Shown piece after piece: positions 1-64,000 of a DNA stretch of 64,000 nt. The DNA comes from an uncultured Gemmatimonadaceae bacterium (GTDB taxonomy: Bacteria > Gemmatimonadota > Gemmatimonadetes > Gemmatimonadales > Gemmatimonadaceae). The notes beneath the pieces were generated by a model. That model saw nothing but the letters and a program-made list of their open reading frames with translations, made no database searches and had not been told where the DNA came from. Each line of letters starts with the position of its first letter. The first letter of the stretch is position 1. The stretch spans positions 1 through 64,000 of the forward strand of contig CAWAGQ010000006.1 of NCBI GenBank assembly GCA_963781585.1, in the 5' to 3' direction. Made by a program: the position numbers and the translations under genes.

Positions 1-329
1 GCGCGCCCTGACCGTCCTGTTCACCGACGTCATCGACCGCACCGCGAGCGAGGCGCTGCTCGCCCACGCCGCTTCGCTTCCGGCCGCGCCACCTGCCGCT
101 GGCCGTCGTGTTGCGCGACCCGCAACTCGAGCGCGTGGCCAACGCCCGCCCGCACACGGGCACCGAAGCGTTCGAGCGCGCGGCGGCCGAAGAGCTCCTG
201 GTGGAGCGCGAAGAGGCGCTCGCCGAGATGCGACGCAGCGGCGTGATCGTGCTCGACGTGCCGCCGGCGGCCGCGGCGCGCGCGGTCGTGGAGCAGTACA
301 TCGCGCTCAAGCGGCGCGCCGCGATCTGA
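1..329 (+). CDS. DUF58-family (MoxR-associated) protein, C-terminal part
   Basis: Runs off the window edge. Translation LTVLFTDV...RHLPLAVVLRDP...AAAEELLVEREEALAEMRRSGVIVLDV...YIALKRR resembles DUF58 C-termini. Confidence 0.7.
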
Positions 330-342
330 GCACCGAAACACC

Positions 343-395
343 GGTCATCCCGGCGAGAGCCCGCCGCGCCAGCGAGGGCGACGAGCGATCTCTCA
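343..395. repeat. Degenerate REP-like palindromic element between convergent genes
   Basis: GTCATCCC...GATCT framework with an internal GC-rich stem; only one copy in the window. Confidence 0.3.
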
Positions 396-405
396 GGCGC
401 CCGAC

Positions 406-777
406 CTACTTCCTGGTCGTGACCAGAATGACGTATTGCACCCTCGACCCCCAGCGCATCTGCGCCTCGGAGGGCGTGAGGTAGCGCACTTCCTGCACAC
501 GACCGACTTCGATGTCGCGCAGCGTTCCCGAGAAGGGCGTGTTGTCGACGTATATGGATGACTGGCCCCACATCGGCCGGATCTGGCGGATCAGGTCGGA
601 CACGCTGGCCACCCCGGGGTGCTGGGCGATCTCCTCGGCGGTGATGACGTTGGTGCGGCGACTGGCTGCTGCGGTTCGCGGCGCTTCGGTCGAAGCGGCG
701 GTGGCGCTGCCGCCGCCGCTGGCGCAGGCCGGCAGCGTCGCGGCAAGGGTCACCAAGAGAAACGTCGAGCTGCGCAT
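406..777 (-). CDS. Small lipoprotein consisting of a TonB-plug-like domain only
   Basis: MRSSTFLLVTLAATLPAC lipobox; VITAEEI, IYVDN and VQEVRYL...YVILVTTRK resemble plug-domain motifs. Confidence 0.7.
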   Translation of the reverse strand: MRSSTFLLVTLAATLPACASGGGSATAASTEAPRTAAASRRTNVITAEEIAQHPGVASVSDLIRQIRPMWGQSSIYVDNTPFSGTLRDIEVGRVQEVRYLTPSEAQMRWGSRVQYVILVTTRK

Positions 778-870
778 GGGGGCTCCGGATGGGGTGAGAG
801 GTCGCGCGGTCCGGGTCGGGAAGAAGAGAGGATCCGGAACGATGCGCAAGAGTACCCGGGCCGCGTCACG

Positions 871-2321
871 TCACATGAACGCCGTTCCATCGATGCCTGG
901 TGGAGCGTCGATCCCGAGCACCCGGAGCACCGATGGCGTCACGTCCACGGTGCGACGCGGACGCCGTGCGGGAGGCCGGCTCAGGAGCAACGGCACCAGC
1001 ATGTGATCCCGGTGTAGGGCGCCGTGCGTGGAGCGGTGGGAGATCGGCTCGTACCAGTCCCGGAAGTCCCACCGCGGCGCGGCGGAAGGATGAGTCGCCC
1101 GACCGCGCCGCGCCCGCGAGCTCGGCAATCTGCACCACCGCGTCCCGGATAGTCTCCATCGATCGACGCCTCGAGCAACGCCTCCGCGCACTCGCGATCG
1201 CGCTCGCCGAGATCCAGTGGGTCGCCGTCGACCGGATGGTACGAGAAGCGAGCATCACCGAGCCGCCGCTGCGCGACGCCCCTGCCCGTCGTGGCCGGCG
1301 CCGCCGTGTGCCGTGTGATCAACGCGCTGCCGCGCCCGCGCGCGCGCACCTCCACGCAATCGGGATCGTGCGCCCGGATCAGGAGGTCAACCGACGGTCG
1401 CTCGCCAAGGTCCGCGGCGAAATCGCTCCATCGGTCGCGCAACGCCGGCCAGAATGGACGCGTCCGATGTCGATCTCGAGGTACAGGTGCGCCATCGCGT
1501 TGCCGCTCACCATCACCGCCACGTCGGCCGGGAGCGTGAACGGGTGCGCGCGCACGCGCAGCCCGGCCGCACGCAGGGCCGTGGCCAGATCGTCGTGTGG
1601 TGCACCGGCGCATGGCCGTGATCGCTGACGATCCAGAGGTGCATGGTCCCCCAGCGTCCGTCGTGCTCCGCGTCGCGCCGAACGGCAGCGACGGCATCGT
1701 CAACCGTGTGCAGGGCTTCGGTCACCTGCGGCGAATCGTGGCCGGCCGCGTGTGAGATCTTGTCGACGCCCGGGAAGGCGGCCATGGCGAAGCGCGGGCG
1801 ACGCGCCGGATGCGGTCCACCCGCGCGCCGCGACCCGGCGCTCGAGGTCGAGCCATCCGCGGGATCACCTCGCCCGTGGATCCACGCGGCCCGGGCCGAG
1901 ATGCCACGGTGGTCCCCACGCGCTGCCGGCCGCTCAGCCCGCGATCGATGAGGCTCAGCGAACCTAACGATTGCCCCGGAGTGAGCTCGAACAGCGTGGG
2001 CGATCCGGCGTCGAGGTCGGAGTCCAGGGCGTGGATGTCGAATCCCACGTAGCTGCGCGAATACCCGAGGAGGGGGCGCACGCGCCGCTGGCGATCGTAC
2101 CATCGGAGTCCCGGCAGTCCTGCCGGCCCGGGGAGTCGGCCCACCAGAAATGGGGCGTAGGCCACCCCGGTCACGCTCGGGAATGCGGTCACGACGGTGT
2201 GCAGCGCGCCTTCGTTGCGGAGCATCGCAAGCGCCGGTGCCTCGCCCCGATCGATCGCACAGCGCAGCGTGTCGGGGCGGAGACCGTCGGCGAGGAGAAT
2301 GATGACGGAGGTGGAGGTCAA
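871..2321 (-). pseudogene. Alkaline-phosphatase-superfamily (nucleotide pyrophosphatase/phosphodiesterase) gene with multiple frameshifts
   Basis: ADGLRPD, FPSVT, VDKISH, SDHGH and HGALHRDHMLVP motifs are spread over several reading frames. Confidence 0.8.
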
Positions 2322-2432
2322 GGATCAGAGGTCATGGGTCGGCCGTCCCTTCGCTGGCGCACAGCGGCATCCCGTCGGTAAACTCAGGCGCGCCGGGACG
2401 TCAGATTCCCGCCGAACACCGTTACCCCGAGG

Positions 2433-3442
2433 GTGATGTCGAAGCGTAAACAGTCGAGCCGCAAGTCTGTCCGGAAGCCCCCGAGCACGGGGGACGCAGG
2501 AACCGGCGACCGGGGCGCCGGTCACGGCGCCGATCAGCCCGCCATCGTCGGCCGCATTACGCGGTCGCGGCGCATCGATCCGGCGCGGCGCGCCTCCGCC
2601 GAACAGCGCTCGCGCGACTATCTCCGCGAACGGACCGAGGAAGGACACCTCCGCGCCGGGCGCACGCCGCCGTCGCAGATGCTCGAGGGCCACACCGCCG
2701 GCGCGATCCGCGAGATCGACACCTCCATCCGCACCTACTTCCCGCTGACCGAGGACGCGAAGCTGCTGCGCCAGCGCGGTGCACCGCTCGACGATTTCAC
2801 CCAGACCGACCCGTGGCGCGTGCTGCGCATCATGGGCGAGTTCATCGAAGGATTCGACGTCTTCGCCTGGCTGGAGAAAGGGGTGACCATCTTCGGATCG
2901 GCGCGCACCGGGCCCGACGACCCGATGTATCAGGCGGCGCAGGAGACGGCGCGGCTGCTGGCCAACGCGGGCTTCTCGATCATCACCGGCGCCGGCCCCG
3001 GTATCATGGAAGCGGCCAACAAGGGTGCGCGACTTGGTGGCGCGCGGTCGGTGGGTGCAACATCGAGCTGCCGTTCGAGCAGGGAACCAATCCGTACGTC
3101 GATACCGTGGTGAACTTCCGCTACTTCTTCGTTCGGAAGACGATGTTCATCAAGTACTCCAACGCGTTCATCATTTTCCCGGGTGGCTTCGGCACGCTCG
3201 ACGAGCTGTTCGAGGCGCTGACGCTCATTCAGACCGGAAAGATCTACCAGTTCCCCCTGATCCTGTTCGGGCGACACTACTGGGCGGGGCTGGTGCGGTG
3301 GCTGCACTCGCGGGTGCTGGGTGAACGCAAGATCTCACCCGGCGACATGGAGCTGATGCTGCTGACCGACGAACCGCGTGAGGCGGCCGAAGCCATCATC
3401 GCCGCCTACGATTCGCAGCAGCGGGAAGCGCGGAAGCGGTGA
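2433..3442 (+). CDS. LOG-family (TIGR00730-type) nucleotide phosphoribohydrolase, one frameshift near 3050
   Basis: VTIFGSAR and TGAGPGIMEAANKG in the first frame; YFFVRK and PGGFGTLDELFE in the second. Confidence 0.9.
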
Positions 3443-3454
3443 ACGGGCGCTTCC

Positions 3455-4696
3455 ATGGCTAAAGACAGGAAGGCCACCGGACGCCCGCTCGGCCTCAAGG
3501 CGTCGCGCGTGGGACGGCCGGTGCGACGTGCCACCGCCGGCGGTCCGAAAGCCGAGCAGAAGCAGGCGGCTGAGGAGCGCGAGCGCGCAGGCGCGGCCCA
3601 TCTGGCCGCCGAGCGGAGCCGGTTTCTCCGGGGACGCCGCATCGACCCGCGTCCAATCGATGGCAGCGAGCGCGTGGCCGATCTGATCGACGAGACGTAC
3701 CTCGCCTACAACGCGGGCCGGCTTCGCGAAGCCTGCCATCTCTTCGCGGAGAAGATGCTCGCGCCCGACGTGACGGTGGGTCTCACCATGACCGGTGCGC
3801 TCACGCCGGCCGGACTCGGGATGTCGGCCATCATCCCGCTCATCGACGCCGGTTTCGTGGACTGGATCGTCTCCACCGGCGCCAATCTGTACCACGACAC
3901 ACACTTCGGGCTCGGGCTGTCGATGCACCAGGGAAACGCGCAGACGTCGGACATCGTGCTGCGCGACGAAGGCGTGGTCCGGATCTACGACATCTTCTTC
4001 GACTACGACGTCCTGCTGTCCACCGACGCCTTCTTCCGCACCATCGTGCAGGGCCCCGAGTTTCAGCGCGCGATGTCGAGCGCCGAGTTCCACTCGTTAT
4101 GCGGCAGGTACGTGCGGGAGCGGGAACGCGTGCTGGGAATCGGCCGGAAATCGCTGCTCGGCGCGGCCTGGGACGGCGGGGTGCCGATCTACACCTCGTC
4201 GCCCGGCGATTCGTCGATCGGGATGAACGTGGCCGCGCTGGCGCTGTCGGGGAACAAGTGCGTCATCGACCCCAACGCCGACGTGAACGAGACCGCGGCG
4301 ATCGTCCTCGACGCCAAGCGCAAGGGCGGGAAGAGCGCCGTGGTCATCCTCGGCGGCGGGAGTCCCAAGAATTTCGCGCTCCAGACCGAGCCGCAGATCC
4401 AGGAAGTGCTGGGCATCGACGAGAAGGGGCACGACTATTTCCTGCAGATCACCGACGCGCGACCGGACACCGGTGGGCTGTCGGGCGCCACGCCGGCCGA
4501 AGCGGTGAGCTGGGGGAAGATCGACCCCGACCGGCTCCCCGATGCGGTGGTCTGTTATCTCGATGCGACGGTGGCCCTGCCCCTGCTCACGTCATACGCC
4601 TTGGCGCGGCGGAAGAAGCGCCGGCTCCGGCGGCTCTACGGGAGACGTGTGCAGCTGATGCGCACACTCAAGCGCGAGTTGGCGAGAGCGAAGTAG
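3455..4696 (+). CDS. Deoxyhypusine-synthase-like protein
   Basis: [17 protein letters not shown] and [16 protein letters not shown] motifs. Confidence 0.92.
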
Positions 4697-4720
4697 GGCG
4701 CCTGGTTTTGGACCAGAGCG

Positions 4721-4780
4721 ATGGCCGATGGCCTTCGGCCTCCCCATGGCCTATGGCCTATGGCCTATGGCCTGTGGCCG
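4721..4780 (+). repeat. Heptamer tandem repeat (ATGGCCT)n
   Basis: Four exact units at 4746-4773 with degenerate flanking units; overlaps the stop codon of the convergent gene. Confidence 0.9.
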
Positions 4781-5560
4781 AATCTCGCTTTTCACCGCGG
4801 TAACCAGATTCCGCTTCGAGTATTCGCCCGCCGAGAAGATCCCCGGAAGCCCTTCGCGGCCCAGTACGGCGAGCTGGATCGCGCGGTCGCTCCAGCCACG
4901 CGCGGCGAGTTCCTCGACGCGGCTGATAACCTCCTCGAGCCACGCCACCTTCGCTTCCAGGGCGCGTACCGGCGAGGGAATGAGCCCGCGATGCGCGTCG
5001 AACATCCGCCCCGGGCCTAACGCGATGGCCGCGCGCAGGCTGCGCACCAGCTCCCGCGGGCGCTCGTGCAGATGGGCCACGCTCACCTTCACGCCGAGGA
5101 ACAGGTCGGCCGAGAAGAGCGTCCCCTCGCGCGCATCCCAGACGACATGATGATCGTGCGCGTGTCCCGGTGAAGACACAAGCCGCAGGTCGGAATCGGT
5201 GAGCGGGATAACGTCCGATTGCAGGGGGACAGGACTGCCCCACGTGAAGCGCCGGTAGAACGCAATGCGGCGCGGGGCGCGCACGTCGTTCAGCGTCGCG
5301 TGGCCGATCGCCAGCGGGATCCCCCACCGCGCCAGCCGCTGCACGTTGCCGGCGTGGTCCTCGTGGCTGTGGGTGATGAACGCGCCCCCGATCCGCTGTC
5401 GCTCGAGGAAGGCCAGGAGGGGGTGGCCGATGGCGGGGAACCCGGAGTCCACCAGCATGCCGCGCACCAGGTACACGCTCACCGACATGCCGATGAGGCG
5501 ACTGCGCAGGTGAGTCAGCTCCAGCCGTGTCACGTCGCCGTGGCGTTCGATCCGGATCAC
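4751..5560 (-). CDS. MBL-fold metallo-hydrolase
   Basis: THSHEDHAG, PGHAHDH and FSADL motifs. Confidence 0.9.
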   Translation of the reverse strand: MIRIERHGDVTRLELTHLRSRLIGMSVSVYLVRGMLVDSGFPAIGHPLLAFLERQRIGGAFITHSHEDHAGNVQRLARWGIPLAIGHATLNDVRAPRRIAFYRRFTWGSPVPLQSDVIPLTDSDLRLVSSPGHAHDHHVVWDAREGTLFSADLFLGVKVSVAHLHERPRELVRSLRAAIALGPGRMFDAHRGLIPSPVRALEAKVAWLEEVISRVEELAARGWSDRAIQLAVLGREGLPGIFSAGEYSKRNLVTAVKSEIRPQAIGHRP

Positions 5561-5595
5561 AGGGGAAGTGTAGCCACGCGCCGCCGGCCGGCGAA

Positions 5596-5624
5596 TTGAA
5601 ATGCCGCCCGCGCATGGTTAGGTT
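5596..5624 (+). promoter_or_regulatory. Putative sigma70 promoter of greA
   Basis: TTGAAA-17 bp-TAGGTT about 60 bp upstream of the ATG. Confidence 0.45.
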
Positions 5625-5686
5625 GCGGAACATGCAGCGCCCGGCCTGGAGAGGTCGGGCGCTCCCTTTTCTACCCGCGCGCCCCC

Positions 5687-6163
5687 ATGTTCGAGGCCCT
5701 GAAGCACAAGCTCAGCGAGGAAGTCGAGCGCCTGACGCACGAGCTCAACGTCGTGCTGCCCAACGAGATCCGCAAAGCGGTGGAGCTCGGCGACCTGCGC
5801 GAGAACAGCGAATACAAGAGCGCGCTCGAGCGGCAGCAATTCGTCCAGGCGCGGCTCGGCCAGCTGCGCCAACGGCTGAGCAAGCTGTCGCAGATCGACA
5901 TCTCGCAGATTCCGGCCGACAGGGTGGGACTCGGCTCGCGCGTGGTGGTGGAGTGCCAGGAGACGAAGATGATGGAGACGTATCACCTCGTCTTCGGCGA
6001 CTTCGAGAATTTCGACGAGGGGCACGTGACGATGTCGTCACCGATCGGCCGCGCGCTCATCGGGAAGGAAGTCGGCGACGACGTGCTGCTCAAGCTTCCG
6101 ACGCGGGTGCGGCGGCTCCGGATCGTCCAGCTGCGAACGATCCACGAGGAGAACGGGGCGTAG
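5687..6163 (+). CDS. greA: Transcription elongation factor GreA
   Basis: GDLRENSEY and SPIGRALIGKEVGD motifs. Confidence 0.93.
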   Translation: MFEALKHKLSEEVERLTHELNVVLPNEIRKAVELGDLRENSEYKSALERQQFVQARLGQLRQRLSKLSQIDISQIPADRVGLGSRVVVECQETKMMETYHLVFGDFENFDEGHVTMSSPIGRALIGKEVGDDVLLKLPTRVRRLRIVQLRTIHEENGA

Positions 6164-6395
6164 CCAACCGGGGATTGCGCCGGACAGCGGCTAGGAGCGC
6201 TGCATCCGCGCTGTCGACTGCTCCTGCTGTTTGCGAAACCGTCAGAGCGACGATCCGCCGCCTGGAAGCCGCCGCCTGAGGAACCCGGTGCGCCGGTGCA
6301 TCGGCAGCGCGAGCTGACGCCTGATCTGTTCGCCGAGCGCCCGCTCCGATTCCTTGCGCAAGGCCGAGGGACGGCGGCGCGGCCGGCGCCTGGAG

Positions 6396-6854
6396 CTACC
6401 TCTTCTCACGGAGTGTTCTCCGCAGGATGGGGAGCACGCCGCGGTCCTGAGGACGATTGGCGGCGGCCTTGCTTCGAATGATGTCCTCGAGATCAGCCAC
6501 GAGCAGGGGGTGATCACCGAAATGCACTGCGGTGGCGCGTGCTCGGAGCGATTCGAACTTCCGGATGCCGTCGACCTTTGCCATGAAGTCGAGCTGCAGG
6601 CCGTCGCGGTCGCGGATGACGCGGTACAGTCCGGAAGCAGGATAATATGGATGCATCACAACCGCATCGAGGTCGTCGGCCAGGCGACGCAGCTTGCGCA
6701 GAGTGGCGTCCGACTTTCGAAACATGAAGTCGAGGTCGAGGGTGGTTACCGGCGCACCCTGAAGGGCGGCGGCGGCGTTGCCGATGAGAACGGCATCGAG
6801 GCGGTGCTTCGCCAGCAGGCGCGCCGTGAGCGCGAGGAGTCGCTCTGCCGTCAT
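6396..6854 (-). CDS. Nucleotidyltransferase-fold protein (TA-associated type)
   Basis: IGNAAAALQGAPVTTLDLD and LEDIIRSKAAANRPQD motifs. Confidence 0.75.
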   Translation of the reverse strand: MTAERLLALTARLLAKHRLDAVLIGNAAAALQGAPVTTLDLDFMFRKSDATLRKLRRLADDLDAVVMHPYYPASGLYRVIRDRDGLQLDFMAKVDGIRKFESLRARATAVHFGDHPLLVADLEDIIRSKAAANRPQDRGVLPILRRTLREKR

Positions 6855-7140
6855 GGCTGAAGACTAATGACGATTGCGGGCGCTGGGCCATCGCGGCGCC
6901 GCGAGCGCTGGTGGCGAATCCGGCCGCGGACCGGAAGTTCCTTCTCATGTTCTATTCGGAGGAGTTGCGGATGTTGATGCGTGCACGGCGGTCCTGGGCG
7001 GAGCCGGATCGAGCGACCCTGCGGGACATTCGTCGCGCCTGCGGGTGATAGTCGCGGCCTAAGTCCGTTGATCCCTCAGGCCAGCTCCAGCTTGTGGGCG
7101 CGACCGGGGGGGGGGGTATCGTGAAGTCTGTCCGTGGAGG

Positions 7141-7980
7141 TTGCGTCGTCGTATGCTTGGACGTGAGTTGCAGGAGCAGTATTCGGGCCCGCGAGGGCAC
7201 GTATATGTCGCGATCGAGGAGTCGGCGGGGTGTCGCCGAGCGGTCCGCGCGGCGGTGGCGGTCGCAGACAAGGTCCACGAAGTGCCGATGCTGGACGAGG
7301 TAGAAGAGCAGTCCGAGGTCGATGAGCCGAGAGTGATCATCGTCGGATTGCGAATGCAGGGGAGAGAGCTCTCCCCGTCGCTGCTGCGAGCGTTCCGCCG
7401 ACGCGACCCGGTGACGTCGATCATCCTGTGCGTGACGGCGGGCGATCGCGCCATTGGGAATGTGGCTGGGCTCTGTCGCGCGGGAGTCGACGGCCTGGTG
7501 GTGTTTCACCACGGGCAGGAGGACGACTCCGAGCTCGTGAAGGAGATCGACGAGCGGCTGATGCACGCGCTGGCGCCACCGTACCGCGACGCGCTGGCAT
7601 GGACCGACCGGTCGCGGGGAGCGTTCGAGCAGGAGTGGGTGGCTCGGAACGCCTGGGAACCGCTAGACGTGGTCGACATCGCGGACCACTTCTCCTTGAG
7701 CCCGAAGACTGTCTGCCGCGACCTTAAGGTCATGGGCTGGAAAGACGCCAAACGCGCTCTCGACGGCGGGCGCCTTCTGCACCTCGGGGCAGTCCTCAAC
7801 GATGATCGCGTGACACTCGAGCAGGCCGCGGAACAGCTCGCATTCGGGAGTGGTAGCGCGGTCTCTCATTTCGTACGTCGAGTGACGCGTCGAACGGCGG
7901 CAGGCTTTCGAGAGGATGGGGCCATCGACGCCGCGACCGTCCACTGGACGTCGCGCGGACATCCTGGCCCGCGAGGATAG
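7141..7980 (+). CDS. AraC-type regulator with degenerate receiver-like N-terminus (start uncertain)
   Basis: Double HTH: VVDIADHFSLSPKTV and TLEQAAEQLAFGSGSAVSHFVRR. Shares RAGVD with the gene at 35265. Confidence 0.75.
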   Translation: MRRRMLGRELQEQYSGPRGHVYVAIEESAGCRRAVRAAVAVADKVHEVPMLDEVEEQSEVDEPRVIIVGLRMQGRELSPSLLRAFRRRDPVTSIILCVTAGDRAIGNVAGLCRAGVDGLVVFHHGQEDDSELVKEIDERLMHALAPPYRDALAWTDRSRGAFEQEWVARNAWEPLDVVDIADHFSLSPKTVCRDLKVMGWKDAKRALDGGRLLHLGAVLNDDRVTLEQAAEQLAFGSGSAVSHFVRRVTRRTAAGFREDGAIDAATVHWTSRGHPGPRG

Positions 7981-8286
7981 GCTCTCGCTCTCGCCATTGA
8001 GCGCTGGTCCGCCGCGTGGTGGCGGCGCCTCGCGGCATCGCTCCGGCCGCAACGGCGGCGCCCACCGCCGATGCGTCCGACAGCACCGACATCGCGTCAG
8101 GCCAAGACTCGTGACGGAACCCGTCAACGGTTGTCCGAAATGGTCATTGTCGAACCACAGGTTGGCCTCAAGATTGAAAACCGCTTGCGTTCTCGTTACG
8201 TCGTCCAGCCGGTTCATCGGCCTGCGAGTGTCTCGCCAGCCTCGACATCCTGAGGAGCTGTTGATGTTCACCAGTGTGACGGCGCC

Positions 8287-9480
8287 ATGGTGCGCCATCC
8301 GAACGGAGCCTTCGTGACAGCGTTCGCTCAATCCGATCGTGTTGGACGGGCGATTCTGTCCATCGTGCTGTCGCTGGTGGCCGCCGTTGCGCCCCACGAT
8401 CTGCGGTCGCAGCGAGTTGTGCGGATCAACGAAGACGTGTCGTGTCGGTCATGTGAGATCGTGCTCACCCCTGGGCCCCGATTGGGTGATGCGGACGGAC
8501 CAGGGTCGCTGGTGGCAGAACCGAGTAGCCTTGCATCGGATAACCACGGCCGATTCTACCTGACTGAGTTCACGACCGCCCAACCGCCGCTGGTCTTTGA
8601 TTCTCAGGGACGATTCCTGCGGGAGTTGGGCAGACTGGGACCGGGACCCGGTGAGTTCCTGATGGCGCGCTACCTCGTGGTTGGTGAGAGCGACAGTGTC
8701 TACGTGACCGATGCTCAGGCTGGCAGATTGAGCGTGTTCACTCCTGAGCTTTTGTTGGCGAGATCGGCGTCCGACGCCGGAGTGGCCAGAGGAATGTCGT
8801 TCGAAGTGCTGAACAACGGTTCGATCGTCGTCGCAACGGACGTCCTGACGAGAGAACGCATCGGATTCCCGCTGCATCTATACGGTCCAGGCCTGGAATT
8901 CTTGAAGTCGTTTGGTGCCGATACGCCGGCGTTTGATCCGGGTCACCCGCTTCTCTCGCGCCGGCGTCTGAGCCGCAGCCACGACGGAGGCCTCTGGTCG
9001 GCACGAGCGACGGAGTATGTGATCGATCGGTTCGATTCGAACGGGCGTAGGACGTTGCGCGTGGTGAGGCAGGCGCCGTGGTTCCGCCCCCACCAAGGGC
9101 CGAATCTGATCGAGGACCCGGAACCTAAGCCGAGAATCATGGCGATTTCCGAGGACTCCCTGGGCCGGTTGTGGGTGCGTACGGTTGTCAAGGACGACCG
9201 GTGGAAGACGGCACTCGGGTACAATCTGCCCTCTCGGCTTGGAGGGGGACGCTCGCCCATGCCGGTTATCGTCGACGAGGACCGCTACTTCGATACGATC
9301 ATCGAGGTGATCGACGTCGAAAAGGGCAAACTCGTAGCCACACGACGGGTCCCCCAGGCAATCCCAATCATTGTGGACGAGAAACACGTTGCCAGGCGCC
9401 GCGAGGATCCGTCGGGTGCCTACTACATACAGCTCTGGTCGGTGTCTGTCAGAGACACCGCGCGTCACACCCCACGGTAA
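8287..9480 (+). CDS. Secreted 6-bladed beta-propeller (NHL-like) protein
   Basis: Signal peptide; CRSC; FDSQGRFLRELGRLGPGPGEF; DSLGRLWV. Confidence 0.8.
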   Translation: MVRHPNGAFVTAFAQSDRVGRAILSIVLSLVAAVAPHDLRSQRVVRINEDVSCRSCEIVLTPGPRLGDADGPGSLVAEPSSLASDNHGRFYLTEFTTAQPPLVFDSQGRFLRELGRLGPGPGEFLMARYLVVGESDSVYVTDAQAGRLSVFTPELLLARSASDAGVARGMSFEVLNNGSIVVATDVLTRERIGFPLHLYGPGLEFLKSFGADTPAFDPGHPLLSRRRLSRSHDGGLWSARATEYVIDRFDSNGRRTLRVVRQAPWFRPHQGPNLIEDPEPKPRIMAISEDSLGRLWVRTVVKDDRWKTALGYNLPSRLGGGRSPMPVIVDEDRYFDTIIEVIDVEKGKLVATRRVPQAIPIIVDEKHVARRREDPSGAYYIQLWSVSVRDTARHTPR

Positions 9481-9482
9481 CA

Positions 9483-9704
9483 AGGAGGCAAGATTCAGTC
9501 GCGCATCTTGCTGACCTGCCAGACCTGTTGGGGTTCTCCGATTGTCTCCACGCGCCAGGAGTGATGGCCGCGATCGCGCAGGATCGCGTTTTCGCGGCCG
9601 GGCTTGGAGTTACCGGTACCCCAACGTTCATCGTGAATCGTGAATGGGTGCAGGGGTTGAGCCCGCCGGCGCTCCGACTGCTTCTGCTCTCCAAGATCCA
9701 CTAA
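9483..9704 (+). pseudogene. C-terminal remnant of a DsbA-like gene
   Basis: GLGVTGTPTFIVNREWVQGLS nearly matches SIGVTGTPAFIVNREWLQGVS of 38929..39579. No start codon or CxxC is present. Confidence 0.8.
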
Positions 9705-9794
9705 GGCTTGTCTCAGCTTTGCGAAATCCCATATTGGCGAGCGCAGGAAGGTCTTCGTGAGCAGGCCACCCATTCGACGCGTGCGAGGCCGAAG

Positions 9795-10616
9795 ATGAGA
9801 ACGCGAGCGACTCGGCCGTGGCTCGCCAACTTGGCGATTGCCACCCACTTCGCAATCGTGCTGCCTGCAGGGGCGCAGAACCCGGCACCTGCGGCGATAC
9901 GCGTGGTGAGCGGTGTCACGACCGATTCCGCTGGGCACCCCCTCGCCCATGCCACCCTGTGGATCGGCGCCGCGCCGCGCGGCGTCAGTAACGACTCCGG
10001 TGGGTTCCGCCTCACGATTCCGGGCAAGGCCGTGACGCTCGACGTGAGGCGGCTCGGGTACCGTCCCGCGCAGGCGCCACTGCCGGCAGGTGGCGACACT
10101 GTTCTGACCATTGCGTTGGCGCCGATCGCCACCCGACTGACCGCGGTCCAGGTGACCGCTCCGCCCACGCGGAGCTTGGAACTCCATGGGTTCTACGAGC
10201 GGATGGCCGACCACGACAAGTGGGGCGGATCCGGCCAGTTCGTGACGCCGGAGGAAATCGAGTGGCGGAGGGTGGGCAGGGTCACCCAGTTGCTGGAGAA
10301 CCGGCACGGCATCGTGGTCCGGCGGGTCGGCGATTGCACGGTGACGTCGCGATGTTGGGTGGCACTCGGCCCCACGGACTGCATCATGACGGTCTACTTG
10401 AACGGACAGCGACAGTTGCCTGAAGGAGGAGCCGGACTCCAGGGATTCGTGCCGTCGAATGCAACGCCAACTCCAAAGAGCGTCCCGTGGATGGATGACG
10501 TCGTCTCGACCAACGAGATCGCGGGGATCGAGATCTACCAGCGGGCGGTACAGGCGCCGCCGCAATACCAGATGCTCAACGGCACGTGCGGCGTGATTCT
10601 GATCTGGACGAAATAG
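9795..10616 (+). CDS. Secreted carboxypeptidase-regulatory-like plus TonB-plug-like protein, no barrel
   Basis: VRRLGY, GFYERM, FVTPEEI, VYLNG, IAGIEIY and CGVILIWTK, followed by a stop codon. Confidence 0.85.
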   Translation: MRTRATRPWLANLAIATHFAIVLPAGAQNPAPAAIRVVSGVTTDSAGHPLAHATLWIGAAPRGVSNDSGGFRLTIPGKAVTLDVRRLGYRPAQAPLPAGGDTVLTIALAPIATRLTAVQVTAPPTRSLELHGFYERMADHDKWGGSGQFVTPEEIEWRRVGRVTQLLENRHGIVVRRVGDCTVTSRCWVALGPTDCIMTVYLNGQRQLPEGGAGLQGFVPSNATPTPKSVPWMDDVVSTNEIAGIEIYQRAVQAPPQYQMLNGTCGVILIWTK

Positions 10617-11052
10617 GGGGCGTTCGGCTTCTCAGGGCCCTTCTCTCACACCAAGGCTCCTGGCTGATCACTCCGTCACGGAACCACTACCCCTCGGGGC
10701 TGCCCTGACACGTGCCGCGTTCTCGATCGATCTCAGCCTCCAGGTCACTGACGCTGCGGTCGACGACGACTCCGTCCTCCTAGTCGTTGATCCGACGAAG
10801 CAGACTCCCCTGAGGGTCAATCGGCAGCCGGCGCGCTTTCGGTAAGGTGCGATCACGCACCGAGCAGCTCCTCCAGCGCGAAGCGCGTCTTGGGCGGAAT
10901 CCGATCGCGCGGGAGGTACCGCTCCACGATCCCGATGGCATCCTCGACCCGGGCTGATGCATCGTGTCAATACGCACGTCATGACATACCGACTGGCGTG
11001 ATGCGGTTCGTTCATCACCACCGCCCCGCTCAAGCCACGGAAGAAAGCGAGG

Positions 11053-12207
11053 TTACCGCCCCCCGTGGGGACACTTCTTCCGCGCACTCGTCGAATCGAG
11101 CTCGAACACCTGCTCCTCGATCAGCACGCACACCAGGGTGTCCTGGGCAGGCGCGGTCCAGTACGTCAGACAAGTCCCGATCTGCGAGCGCGGATCGGCG
11201 CCCGGCGCCCCGCCCATCCGGACCTGCCAGCACGCCGCACCGAGGTCCTGGATCATGGTCCTCTGGATTCGCGACCACGCGGAGTCCTTCAGGAACCAGA
11301 TGTATGACGGATGATTCGCACCGAGAACGGCGGTCTGCGATGTATCGCGGCCGAAGAGCTGCACGACGGTGGCCGAGTCGACCTCGAGGTACGGCAGCTT
11401 GAAGACCTTGGAGATCCAGTCGCGGGCTGGCCCCCCGTACGCCACCACCGGCCGCGTGGGCGAGCCGGCGGGCGTCGTCCCACGGACCAGCAGCTGCAGC
11501 TGCGCCAGCGCGTACGGAACGTACGGTGGGACGGGCAGGGAGCTCCCCGCCGTGTCCGGGGCAGCGATCGGCGCCACGTCGACGATCGTCTCGTACAGCG
11601 GCGCGCTGTCCACCCGGACGCCATTCACATTCAGCAGCCCCTCCCACCGGCGGCTGGTATTGTCGCCCAGGTAGTTCATGTTGAGCAGCGCGCTGGTCGG
11701 CGGAAAGTGCAGCAGCTGCACCGAGTGCTGCTGGCGCAACGCGAGGCCCAGCGGCAGGAACGACCGCCACGAGGGCTGCCACTGTCCGCGGGTCGTGATT
11801 GCCTGCGCGGTGTCCCAGGCGATCTTGCCGTTCCGCAGGAATTGCTGGAGCAACGACGCGTACTGCTGGGCCCCATCGGCGGTGATGGTGGCCGAGAACT
11901 GGCCGTTGTTCGACGCGACGGTCACCGTGCCGGTCGATCCATCGCGGATCAGCGTGAGGCGGATGTAGTGCTGGATGGTCTGGGCGAGCGTGTAGTTGGA
12001 GTCGGGGTTGTTCGGGTACGAGAAGAGGTTGACCAGCGTGGCCGAATCACCCAGTGGGATCTGCACCTTGGGTGTGAAGGTGTTGGAGGCACTGTCGGTG
12101 CGCGCGCCATTGCCGCCGCCGCACGCGATCAGGAGCGCCGCCGCGACCGATGGCAATGCTGCGCGGAAGACCATGTTGGTGACTCGCCCGAACGTCTGTC
12201 GGTTCAT
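11053..12207 (-). CDS. Hypothetical lipoprotein
   Basis: LLIAC lipobox; 384-aa ORF with GC-typical codon usage. Confidence 0.75.
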   Translation of the reverse strand: MNRQTFGRVTNMVFRAALPSVAAALLIACGGGNGARTDSASNTFTPKVQIPLGDSATLVNLFSYPNNPDSNYTLAQTIQHYIRLTLIRDGSTGTVTVASNNGQFSATITADGAQQYASLLQQFLRNGKIAWDTAQAITTRGQWQPSWRSFLPLGLALRQQHSVQLLHFPPTSALLNMNYLGDNTSRRWEGLLNVNGVRVDSAPLYETIVDVAPIAAPDTAGSSLPVPPYVPYALAQLQLLVRGTTPAGSPTRPVVAYGGPARDWISKVFKLPYLEVDSATVVQLFGRDTSQTAVLGANHPSYIWFLKDSAWSRIQRTMIQDLGAACWQVRMGGAPGADPRSQIGTCLTYWTAPAQDTLVCVLIEEQVFELDSTSARKKCPHGGR

Positions 12208-12297
12208 TGGGGCTCCCGAATCTGCGGTCAGCGTCCTGCCAACAGCGGTCAGCCATCAAGTAAAGCAAGTCAGTGCTCAGCAATCAGCAACCCGCAC

Positions 12298-13935
12298 TCA
12301 GCCAGACGTTTCGGTCGTGAACTCCCCCTCCACCTCACGCTCGTATGCACGCACCTCGGCGTCCTGTCGCGCTGCATCCCACCCCAGCCGCGACCCCGCC
12401 AGCCCCGCCACCAGCGGCGCCAGCGACACCCCGTGATCCCGTGACTCGAACGCCACGTGGGTCCGCCGGATCAGCAGATCGCCTAACGTGAGCGCCATCT
12501 CGCGTTCCACCGCGTACACGAACTCGGCCCCGATCTCCATCCCGTCGGCGCTTACCTGCTCGCCGAGCGCCGGCTCGTTCAGCGCGATCTCCCAGACCAG
12601 CGGCCACCGGGTCCCGTAGACGGCCAGCAGCCGCTCACGCGCTGCCGCCGGCATCGGCACCGTGGCCGCATCGGCCATCAGCTCCGACGCCGGCTTTTCA
12701 CCGCCGGGCAGCGGCAGGTGCGACGTCACGCACCGCTGCACCAGCGGTCGCCCCACCGCGTCCACCACGTGGTCCACCACCTCCTCGGCCACCGCCCGAT
12801 AGGTCGTGAGCTTTCCCCCGGTCACACTCACCACCCCGCGCGCGCCAGTGGTGATGGCGTGCTCGCGCGACGCCGACGAGGGATCCTCGCCCGCCAGCCC
12901 TGCCGCCAGCGGCCGGATGCCGGCCCAGGCCGCGATCACGTCGCGCTCACCCAGCTCGGCTCCGGGGAAATACCGGTTGGCGGCGGCGAGCAGGTAGGCC
13001 ACATCCTCACGGGTCGCGCGCGTTTCCGCCGGACCCGTCGGCGCGGCGGTCTCGGTGGTCCCGACAATCGTCCGCTCGCCGGCCGGGAGGGTGAACATCA
13101 CCCGGCCATCGTCCGGATGCAGCATGGTGACTGCCTGACGATTCCCCACGCGCGTCCTCAGCACGGCGATATGCGCACCCTTGGAGCCGAGGATCGCCGG
13201 ACGCGCTGCCGGTTGCTCCTCGCGCTGCAGCGTGTCGGTCCACGGTCCGGTGGCGTTCACCAGCACCCGGGCCCGGACGTTGAAGGTTCGGTTGGTGAGG
13301 GCGTCCACCACGGTCACGCCGGTGGCGCGCTGCCCGGTGCCCACGAGCCGGGTGACACAACAGTAGTTGGCGACAGCCGCCCCCGCCTCGACCGCCGCGA
13401 CCGCGTTGGCGAGCGTGAGCCGGGCGTCGTCGGTGGCCGCGTCGAAATACAGCGCACCGCCTAACAAGTCGTCGCCTCGCAGGGCCGGCTCGCGGTCCAG
13501 CACTTCCTTCCGATTCAGCCGCTCGTGCTGGGCCACGTTGCGAAACAGGGCCAGCGTGTCGTAGAGTGCGAGACCGGCGATCAGCATCGGGCGCGAGATG
13601 CGCGCTCCGCGATATACCGGCCACGTGAACGCGAGGGGATGCACCAGGTGCGGCGCCAGGTCGAGCAGCAGGCGCCGTTCCCGGCTCGATTCGAACACCA
13701 GATGCAGATGCCCGTGCTCCAGGTAGCGCACCCCGCCGTGTACCAGCCGCGACGACCGGCTCGACGTCCCGCTGGCGAAATCGCCCTGCTCCACCAGCGC
13801 CGTGCGCAGCCCGCGCAACATCGCGTCGCGCGCGATCCCCGCGCCGGTGATGCCCCCGCCGATCACCACGAGGTCGAACAGCTCGCTCGCGAGCCGCTCC
13901 ATGGTCGTGGTGCGCTGCCCGACCGCGGAAATCAC
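12298..13935 (-). CDS. glpD: FAD-dependent glycerol-3-phosphate dehydrogenase
   Basis: GGGITGAG, GTSSRSSRLVHGGVRYL and GGKLTTYR motifs. Confidence 0.93.
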   Translation of the reverse strand: MISAVGQRTTTMERLASELFDLVVIGGGITGAGIARDAMLRGLRTALVEQGDFASGTSSRSSRLVHGGVRYLEHGHLHLVFESSRERRLLLDLAPHLVHPLAFTWPVYRGARISRPMLIAGLALYDTLALFRNVAQHERLNRKEVLDREPALRGDDLLGGALYFDAATDDARLTLANAVAAVEAGAAVANYCCVTRLVGTGQRATGVTVVDALTNRTFNVRARVLVNATGPWTDTLQREEQPAARPAILGSKGAHIAVLRTRVGNRQAVTMLHPDDGRVMFTLPAGERTIVGTTETAAPTGPAETRATREDVAYLLAAANRYFPGAELGERDVIAAWAGIRPLAAGLAGEDPSSASREHAITTGARGVVSVTGGKLTTYRAVAEEVVDHVVDAVGRPLVQRCVTSHLPLPGGEKPASELMADAATVPMPAAARERLLAVYGTRWPLVWEIALNEPALGEQVSADGMEIGAEFVYAVEREMALTLGDLLIRRTHVAFESRDHGVSLAPLVAGLAGSRLGWDAARQDAEVRAYEREVEGEFTTETSG

Positions 13936-13940
13936 GGACG

Positions 13941-14537
13941 ATGAGCGAGGAACCGAGCGACCGCGAGCGCTGGGCCGCGCGGTACGCGACGAATTCCGCC
14001 GACGAACGGCCGCCGTCCGACTGGGTCCTCGCCGCCTGCACCCGCATCCCCCAAGGCTGGCTCATCCTCGACCTCGCGGCCGGCGCCGGGCGCAACGCCA
14101 TTGCGCTCGCGCGCCGAGGATACGCCACGGTGGCGCTGGACTTCGTGGAGGAGGCGATCAGACACGCGGCGGCCGCGAACGCGCTGGTTCACGGCGTGGT
14201 GGCCGACGTGCGATCGCTGCCGATCCGGTCCGGATCGGTGGACGCCATCGTCTGTACGAATTTCCTGGTGCGGCCGCTGTTCGAGGATCTCAAGGTACTT
14301 ATCAAGCCGGGCGGGTTTCTGGTTTATGAAACGTACACCCTCGAACACCGCACGCTGGTCGAAGCGGGACTCGCTCGCGCACCCCGATCGCCTGAGTACC
14401 TGCTTCAGCCTGGCGAACTCCTTCGCCTCGTCGCGCCGCTGGAGATCATCGACCGGCGCGAGGGCCACGTGCGCGATACGGCAGGGGAGCGCTACTGCGC
14501 ATCCGTTGTCGCGCGGAAGCGCGGCGCTCCCGTTTGA
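13941..14537 (+). CDS. Class I SAM-dependent methyltransferase (TehB-like)
   Basis: LDLAAGAGRNA and IKPGG motifs. Confidence 0.85.
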   Translation: MSEEPSDRERWAARYATNSADERPPSDWVLAACTRIPQGWLILDLAAGAGRNAIALARRGYATVALDFVEEAIRHAAAANALVHGVVADVRSLPIRSGSVDAIVCTNFLVRPLFEDLKVLIKPGGFLVYETYTLEHRTLVEAGLARAPRSPEYLLQPGELLRLVAPLEIIDRREGHVRDTAGERYCASVVARKRGAPV

Positions 14538-14561
14538 CGGCGCGCGACTCCGCGCCGTCGC

Positions 14562-15461
14562 TCAGCGGTTCCCGTACGGTTTCGGCGGAACGGTCTGCAG
14601 ATACGCCCAGACCGCGTGGATCTCGTCGTCTGTCATCTCGCGGGTCAGCGGCCACGGCATGCCCGTCGAGTCGATGGCCGTACCGTCCGGTCGTTTTCCT
14701 TCACGCAATGCCCGGAAGAACGCGGCCTCGTCGTACGCCTTCAGGCCCTCCGGCGTGAGATTCGCCGGAGGACGCGGCGACGGCGGGCCGTTCGTCATCG
14801 GCCCACCCGAGAGCGTCTCGCCGTGACAATACCGGCAGCCTCCGACCGTGACGAGATATTCCCCATACTCCGCCGTGGGACCGGCCGGTGGCGCCGCGGG
14901 CGCCTTCTTGTCGTGATCGATCGCAAACGCCTCCTGCGCGGCATCGAGCTTCCCCGTAGCCAGCAGCACGCGACCAACGGGGCCCAGTTGGGGTCGCGCA
15001 TGCTCGCGATCGACCGGCGGAACGCTGCGCACGTACGCGATGATCGCCGCCACGTCGTCGTCGCTCAGCCGGTGATACATCGCCGACGGCATGATGAAGA
15101 GCGGCCGCCCATCCGCCGCCACGCCGTCACGAATCGCGTTCACCCACTGCCCGGCCGAGAGGTTGAATCCGAGTCCACCACGGCCGCCCGTGAGGTTTGC
15201 ACTCGCGATCCGGGCGAACATCCCGTCGTCGGCAACCATCCCTCCGCCCAGGTCGTCGCCATGGCACGCGACGCACTTGCTGATGGCACGCGCCAGGTGC
15301 TTCCCGCGATCGATGGTCGCGCTGTCCGTCGGAATGGTGATGCTCGGCTCCTTGATGACGATCCGTCGCGTCAGCTTCTGCGCGGACACTGCGTAGATGG
15401 TCAACAGGGCCAACACGATCACCACGGCGATGCCGCCGAGAATCCGGAGAAAGAGTCGCAT
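14562..15461 (-). CDS. Membrane-anchored di-heme cytochrome c
   Basis: N-terminal TM helix; CVACH and CRYCH heme motifs. Confidence 0.88.
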   Translation of the reverse strand: MRLFLRILGGIAVVIVLALLTIYAVSAQKLTRRIVIKEPSITIPTDSATIDRGKHLARAISKCVACHGDDLGGGMVADDGMFARIASANLTGGRGGLGFNLSAGQWVNAIRDGVAADGRPLFIMPSAMYHRLSDDDVAAIIAYVRSVPPVDREHARPQLGPVGRVLLATGKLDAAQEAFAIDHDKKAPAAPPAGPTAEYGEYLVTVGGCRYCHGETLSGGPMTNGPPSPRPPANLTPEGLKAYDEAAFFRALREGKRPDGTAIDSTGMPWPLTREMTDDEIHAVWAYLQTVPPKPYGNR

Positions 15462-15773
15462 TGATGGAGTGAGGGAGTACGGGTTGCGGTTTGAACCAGC
15501 GGTTGTCGACCTGTGTCGGTCGCTACGGTTCCAGGGTTCACATGCGGCGCAGGGGTGGCTGCGACCCCGCGCCGGCGATTCGCAAAATTTCCCGCGCATC
15601 ATGCATCGCGGAAACGAGAATGCAAGAGGACCACGCCGGAGATACGTCACGGACGGTCGCCGGGGCAGGCCATGCGGGCTGCTGGCGGCCGCTGACGCCG
15701 AACCGCCGATGGCGGATCGCCGACCGCTGAATTCCTGATCGCTGATCGCTGCCATGGCTGATAGCTTTCCGCA

Positions 15774-17057
15774 ATGCCCAACGGCCGTCGCGTCGCCATC
15801 ATCGCCGGCATCCGCACGCCGTTCACCCGCGCCGGAACGGCTCTCAAGTCACTGTCCGCCATCGAACTCGGCCGCCTCTGCGTCGCCGAGCTCATACAAC
15901 GCACCGACCTCGACGGCGGCACCGTCGACGCCCTCATCTTCGGCACTGTCGTCCCGTCGGTGCTCGCCCCGAACATCGCCCGCGAAGTCGCCCTCCTTCC
16001 GCATCTCCCCAAGGGCGTTCAGGCGTTCACGGTCGGCCGCGCGTGCGCGTCCGCCAACCAGGCCATCACCGACGCCGCCGACCAGATCACGCTGGGCCAC
16101 GCCGACGTCGTGATCGCGGGCGGTGCCGAGTCGCTGTCGAACGTCCCGATCCTGCATTCGCGCGGCTTCGCCGATGCGCTGGTCAGCGCGTCGCGCGCCA
16201 GGACCCTCGGCGCGCGCCTCCGCGCCTTGGCAACCCTCCGCCCGCGGGATCTGATCCCCATCACCCCGGCCATCGCCGAACGCACCACCGGCGAGACGAT
16301 GGGTCAGTCGGCCGAGAAGATGGCCAAGATCAACCACATTCCCCGCGAGGAGCAGGACCAGTTCGCGCTGCGCTCGCACCGCCTCGCCCAGGCCGGCACG
16401 GCCGATGGCCGACTCACCGCCGAGATCATGCCGGTCTGGGTGCCGCCGCATAACGCGAGCGTCCTCACCTCGGACAACGGCATCCGCGAAGACACTACCA
16501 TCGAGAAGCTCCGGACCCTGCCTCCGGTCTTCGATCGCCGGTACGGCAGCGTGACCGCCGGCAACTCGTCGCCGCTCACTGACGGGGCCGCCGCCATCAT
16601 CCTGATGAGCGAGGCGCGCGCGCACGAACTCGGCTACGCACCGTTAGGCTTCATCCGCTCCTACGCCTACGCCGCGCTCGACCCGGGCGAACAGCTCCTG
16701 ATGGCACCAGTGCTCGCGGCCCCGGTCGCACTCCAGCGCGCCGGCCTCACGCTGCGCGACATGGACCTGGTGGAGATGCACGAGGCCTTCGCCGCCCAGG
16801 TGCTGTCGAACCTCCGGGGCTTGGAGTCGCGCGAATGGGCCCGGCGCGCCGGATTCGACGAGCCGGTCGGCGAGGTCGACTTCGCGAGGCTCAACGTGAT
16901 GGGTGGATCGATCGCCATCGGACATCCGTTCGGCGCCACCGGCGCGCGCATCACGCTGACGCTCGTCAACGAGCTCGCCCGGCGGGGCGGACAGTTCGGC
17001 CTGATGACCGTCTGCGCGGCAGGAGGGATGGGCTTCGCGATGGTGGTGGAACGATGA
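15774..17057 (+). CDS. fadI: Acetyl-CoA C-acyltransferase (thiolase)
   Basis: RACAS, HEAFAAQ, GHPFGATG and CAAGG motifs; ATGA overlap with fadJ. Confidence 0.92.
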   Translation: MPNGRRVAIIAGIRTPFTRAGTALKSLSAIELGRLCVAELIQRTDLDGGTVDALIFGTVVPSVLAPNIAREVALLPHLPKGVQAFTVGRACASANQAITDAADQITLGHADVVIAGGAESLSNVPILHSRGFADALVSASRARTLGARLRALATLRPRDLIPITPAIAERTTGETMGQSAEKMAKINHIPREEQDQFALRSHRLAQAGTADGRLTAEIMPVWVPPHNASVLTSDNGIREDTTIEKLRTLPPVFDRRYGSVTAGNSSPLTDGAAAIILMSEARAHELGYAPLGFIRSYAYAALDPGEQLLMAPVLAAPVALQRAGLTLRDMDLVEMHEAFAAQVLSNLRGLESREWARRAGFDEPVGEVDFARLNVMGGSIAIGHPFGATGARITLTLVNELARRGGQFGLMTVCAAGGMGFAMVVER

Positions 17058-19207
17058 GCACCCTCGGCGTCACCATCGACGACGGCATCGCGATCGTTAC
17101 GTTCGACACTCCCGGCGAGCCGGTCAACATCATCTCCCGCGCCGTGAAGGACGAGTTCCTGGCACTCTTCGACCATCTCGACGCGGATCCTTCGGTCCGC
17201 GCGGCGGTGCTGGTGAGCGGCAAGCCCGACTCGTTCATCGCTGGCGCCGACATCGAGGAGTTCCTCGAGTGGAGCCTGGCCGCGCAGGCCGAAGCGGTGA
17301 GCCGGGAAGGGCACACGATCCTCGATCGCCTGGAGCGGCTGCGGACGCCGGTGGTTGCCGCCATCCACGGCGCCTGTCTGGGGGGCGGGCTCGAGACCGC
17401 GCTCGCCTGCGCCCATCGTGTCGCCACCGATCATCCGAAAACGCTGCTCGCGCTCCCCGAAGTGCAGATCGGCATCTTCCCCGGCGCCGGGGGCACGCAG
17501 CGCCTGCCGCGCACCGTGGGACTCCAGGCGGCGCTCGACATGATCCTCACCGGACGCAACGTCCCGGCGAAGAAAGCGCTTCGCATCGGCCTCATTCACG
17601 ACCTGGTGCACCCGGCCATCCTGCTCGAGATCGCCGTCCGGCGCGCCCGCGAAATCGCCGACGGCACGCGGCGCCGCAACGCCAACACCCGTCCGCGCGG
17701 GTTCATGAACGTGCTGCTCGACGACAATCCGTTCGGGCGCGCGTTCGTCATGCGGAAGGCACGGGAGCGCGTGCTGAAGACCACGGGCGGCCACTACCCG
17801 GCGCCGCTCGCCGCGCTCGAGGCGGTGAGCGCCGGCTACGACTCGCGCGAACGCGGACTTCGCGAGGAGGCCCGGCTGTTCGGCGAGATGGCGATGACCC
17901 AGGTGTGCCGCGAACTGATCTTCCTCTTCTTCGCCACCACCGCGCTCAAGAAGGATCCGGGCGTTCCCGCGCCGGCCCCCGCGCCGCTCCCCGTCCACAA
18001 GCTCGGCGTGCTCGGCGCCGGCTTCATGGGCTCGGCGATCGCCGCCGTCGCCGCGTTGCAGGAGACGATGGTGCGACTCAAGGACGCGGACCTGGCCGGC
18101 GTGGGACGCGGCCTCGACGCGGCGCGCGGGATCCTCCGCGACCGCTTCGTGAAGAAGCGCCTGACGCGGCAGGAGTTCGACGATCGGCTGTCTCTCATCG
18201 GCGGAACCATCGACTACTCGGGATTCCACAGCGTCGATCTCGTGATCGAGGCCGTGTTCGAGGATCTGTCCGTGAAGCAGGCCGTGGTGCGCGAGGTGGA
18301 AGATGTGATTCCCGCTCACGCCATCGTGGCGTCGAACACCAGCACTATTCCCATCGCGCGCATCGCCGCGGCGTCGAATCGGCCGGAGCGCGTACTCGGC
18401 ATGCACTTCTTCTCGCCGGTGCAGAAGATGCCGCTGCTCGAGGTCATCATCACGCCGGAGACGCTCCCCGAGGTGGCGGCGACGGCGGTGAGTTTTAGCA
18501 AGAAACTGGGGAAGACCGTGATCGTCGTGAACGACTCGCCGGGATTCTTCGTGAACCGGATCCTCGCGCCGTATCTCAACGAAGCGGGGCGGCTCCTCGA
18601 CGCCGGCGCGGCGATCGACGTGGTGGACAAGGCGCTGGTGGACTTCGGATTTCCGGTTGGTCCGATCACGCTGCTGGATGAAGTGGGACTCGATGTGGCG
18701 GGAAAGTCGGGGACCATCTTCGCCGAGGCATTCGGTGACCGGATGGCGCCGTCCCAGTCCCTCCGGCGCGTGGTGGAATCGGGCCGGCTGGGGCGGAAGG
18801 GCAAGCAGGGCTTCTACTTGTACGATTCCGACGGCAAGAAGGGGGGCGTGGACGAGACCATCTATCAGGTCATCCGACCCGACACGCCCCGCGCCGAGGT
18901 TCCGGCAACGGAGATCCAGCAGCGGTGCGTACTTGCCATGGTGAACGAGGCAGTCCGGTGTCTGGAAGACGAGGTCATCCGCGTGCCGCGCGACGGCGAT
19001 GTCGGGGCGGTGTTCGGGATCGGGTTCCCCGCATTTCGTGGGGGTCCATTCAGGTACGTGGATGCCGTGGGCGCCGACCGGATCGTCAAGCAGCTGGAGG
19101 ATCTGGACGTGCGGTTCGCCTCGCGGTTCACGCCGTGCGATCGTCTGGTGCAGATGGCCCGGCGCGGCGAGCGATTCTATCCGGCGACGGGGAGGCCGGT
19201 CACCTAA
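17054..19207 (+). CDS. fadJ: Fatty-acid oxidation complex alpha subunit
   Basis: Crotonase FIAGADI and PGAGGTQRL; HAD GAGFMG, ASNTS and MHFFSPV. Confidence 0.92.
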   Translation: MSTLGVTIDDGIAIVTFDTPGEPVNIISRAVKDEFLALFDHLDADPSVRAAVLVSGKPDSFIAGADIEEFLEWSLAAQAEAVSREGHTILDRLERLRTPVVAAIHGACLGGGLETALACAHRVATDHPKTLLALPEVQIGIFPGAGGTQRLPRTVGLQAALDMILTGRNVPAKKALRIGLIHDLVHPAILLEIAVRRAREIADGTRRRNANTRPRGFMNVLLDDNPFGRAFVMRKARERVLKTTGGHYPAPLAALEAVSAGYDSRERGLREEARLFGEMAMTQVCRELIFLFFATTALKKDPGVPAPAPAPLPVHKLGVLGAGFMGSAIAAVAALQETMVRLKDADLAGVGRGLDAARGILRDRFVKKRLTRQEFDDRLSLIGGTIDYSGFHSVDLVIEAVFEDLSVKQAVVREVEDVIPAHAIVASNTSTIPIARIAAASNRPERVLGMHFFSPVQKMPLLEVIITPETLPEVAATAVSFSKKLGKTVIVVNDSPGFFVNRILAPYLNEAGRLLDAGAAIDVVDKALVDFGFPVGPITLLDEVGLDVAGKSGTIFAEAFGDRMAPSQSLRRVVESGRLGRKGKQGFYLYDSDGKKGGVDETIYQVIRPDTPRAEVPATEIQQRCVLAMVNEAVRCLEDEVIRVPRDGDVGAVFGIGFPAFRGGPFRYVDAVGADRIVKQLEDLDVRFASRFTPCDRLVQMARRGERFYPATGRPVT

Positions 19208-19490
19208 CGAGGGATCGGCGCCCCCGGCGGCGCCGGCGTCCAGTCCTTCCCGGCTCGAGTGTGACGCACGCACTCGACCCCATGGGATGTGGACGACAGA
19301 TTGGATGCGTCCGCCGGCACCGAATGTGGGCACTGGACGGGCGGCAACGGGGCACTGGGAGCACACCGAACCAGGGTTGCACGGTGAAGCTGCGAGTAGT
19401 GAACAACGCATTGCCATCAATGGGGTTACGGAGCCCGGGCGGTTGTACGACCTGTGGCCTGTGGCCCACGGCCCGCGGCCTCGTTGACGC

Positions 19491-20063
19491 ATGACTCCTT
19501 TGCGGGGTCTACCTATTCAGACAACCGATGGCGATGCCGTCATCGTGGCTCGGGTGCTCGCGGGTGATACCGATGCCTACGCCACGCTGGTAGCGCGGTA
19601 CCGGGCACAGTTCGCGCGGTACGCGGTACGAATGCTCGGCAACCGGGAGGATGCGGAGGAGGCGCTGCAGGATGCCTTCATCCGGGCCTATCGGTCGCTG
19701 GGGAAGTGCGACGACCCCGAGCGGTTCGGATCGTGGCTCTTCCGGATTCTCGGCAATCGCTGTCGGACGGTCGGGACGAGGCGGGGGCGGCGGGAAAAGA
19801 CGTTCGTGCGCGACGACATCGCGCTTCTCGACGCATCCGAAGAGCACCCGGCCGAGCAAAGTGCGTGGCGTGAGGAGATTCAACGAGCCCTGATGCTGCT
19901 CGATAACGATCAGCGCGAGGCGTTTCTCCTCAAACACGTGGAAGAGCTGGGGTACGAAGAAATCGCCGCGCTCACCGGTGTGGGTGTTTCGGCGCTGAAA
20001 ATGCGAGTCAAACGTGCCTGCGAGCGGCTGAAGGGTCTGCTCCAGGAGGTCCAGGGTGTCTGA
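19491..20063 (+). CDS. ECF sigma factor
   Basis: DAEEALQDAF, FGSWLFRI and YEEIAALTG...KMRVKRA motifs. Confidence 0.92.
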   Translation: MTPLRGLPIQTTDGDAVIVARVLAGDTDAYATLVARYRAQFARYAVRMLGNREDAEEALQDAFIRAYRSLGKCDDPERFGSWLFRILGNRCRTVGTRRGRREKTFVRDDIALLDASEEHPAEQSAWREEIQRALMLLDNDQREAFLLKHVEELGYEEIAALTGVGVSALKMRVKRACERLKGLLQEVQGV

Positions 20064-20673
20064 TCCGACTGCAACGCCATTCATCGAAGCCATTGCCAGC
20101 GAGTTGAGGCGCTCCGTGCGTCTCGACCCGCAGTTCGATGATCGGGTGATGGCGGCGATCGAGACGCCTGAAGTCATCACGCTGCATCCGCGGGTGCTCC
20201 GCCCGTGGATTCTCCGCCCCCGCACCATTTCGGTCTCGCCGATTGGTGCGTTCGCGGCGGCGGCGGCGCTGGTGGGGATCATCGCCCTTGGCGTGTGGCG
20301 CCTTGAAGGGGGGGCGCCCGCGTCTGCGGTCGCGAACACGTCGGCGTCGGGCGCGCCGCTCGTCAACGTGGCCAATCGGTCGGGCAACGACGAAAGCGTC
20401 CGGTTCGTGCATCAGTTCCTCATCGTCGCGCCGTCGGCGAAGAAGGTGGCGCTGGTGGGAGACTTCAATGACTGGAACGGCGCGCAGACGCTGATGACCC
20501 GCGTGAATGATCAGGGCATGTGGAGCGTGAGCCTCCCGCTGAGCATCGGCCTCCATCAGTTCCAGTACGTCGTCGATGACACGTTGCGGCTCAACGACCC
20601 GACATTGCCGAAAACCGAGGAGGAATTCGGGTCGGCCAACTCGGTGATCAGCATTTCGGCGAGGCCCGAATGA
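20056..20673 (+). CDS. Putative anti-sigma factor with TM helix and C-terminal CBM48/AMPK-beta-like domain
   Basis: Overlaps the sigma stop codon; TM segment; VALVGDFNDW...WSVSLPL...HQFQYVVD. Confidence 0.8.
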   Translation: MSDPTATPFIEAIASELRRSVRLDPQFDDRVMAAIETPEVITLHPRVLRPWILRPRTISVSPIGAFAAAAALVGIIALGVWRLEGGAPASAVANTSASGAPLVNVANRSGNDESVRFVHQFLIVAPSAKKVALVGDFNDWNGAQTLMTRVNDQGMWSVSLPLSIGLHQFQYVVDDTLRLNDPTLPKTEEEFGSANSVISISARPE

Positions 20674-21464
20674 CGCGCCGCGTCGCTGTTCTCGCCTTCC
20701 TCGCGGCATCGTCGATGGCGATGTCCCGACAGCAAGGCGTCGATCCGCGCCTCGTCGCCAACCTGACGGGCCAGCTGCGCACGTCGGTGGCGGCGGTCGT
20801 CGATTCGGCTCAGCATCAGGGGCTGCCCACCGAGCCGCTGATTGACATGGCGCTGGAGGCGATCAACAAGCGCACCACCACTCCGCGCATCACCGACGCG
20901 GCGATCGTGACGGCCGTGAGTGGTCTGATGCGCGATCTCCGCGCGGCCCGCGCGGCGCTTGGCCCGTCGTCCAGCGCGGCCGACATCAAGGCGGCGGCCT
21001 ACGCGTTGCGCAGCGGCATCGACGTCAAGCAGCTCGAGCGCGTGCGCGCGGCCCGCGCCGACCAGGGGATCGCGACGGCGCTGGAGGTGCTGACGTACAT
21101 CAGCCGTCTTGGCGTCCACCCCGACTCGGCGGCCAACGTGATCGTGCAGCTCGTGGCAGTGCGAGCGAGCGACGATCAGTTGCTGTCGCTCAAGGACGAC
21201 GTGGAACGCGATGTGGCAGGCGGCACGTCGGCGGCACTGGCGATGTCGGCGCGCGGGCAGGGCCTGGCTGCCCAGATCCAGGACGCCCAGACGAACAATG
21301 GCGGGGCCCGTGGGGCGGCATTACCTTCGGGACTCGGTTCGACGCGGCCGGCAGACGCGGCGAGCGGTGCGCTGGGTGCTCAGGTCCAGGGCAACGTGTC
21401 GCCGGGGTCCTCGCCGGGCGGCGGATCAAAGCCTGCTCCAGTCGGAAAGCCGAAAAAGCCGTAA
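20670..21464 (+). CDS. Secreted Ala-rich helical hypothetical protein
   Basis: Signal-like N-terminus; ATGA coupling; low-complexity tail. Confidence 0.75.
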   Translation: MTRRVAVLAFLAASSMAMSRQQGVDPRLVANLTGQLRTSVAAVVDSAQHQGLPTEPLIDMALEAINKRTTTPRITDAAIVTAVSGLMRDLRAARAALGPSSSAADIKAAAYALRSGIDVKQLERVRAARADQGIATALEVLTYISRLGVHPDSAANVIVQLVAVRASDDQLLSLKDDVERDVAGGTSAALAMSARGQGLAAQIQDAQTNNGGARGAALPSGLGSTRPADAASGALGAQVQGNVSPGSSPGGGSKPAPVGKPKKP

Positions 21465-21493
21465 AACCCACCGACCAGCAAAGTGCGCGTTTC

Positions 21494-22675
21494 ATGATGC
21501 GCGGCGGGGCACCGGCCCTCGCCGCGCAACTGCTATTGTGGATCTCCGCGCCCGTCGTTTCGCCCGCGCAGACGCAGCTGGTGCGAACGCGTGACGTGGG
21601 ATTCGCGACCGTCCGCTACGAGAACGGGCTCACGCTCGGAGCAACGACCCTCTATGAGGGGCTGGAGGCGCGGCGCCGCAATTCGGTCACCGCCGCCAAT
21701 GGGGTCGTCTCGCTCTTCAACGACGGCCGGTGGAGCATGCAGGGGTTTCTCGACGGCACGTCGTGGTCCGAGCCGCTGCCGGCGCCGCCCGTCCTCCACA
21801 GCCTGTTCACCTCGCTTCGCAGCGAGGTGTCACTGGGCGCGGCGACCACGGCGCAGAGCGGGTTCATGCCTACGCTCGAAGTCATCGGCCGGACGCGGGT
21901 GCACTTCGATCACGAGCAGCATGGTGCGTCGGTGGGAGCGGCGGTGGCGCGGGCGTTCGACGGCCGGCTCTGGCAGACCACCGTGCTCGGGGAACTGAGC
22001 GGCTGGCTGCGCAGTTCGGGAACGCTGTTCAGCTTCCGGTCCACGCCCATGCAGCTCGCGGTGGGCGACATGCTTGCCGACAATGAGGGGGTGGTGCAAT
22101 GGTCGCGCGGATCGACCAACTTCGCCTTCACGTTAGGCGTCCGGCTGGGAGAGGCGCAGCGCGGGACGGTAGGCTGGGGCGGGGTGACGGTGACCTGGCC
22201 GCTCCGCTCCGATCTCTGGACGTCGGTGAGTCTGGGCAGCTATCCGGCCGATCTGGTGCAGTCGCTGCCGGGAGGCCGTTACGCCGCGGTCACCATTCGC
22301 CTCCCGAACGGCAAGCTCCCGCCGCTCCACCTGCCGCCACCTCCCGCGCCCGCGCCACCGCGCCCACCGGAGCTCCCGTACACCGAGCGTCTGGCGATGG
22401 TGATCGGTTTCGCCGTCGACTCGGCCGACCTGCGCGAGGTGCGGGTCTGGGCGCCCGGCGTGCGTAAGGTCGAACTGATGGGGGATTTCGTGAACTGGGT
22501 GCCGGTGCCGCTCGTCAAGCAGCCTAACGGAGAGTGGCGTGGTTACTATCGCGTGTCCCCGGGGCTCCATCGCGTGGCCCTTCGCCTCGACGGTGAGGAG
22601 ATCGACGTGCCGACCAACCTCACGCGGGTGGAGGAGGATCTGCTGGGTGCATACGGCTGGATTTTTGTGAGATAA
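21494..22675 (+). CDS. Exported beta-rich protein with Pro linker and C-terminal CBM48-like domain
   Basis: Signal peptide, alternating beta-strand pattern, PPPPAPAPP linker and VELMGDFVNW motif. Confidence 0.78.
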   Translation: MMRGGAPALAAQLLLWISAPVVSPAQTQLVRTRDVGFATVRYENGLTLGATTLYEGLEARRRNSVTAANGVVSLFNDGRWSMQGFLDGTSWSEPLPAPPVLHSLFTSLRSEVSLGAATTAQSGFMPTLEVIGRTRVHFDHEQHGASVGAAVARAFDGRLWQTTVLGELSGWLRSSGTLFSFRSTPMQLAVGDMLADNEGVVQWSRGSTNFAFTLGVRLGEAQRGTVGWGGVTVTWPLRSDLWTSVSLGSYPADLVQSLPGGRYAAVTIRLPNGKLPPLHLPPPPAPAPPRPPELPYTERLAMVIGFAVDSADLREVRVWAPGVRKVELMGDFVNWVPVPLVKQPNGEWRGYYRVSPGLHRVALRLDGEEIDVPTNLTRVEEDLLGAYGWIFVR

Positions 22676-22713
22676 GGCCAAGGGCCTAAGCGGCGGCGAG
22701 CCGAGCATCTCCG

Positions 22714-23421
22714 TCACTTCACCTTCACGAACTCGATACGGGTATCGCTGTCGCGGTTCACTTTCCCCTTCTCCAGCCGCAGATCACCGCCGAGCGCATC
22801 GCGCAGCGTCTTCATGCGCTGCTCGGACACGATCCTGGCGGCATCGTCGGCGTAACGCGGATCGAGAAAGAAATCCACCCGGAAGTGCCCGCCCGCTGCC
22901 GCCAGCGCCGGAGCGAGCGCAGTCATCGCCTGTGTGAACGAAGCGGCGCCCGCCTCCGACACTCCCCCCTGACCTGCCACCCAGTCGATGTCGCGGACCG
23001 CGGTCTTTCCGCCCGCGAGGTCACCGGCCGGATCGTCGGAGAGACGCGCCGACTTGCCCGGCGCCTCGGTCTGACCACTGGCGTGCGCCATCCGCATCTC
23101 GCTCGAGTCGATCGTCTTCTGCATGTTCCCGAGCATGTTGTCCATCATTCCCTGCGAAATCGCCTGCACGCACTGCGCCCGTTTCTGCGGCGGGACCACC
23201 TTGGCGACACGCTTCATGGTCTCGTTCTGCTTGTCACGTTCCGCCTTGGTGGGCATGCGGGTTTCGCCGTTGGTCGGGTCGTACATCGCCCGGTAGTCAT
23301 CGATGCTGATGCCCATGCACTTCGCGGCCTGCTCCATCTGTGCGGGGGTCTGCATCCCCATCTGCGCCGGCGCCGGGGCCGCGACCAGCAGCAAAGCCAA
23401 TAAGTAGGAGTGTCGAATCAT
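22714..23421 (-). CDS. Secreted Met-rich hypothetical protein
   Basis: APAPA-Q signal peptide; two Cys; C-terminus weakly OmpA-like (RIEFVK). Confidence 0.7.
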   Translation of the reverse strand: MIRHSYLLALLLVAAPAPAQMGMQTPAQMEQAAKCMGISIDDYRAMYDPTNGETRMPTKAERDKQNETMKRVAKVVPPQKRAQCVQAISQGMMDNMLGNMQKTIDSSEMRMAHASGQTEAPGKSARLSDDPAGDLAGGKTAVRDIDWVAGQGGVSEAGAASFTQAMTALAPALAAAGGHFRVDFFLDPRYADDAARIVSEQRMKTLRDALGGDLRLEKGKVNRDSDTRIEFVKVK

Positions 23422-23521
23422 GGTTGGATCCAGATGTCAGTCTTTCAGTGGTCAGCTATGAGTGGCCGGCTGTCGATCACCAGCGGCGGGCTTCCCTCAG
23501 GCCTCGGGCCTTTGGCCTCTC

Positions 23522-24100
23522 TCAGAACAGAATCCCGAACGTCACCGGAATCATCGTGATCGACTTCGTGTCGATCGCGCCCTTGTCCGTGTAGACGTTC
23601 TGCACGCGCCCCTCGGCGAAGGCTTCGATGCGCCCCAACTTGAGGCGGATGCCCGCGCCGCCGTCCACGCCGAAGTTCGTCTTCGATGTCGATGTCGTCG
23701 TCCCACCCTCCGTGAACTCGTCTTTCAGATTGAACGCGCCGACCGACGCAGTGATGTACGGGGTGAGTGGTCCGAGGGAGATAAGGTTGATGGACAGGCC
23801 GCCCATGCCGCTCAACATCTGGCTCGTGCCGGTGGTGCCCGACCCGGCGAGGAGTGCTTCCTTGTAGTCGAACTTCTGGTAGCCCAGGTTGAAGCGCAGC
23901 GGGATGCCGATGTTGATCAGCAGGTATCCCTGCCCGTTGACCCCGCTCTTGAGCGCGTCTGCCGCGTGGCTCGTCGGCACGCTCACCCCGCCGCCAAAGC
24001 CGATCCGGATCAGGTGCTCCTGGGCCGCCGCCTGGCGGCTGGCGATGCCGGACATCGCGATGAGTGCCGCTGCCGAGTGGATCAGGAATCGCTTTGTCAT
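23522..24100 (-). CDS. Outer-membrane beta-barrel (OmpA-TM-like) protein
   Basis: Signal peptide, PYITASVG and terminal Phe (VTFGILF). Confidence 0.82.
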   Translation of the reverse strand: MTKRFLIHSAAALIAMSGIASRQAAAQEHLIRIGFGGGVSVPTSHAADALKSGVNGQGYLLINIGIPLRFNLGYQKFDYKEALLAGSGTTGTSQMLSGMGGLSINLISLGPLTPYITASVGAFNLKDEFTEGGTTTSTSKTNFGVDGGAGIRLKLGRIEAFAEGRVQNVYTDKGAIDTKSITMIPVTFGILF

Positions 24101-24237
24101 GTTGTCCTCGGAATCCCGACAGGCCCTGACTGGGCTGTCGGTGGTTGGTCGCGCTTGCCGCCCTTTACGACGTCCTCTACTTTCGCCGCGGAGGTCATTC
24201 GCGTATCACAAAGGCGTCATCTGGTGGCGGCGTGCCG

Positions 24238-27090
24238 ATGTTTCGGCTGAAAACCCTGGGTAGCATCCTGATCGAAGGACCCAATGGCGTCCTGACGGGT
24301 GCCGCCTCGCAACGCCGCCGACTTGCGCTGCTCGCCCTCGTGGCGGCGGGCCGCGGTGGCATCAGTCGCGATCGCCTCGTCGGGTTGCTCTGGCCCGAGA
24401 GCGACGAAGAGCGGGCCCGCCACGCGCTGTCGCAGCTCCTGTACGCGCTGCGTCGCGATCTTGGGGCGGACGTCGTATCCGGCGGGACCACCGCGCTCAC
24501 GCTCGACTCGTCCGTGCTCAGCAGCGACGTGGGCGACCTCCATCACGCGTTCGATGCCGGGCATTTCGATGAGGTCGCCGAGCTGTACGCCGGGCCCTTC
24601 CTCGACGGCTTCTATCTCAATGGGTGTCCCGACTTCGAGCGATGGGTGGACGAGGAGCGCGCGCGCGTTGCGAGCCGCGTGCACGTCGCGCTCGACAAGC
24701 TCGCAACGCGCGCGCGCCAGAGCGGCGACGTCACTGACGCGGTTCGGTGGCTGAAACGCCTCGCCGCGCTCGCCCCCCTCGATTCACGCATCGCGCGTTC
24801 CCTCGTCGAGGCGCTGGCCGCAGCGGGCGACCGCTCCGGCGCCCTCCGTCAAGCGCGGATTCACCAGGAGTTGTTGCGCGTAGAGCTTGGCACGGCGCCG
24901 GATCCGGCGCTCGCCGCCCTCGTCACAACACTCGAGGGGTCTGCGCCGGCTCTCCCGCACCCCGCAGGCACTGCTGCCTCCGGCGGCGTCTCGCGGAGCT
25001 CGCTTCCCCTGGACCCACCCCCTTCAACCGCCGCGTCTGCCGAAATCGCGCGGCCAGCGGCTGGCTCGCGGCCGGACGGCAGTCGAGCCGCGGGAGCGTC
25101 AATTCCGATTGAGCCGCATCAATCGTCGCGTGGCGCCAGGGTGCGCCGGAGGCGGGTACCGATCCGCGCCCTCGCCGCCGCGGGAATCGTGCTGCTGGCC
25201 ACCGCCGCGGTGCTCGGTACGAGACTGGTCCGGGCACCGGTCACGCCGCGCGACCTGGTCGTGATCGCCGACGCCGAGAATGCGACCGGCGATTCCGTCT
25301 TCGATCGCTCGCTCCCGGTGGCGCTGGCGGCGGCGCTCGCCCAATCCCGGCGGGTGTACGTGCTGCCGCCGCAACGTGTGCGACAGGCATTCGAGCGGAT
25401 GCGCCGCCCCGAGGCCGCGCTCGGCTCGTTAGGCGCCGGGCTGGCGCGCGAGGTGGCGCAGCGCGAGGGCGCCCGGGTCGTCGTCGTGCCGACCATCGTG
25501 CGCGTCGACAGCGCGTACGAGATCGGGGCCCGACTCGAGGATGCGGCCACGGGAGGCGTGCTGAGCGCGATCACCGTCCGTGCCGCCAGGCGTGGCGACG
25601 TCGTCGACGCGCTCGACCGCGTGGGACGGAGGCTGCGGCGGGCCCTCGGTGAATCCATGCTGTCCGTCGCCACCCGCACCATTCCGCTCCCGCTCGTCAC
25701 CACCAGATCCATCGACGCGCTGAAGAAGTACGCCGATGGCAGCCTGGCATTCCGCACGAGTCGACTCGACGAGGCGCGCGCGCTGCTCACCGATGCGGTG
25801 ACCATCGATTCGACCTTCGCCTCGGCGCTGGCCGCGCTCGGGACCTACTACTACTGGACCAACCAGCCGGCCGCCGGCGACCGGTATTTCTCCCGTGCTC
25901 TGGCGCATCTCGATGCCCTCCCGGATCGCGAACAGGTGATGATCCGCGCGAGGTCGGAGAGCTGGCGCGGCAATCGCCAGGCATCGACCACGCGGCTGGA
26001 GGCCTATCTTGTCGGACACCCGGACGATCTGGACGTCCTCGACGAGCTCGGCTACGCCTTCATGCGCATGGGGCGATCGGCCGATGCGGCCCGGACGCTC
26101 CAGCGGGTCGTCGCGCTGGACTCTCTGGACTACAATGCGTTCATCAATCTGGCCACCGCCGAGCGGCAGCTCGGCCGGTTTCGCGATGCGGTCGCACACT
26201 ATCATCGCGCGTTCGGCCTCATGCCGTCGATGGAGTCGGCCAATACCAATCTCAACCTCGAATACGGCTCGGCGTATGTGGAGCTCGGCGAGCCCGACTC
26301 CGCCGCGGCGGTGTTTGCCGCGATGCTCGAAGGCGACCGCCTGACGAGGGCTCGCGGCCTGCGTTCGCTCGCCTTCCTCGACATGTCACGTGGACAATAC
26401 TCGCGGGCTCCCGCGAGGCTCGCTGAAGCGATCGGACTCACCAGTGAGGCGCTCCTGAGCCAGGTACGCAACCGGCTGCTCCTCGCGGCCGCGCTCGACC
26501 GGCTCGGTCGCGAACGCGACGCGGCGGCGCAGCTCGATTCCTCCTATGTGTCGGTGCGGCGATTCGACGCCGAGCCCACATTCCTGTTCTGGGTGGGAAA
26601 GTCGCTCGCGCGGGCGGGGCGGGCGCGTCAGGCGGACGCGCTGCTCGAGACGCTGCGGACCCGCGTGCATAACGGGAGCACGACCGACTCGGCGGCCCGC
26701 GAAGGGCTGGTGGGCGAAGTGCTGGTCGCGCAGCGCAGGGCGAAGGACGCGGTGCCGCATCTCGAGGCCGCATTCCGCGCCGATTCGTCCGCGTTCACCC
26801 TCGAGTCACTGGCCTATGGCGTCGCGGCGTCGGGTGCGCTCGAGCGGGCCGACTCGCTGTATCGCGAGCTCGCGAAGCATCGCGAGTTCGGGTGGGAGGG
26901 TCAGGAATACTGGCACATGGCCCTGTATCAGGTCGGGCGAACCGACGAGCTCCTCGGCCGCGCGGATGCGGCGGTCGCCGCGTATCAGCAGTTCCTCGAT
27001 CTCTGGCGCGGTGCCGAGCCGTTGTTCCCCCCACTGGTGGATGCGCGCGAGCGCATGGCGAGGCTGCACCAGCGCGACGTGCCCCGCTAG
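24238..27090 (+). CDS. SARP/BTAD-type activator with TM segment and TPR repeats
   Basis: FRLKTLG, SRDRLVGLLWPE and YAGPFLDGF...FERWVDEER; hydrophobic segment; TPR-like helices. Confidence 0.85.
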   Translation: MFRLKTLGSILIEGPNGVLTGAASQRRRLALLALVAAGRGGISRDRLVGLLWPESDEERARHALSQLLYALRRDLGADVVSGGTTALTLDSSVLSSDVGDLHHAFDAGHFDEVAELYAGPFLDGFYLNGCPDFERWVDEERARVASRVHVALDKLATRARQSGDVTDAVRWLKRLAALAPLDSRIARSLVEALAAAGDRSGALRQARIHQELLRVELGTAPDPALAALVTTLEGSAPALPHPAGTAASGGVSRSSLPLDPPPSTAASAEIARPAAGSRPDGSRAAGASIPIEPHQSSRGARVRRRRVPIRALAAAGIVLLATAAVLGTRLVRAPVTPRDLVVIADAENATGDSVFDRSLPVALAAALAQSRRVYVLPPQRVRQAFERMRRPEAALGSLGAGLAREVAQREGARVVVVPTIVRVDSAYEIGARLEDAATGGVLSAITVRAARRGDVVDALDRVGRRLRRALGESMLSVATRTIPLPLVTTRSIDALKKYADGSLAFRTSRLDEARALLTDAVTIDSTFASALAALGTYYYWTNQPAAGDRYFSRALAHLDALPDREQVMIRARSESWRGNRQASTTRLEAYLVGHPDDLDVLDELGYAFMRMGRSADAARTLQRVVALDSLDYNAFINLATAERQLGRFRDAVAHYHRAFGLMPSMESANTNLNLEYGSAYVELGEPDSAAAVFAAMLEGDRLTRARGLRSLAFLDMSRGQYSRAPARLAEAIGLTSEALLSQVRNRLLLAAALDRLGRERDAAAQLDSSYVSVRRFDAEPTFLFWVGKSLARAGRARQADALLETLRTRVHNGSTTDSAAREGLVGEVLVAQRRAKDAVPHLEAAFRADSSAFTLESLAYGVAASGALERADSLYRELAKHREFGWEGQEYWHMALYQVGRTDELLGRADAAVAAYQQFLDLWRGAEPLFPPLVDARERMARLHQRDVPR

Positions 27091-27180
27091 CAACCGCAAC
27101 TCGAACCACGAGCGAAACGCGCTTCCGCTGCGTAGCTTGACGCCCGTGCCGGACATTCCCGAAACCGAACGCCAGGAATC

Positions 27181-27960
27181 ATGACGCCACTTGTCAGGCA
27201 GTCGCTCGTCGCGCTGGTCGCCGCGCTCATCGCGATCCCCGGACGGTCCTTCGCGCAGGCCGATGAGATCCAGGTCTATGACGGCGGGCTGGCGCCTGTG
27301 GGCGTGTTCAACCTCACGCTCCACAACAACTACACGCCCAACGGGATCAAGACGCCGGGGTTCAGCGGCAGCGTGGTGTCGAACAAGTCCTGGAACGGCG
27401 TGCCTGAGTGGGCGCTGGGCGTCACGCGATGGTTCGAGGCCGGGCTCTACCTGCCCCTGTACACGCTGGACAAGGACAAGGGATTCGGGCTCGACGGCGC
27501 CAAGCTCCGCACGCTGTTCGCCGTGCCTGGCGCCGACGACCGGACGTTCGTGTACGGCGTGAATTTCGAGTTCAGCTACAACGCGAAGCGCTGGGACGAG
27601 AAGCGGTTCACGTCGGAGATCCGTCCGATCATCGGATGGCACCTCGATCCGGTGGACGTAATCGTCAATCCCATCTTCGATACCTCATACGACGGACTCA
27701 AGAACCTCGAGTTCGTTCCCTCGACGCGCGTGGCGTACAATCTCCAGGGCGGCTGGGCGATGGCGGTGGAGGAGTACGACGACTTCGGGCCGGTGCACCA
27801 GTTTTTCCCGGGGAGTGCGCAGGCGCATCAGCTCTACGGCGTGGTGGATCATTCCGGGAAGAGGTGGGACGTGGAGGCCGGTGTGGGGTTCGGCCTCACG
27901 AACGCCAGCGACAAGCTCACGCTGAAGCTGATTCTCTCGCGCGACCTCAACCGGAAGTAG
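27181..27960 (+). CDS. Putative outer-membrane beta-barrel protein
   Basis: Signal peptide (SFA-Q), DEIQVYD and aromatic-rich beta strands. Confidence 0.7.
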   Translation: MTPLVRQSLVALVAALIAIPGRSFAQADEIQVYDGGLAPVGVFNLTLHNNYTPNGIKTPGFSGSVVSNKSWNGVPEWALGVTRWFEAGLYLPLYTLDKDKGFGLDGAKLRTLFAVPGADDRTFVYGVNFEFSYNAKRWDEKRFTSEIRPIIGWHLDPVDVIVNPIFDTSYDGLKNLEFVPSTRVAYNLQGGWAMAVEEYDDFGPVHQFFPGSAQAHQLYGVVDHSGKRWDVEAGVGFGLTNASDKLTLKLILSRDLNRK

Positions 27961-28097
27961 TCCGCGCTGGCGACGAAAAACGTGTGTCGGTGACGAGTCG
28001 GGCGGCTGGGCGAGTCTCGGCCCCGGCGAGCTGTCCGCTGGACGCGCGCCCTGAGGGCGCTGGTCGTGGCGTTCGAGGCGTGCGATCGGGCACGTGA

Positions 28098-28152
28098 CTT
28101 AATGGATTCTTAATGCTGCCGTAATGGTCTCGGCGGCCTGGCGTCGTATCTT
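28098..28152 (+). promoter_or_regulatory. 11-bp-period CTTAA direct repeats plus TATCTT -10-like box
   Basis: CTTAA at 28098 and 28109, CGTAA at 28120; same layout as 39967-40021. Confidence 0.6.
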
Positions 28153-28232
28153 GGAGCCGCGGTCGGCCGTCGGCGTTGTCGATTCAGCCGCCCGTCAATC
28201 GCGTCCCGCTGCTCTGCAAGGCGGAGGGCATC

Positions 28233-30650
28233 ATGCCGATGCGCGAGAGCAATGACTGGTGGCTGAGGATCGCGTTCGTCGCGGCCCTGAGCTTGCCTTG
28301 GGGCCGGCCGCTCGTGGCCCAGGACGTCCGGGTTCTCGTGGTCGATCGGGCGTCGGGCGCGCCGCTGACCGGTGCGATCGTGTCGCTGGTGCTCGCGGAC
28401 GGGTCGCGGCACACCGGCGCCCTGACCGACGAGCAGGGGAGCGCCACCCTGCACGGCACGTTAGGCGCACGGGTCCGGGTGCGGGCCGAACGGATCGGCT
28501 ACGCCACCGACAGCGCGGCCGTTCTCGCGCTCACGGCGGAGCCGCAGGCGGTGCGGATCGCGCTGGTGCCGCAGCCACTGCAGCTGGAGAAGGTGACGGT
28601 GCGGGCACGCCGGACCTGCCGTCTGGATCCCACCACCGGTACCGTCGCGGCCCGACTCTGGGGCGAAGTCCACAAGGCGCTGGATGCCACCGTCCTCTCT
28701 GCCCCGCAACGCCTCCCGATCGACGTCTGGCGCTACACGCGGACCCTCGACCGGTCGCTGCAGGTGGTGGCCGAGACGACGGCGACGCGATCCGTCCCCG
28801 CTGGAGCGCCGTTCCTGACGGCGCCGCCCGCTGAACTCTCGCAACTGGGCTTCGCGCACCCGGTGGACGGCGAGCTCACGTATTTTGCGCCCGATGCGGC
28901 GCTCCTGCTCTCGGATCAATTCGCGCAGGACCATTGCTTCGGGGTGCAGGAGGTGCCGGGCGCGCAAACGCTGATCGGGCTGTCGTTCGAACCGGCGCCA
29001 AGCCGGCGGGTCAGCGACGTCACCGGCGTGCTGTGGGTCGATCGGCAGACGGGCGAGCTGCGGTGGATGGACTATTCGTATACCCGCCCGCCGGCGGGCG
29101 CGGAGCCCGGCCAGGCGGGCGGCCGCCTGGAGTTCACCGCGCTGCCTGACGGGCAGTGGATCGTCGAGCGGTGGTACATCCGGCTGCCGCGGATGGCGCG
29201 GGTGGGCGCCGCGCGCGTCGGCGCCTTCAGCGTGCCGACCCGTGACAGCCTCCTGGGCTACCGCGAAGAAGGGGGCTGGGCTGCGACGGAGTCAAGGCGG
29301 GGCGCTTGGGCGGCCGACCAGCCGACGTTGACCGGCCTCGTGTTCGACAGCCTCCACGGCGTGCCGCTCGCCAAGGCGCGCCTGCTCCTGGCCGGTGGCG
29401 TGGCCGACGCGGTCACCGACAGCACCGGCCGGTACCGGCTGCGCAGCGTCCTGGCGGGGCGGTACCGCCTAACGACGGCCGACCCGCGGCTCGCGCATTT
29501 CAGCCCCGAGGGGGCCGAGCGCGAGGTGGTGTTGTCGCGGGGCGCGGTGACCGTGGCCAACTGGGCCGTGGCCAGCGCGGCGACGTTGCGCGCCCGGTTC
29601 TGTGGAAAGGAGACGGGGCGGGGCGACCGGCCGCAGCTCATCATCGGATATCTCATCGACTCGCTCTCGGGCGCGCCGGTCGTTGGCGCGCGGGCGGTGA
29701 TGGCGTGGCGGCGCCTGGCGGTGCAGGCCTCGGAGCGGCTGGTGAGCGCGGCGGTCGGCGACTCCACCGTGGAGACGGAATCCGACGAGGCGGGGATCGT
29801 CACGTTCTGCCGGCCGCCGCGGCAGGACGTGGTGCGGTTGCGGGCGGAGCTCGGCGGGGTGCGGGTTGAGCGGAGCGTCCCAGCCGACGACACCGCGAGC
29901 GTGGTGGAGGTGCGGCTGGCCCTGAGCACCGCGGCGGCCGGATCGACCACGTTACGCGGGCGGGTGCTCATCAAGACCGATTCGGCGACGCGTCCCGCCC
30001 CCGCGGCGGAGGTCCTGCTGCCCGGGCTCTCGAAGTCGGCCCGGACAAATGGCGACGGTTCCTTCGCCTTCGCCACGCTCTCGCGCGGCACGTACACCTT
30101 GCTGGTGCGCGACGTCGGCTACCGGCCGGTGCTGGCGCGGGTGACGGTGCCGCTGCCGGCGGACTCGGTGCGAGAGTTCGTGCTGACGCCGATTTCCCCG
30201 GAGCTGCCAGGGGTGTCGGTCACGGCGATCGCGGTGTCGTCCAAGATGCGGGGCTTCGAGGAGCGGCGCCTGACCAATGCCGGTGGCCGGTTCATCACGC
30301 GCGCCGAGCTGGCGAAACACGAGGAGTGGCCCCTGAGCGACGTGCTGCGTTCGGTGCCCGGCGTGCGCCTGGTGCGGCAGCCGGACAACACGGTCTTTCT
30401 GGTGAGCACGCGCTCCGCGTTCGCGGCGACCATTTCGAAATCGGGCACAGACACCTGCTACTACCAGGTGTACCTCGATGGGACGGTGATCTTCCAGCCG
30501 GGCCGGGGGCGGCCGCCGAATATCGACGACTTTGCGCCGAACGGGATCGAGGCGATCGAGGTCTATGCGGGGCCAGCCAGCACGCCCATGCGGTTCAGTG
30601 GCATCGGTGCGGCCTGTGGCACCATTGTATTGTGGACGCGGGCGCCGTGA
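28233..30650 (+). CDS. Secreted protein with several carboxypeptidase-regulatory-like domains and a terminal plug-like domain
   Basis: GGAGG RBS; AERIGY, VRDVGY, GFEERR, VYLDG, IEAIEVY and CGTIVLWTR motifs. Confidence 0.85.
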   Translation: MPMRESNDWWLRIAFVAALSLPWGRPLVAQDVRVLVVDRASGAPLTGAIVSLVLADGSRHTGALTDEQGSATLHGTLGARVRVRAERIGYATDSAAVLALTAEPQAVRIALVPQPLQLEKVTVRARRTCRLDPTTGTVAARLWGEVHKALDATVLSAPQRLPIDVWRYTRTLDRSLQVVAETTATRSVPAGAPFLTAPPAELSQLGFAHPVDGELTYFAPDAALLLSDQFAQDHCFGVQEVPGAQTLIGLSFEPAPSRRVSDVTGVLWVDRQTGELRWMDYSYTRPPAGAEPGQAGGRLEFTALPDGQWIVERWYIRLPRMARVGAARVGAFSVPTRDSLLGYREEGGWAATESRRGAWAADQPTLTGLVFDSLHGVPLAKARLLLAGGVADAVTDSTGRYRLRSVLAGRYRLTTADPRLAHFSPEGAEREVVLSRGAVTVANWAVASAATLRARFCGKETGRGDRPQLIIGYLIDSLSGAPVVGARAVMAWRRLAVQASERLVSAAVGDSTVETESDEAGIVTFCRPPRQDVVRLRAELGGVRVERSVPADDTASVVEVRLALSTAAAGSTTLRGRVLIKTDSATRPAPAAEVLLPGLSKSARTNGDGSFAFATLSRGTYTLLVRDVGYRPVLARVTVPLPADSVREFVLTPISPELPGVSVTAIAVSSKMRGFEERRLTNAGGRFITRAELAKHEEWPLSDVLRSVPGVRLVRQPDNTVFLVSTRSAFAATISKSGTDTCYYQVYLDGTVIFQPGRGRPPNIDDFAPNGIEAIEVYAGPASTPMRFSGIGAACGTIVLWTRAP

Positions 30651-30666
30651 GGGGTGAATCCCGTCC

Positions 30667-31216
30667 TCATTCGCTCACCGCTGCCCACTGGGCTTGCAGC
30701 CCCAGCACCTCGACCCAATGGCGAGTGTATTCCCGGTCCAGCTCCTCGCCCCGCAGGCGCAGGAGCGCCCCGCACGTCGTCCATCTGCCGACTGGAGTCG
30801 CCCAACGTTGCCCACTCGAGCTTCGAGAGAACCACGTCCTCCAGCGTCGCGATGTCGAGCAGGATGCCCTGGAAGTCGATTGGCTGCCGGCCTTCGAACT
30901 CGGCAACGCTGAACGGGCGCAATTTCCGCACGATGAAGTCCGCCTTCCAGCCCGACTCCACGTCGACCACGTTGAACATTGCACGCTGCGTGAGCGCCTC
31001 CTGGGCGGCTTCCGGCGAGACGTATACGCCACTCGCCCGCATGCGCCCGACGAACGACTGGAGCTGGGAGGGAAGCGGGTCGATCACCAAATCGATGTCC
31101 ATGGTCGCGCGCCCCGCGCCATGGTACGCGCTCGCCACCGATCCGGTCAGCATGAATGGAATCCCCTCCTCGCGCAGCGCGGTCGCGAGCGCGCGCAGGA
31201 GCGCCTCCGCTGTCAC
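30667..31216 (-). CDS. Nucleotidyltransferase-fold protein (frameshift near 30770)
   Basis: TGSVASAYHG..RATMDID and EDVVLSKLEW; the C-terminus ELDREYTRHWVEVLGL is in another frame. Confidence 0.78.
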
Positions 31217-31437
31217 TCGCGACCGGTGGTCAGACGACCGCGCGTGACCGGCTCGCCCAGAAGCACTTCCACAAGCTCGAGCGTGGATCGCTCCGGATAG
31301 CGCAGGCGGAGGCGAGACAATGCGAGCTCGCGCATCGTCTCGCTGTCGGCCAGCGCCCGACGCAGACGGTCCACGGGAGGGGTCCGGAGGATCGCCTCAC
31401 GCGCGACGGCTGCAGCGTCCGGTGACGTGTCGGTCAT
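31213..31437 (-). CDS. Small partner protein (putative antitoxin) of the nucleotidyltransferase
   Basis: MTDTSPDA...RLRRAL...RLRYP; stop codon overlaps the partner start codon. Confidence 0.7.
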   Translation of the reverse strand: MTDTSPDAAAVAREAILRTPPVDRLRRALADSETMRELALSRLRLRYPERSTLELVEVLLGEPVTRGRLTTGRE

Positions 31438-31735
31438 TTGGCAGGAAGATCCTGGTGGCCGGACGCGCGCCGAGGCGCTGGTGCAGCAGGAATCCCGGAG
31501 GTCATGCGGGGAAAGATACCGCCCGACTCTCGGCGCGGTTACTGCGGCCGACATGTCACTCCCACGCCTCGAGACGTCTCCCAGAGGGCCGCGCCACCTG
31601 GTCCGGCAGGCACGTTCCTCGAACGCGGGCGGAGTGATTCCATCGAGGTGCGGCGCAGACGGCCACCTCGAACGTTGTTCCAGGGTCAGCGGCGCCGAGT
31701 CGGTCAGACAGCCATCCAGGAGCGCACGGCGGTGG

Positions 31736-32191
31736 CTACAGCGCGCTGTCCATCGTCGCCGGATGGGCGCGGAGCCATTCGAGTAGCGCATCAAGCAGGC
31801 GTTCCACATCGCCGAGCTGGTCCCGGCAGATGAGGCGGAGTTCCTCGTCACCGACGGCGTGATAGAAGTGCACCATTCGGTTGCGATAGCCTGCAAGCCG
31901 GAGCATGAGTGCCGCGTCGGCCGTATCGAGGACGTGTACCTCCGCCAGCGTGTCGGCGATCGCCTTGTACTCAGCCACGCCACGTCCGAAGCCCTTGGCG
32001 AGGATGTGGCGACCGAGATCGAGCAGCGCCTCCAGCGCACGGCGCAGGAATGATTCGGCGGCGGCGACCGTTCGAGGATCGGCGCGAAAGTCGGCGGCAT
32101 CCAGCGGCAGCGCGCGAATCGCCGCGATCATGCGTCGAATCCGCGCCGCCCGGTCGGCCACGACGCCCGCGCTGATCGGCGCCGGCGTCAT
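31736..32191 (-). CDS. HEPN (DUF86/HepT-like) toxin
   Basis: RNRMVH (Rx4H) motif; coupled to the MNT gene. Confidence 0.87.
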   Translation of the reverse strand: MTPAPISAGVVADRAARIRRMIAAIRALPLDAADFRADPRTVAAAESFLRRALEALLDLGRHILAKGFGRGVAEYKAIADTLAEVHVLDTADAALMLRLAGYRNRMVHFYHAVGDEELRLICRDQLGDVERLLDALLEWLRAHPATMDSAL

Positions 32192-32625
32192 CGTCCGCCG
32201 CCGCGCAACACGAGCTCCCGCCGCTCGCGCTCCAGCGGGGCCAGATCGCCAGCGCGGCGCAGAATGAACAACTCGTACTCTGCCTGATCGACCGGATCCG
32301 CGCGGTAAAGCAGATTGCCCCGGATGACCGCCAACGCGAGGAACGGGCCCGCCTCCGTCACGACCAGCAGATCCACCTGTTTCACCCCAAGGGCATGCTC
32401 GAGCGCGAGCGTCAACTCGACGCGTTCTGCCGGAGTCAACAGGCGATCGCGCACCGGTCTGACGGCGATATCGACGTCGGAGTCGGTCTGGGCCGCGGTA
32501 TCGGCGTGCGGGGCGCCGGTCGCGATCTCGCCGGCGCGGCTGCCGAAGACGTAGATGTCGGCCAGGCCGAACTGCGTGGCGATCGCTTCGAGCCGCACCG
32601 GAGGGCTCTCGCTGGTGGGTGCCAT
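32188..32625 (-). CDS. Minimal nucleotidyltransferase antitoxin (MntA-like)
   Basis: YVFGSRA...DSDVDIAV and VDL motifs. Confidence 0.87.
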   Translation of the reverse strand: MAPTSESPPVRLEAIATQFGLADIYVFGSRAGEIATGAPHADTAAQTDSDVDIAVRPVRDRLLTPAERVELTLALEHALGVKQVDLLVVTEAGPFLALAVIRGNLLYRADPVDQAEYELFILRRAGDLAPLERERRELVLRGGGR

Positions 32626-32788
32626 GGCGGGAATCCTACCCGACGGCGTGGGCGCCGCCAAGTTGGCTTGTGCGGGAGGCCTTCCAGCGCCGATCGCCGG
32701 GCCGACGACAGGGACAGCGCCGGCGCTGCGGCTCGATGTCGTCGGTCTTCCTGCCACCGTGGCGCTCGCGTTACAGTCGTTAGGCTCT

Positions 32789-33127
32789 TCAGGTCGCGAT
32801 GATCTCATTGAGTCCGTCGATCACCGACTCGAGGTCCTCAGGTGAGGCGCGGCCCAGACGTCTCCCCAGGCGTTGGACCGAGAGTGTACGGACCTGACTG
32901 ATCTTGACCCAGGACCGCTTCGGCAGGCCGCGGCTCTGCAGTTCCAACGTGAGGGGGAAGCCCGCTCGTTGCGGCTGCGACGTGAGTGCCACCGCGATCA
33001 CTGTCCCGGAGCGTTCATTGAACACGTCGTGACTGAGGATCAGAACCGGTCGCAGTCCCGCCTGCTCGCGCCCGCGCGTGGGATTCAGATTGGCCCACCG
33101 GACCTCCCCTCTCAGTATTCGGGCCAT
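32789..33127 (-). CDS. PemK/MazF-family toxin
   Basis: RGEVRWANLNPTRGREQAGLRPVLILS and SQVRTLS motifs. Confidence 0.92.
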   Translation of the reverse strand: MARILRGEVRWANLNPTRGREQAGLRPVLILSHDVFNERSGTVIAVALTSQPQRAGFPLTLELQSRGLPKRSWVKISQVRTLSVQRLGRRLGRASPEDLESVIDGLNEIIAT

Positions 33128-33354
33128 GCTTGCAGGTCGGCTCCCAACCCTTCGTCCGCGAGGCGTTGCTCGTCCGCGGCCTCCAGTTTGGCGCATTCGG
33201 CGGCCAATTGACGCCGATCCAGCCGTGCCAAGGTGTCGGTCACCGCGGCTTCGATTGCCTGGCTGCGATTCCGGAACTGTGCCGAGCGCACCAGTCGGTC
33301 GAGCCGCTGGAGGGTGGTGGCGTCGAGGGTGACGGCAACCTTGGCTTTCGGCAT
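33112..33354 (-). CDS. Ribbon-helix-helix antitoxin
   Basis: MPKAKVAVTLD...NRSQAIEAAV; overlaps the toxin start. Confidence 0.88.
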   Translation of the reverse strand: MPKAKVAVTLDATTLQRLDRLVRSAQFRNRSQAIEAAVTDTLARLDRRQLAAECAKLEAADEQRLADEGLGADLQAWPEY

Positions 33355-33367
33355 CAGGACCTGCTCA

Positions 33368-33390
33368 GAGTATGATGTTTCATCATACTC
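33368..33390. promoter_or_regulatory. TA autoregulatory operator palindrome
   Basis: Perfect GAGTATGATG-ttt-CATCATACTC 13 bp upstream of the antitoxin ATG. Confidence 0.75.
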
Positions 33391-33562
33391 GATCTGATCG
33401 CCCCCCGTCAACCTGTGGGGCGGTCACGCCCGTCGTTCGTCATCGCGGCTCGGCGAGCTCAATGGCGGCTCTTGAACCGCTGATGATGTGCGAGAGTCCG
33501 GCTGTTGGGAATCTGCCCGTGTGCCTGCCTGCTGATGCCCCCGGGCAGTCCGGTTTCACAAG

Positions 33563-33605
33563 TTCTCCAGAAATCCACGCCCTTTGCCAGAAATTGACGT
33601 TGTGT
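33563..33605 (+). promoter_or_regulatory. CCAGAAA direct-repeat operator, copy 1
   Basis: TTCTCCAGAAA...TTGCCAGAAATTGACGT, half-sites at 33567 and 33587. Confidence 0.7.
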
Positions 33606-33785
33606 GCCTGATTGACCGTACCATAATGTACGAGCCCGCGACGGCGCGAGCATGATGAGTCAGCGATGGCGCGAGCAATTGCCGGGTCAGCCGCAAATGG
33701 TACGGCCATACGGCTGTCGATTCCTGACATCCATGTCGTGGCGACTGCCGCGAACGGCGCGCTAATTCTTCTGGAGGACACTGTC

Positions 33786-34076
33786 ATGACGGATCATCGA
33801 CTTCTGGTTCGGGCTGGGGTAGTCTTCGTGATTGGGCTGATCGCGATGCAAACGGGTCCCTCCAGTGCGCGCGCCGCCCCCGTTCTCGATGGATGCGATA
33901 GTCACGCGGCCTGCGCCTGTACGACGCTGGAGCCCGACTGCTTCTGGCTTGAGTACTTCGGTGAAGGCGACGCCGCCTGCCACGCCGCAGGCCTCGGCGA
34001 CTACTTGGGCTGCGTCGATCCACCGAATGAGATGTGCGGTGGTCAAGCGCTGATGGTGCGCTGTAACGTGGAGTGA
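33786..34076 (+). CDS. Secreted 8-Cys acidic peptide (96 aa)
   Basis: GGAGGA RBS; signal peptide ending ARA; spacing C-5-C-1-C-6-C-12-C-10-C-7-C-8-C. Confidence 0.82.
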   Translation: MTDHRLLVRAGVVFVIGLIAMQTGPSSARAAPVLDGCDSHAACACTTLEPDCFWLEYFGEGDAACHAAGLGDYLGCVDPPNEMCGGQALMVRCNVE

Positions 34077-34939
34077 TCAATGGCACTCCCTGCATGATCT
34101 TGCTGGAACCTGAGCACTCGGTGTCGGAGGTAATGCTCGCCTCGGCACGCCGTGGCCAGTTGATTCAAGCGAGGCTTGGTGCGGCAGCCATACTCCTGGC
34201 CCAATCGGCTGCGGCGCAAAGCGGCAGCCTGATCGGACGCATCTCGTCGGACTCCCTCAGGGGCGGCGCCATTGCGGCGGAAATCACCCTGCCGGCGCTT
34301 CACGCCGTCGCACACACGGACTCCCGCGGCCGCTACCGGGTAAGCGGGCTCGTGCCGGGACGGTATCTGGTCGAGGCACGGGCCGTCGGATTCAAGATGT
34401 CGGCCGACAGTGTGGACATTCCACGATCTGGGGAGGCGGTGCACGACTTCGCCCTCACGCGGTTTGTCGCCGCGCTGCCTCCCGTCGTGACGACGACTCC
34501 GGAAGTCCGGTACGTGTCGCCGGGGCTGCGGGGCTTCGAGACACGACGCCATCGCGGCTTCGGCCACTTCCTTGCCGAGGACATGCTTCGGAAGCATGAC
34601 GATGACCGGCTGTCCGATCTGTTGAGCACGCGGATCCCAGGGCTGTCAGTACAGCGCGCGAGCCAGAACGCGGCGTATGTCGCGTCGAGCCGGAAGCCGG
34701 AGGGTGGCGTTCGAGCCTTCGGCGGCGGTGGCCGGCCGATTCCCTGCTACGCGACGATCTACCTGGACGGTGCACTCCTCTACGACCCGACGCTCTCCGC
34801 GCAGCCGCCGCCCGACATCAACCAATTCACTGTCCATCAGTTGGGCGGGGTCGAGTTCTACGCAGGTTCGGCCACCACGCCGGAAGGGTTCAGGGTTTCG
34901 CCCTGCGGCACGCTGTTGCTGTGGACGCGTGAGCGCTGA
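34073..34939 (+). CDS. Carboxypeptidase-regulatory-like plus plug-like protein (start may be 34133)
   Basis: TDSRGRY, ARAVGF, GFETRR, IYLDG, GVEFY and CGTLLLWTR motifs. Confidence 0.85.
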   Translation: MINGTPCMILLEPEHSVSEVMLASARRGQLIQARLGAAAILLAQSAAAQSGSLIGRISSDSLRGGAIAAEITLPALHAVAHTDSRGRYRVSGLVPGRYLVEARAVGFKMSADSVDIPRSGEAVHDFALTRFVAALPPVVTTTPEVRYVSPGLRGFETRRHRGFGHFLAEDMLRKHDDDRLSDLLSTRIPGLSVQRASQNAAYVASSRKPEGGVRAFGGGGRPIPCYATIYLDGALLYDPTLSAQPPPDINQFTVHQLGGVEFYAGSATTPEGFRVSPCGTLLLWTRER

Positions 34940-35264
34940 CTCGCGCGCATCCGTCCCACCCAGCATTCCTGTAACGATCGCACCGGGCGATCTCGCCACG
35001 TGGTCGCCGACTCGGGCCGGACCGTGAGTCTGTCCCCTCCTCCCGCAGGCTGTCCCGCGCGAATCACACTGACCTGAACGGGCGCGTGTCGGACGACCCT
35101 GAGCCAGACACGCGGGCCGATGGTCCAGACACTGGAAGTGATCCGGGACGTGACGACGCCAGAGTTCTGGCAGGCTTGACTCCGGAAGCCGGGACGTCGC
35201 AGAGTGTGGGGGAGCGGCTTCCGCGCTTGCGCGACCGCCTCGTCGTCATGCAGGTGAGGTATCG

Positions 35265-36125
35265 ATGTCCACTTCATCCTCGTCGCGGTCAGTGCCTGAC
35301 ACAGGCTCACGGCGGGGAGCGGGCGACCGCGTTTCGCTCGAACAGCAGGTGCCCCGGGTGCCTGAGATCGTCGTGGACCTGGAAGCGCGCCCGCTGTGGA
35401 ACGAGATGGCGGAGGCGTTGGGCGCGATTACGGCGCGATTCATCGACGTGGCCGCAGCGGTACGCGAGGTCGATTCCGACGATGTTGGGCCTGCCTCCCT
35501 CGTCCTGTTGAGCGGGCGCACTGCGGACGGCGCGCCGAGCGAGCTGACGGTGCGCCGGCTGCGGACGCTGAACGTACACGTGCCCGTGTTGGTCGCCGTG
35601 GTCAACGTTCGGATGCGCGACGTTCCGGTGAAGGCCTACGCGCGCGCCGGCGTCGATGCCCTCTTCCTGATGGACATTCCCTTCGAGCGTGGGGAATTCG
35701 TGAAGGAGCTGCGCGCGCGACTCACGCTGCCCGTCCCTGCGCGCCTGCTCGATGCCCTCGGACGACTCCTCAGGCCGGGGGTCGGCAGGACGATCGGGTG
35801 CTGGTGCATGCGCAATGCTACGCGGACGTGTCCCGTGCGTCGCGTGGTCGACTACTTCCGAGTCGATGAGAGGCGGCTGGATAAGGAGGTGGAGACCCTC
35901 GGCCTTCCCCCGGTGGGGACGCTTCTCAGGCTCGGGTGTCACCATCGTGCGCTCGAGCTGGAAGCGAGCGGCGCGCTCTCCATGGAAGGGATTGCGGAGC
36001 AACTGGGTTTTCCCGACGCCAAGTCGCTGGCAGCAATGCGGCGGCACCTGCGAGGGTCACCACGTCTGGCAGCAGTCGCGTCGCCCATTCGGGAGCTTCT
36101 GATGATGGGGTTGGAGGAAGTTTAA
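35265..36125 (+). CDS. AraC-type regulator with degenerate receiver-like domain (start uncertain)
   Basis: RAGVDALF and SMEGIAEQLGFPD; paralog of 7141..7980. Confidence 0.72.
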   Translation: MSTSSSSRSVPDTGSRRGAGDRVSLEQQVPRVPEIVVDLEARPLWNEMAEALGAITARFIDVAAAVREVDSDDVGPASLVLLSGRTADGAPSELTVRRLRTLNVHVPVLVAVVNVRMRDVPVKAYARAGVDALFLMDIPFERGEFVKELRARLTLPVPARLLDALGRLLRPGVGRTIGCWCMRNATRTCPVRRVVDYFRVDERRLDKEVETLGLPPVGTLLRLGCHHRALELEASGALSMEGIAEQLGFPDAKSLAAMRRHLRGSPRLAAVASPIRELLMMGLEEV

Positions 36126-36217
36126 GGGCCATCGCAGGGTGCGGTGTACCACACCGGCATAGCCGGATGTGACGACAACGTGGCGCCACGGGACCGGTGA
36201 CTTCACGCGTTCAAATA

Positions 36218-36260
36218 TTCTCCAGAAAGTTGCGCCATTCGCCAGAAAGTGACGTGGTGT
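36218..36260 (+). promoter_or_regulatory. CCAGAAA direct-repeat operator, copy 2
   Basis: TTCTCCAGAAAGTTGCGCCATTCGCCAGAAAGTGACGT, half-sites at 36222 and 36242. Confidence 0.75.
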
Positions 36261-36334
36261 GCTGGGGGCTGCCAGTCGTAGCTTGGCACAACATGATGTT
36301 ATCCGTGAACTCTTGAACGGCATGGAGGCGTATC

Positions 36335-36595
36335 ATGTCGCAGCATCCCGTGCTCGTGCGCGCCGCGTTAGTGGTATTGATCGCGGCATTGTCGCTTATC
36401 TCACCGGCCCGCGCCGTTGCCGGCTCGGCGATGGTCTGCGCGACCATTTGCGGTGCTTGGATCATGTGCCCGGACGAGTTCGACCGCGACAACATGTGCT
36501 TCCAAGCTTGCGGCACCTTTTCGGTGACGGGGTGCTACATCTCCGGGGATCCAGGCTGCGAGCCTGGTTGGATTGCCTTCGACTGCGCCGGATAG
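36335..36595 (+). CDS. Secreted 8-Cys acidic peptide (86 aa)
   Basis: GGAGG RBS; signal peptide ending ARA/AVA; spacing C-3-C-5-C-9-C-3-C-7-C-7-C-8-C. Confidence 0.85.
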   Translation: MSQHPVLVRAALVVLIAALSLISPARAVAGSAMVCATICGAWIMCPDEFDRDNMCFQACGTFSVTGCYISGDPGCEPGWIAFDCAG

Positions 36596-36703
36596 ACGGT
36601 CGTTCGTTAGGGCTCTCTACCCTACCGCACGAGGTCGTTGCTGGGCGGTACGCTCAACAGCGGGTCGAAAAGAGACCCGGCGCTCTTGACTGAGGACGCG
36701 GTT

Positions 36704-37405
36704 ATGCGTGATCGACTCGACAGGTGGGCGACGCCGGTCCTGCTGCTCGTGGCGCTCATAATGGCGGGAGCGGCATTGCGGCGGGAACTGCGAACACCGG
36801 CCACCGTCGCCGCAGCTAATAGCCGTCCAATAGCGCCGCCTCAGTATTATACGGAGTGGATGGGTCTCCTAGCGAGCGGCGTGCTCATCGGGGACTCCGC
36901 CGCGCCAGTGAAGGTGATCGAGTTCGCCGATCTTGAGTGCCCCGTCTGCCGGCAGTTTCACGAAAGATTGGCTGAGACACGGAGAAAGTTCCGCGACAAG
37001 GTCGCTATCGTTTTTGTCCATTACCCGCTATCATATCATCGCTTTGCACGCCCCGCGGCCCGCGCCGCCGAGTGTGCCTCGAGACAAGATAGGTTTGCCG
37101 AGTATGTGGACGTCGTCTACCGAAAACAAGATTCGCTCGGGTTGAAGTCGTGGGCGTCCTACGGTTCTGACGCGGCAGTCGCAGACACCGGCGCCCTCGC
37201 CCTCTGTGCGAGAGATACTGCACAGGTGACGCGGATCGAGCGGGGCGTGCAACTGGGATCGCATCTGGAAGTCCGTGGCACTCCTACAGTGCTGGTCAAC
37301 GGTTGGCGCTTCGCTGAGCCGCCGGGCGATTCAGTGCTGACTGAAGCAATTGCGAGGCTCCTAGCCGGCAAGTCGCTGTCGGCCAGACGCGCGACGGGTT
37401 CCTAA
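36704..37405 (+). CDS. Membrane-anchored DsbA/BdbD-like oxidoreductase
   Basis: EFADLECPVC, HYPL and VRGTPTVLVNG motifs. Confidence 0.9.
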   Translation: MRDRLDRWATPVLLLVALIMAGAALRRELRTPATVAAANSRPIAPPQYYTEWMGLLASGVLIGDSAAPVKVIEFADLECPVCRQFHERLAETRRKFRDKVAIVFVHYPLSYHRFARPAARAAECASRQDRFAEYVDVVYRKQDSLGLKSWASYGSDAAVADTGALALCARDTAQVTRIERGVQLGSHLEVRGTPTVLVNGWRFAEPPGDSVLTEAIARLLAGKSLSARRATGS

Positions 37406-37407
37406 GC

Positions 37408-38505
37408 GTGACGATGCACGACAGCCAACCTGCGCTTTCTCACCACGGCGGCTCTCGCACGGGCCGAGGTGTCTTCAAAGGTGCGCAGGTTCGAGTGGAA
37501 CCGCGGCGATTGCCCGCTCGGAGCACGAACAAATGTGGGGGTGAGACGCCGGTCGAATCGCTCGGCAGCTGGACAACTCGCTTCGTCAAGAGCGTCATTA
37601 CACTCGTGCGCCGATGTATCTCGAGCCCTCGGCTGCACGCGGTCGTATGTCTCGCACTGGGACTACCGGAGACGAAGAACGAGGCTCTGGCCCAGTCGCC
37701 GAAGCTCACTGTTTCCGTTCTGGTCTCCGATACCGTGCGGAAGGGTCTCGCGGACGTAGAGGTGTTCCTCATCCAAGACACGATCGGCGCCGTCATCGCG
37801 GGACGCACTGACGCGGCTGGGCGCTACGTGTTTGCGATCGATGCGGGCAGCGGTCACTACGCTGTTGCCGCCAGGAAGGTCGGCTTCTCTCCTGCCCGAA
37901 CCGACGTTCCGTCAACGCGCCAGGACACCGTTCAACTTGAACTCGTGCTCCTCGCCGTGCCCGCGATCGAGCTGGATCCTGTCCGCATCGCCGCTGCGCC
38001 ACGCGGCAAGAACTACTTTCTCGACTCCGCGGAGATCGCGCGCACAACTCGCCGTACCATTCTGAACGCCTACGATGCGCTGCGGAGACTGCGGCCGGAC
38101 ATGCTGGGCGATCGCGGACGATGCCAGGAGCCCGTCGATAATGTCTGGGTGAACGGGCGCCGCGTGCTCTGGATGGCGCGATTTCAGCCGGGTTATCCTT
38201 CGACGTCTGCGCTCACGAGTTCCGCCAGGCGAGGGACTGTGGTGCGAGTCGCCGCGTCAAGGGAACCCGCCATCGTCGACTCGATCCTGGCCTCGATCAA
38301 GAGGGAGCACATCGCGGAGATCCGATACGTGAACTGCTGGGACCACTCAATGGCTGGAATGGGCACGAGCAACGCGGTTTTCGTCGTCCTGAAGCCGGGC
38401 GTGGCGTTCGACTGGTTTCGAGGGAGCTATGTCGATACGGCGGACACGCTTCCCAGAAGACCTCCCCAACGACTGGAGCTGACCCGACTTCGTAGAGAGA
38501 GCTGA
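37408..38505 (+). CDS. Carboxypeptidase-regulatory-like plus divergent plug-like protein (true start probably later)
   Basis: TDAAGRY, ARKVGF, VWVNG, IAEIRYV and NAVFVVLK motifs. Confidence 0.75.
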   Translation: MTMHDSQPALSHHGGSRTGRGVFKGAQVRVEPRRLPARSTNKCGGETPVESLGSWTTRFVKSVITLVRRCISSPRLHAVVCLALGLPETKNEALAQSPKLTVSVLVSDTVRKGLADVEVFLIQDTIGAVIAGRTDAAGRYVFAIDAGSGHYAVAARKVGFSPARTDVPSTRQDTVQLELVLLAVPAIELDPVRIAAAPRGKNYFLDSAEIARTTRRTILNAYDALRRLRPDMLGDRGRCQEPVDNVWVNGRRVLWMARFQPGYPSTSALTSSARRGTVVRVAASREPAIVDSILASIKREHIAEIRYVNCWDHSMAGMGTSNAVFVVLKPGVAFDWFRGSYVDTADTLPRRPPQRLELTRLRRES

Positions 38506-38765
38506 ACTGGGTTTTCCTGACGCCAAGTCGCTGGCAGCAATGCGGCGGCACCTGCGCCGCTCACCGCCCTTGAAAGCAGTAGCGCCGCCCATTCGGAAGC
38601 TTCTGATGATGGGGTTGGGCCAGAGGCGCACGGATCGGTAGTCTGACAGGGCGGTGTGGCGCCATCTCCAGAACGTGACGAGCAAACGCGGCTCCACCGG
38701 TCCTGCCCTCCACCGATTCGAATCTTCTCCAGAATGTTGCGCCATTCGCCAGAAAGTGACGTGGT
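38505..38765 (+). repeat. Diverged duplicate of 36001..36260 (AraC 3' remnant plus operator copy 3)
   Basis: AACTGGGTTTTCCyGACGCCAAGTCGCTGGCAGCAATGCGGCGGCACCTGCG is shared; CCAGAA half-sites at 38729 and 38749. Confidence 0.92.
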
Positions 38766-38928
38766 AGCTTTGCAGTGCCAAGCCTATCCTGTGCACACCA
38801 ACGGGCTTGTTAGGGCGACAGGGGCATCGCAGGCGACGCCACGGATGGGTGGCTGCCGTACGCTGCCGCTCGCGCCGTGACCGTAGCAGCGGGACGCCTG
38901 GCGGTACTGGGAGAGGCAGGAGACGCCC

Positions 38929-39579
38929 ATGGTCGTTCGGTCTCGAAGCGGGAGTATTCGAAGCGCCGCGATGGATCTTACGCTGGTTGCCGCCGTGATT
39001 GTGGTGGCGTTCACCGTGGTCTCGAAGAACAGGCCACATCGTGTTCTCATTGCGCAGCGCGACTGGTCCGCGCTTCTCGCGACTGATCTGGTCAGCGGCC
39101 CGCCAACGGCAAAGGTCACCGTGGTGGAGTTCGTGGACTACCAGTGCCCGGTCTGCGCGACGCTGGAGCCCGTTCTGGCCGCGCTCCAACGAGAATACCC
39201 GAAATCTCTTCGTCGCGTTGTGCATCACTTTCCGATCCCGCGATTGCATCCGGACGCCGTATTGGCCTCCGCGGCGGTGCAGTGCGCGGCGCGCCAGGGC
39301 CGCTTCGCACAAATGCACGCCGCCGTACTGGCTCACCAGGAGATGGTCGGGAAGCCCGCTGGCATCGACTCACTTACTCAGCTCGCGAGGATTCCGGATT
39401 ACCCGGCGTTGACAGATTGCATGCGCCTTGCCCGGACGGACACGGTGATCGGTAACGACCGGTCTTTTGGCGCCAGCATCGGTGTGACGGGAACGCCCGC
39501 TTTCATCGTGAATCGGGAGTGGCTCCAGGGCGTGAGCGCGCCCGAATTGAGGACGTTCTTGTTGGCGAGGCTGAACTGA
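38929..39579 (+). CDS. Membrane-anchored DsbA/BdbD-like oxidoreductase
   Basis: EFVDYQCPVC, HFPI and GVTGTPAFIVN motifs. Confidence 0.9.
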   Translation: MVVRSRSGSIRSAAMDLTLVAAVIVVAFTVVSKNRPHRVLIAQRDWSALLATDLVSGPPTAKVTVVEFVDYQCPVCATLEPVLAALQREYPKSLRRVVHHFPIPRLHPDAVLASAAVQCAARQGRFAQMHAAVLAHQEMVGKPAGIDSLTQLARIPDYPALTDCMRLARTDTVIGNDRSFGASIGVTGTPAFIVNREWLQGVSAPELRTFLLARLN

Positions 39580-39619
39580 GGATGCGGGAACGTCACCTTC
39601 AGAAAGGGAGGAATTCACG

Positions 39620-39910
39620 ATGTTTACCTATCGCCGCCGGCTACTGATCGCGGCACTCACGATGATCAGCTCCGCCAGTTTGCTCACGCGAACGGCGGCC
39701 TCGATGACCCCTGGTTGCCCTGAGAGCTGGAATGACCCGAATGGAGTGGACGGGTGGTCGCTCATGTTCCTTTGTGGAATGCAGGGGCCCTCCAACACGG
39801 GCTGCTATTACAACGGCATTGCAGACCCTCAGTGGGGCACTCTCAACTGCGACAACTATGAGTTCTATCCGGGCGGGTGTGATCAGCGCGGCTGCATGGT
39901 GACGGATTGA
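39620..39910 (+). CDS. Secreted 6-Cys acidic peptide (96 aa)
   Basis: GGGAGGA RBS; signal peptide; spacing C-18-C-9-C-14-C-9-C-4-C. Confidence 0.85.
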   Translation: MFTYRRRLLIAALTMISSASLLTRTAASMTPGCPESWNDPNGVDGWSLMFLCGMQGPSNTGCYYNGIADPQWGTLNCDNYEFYPGGCDQRGCMVTD

Positions 39911-39966
39911 CCATCCAAGGTCGAGCCTGGCGTCGCTGGCCAATCGAAGCGCAGTCTCCATGAAGG

Positions 39967-40021
39967 CTTAAGGAAGTCTTAATCGTCCTGCAATGGTGTA
40001 ACAACCTGGCGCGCGTATCTT
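39967..40021 (+). promoter_or_regulatory. 11-bp-period CTTAA direct repeats plus TATCTT box (second copy)
   Basis: CTTAA at 39967 and 39978, TGCAA at 39989, then CCTGGCG and CGTATCTT as at 28098-28152. Confidence 0.6.
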
Positions 40022-40097
40022 TGGCCTGCGCCGATGTACCATGTCCGCGGCACTCGTCTCTCGACTGGCGCGCGTGCGTGTTTTCTCGGAGGATGAC

Positions 40098-40961
40098 ATG
40101 AAGACGCCGCGACGGATGTCACAGTGCGCCCGGCTGCTGCAAACGTGCAGCGTGATGTTGCTGGCAGGCGCCGCCGCGGCGCAGACCAGCGGGAACCGTA
40201 TCGTCAGCGGCATGACCGCTGACAGCACAGGACGCGTCGTGCCGTACGTTACAATCTGGTTCGGCGGAACAGCGCGCACAGTGAGTGACGATTCGGGACG
40301 GTTCCGCGTGGAGCTGCCGCGGGAGGCGGGAGTCACCGTGCAGTTGCGGCGGCTGGGTTTCGCCCCGACCGATGTTCGACTCGAACCCGGCGGCGACACC
40401 GCAGTGGCGATCACACTGGTACCGGTGCCGGCAAAACTGGCGGCGCTGCGCGTGCAGGCGGAACAGCAGGTGCGCAGCCTGCAGCTGCACGGGTTCTACG
40501 AGCGAATGGCCGAACAGGAGAAGTGGGGCGGGTCGGGGCAGTTCGTCACGCCGGAGGAGATCGAATTCCGCAAGTCGCCGCGAACCACCCAGTTGCTGGA
40601 CGGCCGGCACGGTGTGGCGCTCAAGGGCGTGGGAAGCTGCAACGTCCAGGTGCAGTGTTTCGTCCCGTTAGGCACGAACAACTGCATCATGCAGATATAC
40701 CTCAATGGGCAACGCCTGGTGCCGACTGGAGGCGCGGGCGCCACCGCCACGGGCGGTATGGTGGCGACGGCGTTCAGGGCCCTGTCGGGCCAGGCGGCCG
40801 TAGTGGGTGGTCTGGGTCCGAACAACGTCGTCTTCCTCGACGATTTCGTGCACCCCTCGGAGCTCGCCGGCATCGAGATCTATCAACGGGCGATGCAGGC
40901 ACCGCCGCAATACCAGATGCTCAATGGCAATTGCGGTGTGATTTTGGTGTGGACCAAATGA
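40098..40961 (+). CDS. Carboxypeptidase-regulatory-like plus plug-like protein; close paralog of 9795..10616
   Basis: GGAGGA RBS; HGFYERMA..KWGGSGQFVTPEEIE and QAPPQYQMLNG.CGVIL.WTK are shared with 9795. Confidence 0.88.
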   Translation: MKTPRRMSQCARLLQTCSVMLLAGAAAAQTSGNRIVSGMTADSTGRVVPYVTIWFGGTARTVSDDSGRFRVELPREAGVTVQLRRLGFAPTDVRLEPGGDTAVAITLVPVPAKLAALRVQAEQQVRSLQLHGFYERMAEQEKWGGSGQFVTPEEIEFRKSPRTTQLLDGRHGVALKGVGSCNVQVQCFVPLGTNNCIMQIYLNGQRLVPTGGAGATATGGMVATAFRALSGQAAVVGGLGPNNVVFLDDFVHPSELAGIEIYQRAMQAPPQYQMLNGNCGVILVWTK

Positions 40962-41029
40962 GAGTCGCGTTGCCGCTCATCGTCCGAGGACTGGGCGGGG
41001 CGGAGTAGTGTCCTTGTCGGGGCGCTCGC

Positions 41030-41371
41030 TCATCCTGCGTGCTGCCTTGCCGCCACCGCGAACGCCAGAAAGTACCGCCGCAACCCGTCCGCTGAATCCG
41101 GCGGTACCTCCGGATCAAAGAACAGCCGGCAGAACTCCTCGCGTGCACGCAACACCTCCCGCCGCCGCGGGCCCCGCCATCTCTCGTCACCCGCGGTGAA
41201 ATCGAACAACTCGAGCGCCCGCGCCAGCGCGTGGTCGAATCGACTCTGGTTCCCGGACTCCCACGCGCGGATCGAACGCTCCACCTCGCTCCCCACGTGA
41301 GCCAGCTGTTCCACGATCGACAGCGTGCGCCACCGGGCCACCCGGTCCGCCTGACGAGTCGCCTCCGTCAT
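41030..41371 (-). CDS. Conserved hypothetical helical protein, partner of the DUF5674-like gene
   Basis: EQLAHVGSEVER...ALELFD...EVLRARE; ATGA overlap. Confidence 0.7.
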   Translation of the reverse strand: MTEATRQADRVARWRTLSIVEQLAHVGSEVERSIRAWESGNQSRFDHALARALELFDFTAGDERWRGPRRREVLRAREEFCRLFFDPEVPPDSADGLRRYFLAFAVAARQHAG

Positions 41372-41727
41372 GCGTCGCTCACGAGACGCGACAGGGTGCT
41401 CCGGACACGCTCGCGCAGCGCGGCGTCCTGAACGTCCCGACTCCGGTTCCCATCCGCCGGCCGCACGTTGATCATCGAGTCGAACTCGATCCACCCCTCG
41501 CCGTGCTCGGCCGGATAGAGGTTGATGCCCCAGAGGGAGGGCTGCCGCGATCCGTCATCCAGCAGCGCCGCTTCCTCGTCCGAGGCCAGCTCGCCTCCGA
41601 CCGCCATGACGTCCCTGTCGACATCGACCACCGCCTTCACCATATCCCCGAATTGTCGCTCCGCCATGGCACGGAGCTCCGCACGCGTGAGCGGACTGCG
41701 GACGAGGACGATGTCGCGACGTTCCAT
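41368..41727 (-). CDS. DUF5674-like protein
   Basis: MVKAVVDV, LWGINLYP and EFDSMINVRP..NRSR motifs. Confidence 0.75.
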   Translation of the reverse strand: MERRDIVLVRSPLTRAELRAMAERQFGDMVKAVVDVDRDVMAVGGELASDEEAALLDDGSRQPSLWGINLYPAEHGEGWIEFDSMINVRPADGNRSRDVQDAALRERVRSTLSRLVSDA

Positions 41728-42015
41728 GAGGCAGGGCTACTGTCGTTATTCCACGGACCGGGGTGCGCAAACTTGCCTCCGTCCCTGGTGCCGCTCAAGT
41801 GCACAGCCCAGCACATCGAGCCTCGAGAACCGCGGCATCATCAGGTCAGGCAAGCAGGTCGGCGCCGCGGTGCCTGTCGTCGAACGCCGCCGCAACACGG
41901 GCGCTTCGGTGGCCAGTCGCTCCGGTGAGACCCCCACCGTGGCGGCCTCGCCCGCCGGTCCCGTAGCTTAAACGGCACACAAGGCGCTCGGCTCTCCCCC
42001 AAACTTCGCACGCGA

Positions 42016-43734
42016 TTGGCACGATCCCAACCATCCGCCGCTCGCATCTCGCGTCTCGCGCTCACCGCCGCGCTCGCCGCTGCCCTCGCCTGTGCATCCG
42101 GTGCTCCACCGAACACGGGCACCGGTGCTGCCACCGTCCCGCCTCCACACAGCCAGGCCGAGCGCACCAACTACCGCGAGACCTCCACCCACGCCCAGGT
42201 CGTCGCCTTCATCGATTCGCTCAAGCTCCTCGGCCGTCCCATCGCGACCGGCAGCATCGGCACCACGTCGGAAGGACGCTCGCTCCCGTACGTCGTTGTC
42301 TCGCGCCCGCTCTTCGCCACCCCGGATGCCGCGCGCCGCTCAGGACGCCCCATCGTCTACGTCCAGGGCAACATTCACGCGGGCGAAGTCGAGGGAAAGG
42401 AAGCGCTCCTCGCGCTGGTGAGGGACCTCCTCCTCGATCCGCATCCCAACGTCCTCGACTCGATCGTCCTCATCGCCCAGCCCATCTACAACGCCGACGG
42501 CAACGACCATTTCGGTCCCCAGGCCCGCAACCGCGGCTCACAGAACGGCCCCGAGCTGGTCGGCACCCGCGCTAACGCCCAGGGCTACAACCTGAATCGC
42601 GATTACATGAAGCTCGACGCGCCCGAGTCGCGTGGCGCGCTCGCGATGTTCAACGCCTGGGACCCGCACGTCTTTGTCGACCTGCACACCACCGACGGCA
42701 GCTACCACGGCTACAACCTCACCTACGCGCCGTCGCTCAGCCCGGCCGCCGAGCTTCCAGGCTTCACCAATGGCGGCCTCTGGGCACATGACTCGCTGCT
42801 GCCTGAGCTCCGCCGCCGCCTCAACGCGCGCGACCACGTCGCCACCTTCGACTACGGCGACTTCCGCGGCGGCAACGATTCCGCCAGCGTCGCCCGCGGC
42901 TGGTATACGTTCGAGCACCTCCCGCGCTACGGCACCAACTACTACGGGCTCCGCGGACGCATCGGCATCCTGAGCGAAGCGTTCTCGCACGATCTGTTCG
43001 AGACGCGCGTGCACGCCACCTACGCGTTCGTGAAAGAGCTGCTCTCGCTGGTAGCCGAGCGTGGCGCGACCATCGCTGCCATGGCGCGACAGTCCGATGC
43101 CGCACTTCGTGCCGGGCGCAACATCCCGCCGATTCCGGTGCGCGCCAGGATGACCACGAATCGGAGCGACGACGTGGTGTATGAGGACCTCGAGCCTTCC
43201 ACCGATACGACCAACCGCGAGATCGGCGTCCGGCGCGGGATGCGCCGCACCGGCCGCTATCACACGCTTCGCATCCCCATCTACGACCGCTTCACGCCGA
43301 CCGTCACCCGACCCGCGCCATGGGGATACGCGCTCGCGCCCGGTGACACGTCGGCCGTGAATCTCCTCCGCCTGCACGGGATCGCCGTCGAGCGGATCGG
43401 TCGCCAATGGTCCGGCGACGCCGGCCCCCAGTTCCGCGTCGATTCCACCATCACCGACGCGCGCCCGTTCGAGCCCCAGGCCGCGATTCCGCGCCTGGAG
43501 GTCCGGCTCGTGGGCCGATGGGAATCAGGACAGACGGTCACGCTCGCTCCCGGCACCTGGATCGTCCGCGTGGCCCAGCCGCTTGGCGTGCTCGCGATGT
43601 ACCTGCTGGAGCCGGAGAGCGACGACGGGATCGTCGCCTGGGACATCGGCGGGCGCTCGAAGGGCGGCCCCGGGACCGCGCCGGTGGTTCGACTGGAGCA
43701 CCCGTTCCGGTCCGGTAGGGCGCCGGCGCCATGA
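42016..43734 (+). CDS. M14-family zinc carboxypeptidase, lipoprotein
   Basis: ALAC lipobox; IHAGEVEG, NADG, NLNRD and DLHTT motifs. Confidence 0.9.
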   Translation: MARSQPSAARISRLALTAALAAALACASGAPPNTGTGAATVPPPHSQAERTNYRETSTHAQVVAFIDSLKLLGRPIATGSIGTTSEGRSLPYVVVSRPLFATPDAARRSGRPIVYVQGNIHAGEVEGKEALLALVRDLLLDPHPNVLDSIVLIAQPIYNADGNDHFGPQARNRGSQNGPELVGTRANAQGYNLNRDYMKLDAPESRGALAMFNAWDPHVFVDLHTTDGSYHGYNLTYAPSLSPAAELPGFTNGGLWAHDSLLPELRRRLNARDHVATFDYGDFRGGNDSASVARGWYTFEHLPRYGTNYYGLRGRIGILSEAFSHDLFETRVHATYAFVKELLSLVAERGATIAAMARQSDAALRAGRNIPPIPVRARMTTNRSDDVVYEDLEPSTDTTNREIGVRRGMRRTGRYHTLRIPIYDRFTPTVTRPAPWGYALAPGDTSAVNLLRLHGIAVERIGRQWSGDAGPQFRVDSTITDARPFEPQAAIPRLEVRLVGRWESGQTVTLAPGTWIVRVAQPLGVLAMYLLEPESDDGIVAWDIGGRSKGGPGTAPVVRLEHPFRSGRAPAP

Positions 43735-43824
43735 AGCGCCGACACCTGTGCAACGGGTCGCGCGCGCGGCGCTCTGCCTAACGCGCGGCTGTCCCGGTGC
43801 GCCCCCGGTCGTTCGTCCCGATGG

Positions 43825-45114
43825 CTACTCCGGACGACGCGGCTTGGCGGTCCGCCCCGAGCCTGATCCCGAACCGCTCGACGCGCTGCCGCCGGACTGC
43901 GATGCCGATCCTCCCGACGACCCCGACTGCGAGGACCCGGACGCCGTGGATCCGCGAGGGGCAGTGTAGCCGCGCCCTTTCACCACGCGCCCGTGACGGT
44001 CCTGCTCGGAGCTGTTGTCAACTGGAGGCTGCTTGACCACAACCACTACCGGCTGGTTTCCGTAATACCAGCCGCCGTAGCCGTACCGGTACCCATAGCC
44101 GCAGCCGGCCCCATACGGCGCGTAGCCGTACGGTGAGTAGCCGTACGGCGAAAAGCCGAACACCGAGAAGCCGAACGGATCGTAGCCGAACGGCTCATAG
44201 CAGTCGAAACGGGAGCCCGCGAATGAATTCCCGGCGTAGCCGCGTGTCGTCCGACCGGTTCCCGCACTGGCGGTCGGGTTGCCCACGACGCTCAGTTCCC
44301 CCGCCTGTGAGCGGTCCAGCGCGAACACCTTTGGGTACGAGAGCGCGACCATCACGTCAATCACGCTCGACGGCACCCCAGCCTGCTGCAAGCCGAGGAG
44401 CTGCTTCGCGTCGAGCGCGAACCCCTCACCACGTTCCGCGAGCCAGGTCTCGATCACGCCTGCGTCGAGGAAGCGCGATGCCTCCTCGACGTCGTGAGTG
44501 GTCAGCGGCGCGGCGGCCGCAATCCTGGCCGCATTCACCGCCAGGGAACGACCCTGCAACGCCGTTGCGATCTCCGCTGGGAGAGGGCCGTCGGCAGTCG
44601 CTGCTCGGTAGCGTGCCACGCGCACGCCGGTCCCGGTCCCCACGCTCACACCTTCGACGTCGATCCACTCACCGGACTGCGATATCGCCATCACGCCGTT
44701 CGATTGACGCGTCAGGCCGCCGGTGCAGGTGTAGTTCGATCGCAGGTACACCCGCTCTCCGCCGGACGACCACTGTGCCCGGTCAAAACCGGTGCACCCG
44801 TCTCTGGAGACCTGGCGTTCGGCGCCGGTGGCCTCGACCAGCTGCCGGGTCGCGATGCTGTCACCCACCACCGTGACGATCTCGACCGACGACGGGCCCG
44901 GGGCCGGAATCACGCAGACCCGCGGTGCTCCCATCGCGGCACCCGTCGCTGCCGACGCGGTTGCCACCGCTTCCCAGCAGCCAAGCCACGGCTGCCATCG
45001 CGGATCGCTGCTGGACTGCGCCAGCGCCGGCGTGGCGTACTGAAGAAACATCACGCCGCCCACCAATGCGGTCACGGTCGTGAACCGCCGGGTGTTGCTC
45101 GCGAGACTGGTCAT
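43825..45114 (-). CDS. Secreted hypothetical protein with Tyr/Gly/Pro pentapeptide repeats and Ser/Gly tail
   Basis: Signal peptide (ALA-Q); YEPFGYDPFGFSVFGFSPYGYSPYGYAPYG. Confidence 0.75.
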   Translation of the reverse strand: MTSLASNTRRFTTVTALVGGVMFLQYATPALAQSSSDPRWQPWLGCWEAVATASAATGAAMGAPRVCVIPAPGPSSVEIVTVVGDSIATRQLVEATGAERQVSRDGCTGFDRAQWSSGGERVYLRSNYTCTGGLTRQSNGVMAISQSGEWIDVEGVSVGTGTGVRVARYRAATADGPLPAEIATALQGRSLAVNAARIAAAAPLTTHDVEEASRFLDAGVIETWLAERGEGFALDAKQLLGLQQAGVPSSVIDVMVALSYPKVFALDRSQAGELSVVGNPTASAGTGRTTRGYAGNSFAGSRFDCYEPFGYDPFGFSVFGFSPYGYSPYGYAPYGAGCGYGYRYGYGGWYYGNQPVVVVVKQPPVDNSSEQDRHGRVVKGRGYTAPRGSTASGSSQSGSSGGSASQSGGSASSGSGSGSGRTAKPRRPE

Positions 45115-45127
45115 AATGCCCATCCTG

Positions 45128-45925
45128 TCAGAACCTGACGTAGAGACCGAGAGAACCGTCGTAGCCCGAGAGATCGATCCGATGGAAACCAGTGAAGTCC
45201 CTACCCATGCGCGCTCTCGCATAGGCATAGACGGCCTGGCCGGTGAGTCCGAAACGGGGACCAAGCGAAAGGTCCGCACCGGCGAACCCCTTCGCGGCCG
45301 GTGTCCACCCGGAGGATTCGAACTTGTCGGGGAATACAGCAAGAGTGCTCATGTCGATGAAATCGCCCTGCTGCCGGAACCGGTACCACATGACGCCAGC
45401 GCCCGCGCCCACGAACGGGGCGACTCGGGACGGTATCCACGCAAATCGCCCGACCGATCGGCCGCGATCCACGAGGTACAGCTTCGCGCTCGCCGTTATC
45501 GGAAGGCGCTCCAGCTTCGTGTTCTGCTCGATCGGCAGGTCGTTGTTGTCGACGAAATCCCGAAACTCCGACTGCGCGCTTCGGCCGGCGTACGACGTAC
45601 TGAACACCAGGTCCAGCCGCGGCCGGAGACGGAACGCCAGCTCCGCACCGAATGACGGGCTCCCGAAGGCGCCGTGTCCCAGGGTCAGCTCGTCCGTGAT
45701 GAACGAGAAGATGTCGCTGCCCGCCCGCGCCTGCGCGAACCCGCCGTAAAGGCCGAAACTTCCCACCGGTTCCTTGAACAGGAAGCCGTTTCCGGTTCCC
45801 TGCGCGTTGGTGGGAGCGGCGAGCATGAGAGCGATCGCGATCCCGGCAACATGGCCGACACGCTCGAGCCGAAACCAACGGAAGCGAGCGGCGAACACGC
45901 GGTGTACAGACAGCGTCGGCCTCAT
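45128..45925 (-). CDS. Outer-membrane beta-barrel protein
   Basis: GGAGAGG RBS, signal peptide, PFVGAGAG and terminal LGLYVRF. Confidence 0.8.
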   Translation of the reverse strand: MRPTLSVHRVFAARFRWFRLERVGHVAGIAIALMLAAPTNAQGTGNGFLFKEPVGSFGLYGGFAQARAGSDIFSFITDELTLGHGAFGSPSFGAELAFRLRPRLDLVFSTSYAGRSAQSEFRDFVDNNDLPIEQNTKLERLPITASAKLYLVDRGRSVGRFAWIPSRVAPFVGAGAGVMWYRFRQQGDFIDMSTLAVFPDKFESSGWTPAAKGFAGADLSLGPRFGLTGQAVYAYARARMGRDFTGFHRIDLSGYDGSLGLYVRF

Positions 45926-46170
45926 CGGCCTCTCCAACGTGTGGGTGATCGACTCACCCATTCCTTCCATCTGATAGCATACCACGACGGGGCGGGCATC
46001 GGAAGCGATGGCGTTGCTTGGCACGGGTGCCTGACAGTACCCGCCGCTCCCGAGAGGATCCGCGTTCTCTTCGCTACCGATTTTCGTGAGTGCCACGCTC
46101 GACCCGGCGTGGCGGGCTCCGTAGGTTAACCGCATGGGGGATTGTGCATAACAGGCCTGGAAGACTGCCT

Positions 46171-46298
46171 GGCGGGAGAGACATCTTCGCCGACGAAGCC
46201 AAGGGGGTCACCTCCGTTCTCGAAGGCGCCAGTGGACCGGCGCGTGACCGGTCGCCTGGCGAATGCCGCATTCCGGGCCGGCGGTCCGACCCGGAAGG
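46171..46298 (+). ncRNA. Glycine-riboswitch-like cis-regulatory RNA candidate (variant core)
   Basis: GGAGAG, CGCCGA, GAAGCCAA, a hairpin, TTCTC, AGGCG and GGACCG occur in canonical order. A downstream hairpin overlaps the RBS. Confidence 0.4.
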
Positions 46299-46301
46299 CC
46301 A

Positions 46302-47243
46302 ATGATCCGGCGCGCCCTTCTCGCCCTCTCCACGCATCCGCGGCTCTTCCGCTACGTGCGCGAGAGCAGGCTCGCCCGACGTCTGTCGCTCCGCTTCGTC
46401 GCCGGCGAAACGGTTGACGATGCGGTCGCCGCGGTGCGCACGCTGAACCAGCGCGGCATTGCCGCCTCAATGGACCAGCTCGGCGAGAGTGTCGCGAGCG
46501 TCCAGGCCGCGCGCACCACGGCCGCGCAGTACACCGCACTCCTCGACGGCATCGCCACCGAGCGACTCGCCGCCAACGTCTCCATCAAGCTCACGGCCCT
46601 CGGTCTCGACATCGACGAGGACCTGTGCGTGACAAACGTGCAGCAAATCCTTGGTCGCGCGCGCGAGCTCGGGGCCTTCGTGCGCATCGACATGGAAGGG
46701 TCGGCGTACACCGAGCGCACGATCACGCTCTTTCACGAGTGCTTCTATCCCGCATTCCCCGATAACGTCGGGATGGTGCTCCAGAGCTATCTCTATCGCA
46801 CGGCCGACGACGTCGAGGGCGCGATTGCGCGTGGGTGCCGGGTGCGGCTCTGCAAGGGGGCCTACCGCGAGCCGGCGTCGGTCGCCTACCCGCGCAAGCC
46901 GGACGTGGACGCGAACTACGTGCGCTGCCTGCACCGTCTGCTGCGTGCCGGCAACTATCCGGGCATCGCGACCCACGACGAGCGCATCATCCGGGAGACG
47001 ATCCGCTTGGCGCGCGCCGAAGCCATCGTCCCCGAACGCTTCGAATTCCAGATGCTCTACGGCGTGCGGCGCGATCTGCAGGAGCGTCTGGTGCGCGAAG
47101 GCTGGCGGATGCGCGTGTACGTGCCGTTCGGGAGCTACTGGTATCCCTACCTCATGCGCCGCCTCGCCGAGCGTCCGGCGAATGTGTTCTTCATCGTCGG
47201 CAACCTGGCGCGCGAGCGCATGCAGGGGCGAAAGGGGCCGTGA
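46302..47243 (+). CDS. Monofunctional proline dehydrogenase
   Basis: FVAGET, RIDME, RLCKGAY, IATHD, FQMLYG and YLMRRLAERP motifs. Confidence 0.94.
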   Translation: MIRRALLALSTHPRLFRYVRESRLARRLSLRFVAGETVDDAVAAVRTLNQRGIAASMDQLGESVASVQAARTTAAQYTALLDGIATERLAANVSIKLTALGLDIDEDLCVTNVQQILGRARELGAFVRIDMEGSAYTERTITLFHECFYPAFPDNVGMVLQSYLYRTADDVEGAIARGCRVRLCKGAYREPASVAYPRKPDVDANYVRCLHRLLRAGNYPGIATHDERIIRETIRLARAEAIVPERFEFQMLYGVRRDLQERLVREGWRMRVYVPFGSYWYPYLMRRLAERPANVFFIVGNLARERMQGRKGP

Positions 47244-47378
47244 TCAGGAGAGGATCGCTCAGTGGCAGTCCACTGCCAACCGTAAGGCACTGGCGATTTC
47301 CTGTTTGCTGTTCGCCGTCCTCTGGGTGCCGCCCGCTTTGCTTGTGAGCTGCCATCTGTTCACCGTTCGCTGGTGACC

Positions 47379-47808
47379 ATGCCCGGTCAATTCCTCCCTC
47401 CCGACCACTCGGCTGGCGACCCGAACACCATCGGCGGCTACATGGCCGTCCATGGACGCCCGGCGGCGTTCGAGGGTTCGGACGGGATGTCGTACAGCGT
47501 GGCCATCGAGGCGGCGCGCAACTACGACGAGGGGCGGCCATGGGGTGCATACTTCCTCTTCCTCCGGTGGCGGCGCATCGGCCCGCAGGGGGTCGAGGGC
47601 CACCTCGAGACCGATTTCCTGGCGTTCGGCCAGTCGGCCGACGCGGCATCCGCGTGCGTTAGGCGCGATGCCGCTCAACAGCGTGCGCGAGGAACTGGAG
47701 CGGCTCATCGCCGCGCGACGGCCGTCCTCGGAGCGACGCTGGTGGGACGCCATGCGGGACGAGGGCGACGACGAGGGCGCGCCGGAGCAACCGGACACTC
47801 CGCAATGA
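47379..47808 (+). CDS. Conserved hypothetical protein, frameshift near 47650
   Basis: HGRPAAFEGSDG...GHLETDFL continues as ALGAMPL...RRWWDAM in another frame, ending at the rsgA ATGA overlap. Confidence 0.7.
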
Positions 47809-48761
47809 CGCCTGCAGCCCACGGCGACCCGAAGTCCGCAATCGCCGGAGTGCACGGGCGCGTACTCCGTGGCACCGGAGGTATCTGGCACGTCCGCGGG
47901 GCCGACGGCTCGATCTACGAGGCCGCGCTCAAGGGGGGCGTGAAGCACGCCAGCGTCAGGAAGCTCGCGGTCGGCGACGAGGTCATTCTGCACGCTGACC
48001 GCGCCGGGGGTGTGAGCGCGATTGCCGAGATCCTGCCGCGGCGCTCTCAGCTCGCGCGTCGCACTCCCGGAGGCGGCTATGGCGAACGCGTGGTGGTGGC
48101 GAACGTCGATCAGGTGGTCGTGGTGTTCGCGATGCGGAAGCCGGAGCCGCATCCGCGCATGCTCGATCGCTTCCTCGTGATCGCGGAAGCCAACGACCTG
48201 CCGGCACGTATCGTGATCAACAAGGTGGACCTGGCGGGGCTTGAGGACGCGCAGGAACGCTTCGGCTTCTACTCGACCATCGGCTATCCGGTGCACTACA
48301 CGAGCGCCAAGTCCGGTCATGGGCTTGCTGAACTGCACGAGGCACTGCTCGGGAAGACGTCGGCCCTCACCGGCCCGTCGGGTGTGGGGAAGTCGTCGCT
48401 CCTGAACGCGATGTACCCGGGCCTCAATCTGCGTGTGGGCGAAATCAGCGAATCGGTCAACAAGGGACGACACACCACCGTGGGCGCTTCGATGCATCCG
48501 CTGCCGGACGCGGGATTCGTGGTCGATACCCCCGGCCTGCGGGAGATCGGACTCTGGGGACTCCGGGCGGACGCGCTGGACGAATGCTTCCCCGAGATGC
48601 GTGAGCGCCGCGCCACCTGTCATTTCGCCAACTGTCGTCATCTCACGGAGCCCGGGTGCGCCGTGCGAGGTGCCGTGGAAGCCGGCGCGGTGAGCGCGGA
48701 GCGCTACGCGTCCTACACGACGCTGATAGACGAAGTGCGGGAGACCGAGGGGATGCGGTAG
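47805..48761 (+). CDS. rsgA: Ribosome small subunit-dependent GTPase A
   Basis: NKVD, GPSGVGKS, GRHTT, DTPG and C-terminal CxFxNCxHxxEPGC. Confidence 0.95.
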   Translation: MTPAAHGDPKSAIAGVHGRVLRGTGGIWHVRGADGSIYEAALKGGVKHASVRKLAVGDEVILHADRAGGVSAIAEILPRRSQLARRTPGGGYGERVVVANVDQVVVVFAMRKPEPHPRMLDRFLVIAEANDLPARIVINKVDLAGLEDAQERFGFYSTIGYPVHYTSAKSGHGLAELHEALLGKTSALTGPSGVGKSSLLNAMYPGLNLRVGEISESVNKGRHTTVGASMHPLPDAGFVVDTPGLREIGLWGLRADALDECFPEMRERRATCHFANCRHLTEPGCAVRGAVEAGAVSAERYASYTTLIDEVRETEGMR

Positions 48762-48846
48762 CGAGAGCGTGCGGGATCCTGAGGTGAACGTGGCAATCCG
48801 CTCTCACACCCGGCGCCCCCGGCGCAGGGATCAGCGCTCCACTTTG

Positions 48847-49482
48847 TCAGGGCGACAGGCGCTCGATCTCCCATCGATCGCCGTCACGCCGGTACCGCAC
48901 CCGGTCGTGCAGCCGGCTCGGCCGCCCCTGCCAGAACTCCAGCTCGTCAGGCGCGAGGCGAAACCCGCCCCAGTGCGGCGGAAGCGGCACGTCGCCGCCG
49001 GGGAATCTCGCGGCGGCTTCCTCCACCCGTGCCTCCAGCCACGCGCGCGCCGGGATCACCGCGCTCTGGGTCGACGCCCAGGCGCCCACCCGCGCGCCTG
49101 ACGGGCGGGTCCGGAAATACGCGGCTGACTCGGCCGGGCTGATCTTCTGCACGATGCCTTCGATGCGCACCTGACGCTCGATCTCCTTCCAGAAGAACAC
49201 CAGCGCGGCCCGCGGATTCCCCCGGAGTTCCTCCGCCTTGCGGCTGCGATAGTCGGTAAAGAAGACGAAACCGTCCGGCCCCACGTCCTTGAGCAGCACG
49301 ATCCGCGCCGACGGCCGCCCGTCGGTCGTGCTGGTCGCCAGGGTCATCGCGTTCGGATCCACCAGCTCGGCAGCCTGGGCCTGGGCGAACCAATGGCGGA
49401 ACTGCGTGATGGGATCGGGGTCGACATCGCTTGCGTCGAGCGACGCCATCGCGTATTCGCGTCGAAGATCGGACAGGGACAT
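48847..49482 (-). CDS. pdxH: Pyridoxamine 5'-phosphate oxidase
   Basis: PSARIVLLK and [13 protein letters not shown] motifs. Confidence 0.96.
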
Positions 49483-49629
49483 GAAGGGCGGGAATGAATG
49501 AAGGCGGTGGAAGATAGCAACGAACAGGCAACGGTTGACAGCGTTCGGTCGATGAGCTGTCCGCTGGTGCCCGTGCGCTATAGTTTCCGGGAACCCATCA
49601 CCACCAACCGGGCTTCGTGCGAGAAGGGA

Positions 49630-50232
49630 ATGGCGAACAGCGCCGAAGACAAGAAGAAGAAAGACGAGAGCTTCGCGCGTGAGGCGCTCCCCTGGATGGA
49701 CGACGTCTACCGGTTTGCGCTGTCCCTGACGCGCGACGCCTCGGACGCCGAGGACGTCGTACAGGAGACGTATCTGCGAGCCTACCGCTCGTGGCACACG
49801 TTTCAGTCGGGGAGCGACTGCCGGAGGTGGCTGTTCACGATCTGCCGGAATGCCTTTCTGCGCTCGCGGGAGCGTCAACGGTTCGAGGTGGATGCCGAGG
49901 ATGGCGACGCCGAAGCCGTGGCCGCGGTGCGGGTGCATCAACAGATGATGGATGACGGGACCGACCGGCTGCTCGCCAGGCTCGATCTCGGCCCCGCTCT
50001 CTCGAAGGCTCTTGCCGAGCTGGACGAACCGTTCCGCTCGGCGGTGGTCCTGGTGGACGTGGAGGATCAATCGTACGAACACGCATCGGAAGTCCTCGGC
50101 GTGCCGATCGGCACCGTGCGTTCCCGGCTCTTTCGCGGGCGGCGCCAGCTGCAGGAAAAGCTCATGCGTCATGCGCGCGACGCCGGATTCGCCACGGCGG
50201 GCGACGCATCGAAGGCGGTGACCGATGACTGA
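49630..50232 (+). CDS. ECF sigma factor (SigH/SigR-like)
   Basis: [14 protein letters not shown] and [15 protein letters not shown] motifs. Confidence 0.92.
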
Positions 50233-50482
50233 CGACGTCCCCGACATCGACTGCCCGACCGCGCTGCGCCAGCTCTGGGACTACCTGGACCAGGAGCTGA
50301 CCGAGGACCGGATGGCGATGATGCGCCAGCACATGGCGAAATGCCGCGCCTGCCTGCCCCACCACGATTTCGACAAGCAGTTCCTCTCGGCCGTGCGTGC
50401 CACCCGCCGGGAGCAGCTGATGCCTCCCGAAGTCAAGTCGCGGGTGATGGAGCTTCTGGCCGAAGCGGGATACGCTGGCTAG
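50225..50482 (+). CDS. Zinc-binding anti-sigma factor (RsrA/RshA-like)
   Basis: HxxxCxxC (HMAKCRAC) plus an N-terminal Cys; soluble. Confidence 0.9.
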
Positions 50483-50530
50483 GCAGCGCGCCCAGAACAA
50501 CGAAACCGGACGGCCGATCGGCGAGGGGAC

Positions 50531-50929
50531 TCAGGCCGGTGCCTCGAATCCGTCCTCGCGCAGCAACACGCGGTCGAACGTGTGAACCGACTCACATCCC
50601 CGCGCCAGGCTCTCCTCGCGAATGAGATAGTCGGCGAAGTCCCCTTTCCCGGCCGCAAACGCCTCGAGCGCACGCATCAGCTGCTCGGGTGCGCCGAACG
50701 CAAGGTGCTTCGCGCGCATCAGCTCAAGCAGGAGCGAGAGAATCTGGGCCTTGGGGACGCGATAGCTGGCCGACAACACCCAGACGAGCTCGCAGATCAC
50801 GATGCTGGAGACGAAGAGCTCCTTCCGCGCGGCAATGGCGCGGTCGACGAGCGCCGCGGCCGCCGCCGACTGACGCTCGTCGTCCTCCACGAGGAATCGG
50901 ACCAGCACGTTGGTGTCGAGTCCGATCAC
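50531..50929 (-). CDS. vapC: PIN-domain VapC toxin
   Basis: LDTNVLVR, ELVWVL, DFADYLI and TFD motifs. Confidence 0.92.
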   Translation of the reverse strand: MIGLDTNVLVRFLVEDDERQSAAAAALVDRAIAARKELFVSSIVICELVWVLSASYRVPKAQILSLLLELMRAKHLAFGAPEQLMRALEAFAAGKGDFADYLIREESLARGCESVHTFDRVLLREDGFEAPA

Positions 50930-51174
50930 TGACGCGATCCCGCCTTGCGTACGGCCGCATTCATGTCGTCCACGGTCACGCTCCTGATCGTCGGTTTGAC
51001 GATCCCACGTAACGCCCGAAGGTCCACATTCTCGGGCTCGACCGTCACGACCCCGTCATCCCGGATCCGGAACGCCAGCCGATCGCCGGGATGCACGCCG
51101 AGGGCTTCCCGGACCCGCATCGGCACCGTGATCTGACCTTTTCTGGTGAGTTTCGCGGCCATTTCCTTACTCAA
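50926..51174 (-). CDS. AbrB/MazE-type antitoxin
   Basis: KLTRKGQITVP..VREALG..PGD; coupled to vapC. Confidence 0.9.
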   Translation of the reverse strand: MSKEMAAKLTRKGQITVPMRVREALGVHPGDRLAFRIRDDGVVTVEPENVDLRALRGIVKPTIRSVTVDDMNAAVRKAGSRQ

Positions 51175-51200
51175 TGACTCATTCCTTACCGATGGTAATG
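51163..51200. promoter_or_regulatory. Putative antitoxin operator
   Basis: TTCCTTAC occurs twice, and a TTACC-gat-GGTAA palindrome lies at the antitoxin start. Confidence 0.55.
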
Positions 51201-51267
51201 CTTGCTCCGGCTCGACGCAAGACGCCCGCGGGAGAATCCCCCGAATCCGGCCCGCCGCATTCCCTCA

Positions 51268-51296
51268 TTGACATAGGGGGGAGGGGTATCTAGTCT
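51268..51296 (+). promoter_or_regulatory. cop promoter with CsoR-type G-tract operator
   Basis: TTGACA-17 bp (TAGGGGGGAGGGGTATC)-TAGTCT upstream of copZ; csoR is in the same operon. Confidence 0.8.
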
Positions 51297-51351
51297 CCGC
51301 TTCGGAGCGTCGGGATCGCGTGTCCCAGCGGACCACTCGGAGGAAAGTCCC

Positions 51352-51564
51352 ATGAAGCGAGTCAGTCTCGCCATCACCGGCATGCATTGCGGCCACTGCG
51401 TCCACGCGGTGCGCGAAGCCCTGGCGGCGGTGCCGGGGGTGCAGGTGGAACAGGTGGGGATCGGGTCGGCCAGCGTGTCGATGAACGACGACTCGGCCGG
51501 CGTCACTCCGCTGATCGACGCCGTATATGAGGCCGGCTACGAAGCGGAGGAAGCGCTACGATGA
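51352..51564 (+). CDS. copZ: Copper chaperone (HMA domain)
   Basis: GMHCGHC motif. Confidence 0.9.
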   Translation: MKRVSLAITGMHCGHCVHAVREALAAVPGVQVEQVGIGSASVSMNDDSAGVTPLIDAVYEAGYEAEEALR

Positions 51565-51938
51565 CGGCCGCGGACTGGTTCGTCGCGGCAGGCGGCCTGG
51601 CCGCCATTGCCGCGGTGATCTGGTGGTTCTTCGTCGCCGGCCGCCACGCTGTGGCCGCCAGCGAGCTCGCGTCCGGACTGCAGCAGGTGACCATCACCGT
51701 ACGCGGCGGCTATGAACCGAGCCGCGTCTACCTGCGGGCGGGACGCCCGGCCCGGCTGGTCTTCGACCGTCAGGAGCGCGCCGGCTGTTCCGAAGAAGTC
51801 GTCTTTCCCGCGTTCGGCGTGCGCCGGTTTCTGCCGCCGTTCGAGAAAACGACCATCGATCTCGAGCCGGCCGAGCCCGGCCGCTACGAGTTCACCTGCG
51901 GCATGAGCATGCTGCGTGGGATGCTGGAGGTGGAGTGA
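51561..51938 (+). CDS. Membrane-anchored cupredoxin-domain protein (CupA-like)
   Basis: N-terminal TM helix; GGYEP, CSEE and [10 protein letters not shown] motifs. Confidence 0.88.
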
Positions 51939-54577
51939 AGAACGATGGGAAGCGCACCGCCGCCGGCGACGCCGAGCGCCCCGACCCCGACGCGACGGTG
52001 GAGCAGCCGACGCGTCCTGCGCGTCCGGTTCATCGCTCCGCCCTCGTCACCCGGCTCATGGCGTCCGGCAATCATCCCGCGGTACGGGGCGCCGCGTCCG
52101 AACCGTCGGGGGACGCGGCTGCCGCTGATGCGTGCGAGCTGACCGATGGAGGGCCGGGATCCGACGCGACCGGCGAGAGGTCGGAGGTCGGAGATCGGAC
52201 GCCGCGGGACGGACGTCGCAAGTCGGACATCGGAGATCGCCTCGCGCCGTCGCGCCTCACCATCGCGGTGACCGGCATGCACTGCGCGGCGTGTCAGGCA
52301 CGGGTGCAACGCGTGCTCGAGCGCACCCCGGGCGTACAGTCCGCCACCGTCAGTCTCCTGACCGACAGCGCGGCGGTCCGGTTCGATCCCGCCGTGGTCG
52401 ACGCCCCTGCACTCGTCGAGCGCATTCGGGGCACGGGTTACGGCGCCGAGCTGCCGGTCGAGGAGCGGGGCGCACTGGAGGAGCAGCGCGCGCAGGATGA
52501 CGCGCGCGAGGCCGAGTTTCGCGACCTGAAGAAGAAGGCGATCGTCGCGCTCATCGCCGGCGCGATCGCGATGCTCGTCTCGATTCCAATCATGACCGGG
52601 GGCACACACGCGGGCACCGGAGTCACCGATCCCGTGATGCACTGGGCCACGCAGACCATCGACCCCGTGCTCCGGCGCATCGCGCCATGGCTATACGCCG
52701 TGTCGCCCCGCCTGATGGCGTTCCTCCTGCTCGGTATGACGACGGTGGTGATGGCGTGGGCCGGGCGACACTTCTACACGCGCGCCTGGTTGGCCTTCCG
52801 GCATCATTCGGCCGACATGAACACGTTGATCGCCGTCGGCACGGGCGCCGCCTACACCTTCTCCCTCGTGGCCACCGTGGCGCCCGGTCTCTTCCTGAGC
52901 CGGGGTCTCGCGCCGGATCTGTACTTCGAGGCGGTGGTCATCCTCATCGGGTTCATCCTGCTGGGGAACGCCCTCGAGGCGCGCGCCAAGGGGCGGACGT
53001 CGGCGGCACTGCGGCGGCTGGTGAACCTGCGGCCACGCACCGCACGCGTGGAGCGCGACGGCGAGGAACAGGACGTGGCGGTGGAAGACGTGAACCCCGG
53101 GGACGTGGTCTCGGTGCGCCCTGGGGAACGGATTCCGGTGGACGGCGAGGTGACGAGCGGCACCAGCAGCGTGGACGAATCGATGCTCACGGGCGAGCCG
53201 CTGCCGGTGGAGAAGCGACCCGGCGGTCACGTCATCGGCGGCACGGTGAACGGCCTCGGCGCATTCCGGTACCGGGCCACCACGTTAGGCGCCGATAGCG
53301 TGCTGGCCCAGATCGTGAAGCTGATGCGCGATGCGCAGGGTTCGCGCGCTCCGATTCAGAATCTCGCCGATCGCGTCAGTGCGGTGTTCGTCCCGGTGGT
53401 CATCTCCATCGCCATCGCCGTGTTCGTCATCTGGTTCGTCGCCTCGGGGAACGCGCCGCTGCTGCGCGCGGTGGGCGCGTCGGTCGCCGTCCTGGTGATC
53501 GCCTGTCCCTGCGCCATGGGACTGGCCGTACCGACGGCGGTCATGGTGGCGTCGGGGAAAGGCGCCGAGCTCGGGATTCTCATCAAGGGCGGTCAGGCGC
53601 TGGAGCGCGCACACCAGATCGACACGGTGGTCCTCGACAAGACAGGAACGCTGACCGAGGGGCGGCCGGTGATGACCGATGTCCTGGTCACGCCGGCGTT
53701 CGACCAAGGCGACGTGCTGCGGCTCGCCGCGTCGCTCGAGCGGTCATCCGAACATCCGTTGGCCACGGCTCTGGTCGACGCGGCCCGCGACCGTGGGCTC
53801 AGTCTGGCCGACGCCGAGTCGTTCACGTCAGTCACCGGCCGGGGCGTGGTGGGGAAGGTGGACGGCCGGGACGTAGCCATCGGCAACGCCGCACTGTTGC
53901 GCGATCGCGGGATCGCGCCGTCACCCCTGGATGCGCGGGCGACCGGTCTGGCGGCCGACGCCCGGACGACGATGTTCGTTGCCGTCGACGGTCAGCTGGC
54001 CGGGCTGGTCGCGGTCGCCGACCCGCTCAAGAAGTCGTCGGTGGAGGCGGTGGCGGCGCTGCGCGAGATGGGACTGGACGTGGTACTCCTTACCGGCGAT
54101 GTGGAGGCGACGGCCCGCGCGATCGCCCGGCACGCGGGCATCGAACGCATCGTGGCGGGCGTCCTGCCGTCCGGCAAGGTCGACGAAATCACCCGCCTGC
54201 AGAAGGAAGGGCGCGTGGTGGCCATGGTGGGCGACGGGATAAACGATGCGCCCGCGCTCGCCCAGTCCGACGTCGGGATCGCGATCGGAACCGGCACCGA
54301 CATCGCCATCGACGCCAGCGACATCACCCTCATGCGGGGTGACGTGCGCGGCGTGGCCCAAGCCATCAAACTGGCACGCCGGACGATGCGCACCATGAAG
54401 CAGAACCTCTTCTGGGCTTTCGTCTACAACGTGATCGGCATCCCGATCGCGGCGGGCATTCTGTACCCGGCCTTCGGGCTGATGCTGAGTCCCATTCTCG
54501 CCGGTGCGGCAATGGCCATGAGCTCGGTCAGCGTCGTGACCAACAGCCTGCGCCTGGGCACGTTCCGCCCGGCCTGA
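51935..54577 (+). CDS. copA: Cu(I)-translocating P1B-type ATPase
   Basis: [32 protein letters not shown] and MAMSS motifs. Confidence 0.96.
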
Positions 54578-54596
54578 CGACTACAGGAGACCGTCG

Positions 54597-54974
54597 ATGC
54601 CGACTCGCGCCATCAAGCCAGACGGAAGCGGTCATGCTGCCGAAGCATGCGGATGCGCCGTCGGCCATGCCGCCGCAGCTGGCGGGCGCAAGGCCGTGGG
54701 CGTCGACCCGGGAATCCGCGATCGCAATCTGAAACGGCTGCGGCGTATCGAGGGCCAGGTGCGCGGGCTGCAGAAGATGGTCAGCGAGGACCGCTACTGC
54801 GCCGACATCATGACCCAGATCTCGTCGGTGCACGAAGCACTCCGCGCGGTGAGCCGCGAACTGATGCGAAACCACCTGCGCCACTGCGCCAGCTCGGCGA
54901 TCAAGGCGGGGCCCGACGACGCCGAGGCGATGTACGACGAGCTGATCGGGCTGATGTACACGCACCTGCGGTAG
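54597..54974 (+). CDS. csoR: Copper-sensing repressor
   Basis: RLRRIEGQVRG, YCADI and NHLRHC motifs. Confidence 0.92.
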   Translation: MPTRAIKPDGSGHAAEACGCAVGHAAAAGGRKAVGVDPGIRDRNLKRLRRIEGQVRGLQKMVSEDRYCADIMTQISSVHEALRAVSRELMRNHLRHCASSAIKAGPDDAEAMYDELIGLMYTHLR

Positions 54975-55005
54975 GGCAGCGGTCCCTCGGGACGCGACCC
55001 CCGCG

Positions 55006-55347
55006 TCAGGCCCGGCCGAGCACGCGGGCGATGGCGAGCGAGACGCGGTCGTACCCGGACACCACCTCGCCGAGCTGCTTCCGTCCCGACGAGGTGATCG
55101 TGTAGTAGCGGGCACGACGCTTGGTCGGGCTCAACTTCCACTTCGCGGTCGCCCAGCCCTTGCTCAGCAGCCGTTCCAGCGCCGGGTACAGGGAGCCCTG
55201 CTCGACCTGCAGCACGCCGTCGGACAGCCGCGCGATGTGCTGTCCGATGGCGTAGCCATGCAACGGGCCGAGCGTGAGCGTCTGGAGCACCAGCATGTCG
55301 AGGGTGCCCTGGAGCAGGTCGGATCGTTGTGGAGTGCGAGCAGGCAT
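55006..55347 (-). CDS. PadR-family regulator (acidobacterial type)
   Basis: LLQGTLDMLVL, HGYAI, GSLYPAL and RRARYY motifs. Confidence 0.92.
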   Translation of the reverse strand: MPARTPQRSDLLQGTLDMLVLQTLTLGPLHGYAIGQHIARLSDGVLQVEQGSLYPALERLLSKGWATAKWKLSPTKRRARYYTITSSGRKQLGEVVSGYDRVSLAIARVLGRA

Positions 55348-55700
55348 ACCCAGACCATCGACGGTTAGACGCTCTACATTTAGCCCTCGAACGGAGGCGA
55401 TGACAAGTCGTGGCGTATCGGCCTGAGGCGTCGGCACCGGGTGCGGTGCGGCGCCTGGCCTCTCTCGAGTGGTGACGGCAGCGGCTCCAGGGATTCACGC
55501 TGGGGTCGTTGACAACGTTCGGTCGGAGAGGCAGGCAAACCTCACGGCCCGTCGGGGATCGCCCTACCCTGGACGTCAGGCCTTCACCCTTGATCCCCGT
55601 GTTCGCGCGGTCTAGGGTCAATCGTCAGGTTGGTGGAAGCCGCAGTTCCCGTCCACGCCGAGTTCCAGGCACCTTCTTGCACTTCTCCTTTTCGCGTTCG

Positions 55701-56108
55701 ATGCCTGGGGTGTGGCGGACGATAGCTCTTGCCACGTCACTGGCCTTCCTGCAGACGCTGGGCGCCCCCGGCAGCTTCGCGTGCGGAGCGATGCCGGCGG
55801 CCCATGTCGGCGCGCACGCGGGGATGAGTGCGTCGAATCAGGCGACGGGCGAGCGCCACGATTGCGCAGGTGTGACGGCGAACGATCCGGCGTGCCCGCA
55901 GTGCGCGCAGTCGTCTCAACCATCGTGTCCCGGACTTCCGGGAACGGGAGCCTGCGGTGCCATCGCGGGGTGCGGCGTGGCGGCGTTCACGGTCGCGACG
56001 GCCTTGCCGACGATGCTCGCGGTCGCGGCGCCTAACGAAGCTCTCCCCCTCCGGCAGCGCGAACTCGCTCGTCCCACCGCGCCCGAGCCCCCTCCGCCGC
56101 GGGCGTAG
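55701..56108 (+). CDS. Exported Cys/His-rich leader protein with Pro-rich C-terminus (DUF2946/CutF-like)
   Basis: Signal peptide, CPQC and further Cys residues; ends ARPTAPEPPPPRA. Confidence 0.7.
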   Translation: MPGVWRTIALATSLAFLQTLGAPGSFACGAMPAAHVGAHAGMSASNQATGERHDCAGVTANDPACPQCAQSSQPSCPGLPGTGACGAIAGCGVAAFTVATALPTMLAVAAPNEALPLRQRELARPTAPEPPPPRA

Positions 56109-56224
56109 TCTCCTACACATCGCTGTAACGGCGTACTGCGCCGGCGGAACATCCCGCCGCGCACGCGACAGCCGCACGACGGGCCGGTCATGGTCGTCGC
56201 GCACCAGAGGGAGACCAACAATCC

Positions 56225-57715
56225 ATGTGTTCACATGCAGGACGGCGTCGAGTCCGTGCGGCTCATCGCCTGACCATCAGCGGGATACTCTTCGGGGCGA
56301 TCATCGTCAGCGCCGGCTCGCCGTGGCCAGCCAGGGCGCAGTCAGCGACCGGGTCTGTCTCAGGAGCGCCCAGCGCTGACGGCGGCGCATCGCTTACGCG
56401 CGGGTCGCCGAGGCCGTCCCCCATCCACTCGGCTTCAGGCGTCTCCAGCGCGGCCGTCTCGCGCTCTGCGTCGACGCCTGCTCCGGACGGTGCCATCCTT
56501 CGCCTCGGCGACGTGTACGCCGGCGTGCGTGACCGCAACCCCAAAGTGGCTGCCGCGCGTTCGCTTGCCGATGCCGTGCGTTCGCGCGTGCCGGGCGCAT
56601 CGCTGCCACCGGATCCGCAGCTCCAACTCGCCTTCATGAACTACGGCGTGCCCGATCTGCGGCCGATGGATCCCACCGGCATGCCAAAGCTTCAGGTGAT
56701 GCAGATGGTGCCCCTCGCCGGCAAACTCGGCCTCTCGGGCCGCATCGCCGCGGCGCAGGCCGATGCGGAAGGCGAGCGCGCAGCGGACGTGCAGTGGGAA
56801 CTGCGCACTGCTGCCGCGATGGCGTTCTACGACTTCTACCAGGCTGACCGTTCGATTGCCGTCGCGGTCGAGACGCGCCGCCTGCTCCAGGACATCGCCG
56901 CCGTCGCGGCGGCGATGTACGAAGTTGGCGAGGGTCGCCAGACCGACGTGCTCCGTGCGCAGGTCGAAATCGCGCGGATGACGGAGGAGATCACACGGAT
57001 GGAAGCGACGCGGGCGGCCGCCGGCGCGCGGCTCAACGCACTGCTCGATCGCCAACCCGACGCTGCGGTGGAAACGGTGTCGCTGCCCCGCTTTCCGGAA
57101 GCCCTGCCCACAGCGGACTCGCTCACGAGCATGGCGTCAACGAATCGGTCGATGATCCGTGCTGGCGAACAGGACGTGCGTGCCGCCGACGCAATGGCGA
57201 CCCGCGCCAGACGCGAGCTCGTCCCCGACCTGACGATCGGGCTTCAGTACGGACAGCGCAGTGCCGCCATGGGGACCGAGCACATGGCGAGCCTCATGCT
57301 GGGCGCGTCCATCCCGGTGTTCGCGGGGCGGCGACAGTTGAAAATGCGTGACGAGGCGGACGCGATGCGCGACATGGCGCAGGCCGACCTCCGCTACATG
57401 CGCGCCGACACGCGCGGACGCGTTGGCGAGGCGTACGCCGCAGTTACCCAGGCGCGCAATCTGGAGCGCCTCTATGCAGCCACCGTGTTGCCGCAGGCCG
57501 ACGCCACGGTGGCGTCGGCGACGGCAGCGTATCGCGTGGGCCAGGTGGACTTCATGACGCTGCTCGACGACCGCATGACCGTGAATCGCTATCGGCAGGA
57601 CTTCATCGCCCTCCAGGCTGCGGAAGGAAAGGCCTGGGCGGAGCTCGAGATGCTCACCGGTACGGAACTCTTCGATGCCAATGCCAGCGCGCTCACGAAT
57701 GGAGACGCACGATGA
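56225..57715 (+). CDS. TolC-family outer-membrane factor (CusC-like)
   Basis: GAGGGAG RBS; PDPQL, YEVGEG.QTDVLRAQ and AYRVGQVDF motifs. Confidence 0.9.
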   Translation: MCSHAGRRRVRAAHRLTISGILFGAIIVSAGSPWPARAQSATGSVSGAPSADGGASLTRGSPRPSPIHSASGVSSAAVSRSASTPAPDGAILRLGDVYAGVRDRNPKVAAARSLADAVRSRVPGASLPPDPQLQLAFMNYGVPDLRPMDPTGMPKLQVMQMVPLAGKLGLSGRIAAAQADAEGERAADVQWELRTAAAMAFYDFYQADRSIAVAVETRRLLQDIAAVAAAMYEVGEGRQTDVLRAQVEIARMTEEITRMEATRAAAGARLNALLDRQPDAAVETVSLPRFPEALPTADSLTSMASTNRSMIRAGEQDVRAADAMATRARRELVPDLTIGLQYGQRSAAMGTEHMASLMLGASIPVFAGRRQLKMRDEADAMRDMAQADLRYMRADTRGRVGEAYAAVTQARNLERLYAATVLPQADATVASATAAYRVGQVDFMTLLDDRMTVNRYRQDFIALQAAEGKAWAELEMLTGTELFDANASALTNGDAR

Positions 57716-59193
57716 TCGACATGCGCAGTGATTCGATGGCGGCGACAGCCGAACTGCCAACTGAAGACCACACCGTCGCTGCCCAAGTACCGGCGAGGGA
57801 TTCAGTCGCAATCGATGACCCGTCTCCTTTCGGCGCGTCCAGCGGCGGTGTCGCGGGGATGGTGGCGCGTATCGCGTTGATCACCGCACTGCTCGTGGTA
57901 GCGACGGGCGCCGCCTTTTACTTCGCCCGCGGGCGAAGCACGAGTGACACCGCCACCGCGCATAATCATGGCGCCACTGCCGTCGCGGACGATGCCGCTC
58001 CCGTGATGCTCGACGGCGATGCGGCGCGCCGGATCGGAGTGACCTACGCCGGCGCGACGATGGGAACGCTCGAGGCCGAGGTGCGAACCGTCGGCCAGAT
58101 CACGTACGACGAAACGCGCCAGGCCGCGATCGCGCCGAAGATCGACGGCTGGGTGGACCGCCTGTTCGTGGACTTCACCGGTCAGCAGGTCGAGGAAGGG
58201 CAGCCGCTTCTGAGCATATACTCTCCGTTGCTGGTTGCGGCGCAGGAGGAGCTGCTCCTTGCCGCGCGGCTGTCACATGACGTGGCGGATGGTACCTCCG
58301 AAGCGAAGCGGTCGGCGGACGATCTGCTCGCGGCCTCGCGTCGCCGGCTGCTGTACTGGGATATCCCGGTGAGTGAGGTGGAGCGGATCGAACGAACCGG
58401 CGAGGTCACCAAGACGCTGACGCTGCGATCGCCGGTGCGCGGCGTCGTGCTGGAGAAGTCGGTGGTCGCCGGCCAGCGCATCATGGCGGGCCAGTCGGTC
58501 TACCAGGTCGCCGACCTGAGCACGGTGTGGGTGGAAGGCGAGGTATTCGAGCGCGACATGTCGTTCATGCGCTCCGGTACGAGAGTGACCGTCGACGTGC
58601 AAGCGTATCCCGGTGAGCAGTGGAACGGACGCGTGACGTACGTCTACCCCACCGTGGACCCCGGGACGCGCGCTGTCCGGATCCGCGTGGCGCTGCCGAA
58701 CCCGGGACTTCGGCTCAAACCGGGGATGTACGCCACGATCCACGTTCCGGGAGCGCAGCGCGCGGGCGTGATCTCCATACCTCGCGCGGCGGTGCTGGCG
58801 AGCGGCCGGAGAACCGTCGCGTTCGTCAGACGTCCCGACGGCATGCTCGAGCCACGGGAGATCGTCACCGGCGTAGCGAACGACGACCGGGTGGAGATCC
58901 TGCGTGGTCTCGCGGCCGGCGACACGGTGGTGGCATCGGCGACGTTCCTGATCGATGCAGAATCGAACCTCGGCGCCGCGCTCGGCGCGATGGCGGGGAT
59001 GCCGGGAATGGAGCAACCCGGAGGGCAGACACATGAGGCCACAGGCCAGAGGCCAGCGACCGGAGGCCAGAGAAACGCCGGTGCGAGCGGAGCCGCTGGC
59101 GCTCCGGAATTTCCTGCCGGCGCGGCGATGGACATGCCCGGCATGACGCATCCGGTGCCAGCCACTCCCGCCGTGAAGAAAGGAAAGGAGTAG
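57712..59193 (+). CDS. cusB: Heavy-metal RND periplasmic adaptor
   Basis: YSPLLVAAQEE, LKPGMYA and FLIDAESNL motifs; Met-rich tail. Confidence 0.9.
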   Translation: MIDMRSDSMAATAELPTEDHTVAAQVPARDSVAIDDPSPFGASSGGVAGMVARIALITALLVVATGAAFYFARGRSTSDTATAHNHGATAVADDAAPVMLDGDAARRIGVTYAGATMGTLEAEVRTVGQITYDETRQAAIAPKIDGWVDRLFVDFTGQQVEEGQPLLSIYSPLLVAAQEELLLAARLSHDVADGTSEAKRSADDLLAASRRRLLYWDIPVSEVERIERTGEVTKTLTLRSPVRGVVLEKSVVAGQRIMAGQSVYQVADLSTVWVEGEVFERDMSFMRSGTRVTVDVQAYPGEQWNGRVTYVYPTVDPGTRAVRIRVALPNPGLRLKPGMYATIHVPGAQRAGVISIPRAAVLASGRRTVAFVRRPDGMLEPREIVTGVANDDRVEILRGLAAGDTVVASATFLIDAESNLGAALGAMAGMPGMEQPGGQTHEATGQRPATGGQRNAGASGAAGAPEFPAGAAMDMPGMTHPVPATPAVKKGKE

Positions 59194-59197
59194 CATC

Positions 59198-62100
59198 ATG
59201 CTCAAGCGCATCATCGAATGGTCGGTCGCCAACAAGCTGCTCGTGGTGCTGTTCACGCTCGCGGCGGCGCTGGGCGGCATCTGGGCAGTACGTCGCACGC
59301 CGCTCGAAGCACTCCCCGACCTCTCCGACGTGCAGGTCATCGTGCAGACCGATTACAACGAGCAGGCGCCGCAGATCGTGGAGGACCAGGTCACCTACCC
59401 GATCACCGCCGAGATGCTGAAGGTGCCCGGCGCGCGCGTGGTCCGCGGCTACTCGTTCTTCGGCGTGTCGTTCGTGTACGTGATCTTCCAGGATGGCACC
59501 GACCTGTACTGGGCGCGATCACGGGTTCTCGAGTACCTCAATGGAATCGCGGCCAGGCTGCCCGCAAGCGTATCACCGCGCCTGGGACCGGACGCCACCG
59601 GACTGGGATGGGTCTTCCAGTACGCGCTCGAAGACACGAGCGGACGTCTCGATCTCGCGCAGTTGCGCAGCTTGCAGGACTGGTACCTGCGCTACGCGCT
59701 GACGGCGGTGCCCGGGGTGTCTGAAGTGGCGTCCGTGGGGGGATTCGAGAAGCAGTACCAGGTGGACGTGGATCCCGAAAAGCTGCTGGCCTACGGGATC
59801 CCGGTCACGCGTGTGATGGAGGCCATCCGTAACGCGAACGCTGATGTCGGCGCGATGGTGCTCGAGCTCGCCGACCGCGAGTACATGGTGCGTGGGCTGG
59901 GGTACCTCGAGTCGATCGGCGACATCGAGAACGTGGTGGTGGGGGCCACGGCGTCGGGGACGCCGATCCGCGTGGCCGAGCTCGGGCGGGTGTCGGTCGG
60001 TCCGGCGGTGCGGCGGGGCGTGGCCGACCTCGATGGCCGGGGTGACGCAGTGGGAGGGATCGTGGTGATGCGGTTTGGCGAGAACGCGCTTGCCACCATC
60101 GAGCGGGTGAAGGCGAAGCTGGTCGAGGTGGAGAGAGGCCTGCCGCCGGGGGTGGTGATCCGGCCGGTCTACGATCGCTCCGATCTCATTCACCGTGCCA
60201 TCGAGACGCTGCGCGGGAAGTTGTTCGAGGAGAGCCTGATCGTGGCGCTGGTCTGTCTGGTCTTCCTCTTCCACGCGCGGTCCGCGCTGGTCGCCATTCT
60301 CACGCTCCCGTTAGGCGTGCTGATCGCCTTCATCGCGATGCGCTGGGTGGGGGTGGGCGCGGACATCATGTCGCTGGGCGGTATCGCCATCGCGATCGGC
60401 GCCATGATCGACGCCGCGATCGTGATGATCGAGAACATGCACAAGCACATCGAGCGGGCGCAGGGCAGCACCCCGATGGTCCGGGCGGTCCGACCCCGCC
60501 GGCTTTCTCTCGCGCGAATCCTCGGACGCCCCACTGTCGACTCCGATTCGGGCGACGCGGATGTGCGGTGCACGATCCCCGCATCGCGGCGCTGGCAGAT
60601 CGTCGTCGATTCGTCGAAGGAAGTGGGTCCGGCGCTCTTCTTCTCGCTGCTCATCATCACGGTGTCGTTCCTGCCGGTGTTCACGCTGGAAGGGCAGGAG
60701 GGACGCTTGTTCCGGCCGCTCGCGTTCACCAAGACATTTGCGATGGCCGGCGCCAGTCTGCTGTCGGTGACCATCGTGCCGGTGATGATGGGCCTCTTCA
60801 TCCGCGGACGGATCTACCGGGAGCGGGCCAATCCGGTGAACCGGGCGCTCATCAGGGTCTACCGTCCGGTCATCGAATTCGTGCTTCGCCATCGGCTCGG
60901 CGTGATCGTGGCGAGCGGAATGGTGCTGATCCTCACCTGGATCCCTTGGAGCCGCATCGGCAGCGAGTTCATGCCACCTCTGGAGGAAGGCAGCATCCTC
61001 TACATGCCCACCACGCTTCCGGGCGTGAGCGTCGCCCGCGCGCGCGCGATCCTGCAGACCCAGGACTCGATTCTCAAGTCCTTCCCCGAGGTGGAGCACG
61101 TGTGGGGGAAGAGCGGGCGCGCGAACACCGCAACCGATCCGGCCGGACTCGACATGATCGAGACGACCATCACCCTCAAGCCACGGACGGAGTGGCGGCA
61201 GGGACTGACCTTCGACCGTCTCGTCGCGGCGATGGATTCGGCCGTACGGCTTCCGGGCGTCTCCAACTCGTGGACGATGCCGATCAAGGGGCGCATCGAC
61301 ATGCTCGCCACGGGCATCCGCACCGCCGTCGGCATCAAGATCTTCGGACCGGACCTGGGCACCCTGGAGCGCCTGGGAAAGGAAGTCGAGGATGCGGTCC
61401 GCATGGTTCCCGGAACGCGAACCGCATTCGCCGAACGCGCCGAGTCGGGATCGTACCTCGACATCGCGATCGACCGGGCGGCGGCGGCCCGCTACGGGCT
61501 GAACGTGGGTGACGTGCAGGCCGTGATCGCCTCGGCCATCGGCGGCATGACGATCACGCAGACCGTGGAGGGTCGCGAACGGTACGCGGTCCGCGTGCGC
61601 TATCCGCAGGAGTTGCGTGACAGTCCCGAACGCCTGGCAAGCGTGCTGGTACAGGTCCGGACCGGGGCGCCGCCGAAGGCTGGTGCGCAACAGGCGGACA
61701 TGAATGCTGACGGGATGGGCGGGATGTCGGCGCCGGCGTCCGGCGCGGCAGCGCAGATCCCGTTAGGCCAGGTGGCGACGATCCGCGAGGTACCTGGCCC
61801 CATGGTCGTGCGCACCGAGGGCGCGGTGCCCACGGCCTGGGTGTACGTGGACATCGCTGGCCGCGACATCGGGAGCTACGTGCGCGAGGCGAGGCAGCAC
61901 GTGCAGGACATGGTGGTGCTGCCGCAGGGATACACCCTCACCTGGAGCGGCCAGTACGAATACATGCAGCGAGCCCGCGAACGCATGAAGCTGGTCGTGC
62001 CCGCCACGCTGGCGATCGTGTTCCTGCTCCTGTATTTCAATTTCCGGAGCGTGGCAGAGACGGCCATTGTCATGCTGTCGCTCCCGTTCGCCCTCGTCGG

Positions 62101-62620
62101 CGGCATCTGGTTTCTCTGGGCACTCCACTACAACTGGTCGGTGGCGGTGGCGATCGGGTTCATCGCGCTGGCCGGCGTCGCGGCCGAGACGGGCGTCGTG
62201 ATGCTGATCTTTCTCGATCTGGCGTGGCGGGCCAGGACGTGGCGAGCCGGCCGTCCCACGCTGAGGGAGCTGTACGACGCGGTGATCGAGGGAGCCGTGG
62301 AGCGCGTGCGCCCGCGCATGATGACGACGGCCGCGATCATGGCCGGCCTGCTCCCCATTCTCTGGGGAACGGGCGCCGGCGCGAGCGTCATGAAGCGCAT
62401 TGCCGCGCCGATGGTGGGCGGCATGATCAGCAGTACGATCCTGACGCTGGTCGTGATCCCGGCCATCTACGCATTCTGGAAGGAGCGCGAGGTGCGAGCG
62501 GCGCAACGACGTGCCGCAGCGCGCGCGCCGGCGGTGGGCGCGGCGCTCGCCTTCGCTGTTGCTTCGAACATTCCGTCGCCCTCGCGGTCGCCGGGTCGCG
62601 AAGACAAGGAGGAACCATGA
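59198..62620 (+). CDS. cusA: CusA/CzcA-family heavy-metal RND transporter
   Basis: LPDLSDVQVI, GPDATGLGW, GAMIDAAIVMIEN and AAETGVVML motifs. Confidence 0.95.
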   Translation: MLKRIIEWSVANKLLVVLFTLAAALGGIWAVRRTPLEALPDLSDVQVIVQTDYNEQAPQIVEDQVTYPITAEMLKVPGARVVRGYSFFGVSFVYVIFQDGTDLYWARSRVLEYLNGIAARLPASVSPRLGPDATGLGWVFQYALEDTSGRLDLAQLRSLQDWYLRYALTAVPGVSEVASVGGFEKQYQVDVDPEKLLAYGIPVTRVMEAIRNANADVGAMVLELADREYMVRGLGYLESIGDIENVVVGATASGTPIRVAELGRVSVGPAVRRGVADLDGRGDAVGGIVVMRFGENALATIERVKAKLVEVERGLPPGVVIRPVYDRSDLIHRAIETLRGKLFEESLIVALVCLVFLFHARSALVAILTLPLGVLIAFIAMRWVGVGADIMSLGGIAIAIGAMIDAAIVMIENMHKHIERAQGSTPMVRAVRPRRLSLARILGRPTVDSDSGDADVRCTIPASRRWQIVVDSSKEVGPALFFSLLIITVSFLPVFTLEGQEGRLFRPLAFTKTFAMAGASLLSVTIVPVMMGLFIRGRIYRERANPVNRALIRVYRPVIEFVLRHRLGVIVASGMVLILTWIPWSRIGSEFMPPLEEGSILYMPTTLPGVSVARARAILQTQDSILKSFPEVEHVWGKSGRANTATDPAGLDMIETTITLKPRTEWRQGLTFDRLVAAMDSAVRLPGVSNSWTMPIKGRIDMLATGIRTAVGIKIFGPDLGTLERLGKEVEDAVRMVPGTRTAFAERAESGSYLDIAIDRAAAARYGLNVGDVQAVIASAIGGMTITQTVEGRERYAVRVRYPQELRDSPERLASVLVQVRTGAPPKAGAQQADMNADGMGGMSAPASGAAAQIPLGQVATIREVPGPMVVRTEGAVPTAWVYVDIAGRDIGSYVREARQHVQDMVVLPQGYTLTWSGQYEYMQRARERMKLVVPATLAIVFLLLYFNFRSVAETAIVMLSLPFALVGGIWFLWALHYNWSVAVAIGFIALAGVAAETGVVMLIFLDLAWRARTWRAGRPTLRELYDAVIEGAVERVRPRMMTTAAIMAGLLPILWGTGAGASVMKRIAAPMVGGMISSTILTLVVIPAIYAFWKEREVRAAQRRAAARAPAVGAALAFAVASNIPSPSRSPGREDKEEP

Positions 62621-62695
62621 GGCGCGGGAATTCGAAGATCACGCGCGTGCTCGCGTTACCCGCTGGCTCCGGTCACAGACGGGCACGGAGCCGCG

Positions 62696-63190
62696 TCACG
62701 CGCCGTCTGAATCGGTCGCTCGCACGGATTCCTTGGCGCCGCCTCGCTCTCCGTTCAACTCCAGGCTCCACTCGATCGGAATCGCCGGATCGAGCGAGTC
62801 GCGCACCGAGCAGTACTTGTTCAGCGCCAGATCGATCGCGCGCTCGGCGTGCTCTCGCTCGATCCCCTCGCCGGTGACCTGGAAGTCGAGGCGAACCCCG
62901 GTCACCCGCGCCGGGATGGCGCCGGCCCGGTCCGCATGGACATCGATGTCGAGCGACGCCGCGGGCGTCCGGCGCTTTTCGAGAATGGAAACCACGTCGA
63001 TCGCCGAACAGGTCGCCAGCGCGCATAGCAGCGTCTCAACGGGACCGGGACCCGACTTCCCAGACCCGTCGATGCGAATCCATGGACGCTCCGGGTGCCC
63101 CGCCTCGAACACCTCGTCACCGATCCAGCGCGCATGTACGTGATTGACGCGCTTCTTCCCGGTGGCGATGTACTCTCGTGTGACGCTCAT
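62696..63190 (-). CDS. OsmC-family protein
   Basis: GPVETLLCALATCSAIDV and KYCSV motifs. Confidence 0.9.
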   Translation of the reverse strand: MSVTREYIATGKKRVNHVHARWIGDEVFEAGHPERPWIRIDGSGKSGPGPVETLLCALATCSAIDVVSILEKRRTPAASLDIDVHADRAGAIPARVTGVRLDFQVTGEGIEREHAERAIDLALNKYCSVRDSLDPAIPIEWSLELNGERGGAKESVRATDSDGA

Positions 63191-63219
63191 ATTCGATTAG
63201 GGTGCGGTATCCGGAAGTC

Positions 63220-63343
63220 TGATCAGCGATCAGCAGTAAGCTACGCTGTCAGCGATCGGCGGCGGGATCTCAGCTGACTGCCGACCGCTGACCGCTGACC
63301 ATCGACCGCTGACCACCGACCGCTGACCACCGACCGCTGGCCT
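63220..63343. repeat. Degenerate heptamer arrays (CTGACCG/CCGACCG) with an inverted TCAGCGA array
   Basis: About 10 units at 63274-63343, with complementary-type units at 63220-63260. Confidence 0.85.
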
Positions 63344-63347
63344 GGCC

Positions 63348-64000
63348 CTACGGCTTCTCCCCCTTCCGAATGGGTGAACGTACCGCATTCCCCCACTCGG
63401 TCCAGCTTCCATCGTAGTTCCGCACGTGCTCGTAGCCGAGGAGATACGTCAGCACAAACCAGGTATGCGATGACCGCTCACCGATACGGCAGTACGCGAC
63501 GACGTCATCGTCAGGTCGCAGCCCCTGCTCCTTTTCGTAGATCGCACGCAGCTCGTCGGCGGTCTTGAACGTCCCGTCCTGATTCACCGCTCGCCCCCAC
63601 GGAATGCTCTTCGCGCCGGGGATGTGTCCGCCGCGCAGCGTTCCCTCCTGCGGATAGTCGGGCATGTGCGTCCGCTCGCCCGTGTACTCCTGGGGTGACC
63701 GCACGTCCACCAGCGGCCCCCGCCTTGCATCCACGTGCTCGCGTACTTGCGCGAAGAACGCCCGGATGGGCGCGTCGGACCGCTCCGGCGCCACATATCG
63801 TGTCGCGGCGAATGTGGGAACCTCCGTCGACATCGGCCGATGCTCCAGCTCCCACTTGGTGCGCCCGCCGTCGAGCACCTTGGCGTTGATGAACCCGAAC
63901 AACTGGAAGACCCAGAAGGCGTAACAGGCCCACCAGTTGTTCTTGTCCCCGTAGAACACAACCAGCGTGCTGTCGTCGATCCCTTTGCGTCGCAGCAGGT
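63348..64000 (-). CDS. Double-rhodanese sulfurtransferase (SseA-like), 5' end outside the window
   Basis: [14 protein letters not shown] and [10 protein letters not shown] motifs. Confidence 0.93.

Follow-up and report, generated by a model that had tools for sequence, protein, structure and literature searches.

Three open reading frames (ORFs) at this locus encode small, Cys-rich proteins, which raises the question of whether they are genes, whether they are related to one another, and what their products might do. The window analyzed here is a 64,000-nt stretch of DNA from an uncultured Gemmatimonadaceae bacterium (soil-type, Gemmatimonadota), namely, positions 1 to 64,000 of the forward strand of contig CAWAGQ010000006.1 in GCA_963781585.1. 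The assembly of its genome (G000) is of the metagenome type and has a contamination of 7.19%, and one contig, C2, may represent a second strain, so that copy counts for the genome would be inflated.

A repeated cassette encodes Cys-rich miniproteins

The three ORFs, pep1 to pep3, lie in three copies of one cassette. This consists of a 38-bp element, a miniprotein gene, a DsbA gene (in two of the three copies; the pep1 cassette has none of its own), and a gene for a protein with a CarboxypepD_reg N-terminal extension (NTE) and a plug-like domain that lacks a β-barrel. A receiver-like/AraC-like regulator adjoins the cassette. The combination of miniprotein, private DsbA, and barrel-less plug protein has not been previously described. 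The features are as follows, all on the + strand.

33563..33600 (+): 38-bp element, copy 1 (3 matches in the window versus 0 expected from 100 shuffles; 5 copies genome-wide)
33786..34076 (+): pep1, 96-aa precursor (ORF; GGAGG 8 nt before ATG)
34073..34939 (+): NTE(CarboxypepD_reg)+plug-like protein 1, without β-barrel (PF13620, 37.3 bits; alignment; fold of paralog)
35265..36125 (+): regulator, receiver-like N-terminal half and weak AraC-type HTH (HTH_18, 18 bits, below cutoff; paralog alignment)
36218..36255 (+): 38-bp element, copy 2 (80 nt upstream of pep2)
36335..36595 (+): pep2, 86-aa precursor (ORF; member of a rare 8-Cys family)
36638..37405 (+): DsbA-type oxidoreductase 1 (Thioredoxin_4, 92.7 bits; CPVC, cis-Pro TP, N-terminal membrane anchor)
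37408..38505 (+): NTE+plug-like protein 2 (divergent subtype; paralogs on contig C9)
38505..38618 (+): remnant, duplicated 3' end of the regulator gene (89% identity to 36001-36114)
38725..38762 (+): 38-bp element, copy 3 (167 nt upstream of DsbA 2)
38929..39579 (+): DsbA-type oxidoreductase 2 (Thioredoxin_4, 67 bits; CPVC)
39620..39910 (+): pep3, 96-aa precursor (ORF; ortholog 71% identical, 6/6 Cys kept)
40041..40961 (+): NTE+plug-like protein 3 (PF13620, 37.7 bits; AF2 pLDDT 65.7)

The true start of plug-like protein 1 is likely an ATG near 34133. Toxin-antitoxin genes (PemK/MazF with RHH; HepT with a nucleotidyltransferase) border the island. Contigs C6 and C2 are colinear but differ in cassette content: on C2, pep1 is reduced to a 3' remnant and the neighboring plug gene is frameshifted, pep2 is cut to 15 codons, and pep3 and DsbA 2 are missing.

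GC-rich DNA yields many long spurious ORFs, and here 9 kb contains 115 ORFs of ≥30 aa; the three ORFs could have arisen by chance, their peptides never being made, and no homolog of pep1 was detected. Against this, all three carry GGAGG 7 to 8 nt upstream of the ATG, a correctly spaced Shine-Dalgarno site, and all three encode a signal peptide. Their GC3 (0.70 to 0.78) resembles that of neighboring island genes. Every Cys is conserved in the orthologs of pep2 (P0001, 93% identity) and pep3 (P0008, 71% identity), which share one 40,010-nt contig. Synteny with DsbA extends to other metagenome-assembled genomes and to another genus, where a pep2 family member (genome G310, locus L019) has the same neighbors, namely, DsbA, the peptide, and a CarboxypepD_reg protein. 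Even pep1 has its 3' remnant on C2. We therefore regard chance ORFs as extremely unlikely. Judged from sequence, pep1, pep2, and pep3 are real-looking genes for exported, strongly acidic, Cys-rich miniproteins with predicted disulfides.

pep1 and pep2 share a leader, and pep3 is distinct

The predicted signal peptide of pep1 spans ~30 aa (…SSARA/AP) and precedes a mature part of ~66 aa with 8 Cys, whereas that of pep2 spans ~27 aa (…SPARA/VA) and precedes 59 aa with 8 Cys (C3C5C9C3C7C7C8C). The mature part of pep3 has ~69 aa; as the earlier note had stated, its pattern of 6 Cys is different (C18C9C14C9C4C). The mature parts are acidic and poor in basic residues, also as described there (D+E of 11, 7, and 8 and K+R of 1, 1, and 1 for pep1, pep2, and pep3, respectively), with net charges of -6 to -10 and an even Cys count in each.

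Translation bears out the leader motif reported for pep1 (MTDHRLLVRA) and pep2 (MSQHPVLVRA), as well as the D-x-x-C-x-x-A and terminal G-C-x7-C-x8-C motifs in both. The Smith-Waterman score between the two leaders (43) was matched by 0 of 331 other signal-like N termini of the genome when compared with pep1 and by 2 of 331 when compared with pep2. The pattern M..H.[LV]LVRA occurs three times in the six-frame genome, in pep1, pep2, and the truncated pep2 remnant on C2. For the mature parts, identical last two Cys gaps would result from placing Cys at random with a P of 0.005 (0.028 if any pair of consecutive same-index gaps is allowed), and 0 of 1,000 shuffles reached the score of pep1 against a broad family profile. 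Against a strict profile, 65 of 1,000 shuffles did so, and in pairwise alignment of the mature parts, 431 of 500 shuffles scored equal or better (z = -0.9). From these tests, the leader likeness exceeds chance and the scaffold likeness is only suggestive. Thus, of the conserved leader and scaffold proposed earlier, the leader stands, while scaffold homology fails in the pairwise and strict-profile comparisons. It is somewhat more probable than not that pep1 and pep2 are old, strongly diverged paralogs. By the same kind of comparison (163 of 200 shuffles equal or better), pep3 is a separate type, unrelated to pep1 and pep2.

The shared N terminus, which the earlier note called a leader, is an ordinary export signal peptide rather than the leader of a RiPP or a propeptide.

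The family of pep2 is very rare: a set of 1.84 billion representative proteins contains 4 independent relatives. Its 8 Cys are invariant, and 6 of 7 relatives are 27 to 33% identical to pep2, the seventh being P0001. The idea of a fixed scaffold with variable loops is supported within this family. In the pair of pep3 orthologs, the core is at least as well conserved as the signal. AF2 gave an unreliable model for the pep2 family (pLDDT 55.9). The collected peptides, 25 in number, are acidic without exception, which makes cationic membrane-lytic action unlikely, as the earlier note had argued; the Cys count is even in 24, and the odd one has a Cys within its signal peptide. Many unrelated Cys frameworks coexist in one genome.

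Signal peptides, fixed Cys frameworks, variable loops, and many paralogs are also features of the eukaryotic conotoxin and defensin superfamilies. The peptides here are bacterial and acidic and lack a propeptide, and conservation of the signal over the core is seen only for pep1 versus pep2 and not in the pep3 pair. The CSαβ signature is CxxxC...CxC, and the peptides do not contain this signature.

Miniproteins are paired with private DsbA paralogs

Both cassette DsbA genes encode Thioredoxin_4/DSBA proteins of the membrane-anchored type with a CPVC motif, and the second ends 41 nt upstream of pep3. G000 has 14 Thioredoxin_4 matches (a count that C2 may inflate); across 60 genomes of the same family, the median is 4 and no genome exceeds 10. 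Neighborhood counts, which are not independent because many cassettes of G000 are paralogous duplicates, place a Cys-rich signal-peptide ORF at most 460 nt from 8 of these 14 loci and in 8 of 16 Gemmatimonadota-titled DsbA loci (6 within 200 nt), 1 of 63 from other phyla, and 8 of 80 metagenome loci. Across Gemmatimonadota, such miniproteins are repeatedly paired with a DsbA of their own.

The Cys residues might instead act with Asp, Glu, and His to ligate a metal or Fe-S cluster, above all in pep3. Its signal has a Tat-like n-region (RRRLLI; RRRFLI in the ortholog) and, in both proteins, an Arg in the c-region; the genome encodes TatC, the peptides are acidic, and pep1 has 2 His. Yet a loose RR motif is also found in 18 of 331 ordinary signal-like N termini, pep1 and pep2 have plain hydrophobic signals of the Sec type, and searches of Pfam and NCBIfam gave no metal or Fe-S family match. 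Since a DsbA paralog is adjacent, immediately so at pep3, and Cys numbers are even in nearly all collected peptides, disulfides are favored, and metal or cofactor binding is very unlikely.

As described in PMC5985334, the heat-stable enterotoxin STII (STb) of Escherichia coli is a Cys-rich peptide that is exported by Sec, oxidized by periplasmic DsbA, and released by MacAB-TolC. As in that account, the precursors here are small and Cys rich and have a Sec signal, and tripartite-pump export is possible. Three related Gemmatimonadota loci (L028, L033, and L107) carry MacB, HlyD, or OEP genes next to the DsbA module. STII uses the housekeeping DsbA for two disulfides, whereas three to four disulfides and a private paralog are predicted here; moreover, there is no sequence or Pfam relation, the window cassettes lack a pump, and toxic activity is not implied. 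An integrase adjoins one further related module (L112).

The sublancin 168 operon of Bacillus subtilis, with sunA and the thiol-disulfide oxidoreductases bdbA/bdbB, is likewise a case of genetic linkage between a secreted peptide with disulfides and Dsb-type enzymes of its own. That system is Gram positive and relies on a double-glycine leader and an ABC exporter, together with S-glycosylation and a known immunity protein; these features are all absent here. Substrate-dedicated DsbA paralogs include DsbL/AssT and SrgA/PefA. The DsbA of Bordetella pertussis is described, in PMC12724015, as a paralog dedicated to pertussis toxin. The cassette DsbAs resemble such paralogs, specialized for one substrate and often encoded next to it in the cases covered there; such paralogs act on large proteins or pilins, whereas the putative substrates here are hypervariable miniproteins, and the DsbA family has expanded to 14 loci in this one genome.

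Barrel-less plug proteins, a 38-bp element, and a regulator accompany the peptides

A CarboxypepD_reg match lies 200 to 1,113 nt from each of the three window peptides and from pep4, pep5, and pep6, in a genome with 114 such matches, which are thus very common. An 824-aa paralog of the partner proteins matches Pfam Plug (35.9 bits), and the AF2 model of protein 3 has matches to the SusC NTE (9hfj; E = 7.6e-6) and FepA (1fep; 162 columns, E = 6.5e-4). Like SusC/Oar TonB-dependent transporters, the partners have a CarboxypepD_reg extension followed by a plug domain, but they stop directly after the plug, with a conserved CG..L.WTR/K immediately before the stop codon. Lacking the β-barrel, they cannot themselves be transporters. 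Oar of Myxococcus is required to secrete a protein, according to PMC6434023.

The 38-bp element comprises two 11-nt direct repeats (TTCTCCAGAAA and TTTGCCAGAAA), 21 nt apart, followed by TGACGT. Its core is ~82% conserved where the flanks cease to align, and none of 100 other family genomes has a copy. Four of the five copies have a regulator gene, or a remnant of one, directly upstream, and the same regulator type is found beside other peptide cassettes of G000. Similarity of the regulator to known proteins is weak (besides HTH_18, PDB matches to SoxS/AraC with an E of 0.03 and to HupR/NtrC receivers with E values of 0.05 to 0.4).

This recurrent association with a regulator would suit secreted, strain-specific signals that plug or propeller proteins detect in the envelope and that feed back on the regulator and the element. 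We consider such signaling quite improbable: the island lacks known receptor families (no TPR/RRNPP and no histidine kinase), mature peptides of 55 to 70 aa with three to four disulfides are large compared with known bacterial signals, and a cytoplasmic regulator could not directly meet an exported, folded peptide.

Proposed role of the miniproteins

We put at about even the chance that the peptides are exported, oxidized by their private DsbA, and function as binding ligands in the envelope or outside the cell. The regulator may, as its adjacency to the 38-bp element suggests, act there and activate the cassettes jointly. Precursors would cross the inner membrane by Sec (pep1 and pep2) or by Sec or Tat (pep3) and be cleaved after an A-x-A-type site. 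The DsbA of the cassette would then introduce four disulfides (three in pep3) to yield a compact, protease-stable, acidic knot. In the most speculative step, the folded miniprotein, which would not be membrane lytic, is a binding ligand or small subunit of the co-encoded plug-domain protein, or of a β-propeller protein in other cassettes, and binds in the envelope or outside the cell after release. Several observations speak against the proposal. The twin-arginine-like n-region of pep3 could reflect export by Tat after folding in the cytoplasm, perhaps with a cofactor. The pep1 cassette lacks a DsbA, CarboxypepD_reg genes are abundant in the genome, and the regulator resembles AraC proteins and receivers only weakly.

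Alternatively, the oxidized miniproteins could be released as diffusible, bacteriocin-like antagonists that harm related strains, with the plug protein as an immunity decoy or self-receptor. The loss or truncation of peptides between C6 and C2, the rapid divergence of the pep3 ortholog, the diversity of frameworks per genome, the flanking toxin-antitoxin genes, the integrase at L112, and the efflux genes at three related modules fit this reading, and TonB-dependent receptors are the entry route of known bacteriocins (PMC6434023). The peptides, however, are acidic rather than cationic, contain no lytic or enzymatic domain, and have no match in PADLOC or Pfam toxin families; the island contains neither a C39 exporter nor a double-glycine leader, and no immunity gene is recognizable in it; and a Sec signal alone takes a peptide only to the diderm periplasm. 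We judge antagonism unlikely and favor the binding-ligand proposal.

Quinoprotein amine dehydrogenases combine a small, cross-linked, Cys-rich subunit with a β-propeller subunit and the thioredoxin-like MauD. In Pfam, the miniproteins do not match the MADH light chain, MauG and radical-SAM genes are absent, and the three window cassettes have plug proteins instead of propellers. The likeness lies in other cassettes of G000, in which a small, Cys-rich exported protein is co-encoded with a thioredoxin-fold protein and a DUF5128 β-propeller; one gene there is a DsbA-propeller fusion.

Three acidic cysteine-rich precursors

Translation of three short open reading frames (ORFs) confirmed the positions and all motifs that an earlier note, made from the sequence alone, had claimed for three Cys-rich peptides, including a different 6-Cys pattern in the third. 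The six Cys of that peptide are spaced unlike those of the pep2-type family treated below.

Cys-rich precursors in the window
33786-34076, plus strand, pep1
36335-36595, plus strand, pep2
39620-39910, plus strand, pep3

Each ORF has a GGAGG 7 to 8 nt 5' of its ATG and begins with an n-h-c export signal that has an A-x-A-like end. The mature parts contain 8 (pep1), 8 (pep2), and 6 (pep3) Cys and are as acidic as the note had held, with 11, 7, and 8 Asp plus Glu, respectively, versus one Lys or Arg each. Orthologues of pep2 (P0001, 93% identical) and pep3 (P0008, 71% identical) keep all Cys, and both are encoded on one 40,010-nt metagenome contig. A word-based search found no homologue of pep1, and an ESM Atlas search with pep1 and pep3 gave a best score of 0.77 or no usable match. 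None of the three peptides matched a family in Pfam, NCBIfam, or PADLOC (heat-stable enterotoxins and known bacteriocins and toxins included), a PADLOC run on 14 proteins gave no match, and a PDB sequence search with the pep2-type family profile and with pep3 returned nothing below an E value of 0.1. The AF2 model of the pep2 family, made from 8 sequences, had a pLDDT of 55.9. A search for sequencing runs that cover 33400-41000 returned none, RNA runs included.

Several other identities for the peptides were set aside. A lipoprotein signal was discarded because, by reading, no lipobox precedes the first Cys. RiPP maturation was discarded because the island lacks a modifying enzyme; a LanC-like fragment lies near a peptide only in L027, a locus from a Gemmatimonadaceae metagenome-assembled genome (positions 13-513, 4.1 kb upstream of the peptide). 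In the L027 region 13-3028, a Ser/Thr kinase-TPR gene precedes the peptide-DsbA-plug module by about 1.6 kb, and the LanC-like fragment lies still further upstream. In known protein inhibitors of M14-type carboxypeptidases, which are small and disulfide rich, the last Cys is followed by a short tail, as it is in these peptides, and a peptidase of this type is encoded nearby; we set the inhibitor reading aside as a mere resemblance. That gene, an M14 zinc carboxypeptidase at 42016-43734, is just beyond the island and is conserved on C2, another contig of the assembly. The CSalpha-beta motif pairs a CxxxC on a helix with a downstream CxC, and this cis-defensin motif is absent: pep2 has a CxxxC without a downstream CxC, and pep1 has a CxC at the N-terminus only.

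Tat signals were assessed by the criteria of R-R-x-hydrophobic-hydrophobic, a mildly hydrophobic h-region, and a basic c-region. The n-region is Tat-like in pep3 (RRRLLI; region 39620-39700) and in its orthologue P0008 (RRRFLI), and both have an Arg in the c-region. The genome encodes TatC, and a loose RR motif also occurs in 18 of 331 background signal-like N-termini. A twin-arginine-like n-region is unusual for a DsbA-adjoining protein.

Gene cassettes with a common upstream element

The three peptides lie in cassettes that combine a 38-bp element, a miniprotein, a DsbA-type oxidoreductase (in two of the three), and an NTE-plug protein (a CarboxypepD_reg N-terminal extension plus a plug), with a regulator beside them. 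The miniproteins carry export signals, are linked to private DsbA genes, have a barrel-less plug partner, and stand behind a common upstream element.

Cassettes and neighboring features (orders of cassettes 1 to 3 from Pfam matches and alignment)
7141-7980, fourth cassette: receiver-like/HTH regulator
8287-9480, fourth cassette: DUF5128 six-bladed propeller with N-terminal CxxC
9708-10616, fourth cassette: NTE-plug protein
31736-32808, minus strand, HepT-like RNase and Polbeta nucleotidyltransferase pair, island border
32789-33411, minus strand, PemK/MazF and RHH pair, island border
Cassette 1, in order: element 1 (33563), pep1, NTE-plug 1 (34073-34939, plus), regulator (35265-36125, plus)
Cassette 2, in order: element 2 (36218), pep2, DsbA 1 (36638-37405, plus), NTE-plug 2 (37408-38505, plus), remnant of the 3' end of the regulator
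Cassette 3, in order: element 3 (38725), DsbA 2 (38929-39579, plus), pep3, NTE-plug 3 (40041-40961, plus)
41368-41727, DUF5674

The two toxin-antitoxin-like pairs flank the island. The fourth cassette, at 7141-10616, is without a peptide.

The element consists of two 11-nt direct repeats (TTCTCCAGAAA and TT[CT]GCCAGAAA) at a distance of 21 nt, after which comes TGACGT. The window has three copies versus none expected, and the genome has five, all within these islands; a search of 100 further family genomes, one of them from the same genus (64% completeness), found no copy. Copy 1 is alignable in the core only, which argues for selection on the element site itself. An Rfam scan of 32000-42000 gave no match, the element included, and a sigma-70 promoter scan of 33400-41100 gave 0 sites versus 1.2 expected. 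From adjacency, we infer that the element is a candidate operator or promoter of the adjacent regulator. The regulator scored 18 bits against HTH_18, versus a cut-off of 33.6, and its profile matched SoxS/AraC in the C-terminal half (E = 0.03) and HupR/NtrC receivers in the N-terminal half (E = 0.05 to 0.4) when compared to the PDB. These matches weakly suggest a SoxS/AraC-like C-terminal half and a receiver-like N-terminal half.

Oxidoreductase and barrel-less plug partners

DsbA 1 and DsbA 2 matched PF13462 (Thioredoxin_4) with 92.7 and 67 bits, respectively (cut-off, 23.2), and both have a CPVC motif, a cis-Pro loop, and an N-terminal membrane anchor. The C-P-x-C and T-P motifs are invariant across 6 DsbA paralogues. 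By these sequence features, the neighboring genes belong to the DsbA/Thioredoxin_4 oxidoreductases.

Besides a signal and a CarboxypepD_reg domain, the NTE-plug proteins have a C-terminal domain. They align to an 824-aa paralogue (28176-30650), which has three CarboxypepD_reg domains and a C-terminal Plug (PF07715, 35.9 bits) with no barrel, and they have the same conserved end. An AF2 model of NTE-plug 3 (pLDDT 65.7 overall and about 85 in the two domains) matched the SusC NTE domain (9hfj; E = 7.6e-6) and FepA (162 columns; E = 6.5e-4). The partners terminate 5 to 20 residues past the plug at a conserved CG..L.WTR/K, and no PF00593 match, and so no 22-strand beta-barrel, follows the plug; the same search detected the barrel of a true SusC in another fetched locus, L034. 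The partners are barrel-less proteins of an NTE plus a plug. Paralogues of the 824-aa protein on contigs C9 (90%, 78% nucleotide identity) and C5 directly adjoin pep6 and pep5, two further miniproteins of this genome.

The pep2-type family and its relationship to pep1 and pep3

We defined the pep2-type family by 8-Cys spacing, an export signal, and HMMER-detectable similarity. Its framework, C-x2-3-C-x5-6-C-x9-C-x3-4-C-x5-8-C-x5-7-C-x7-9-C, follows the export signal, and the loops vary. pep2 fits this definition, with profile matches of E = 1e-20 to 1e-25, and is clearly related to pep5 and pep6 (z = 5.4 to 6.6).

Further members of the pep2-type family
C5, 140107-140358, minus strand, pep5
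C9, 149656-149919, minus strand, pep6
C13, 238742-238915, further paralogue (profile E = 1.3e-4)
L019, in G310, a genome of another genus (profile E = 2.4e-8)
Other members: database proteins P0001 and P0003 to P0005

A profile of pep2, pep5, and pep6 matched 6 proteins among 1.84 billion cluster representatives: pep6, the cluster that unites pep2 with its orthologue, three independent proteins (P0003 to P0005), and one unrelated repeat protein. The last, P0006, gave the weakest match (E = 4.7e-4); it has 611 aa with about six near-identical Cys-containing repeats and is probably a compositional match. Across 400 genomes of the phylum, a good family match was found in G310 only. pep2 alone gave only weak matches (E of about 0.005 to 0.01) in 60 related genomes, and an iterated HMM over 90,139 ORFs from the genome and the fetched loci did not grow beyond 4 members.

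The earlier note had proposed that pep1 and pep2 share a conserved leader and a Cys scaffold. The leader stood: the pair gave a Smith-Waterman score of 43, which none of 331 other genomic signal-like N-termini attained against pep1 and 2 of 331 attained against pep2, and the only genomic occurrences of M..H.[LV]LVRA are those of pep1, pep2, and a C2 copy of pep2 that is truncated. Across the first 30 codons, third positions are identical at 12 and second positions at 19, which indicates that the likeness is old and at the protein level rather than a recent DNA copy. Homology of the scaffold was not established, as the tests disagree. The mature parts gave pairwise z values of -0.9 to -1.0. The pep1 framework (C5C1C6C12C10C7C8C) fits the pep2-type spacing in the last two gaps alone; identity of these gaps with those of pep2 has P = 0.005 under random placement and 0.028 for any consecutive pair. 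A broad profile of 10 peptides that we had grouped by Cys spacing, with pep2 left out, gave pep1 12.8 bits, matching in its C-terminal half (GEGDAAC…VRC), and 0 of 1,000 shuffles scored as well. A strict profile, restricted to the 7 HMMER-supported pep2-type members and again without pep2, gave 1.1 bits, and 65 of 1,000 shuffles were at least as good. On balance, we lean toward pep1 and pep2 being paralogous. pep3 gave -2.7 bits with the family profile (a score equalled or exceeded by 163 of 200 shuffles) and did not join the family; its best pairwise z among 23 comparisons was 3.2, against pep2. As judged from its sequence, pep3 is unrelated to pep1 and pep2 in every test run.

Gain, loss, and recombination on a colinear contig

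The window has a G+C content of about 67%, and the assembly has 93.5% completeness and 7.19% contamination. The closest named relatives of the window's genes are in metagenome-assembled genomes titled Gemmatimonadaceae or Gemmatimonadales. C2 (positions 2570-77071) is colinear with the whole window (1-64000) at 84 to 99% nucleotide identity; either the bin contains two strains or C2 arose by a very large duplication, and copy numbers in this genome are therefore to be read with caution. On C2, 111 nt replace the pep1 gene and its element, leaving only the pep1 3' end (…VRCNVE), and the plug gene beside this remnant has a 1-nt indel between the signal and the mature part that could be an assembly error. 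A DUF5128 propeller gene is fused there to the element plus a pep2 start of 15 codons (MSQHPVLVRAALVVS and then a stop). C2 is without pep3 and DsbA 2 and has a separate module of its own, composed of an element, a miniprotein (pep4), and a DsbA. From these losses, remnants, the fusion, and the C2-specific module, we conclude that cassettes are gained, lost, and recombined quickly.

Occurrence of Cys-rich ORFs beside DsbA genes

A crude filter, which required a signal-like N-terminus and a mature part with 6 or more Cys, retained 21 ORFs in the genome, about 12 of which looked real by eye. Such an ORF lies at most 460 nt from 8 of the 14 Thioredoxin_4 loci. Cys frameworks differ between the cassettes, which also hold DUF5128 six-bladed propellers, one DsbA-propeller fusion, and LuxR- or AraC-like regulators. 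The fusion (locus L012 of C5, L012 positions 5337-6734, minus strand) is a single 465-aa ORF with a DsbA/Thioredoxin_4 domain and a DUF5128 propeller segment. A LuxR-type regulator and a 74-aa signal-peptide ORF rich in Cys lie directly upstream of it. At L016 (a locus of contig C10; L016 positions 7064-8438), two related 10-Cys peptides (…CSQHCDPG…CC…), with a framework unlike those of the window, lie on either side of a DsbA gene.

Related loci in public genomes and metagenomes were gathered with the DsbA alignment as the query. With groups assigned from record titles, a Cys-rich ORF accompanied 8 of 16 Gemmatimonadota loci (6 within 200 nt) versus 1 of 63 from other phyla, and that single ORF looks noncoding; among metagenome loci, the count was 8 of 80. 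All 25 collected peptides are acidic (D+E, 3 to 15; K+R, 0 to 4), and the Cys count is even in 24, the exception having a Cys in its signal. CarboxypepD_reg proteins adjoin the modules in four Gemmatimonadota loci (L019, L027, L028, and L112), and DUF5128 propellers do so in L038 and L050. Thioredoxin_4 matches number 14 in this genome and 8 in G310; across 60 family genomes, the median is 4 and the highest count is 10. Two unpublished genomes, G008 and G034, are included in this count and served as negatives only in the pep2 search (60 genomes), the family search (400), and the element search (100).

Possible function of the cassettes

Disulfide-rich miniproteins are well known in animals, plants, and fungi; in bacteria they are, to our knowledge, rare and poorly catalogued. 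An open-access library yielded nothing on such miniprotein-DsbA cassettes, no paper on DUF5128, and none on the carboxypeptidase regulatory-like domain in a Gemmatimonad context. Here, in a little-studied soil phylum, many unrelated Cys frameworks and about ten cassettes occur in one genome, and the cassettes tie miniproteins to DsbA paralogues and to envelope proteins, namely DUF5128 propellers and SusC-like plug proteins without a barrel. Should the peptides be merely structural envelope proteins, the gain in annotation is modest. If they are ligands, signals, or antagonists, they would give a function to the DsbA expansion (14 matches versus a median of 4 in relatives) and to the barrel-less plug proteins and would be a new source of stable peptide scaffolds.

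We favor a role for the folded peptide as a putative binder of the co-encoded plug or propeller proteins. Its rivals are signalling, metal binding, and bacteriocin-like antagonism. Class II bacteriocins and microcins have a double-glycine leader, a C39-peptidase ABC exporter, and an immunity gene; such features are absent here, as the leaders are n-h-c with an A-x-A end and the island has no ABC or C39 gene. A wider reading, which as a whole we regard as tentative and rather doubtful, is that Gemmatimonadota carry an undescribed class of regulator-controlled "oxidative-folding cassettes"; that their products are acidic disulfide miniproteins that diverge fast, mature through Sec and DsbA, and are the bacterial equivalent of venom-peptide gene superfamilies; that the miniprotein and the barrel-less plug (or beta-propeller) form a cognate ligand-receptor or toxin-immunity pair; and that recombination can place new 3' gene parts after the common promoter element and leader, an example being the C2 propeller gene that is fused to the pep2 remnant.

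In the proposed mechanism, the regulator would control the cassettes jointly, and the precursors would be exported by Sec, or possibly by Tat for pep3. Signal cleavage would follow, and the cassette DsbA would then oxidize the peptides to 4 or 3 disulfides. For enterotoxin STII, a route through Sec, DsbA, and MacAB-TolC is documented, which shows that a peptide of this kind is able to exit a diderm cell (PMC5985334). Among other Gemmatimonadota loci, MacB, HlyD, or OEP efflux parts adjoin the modules in L028, L033, and L107.
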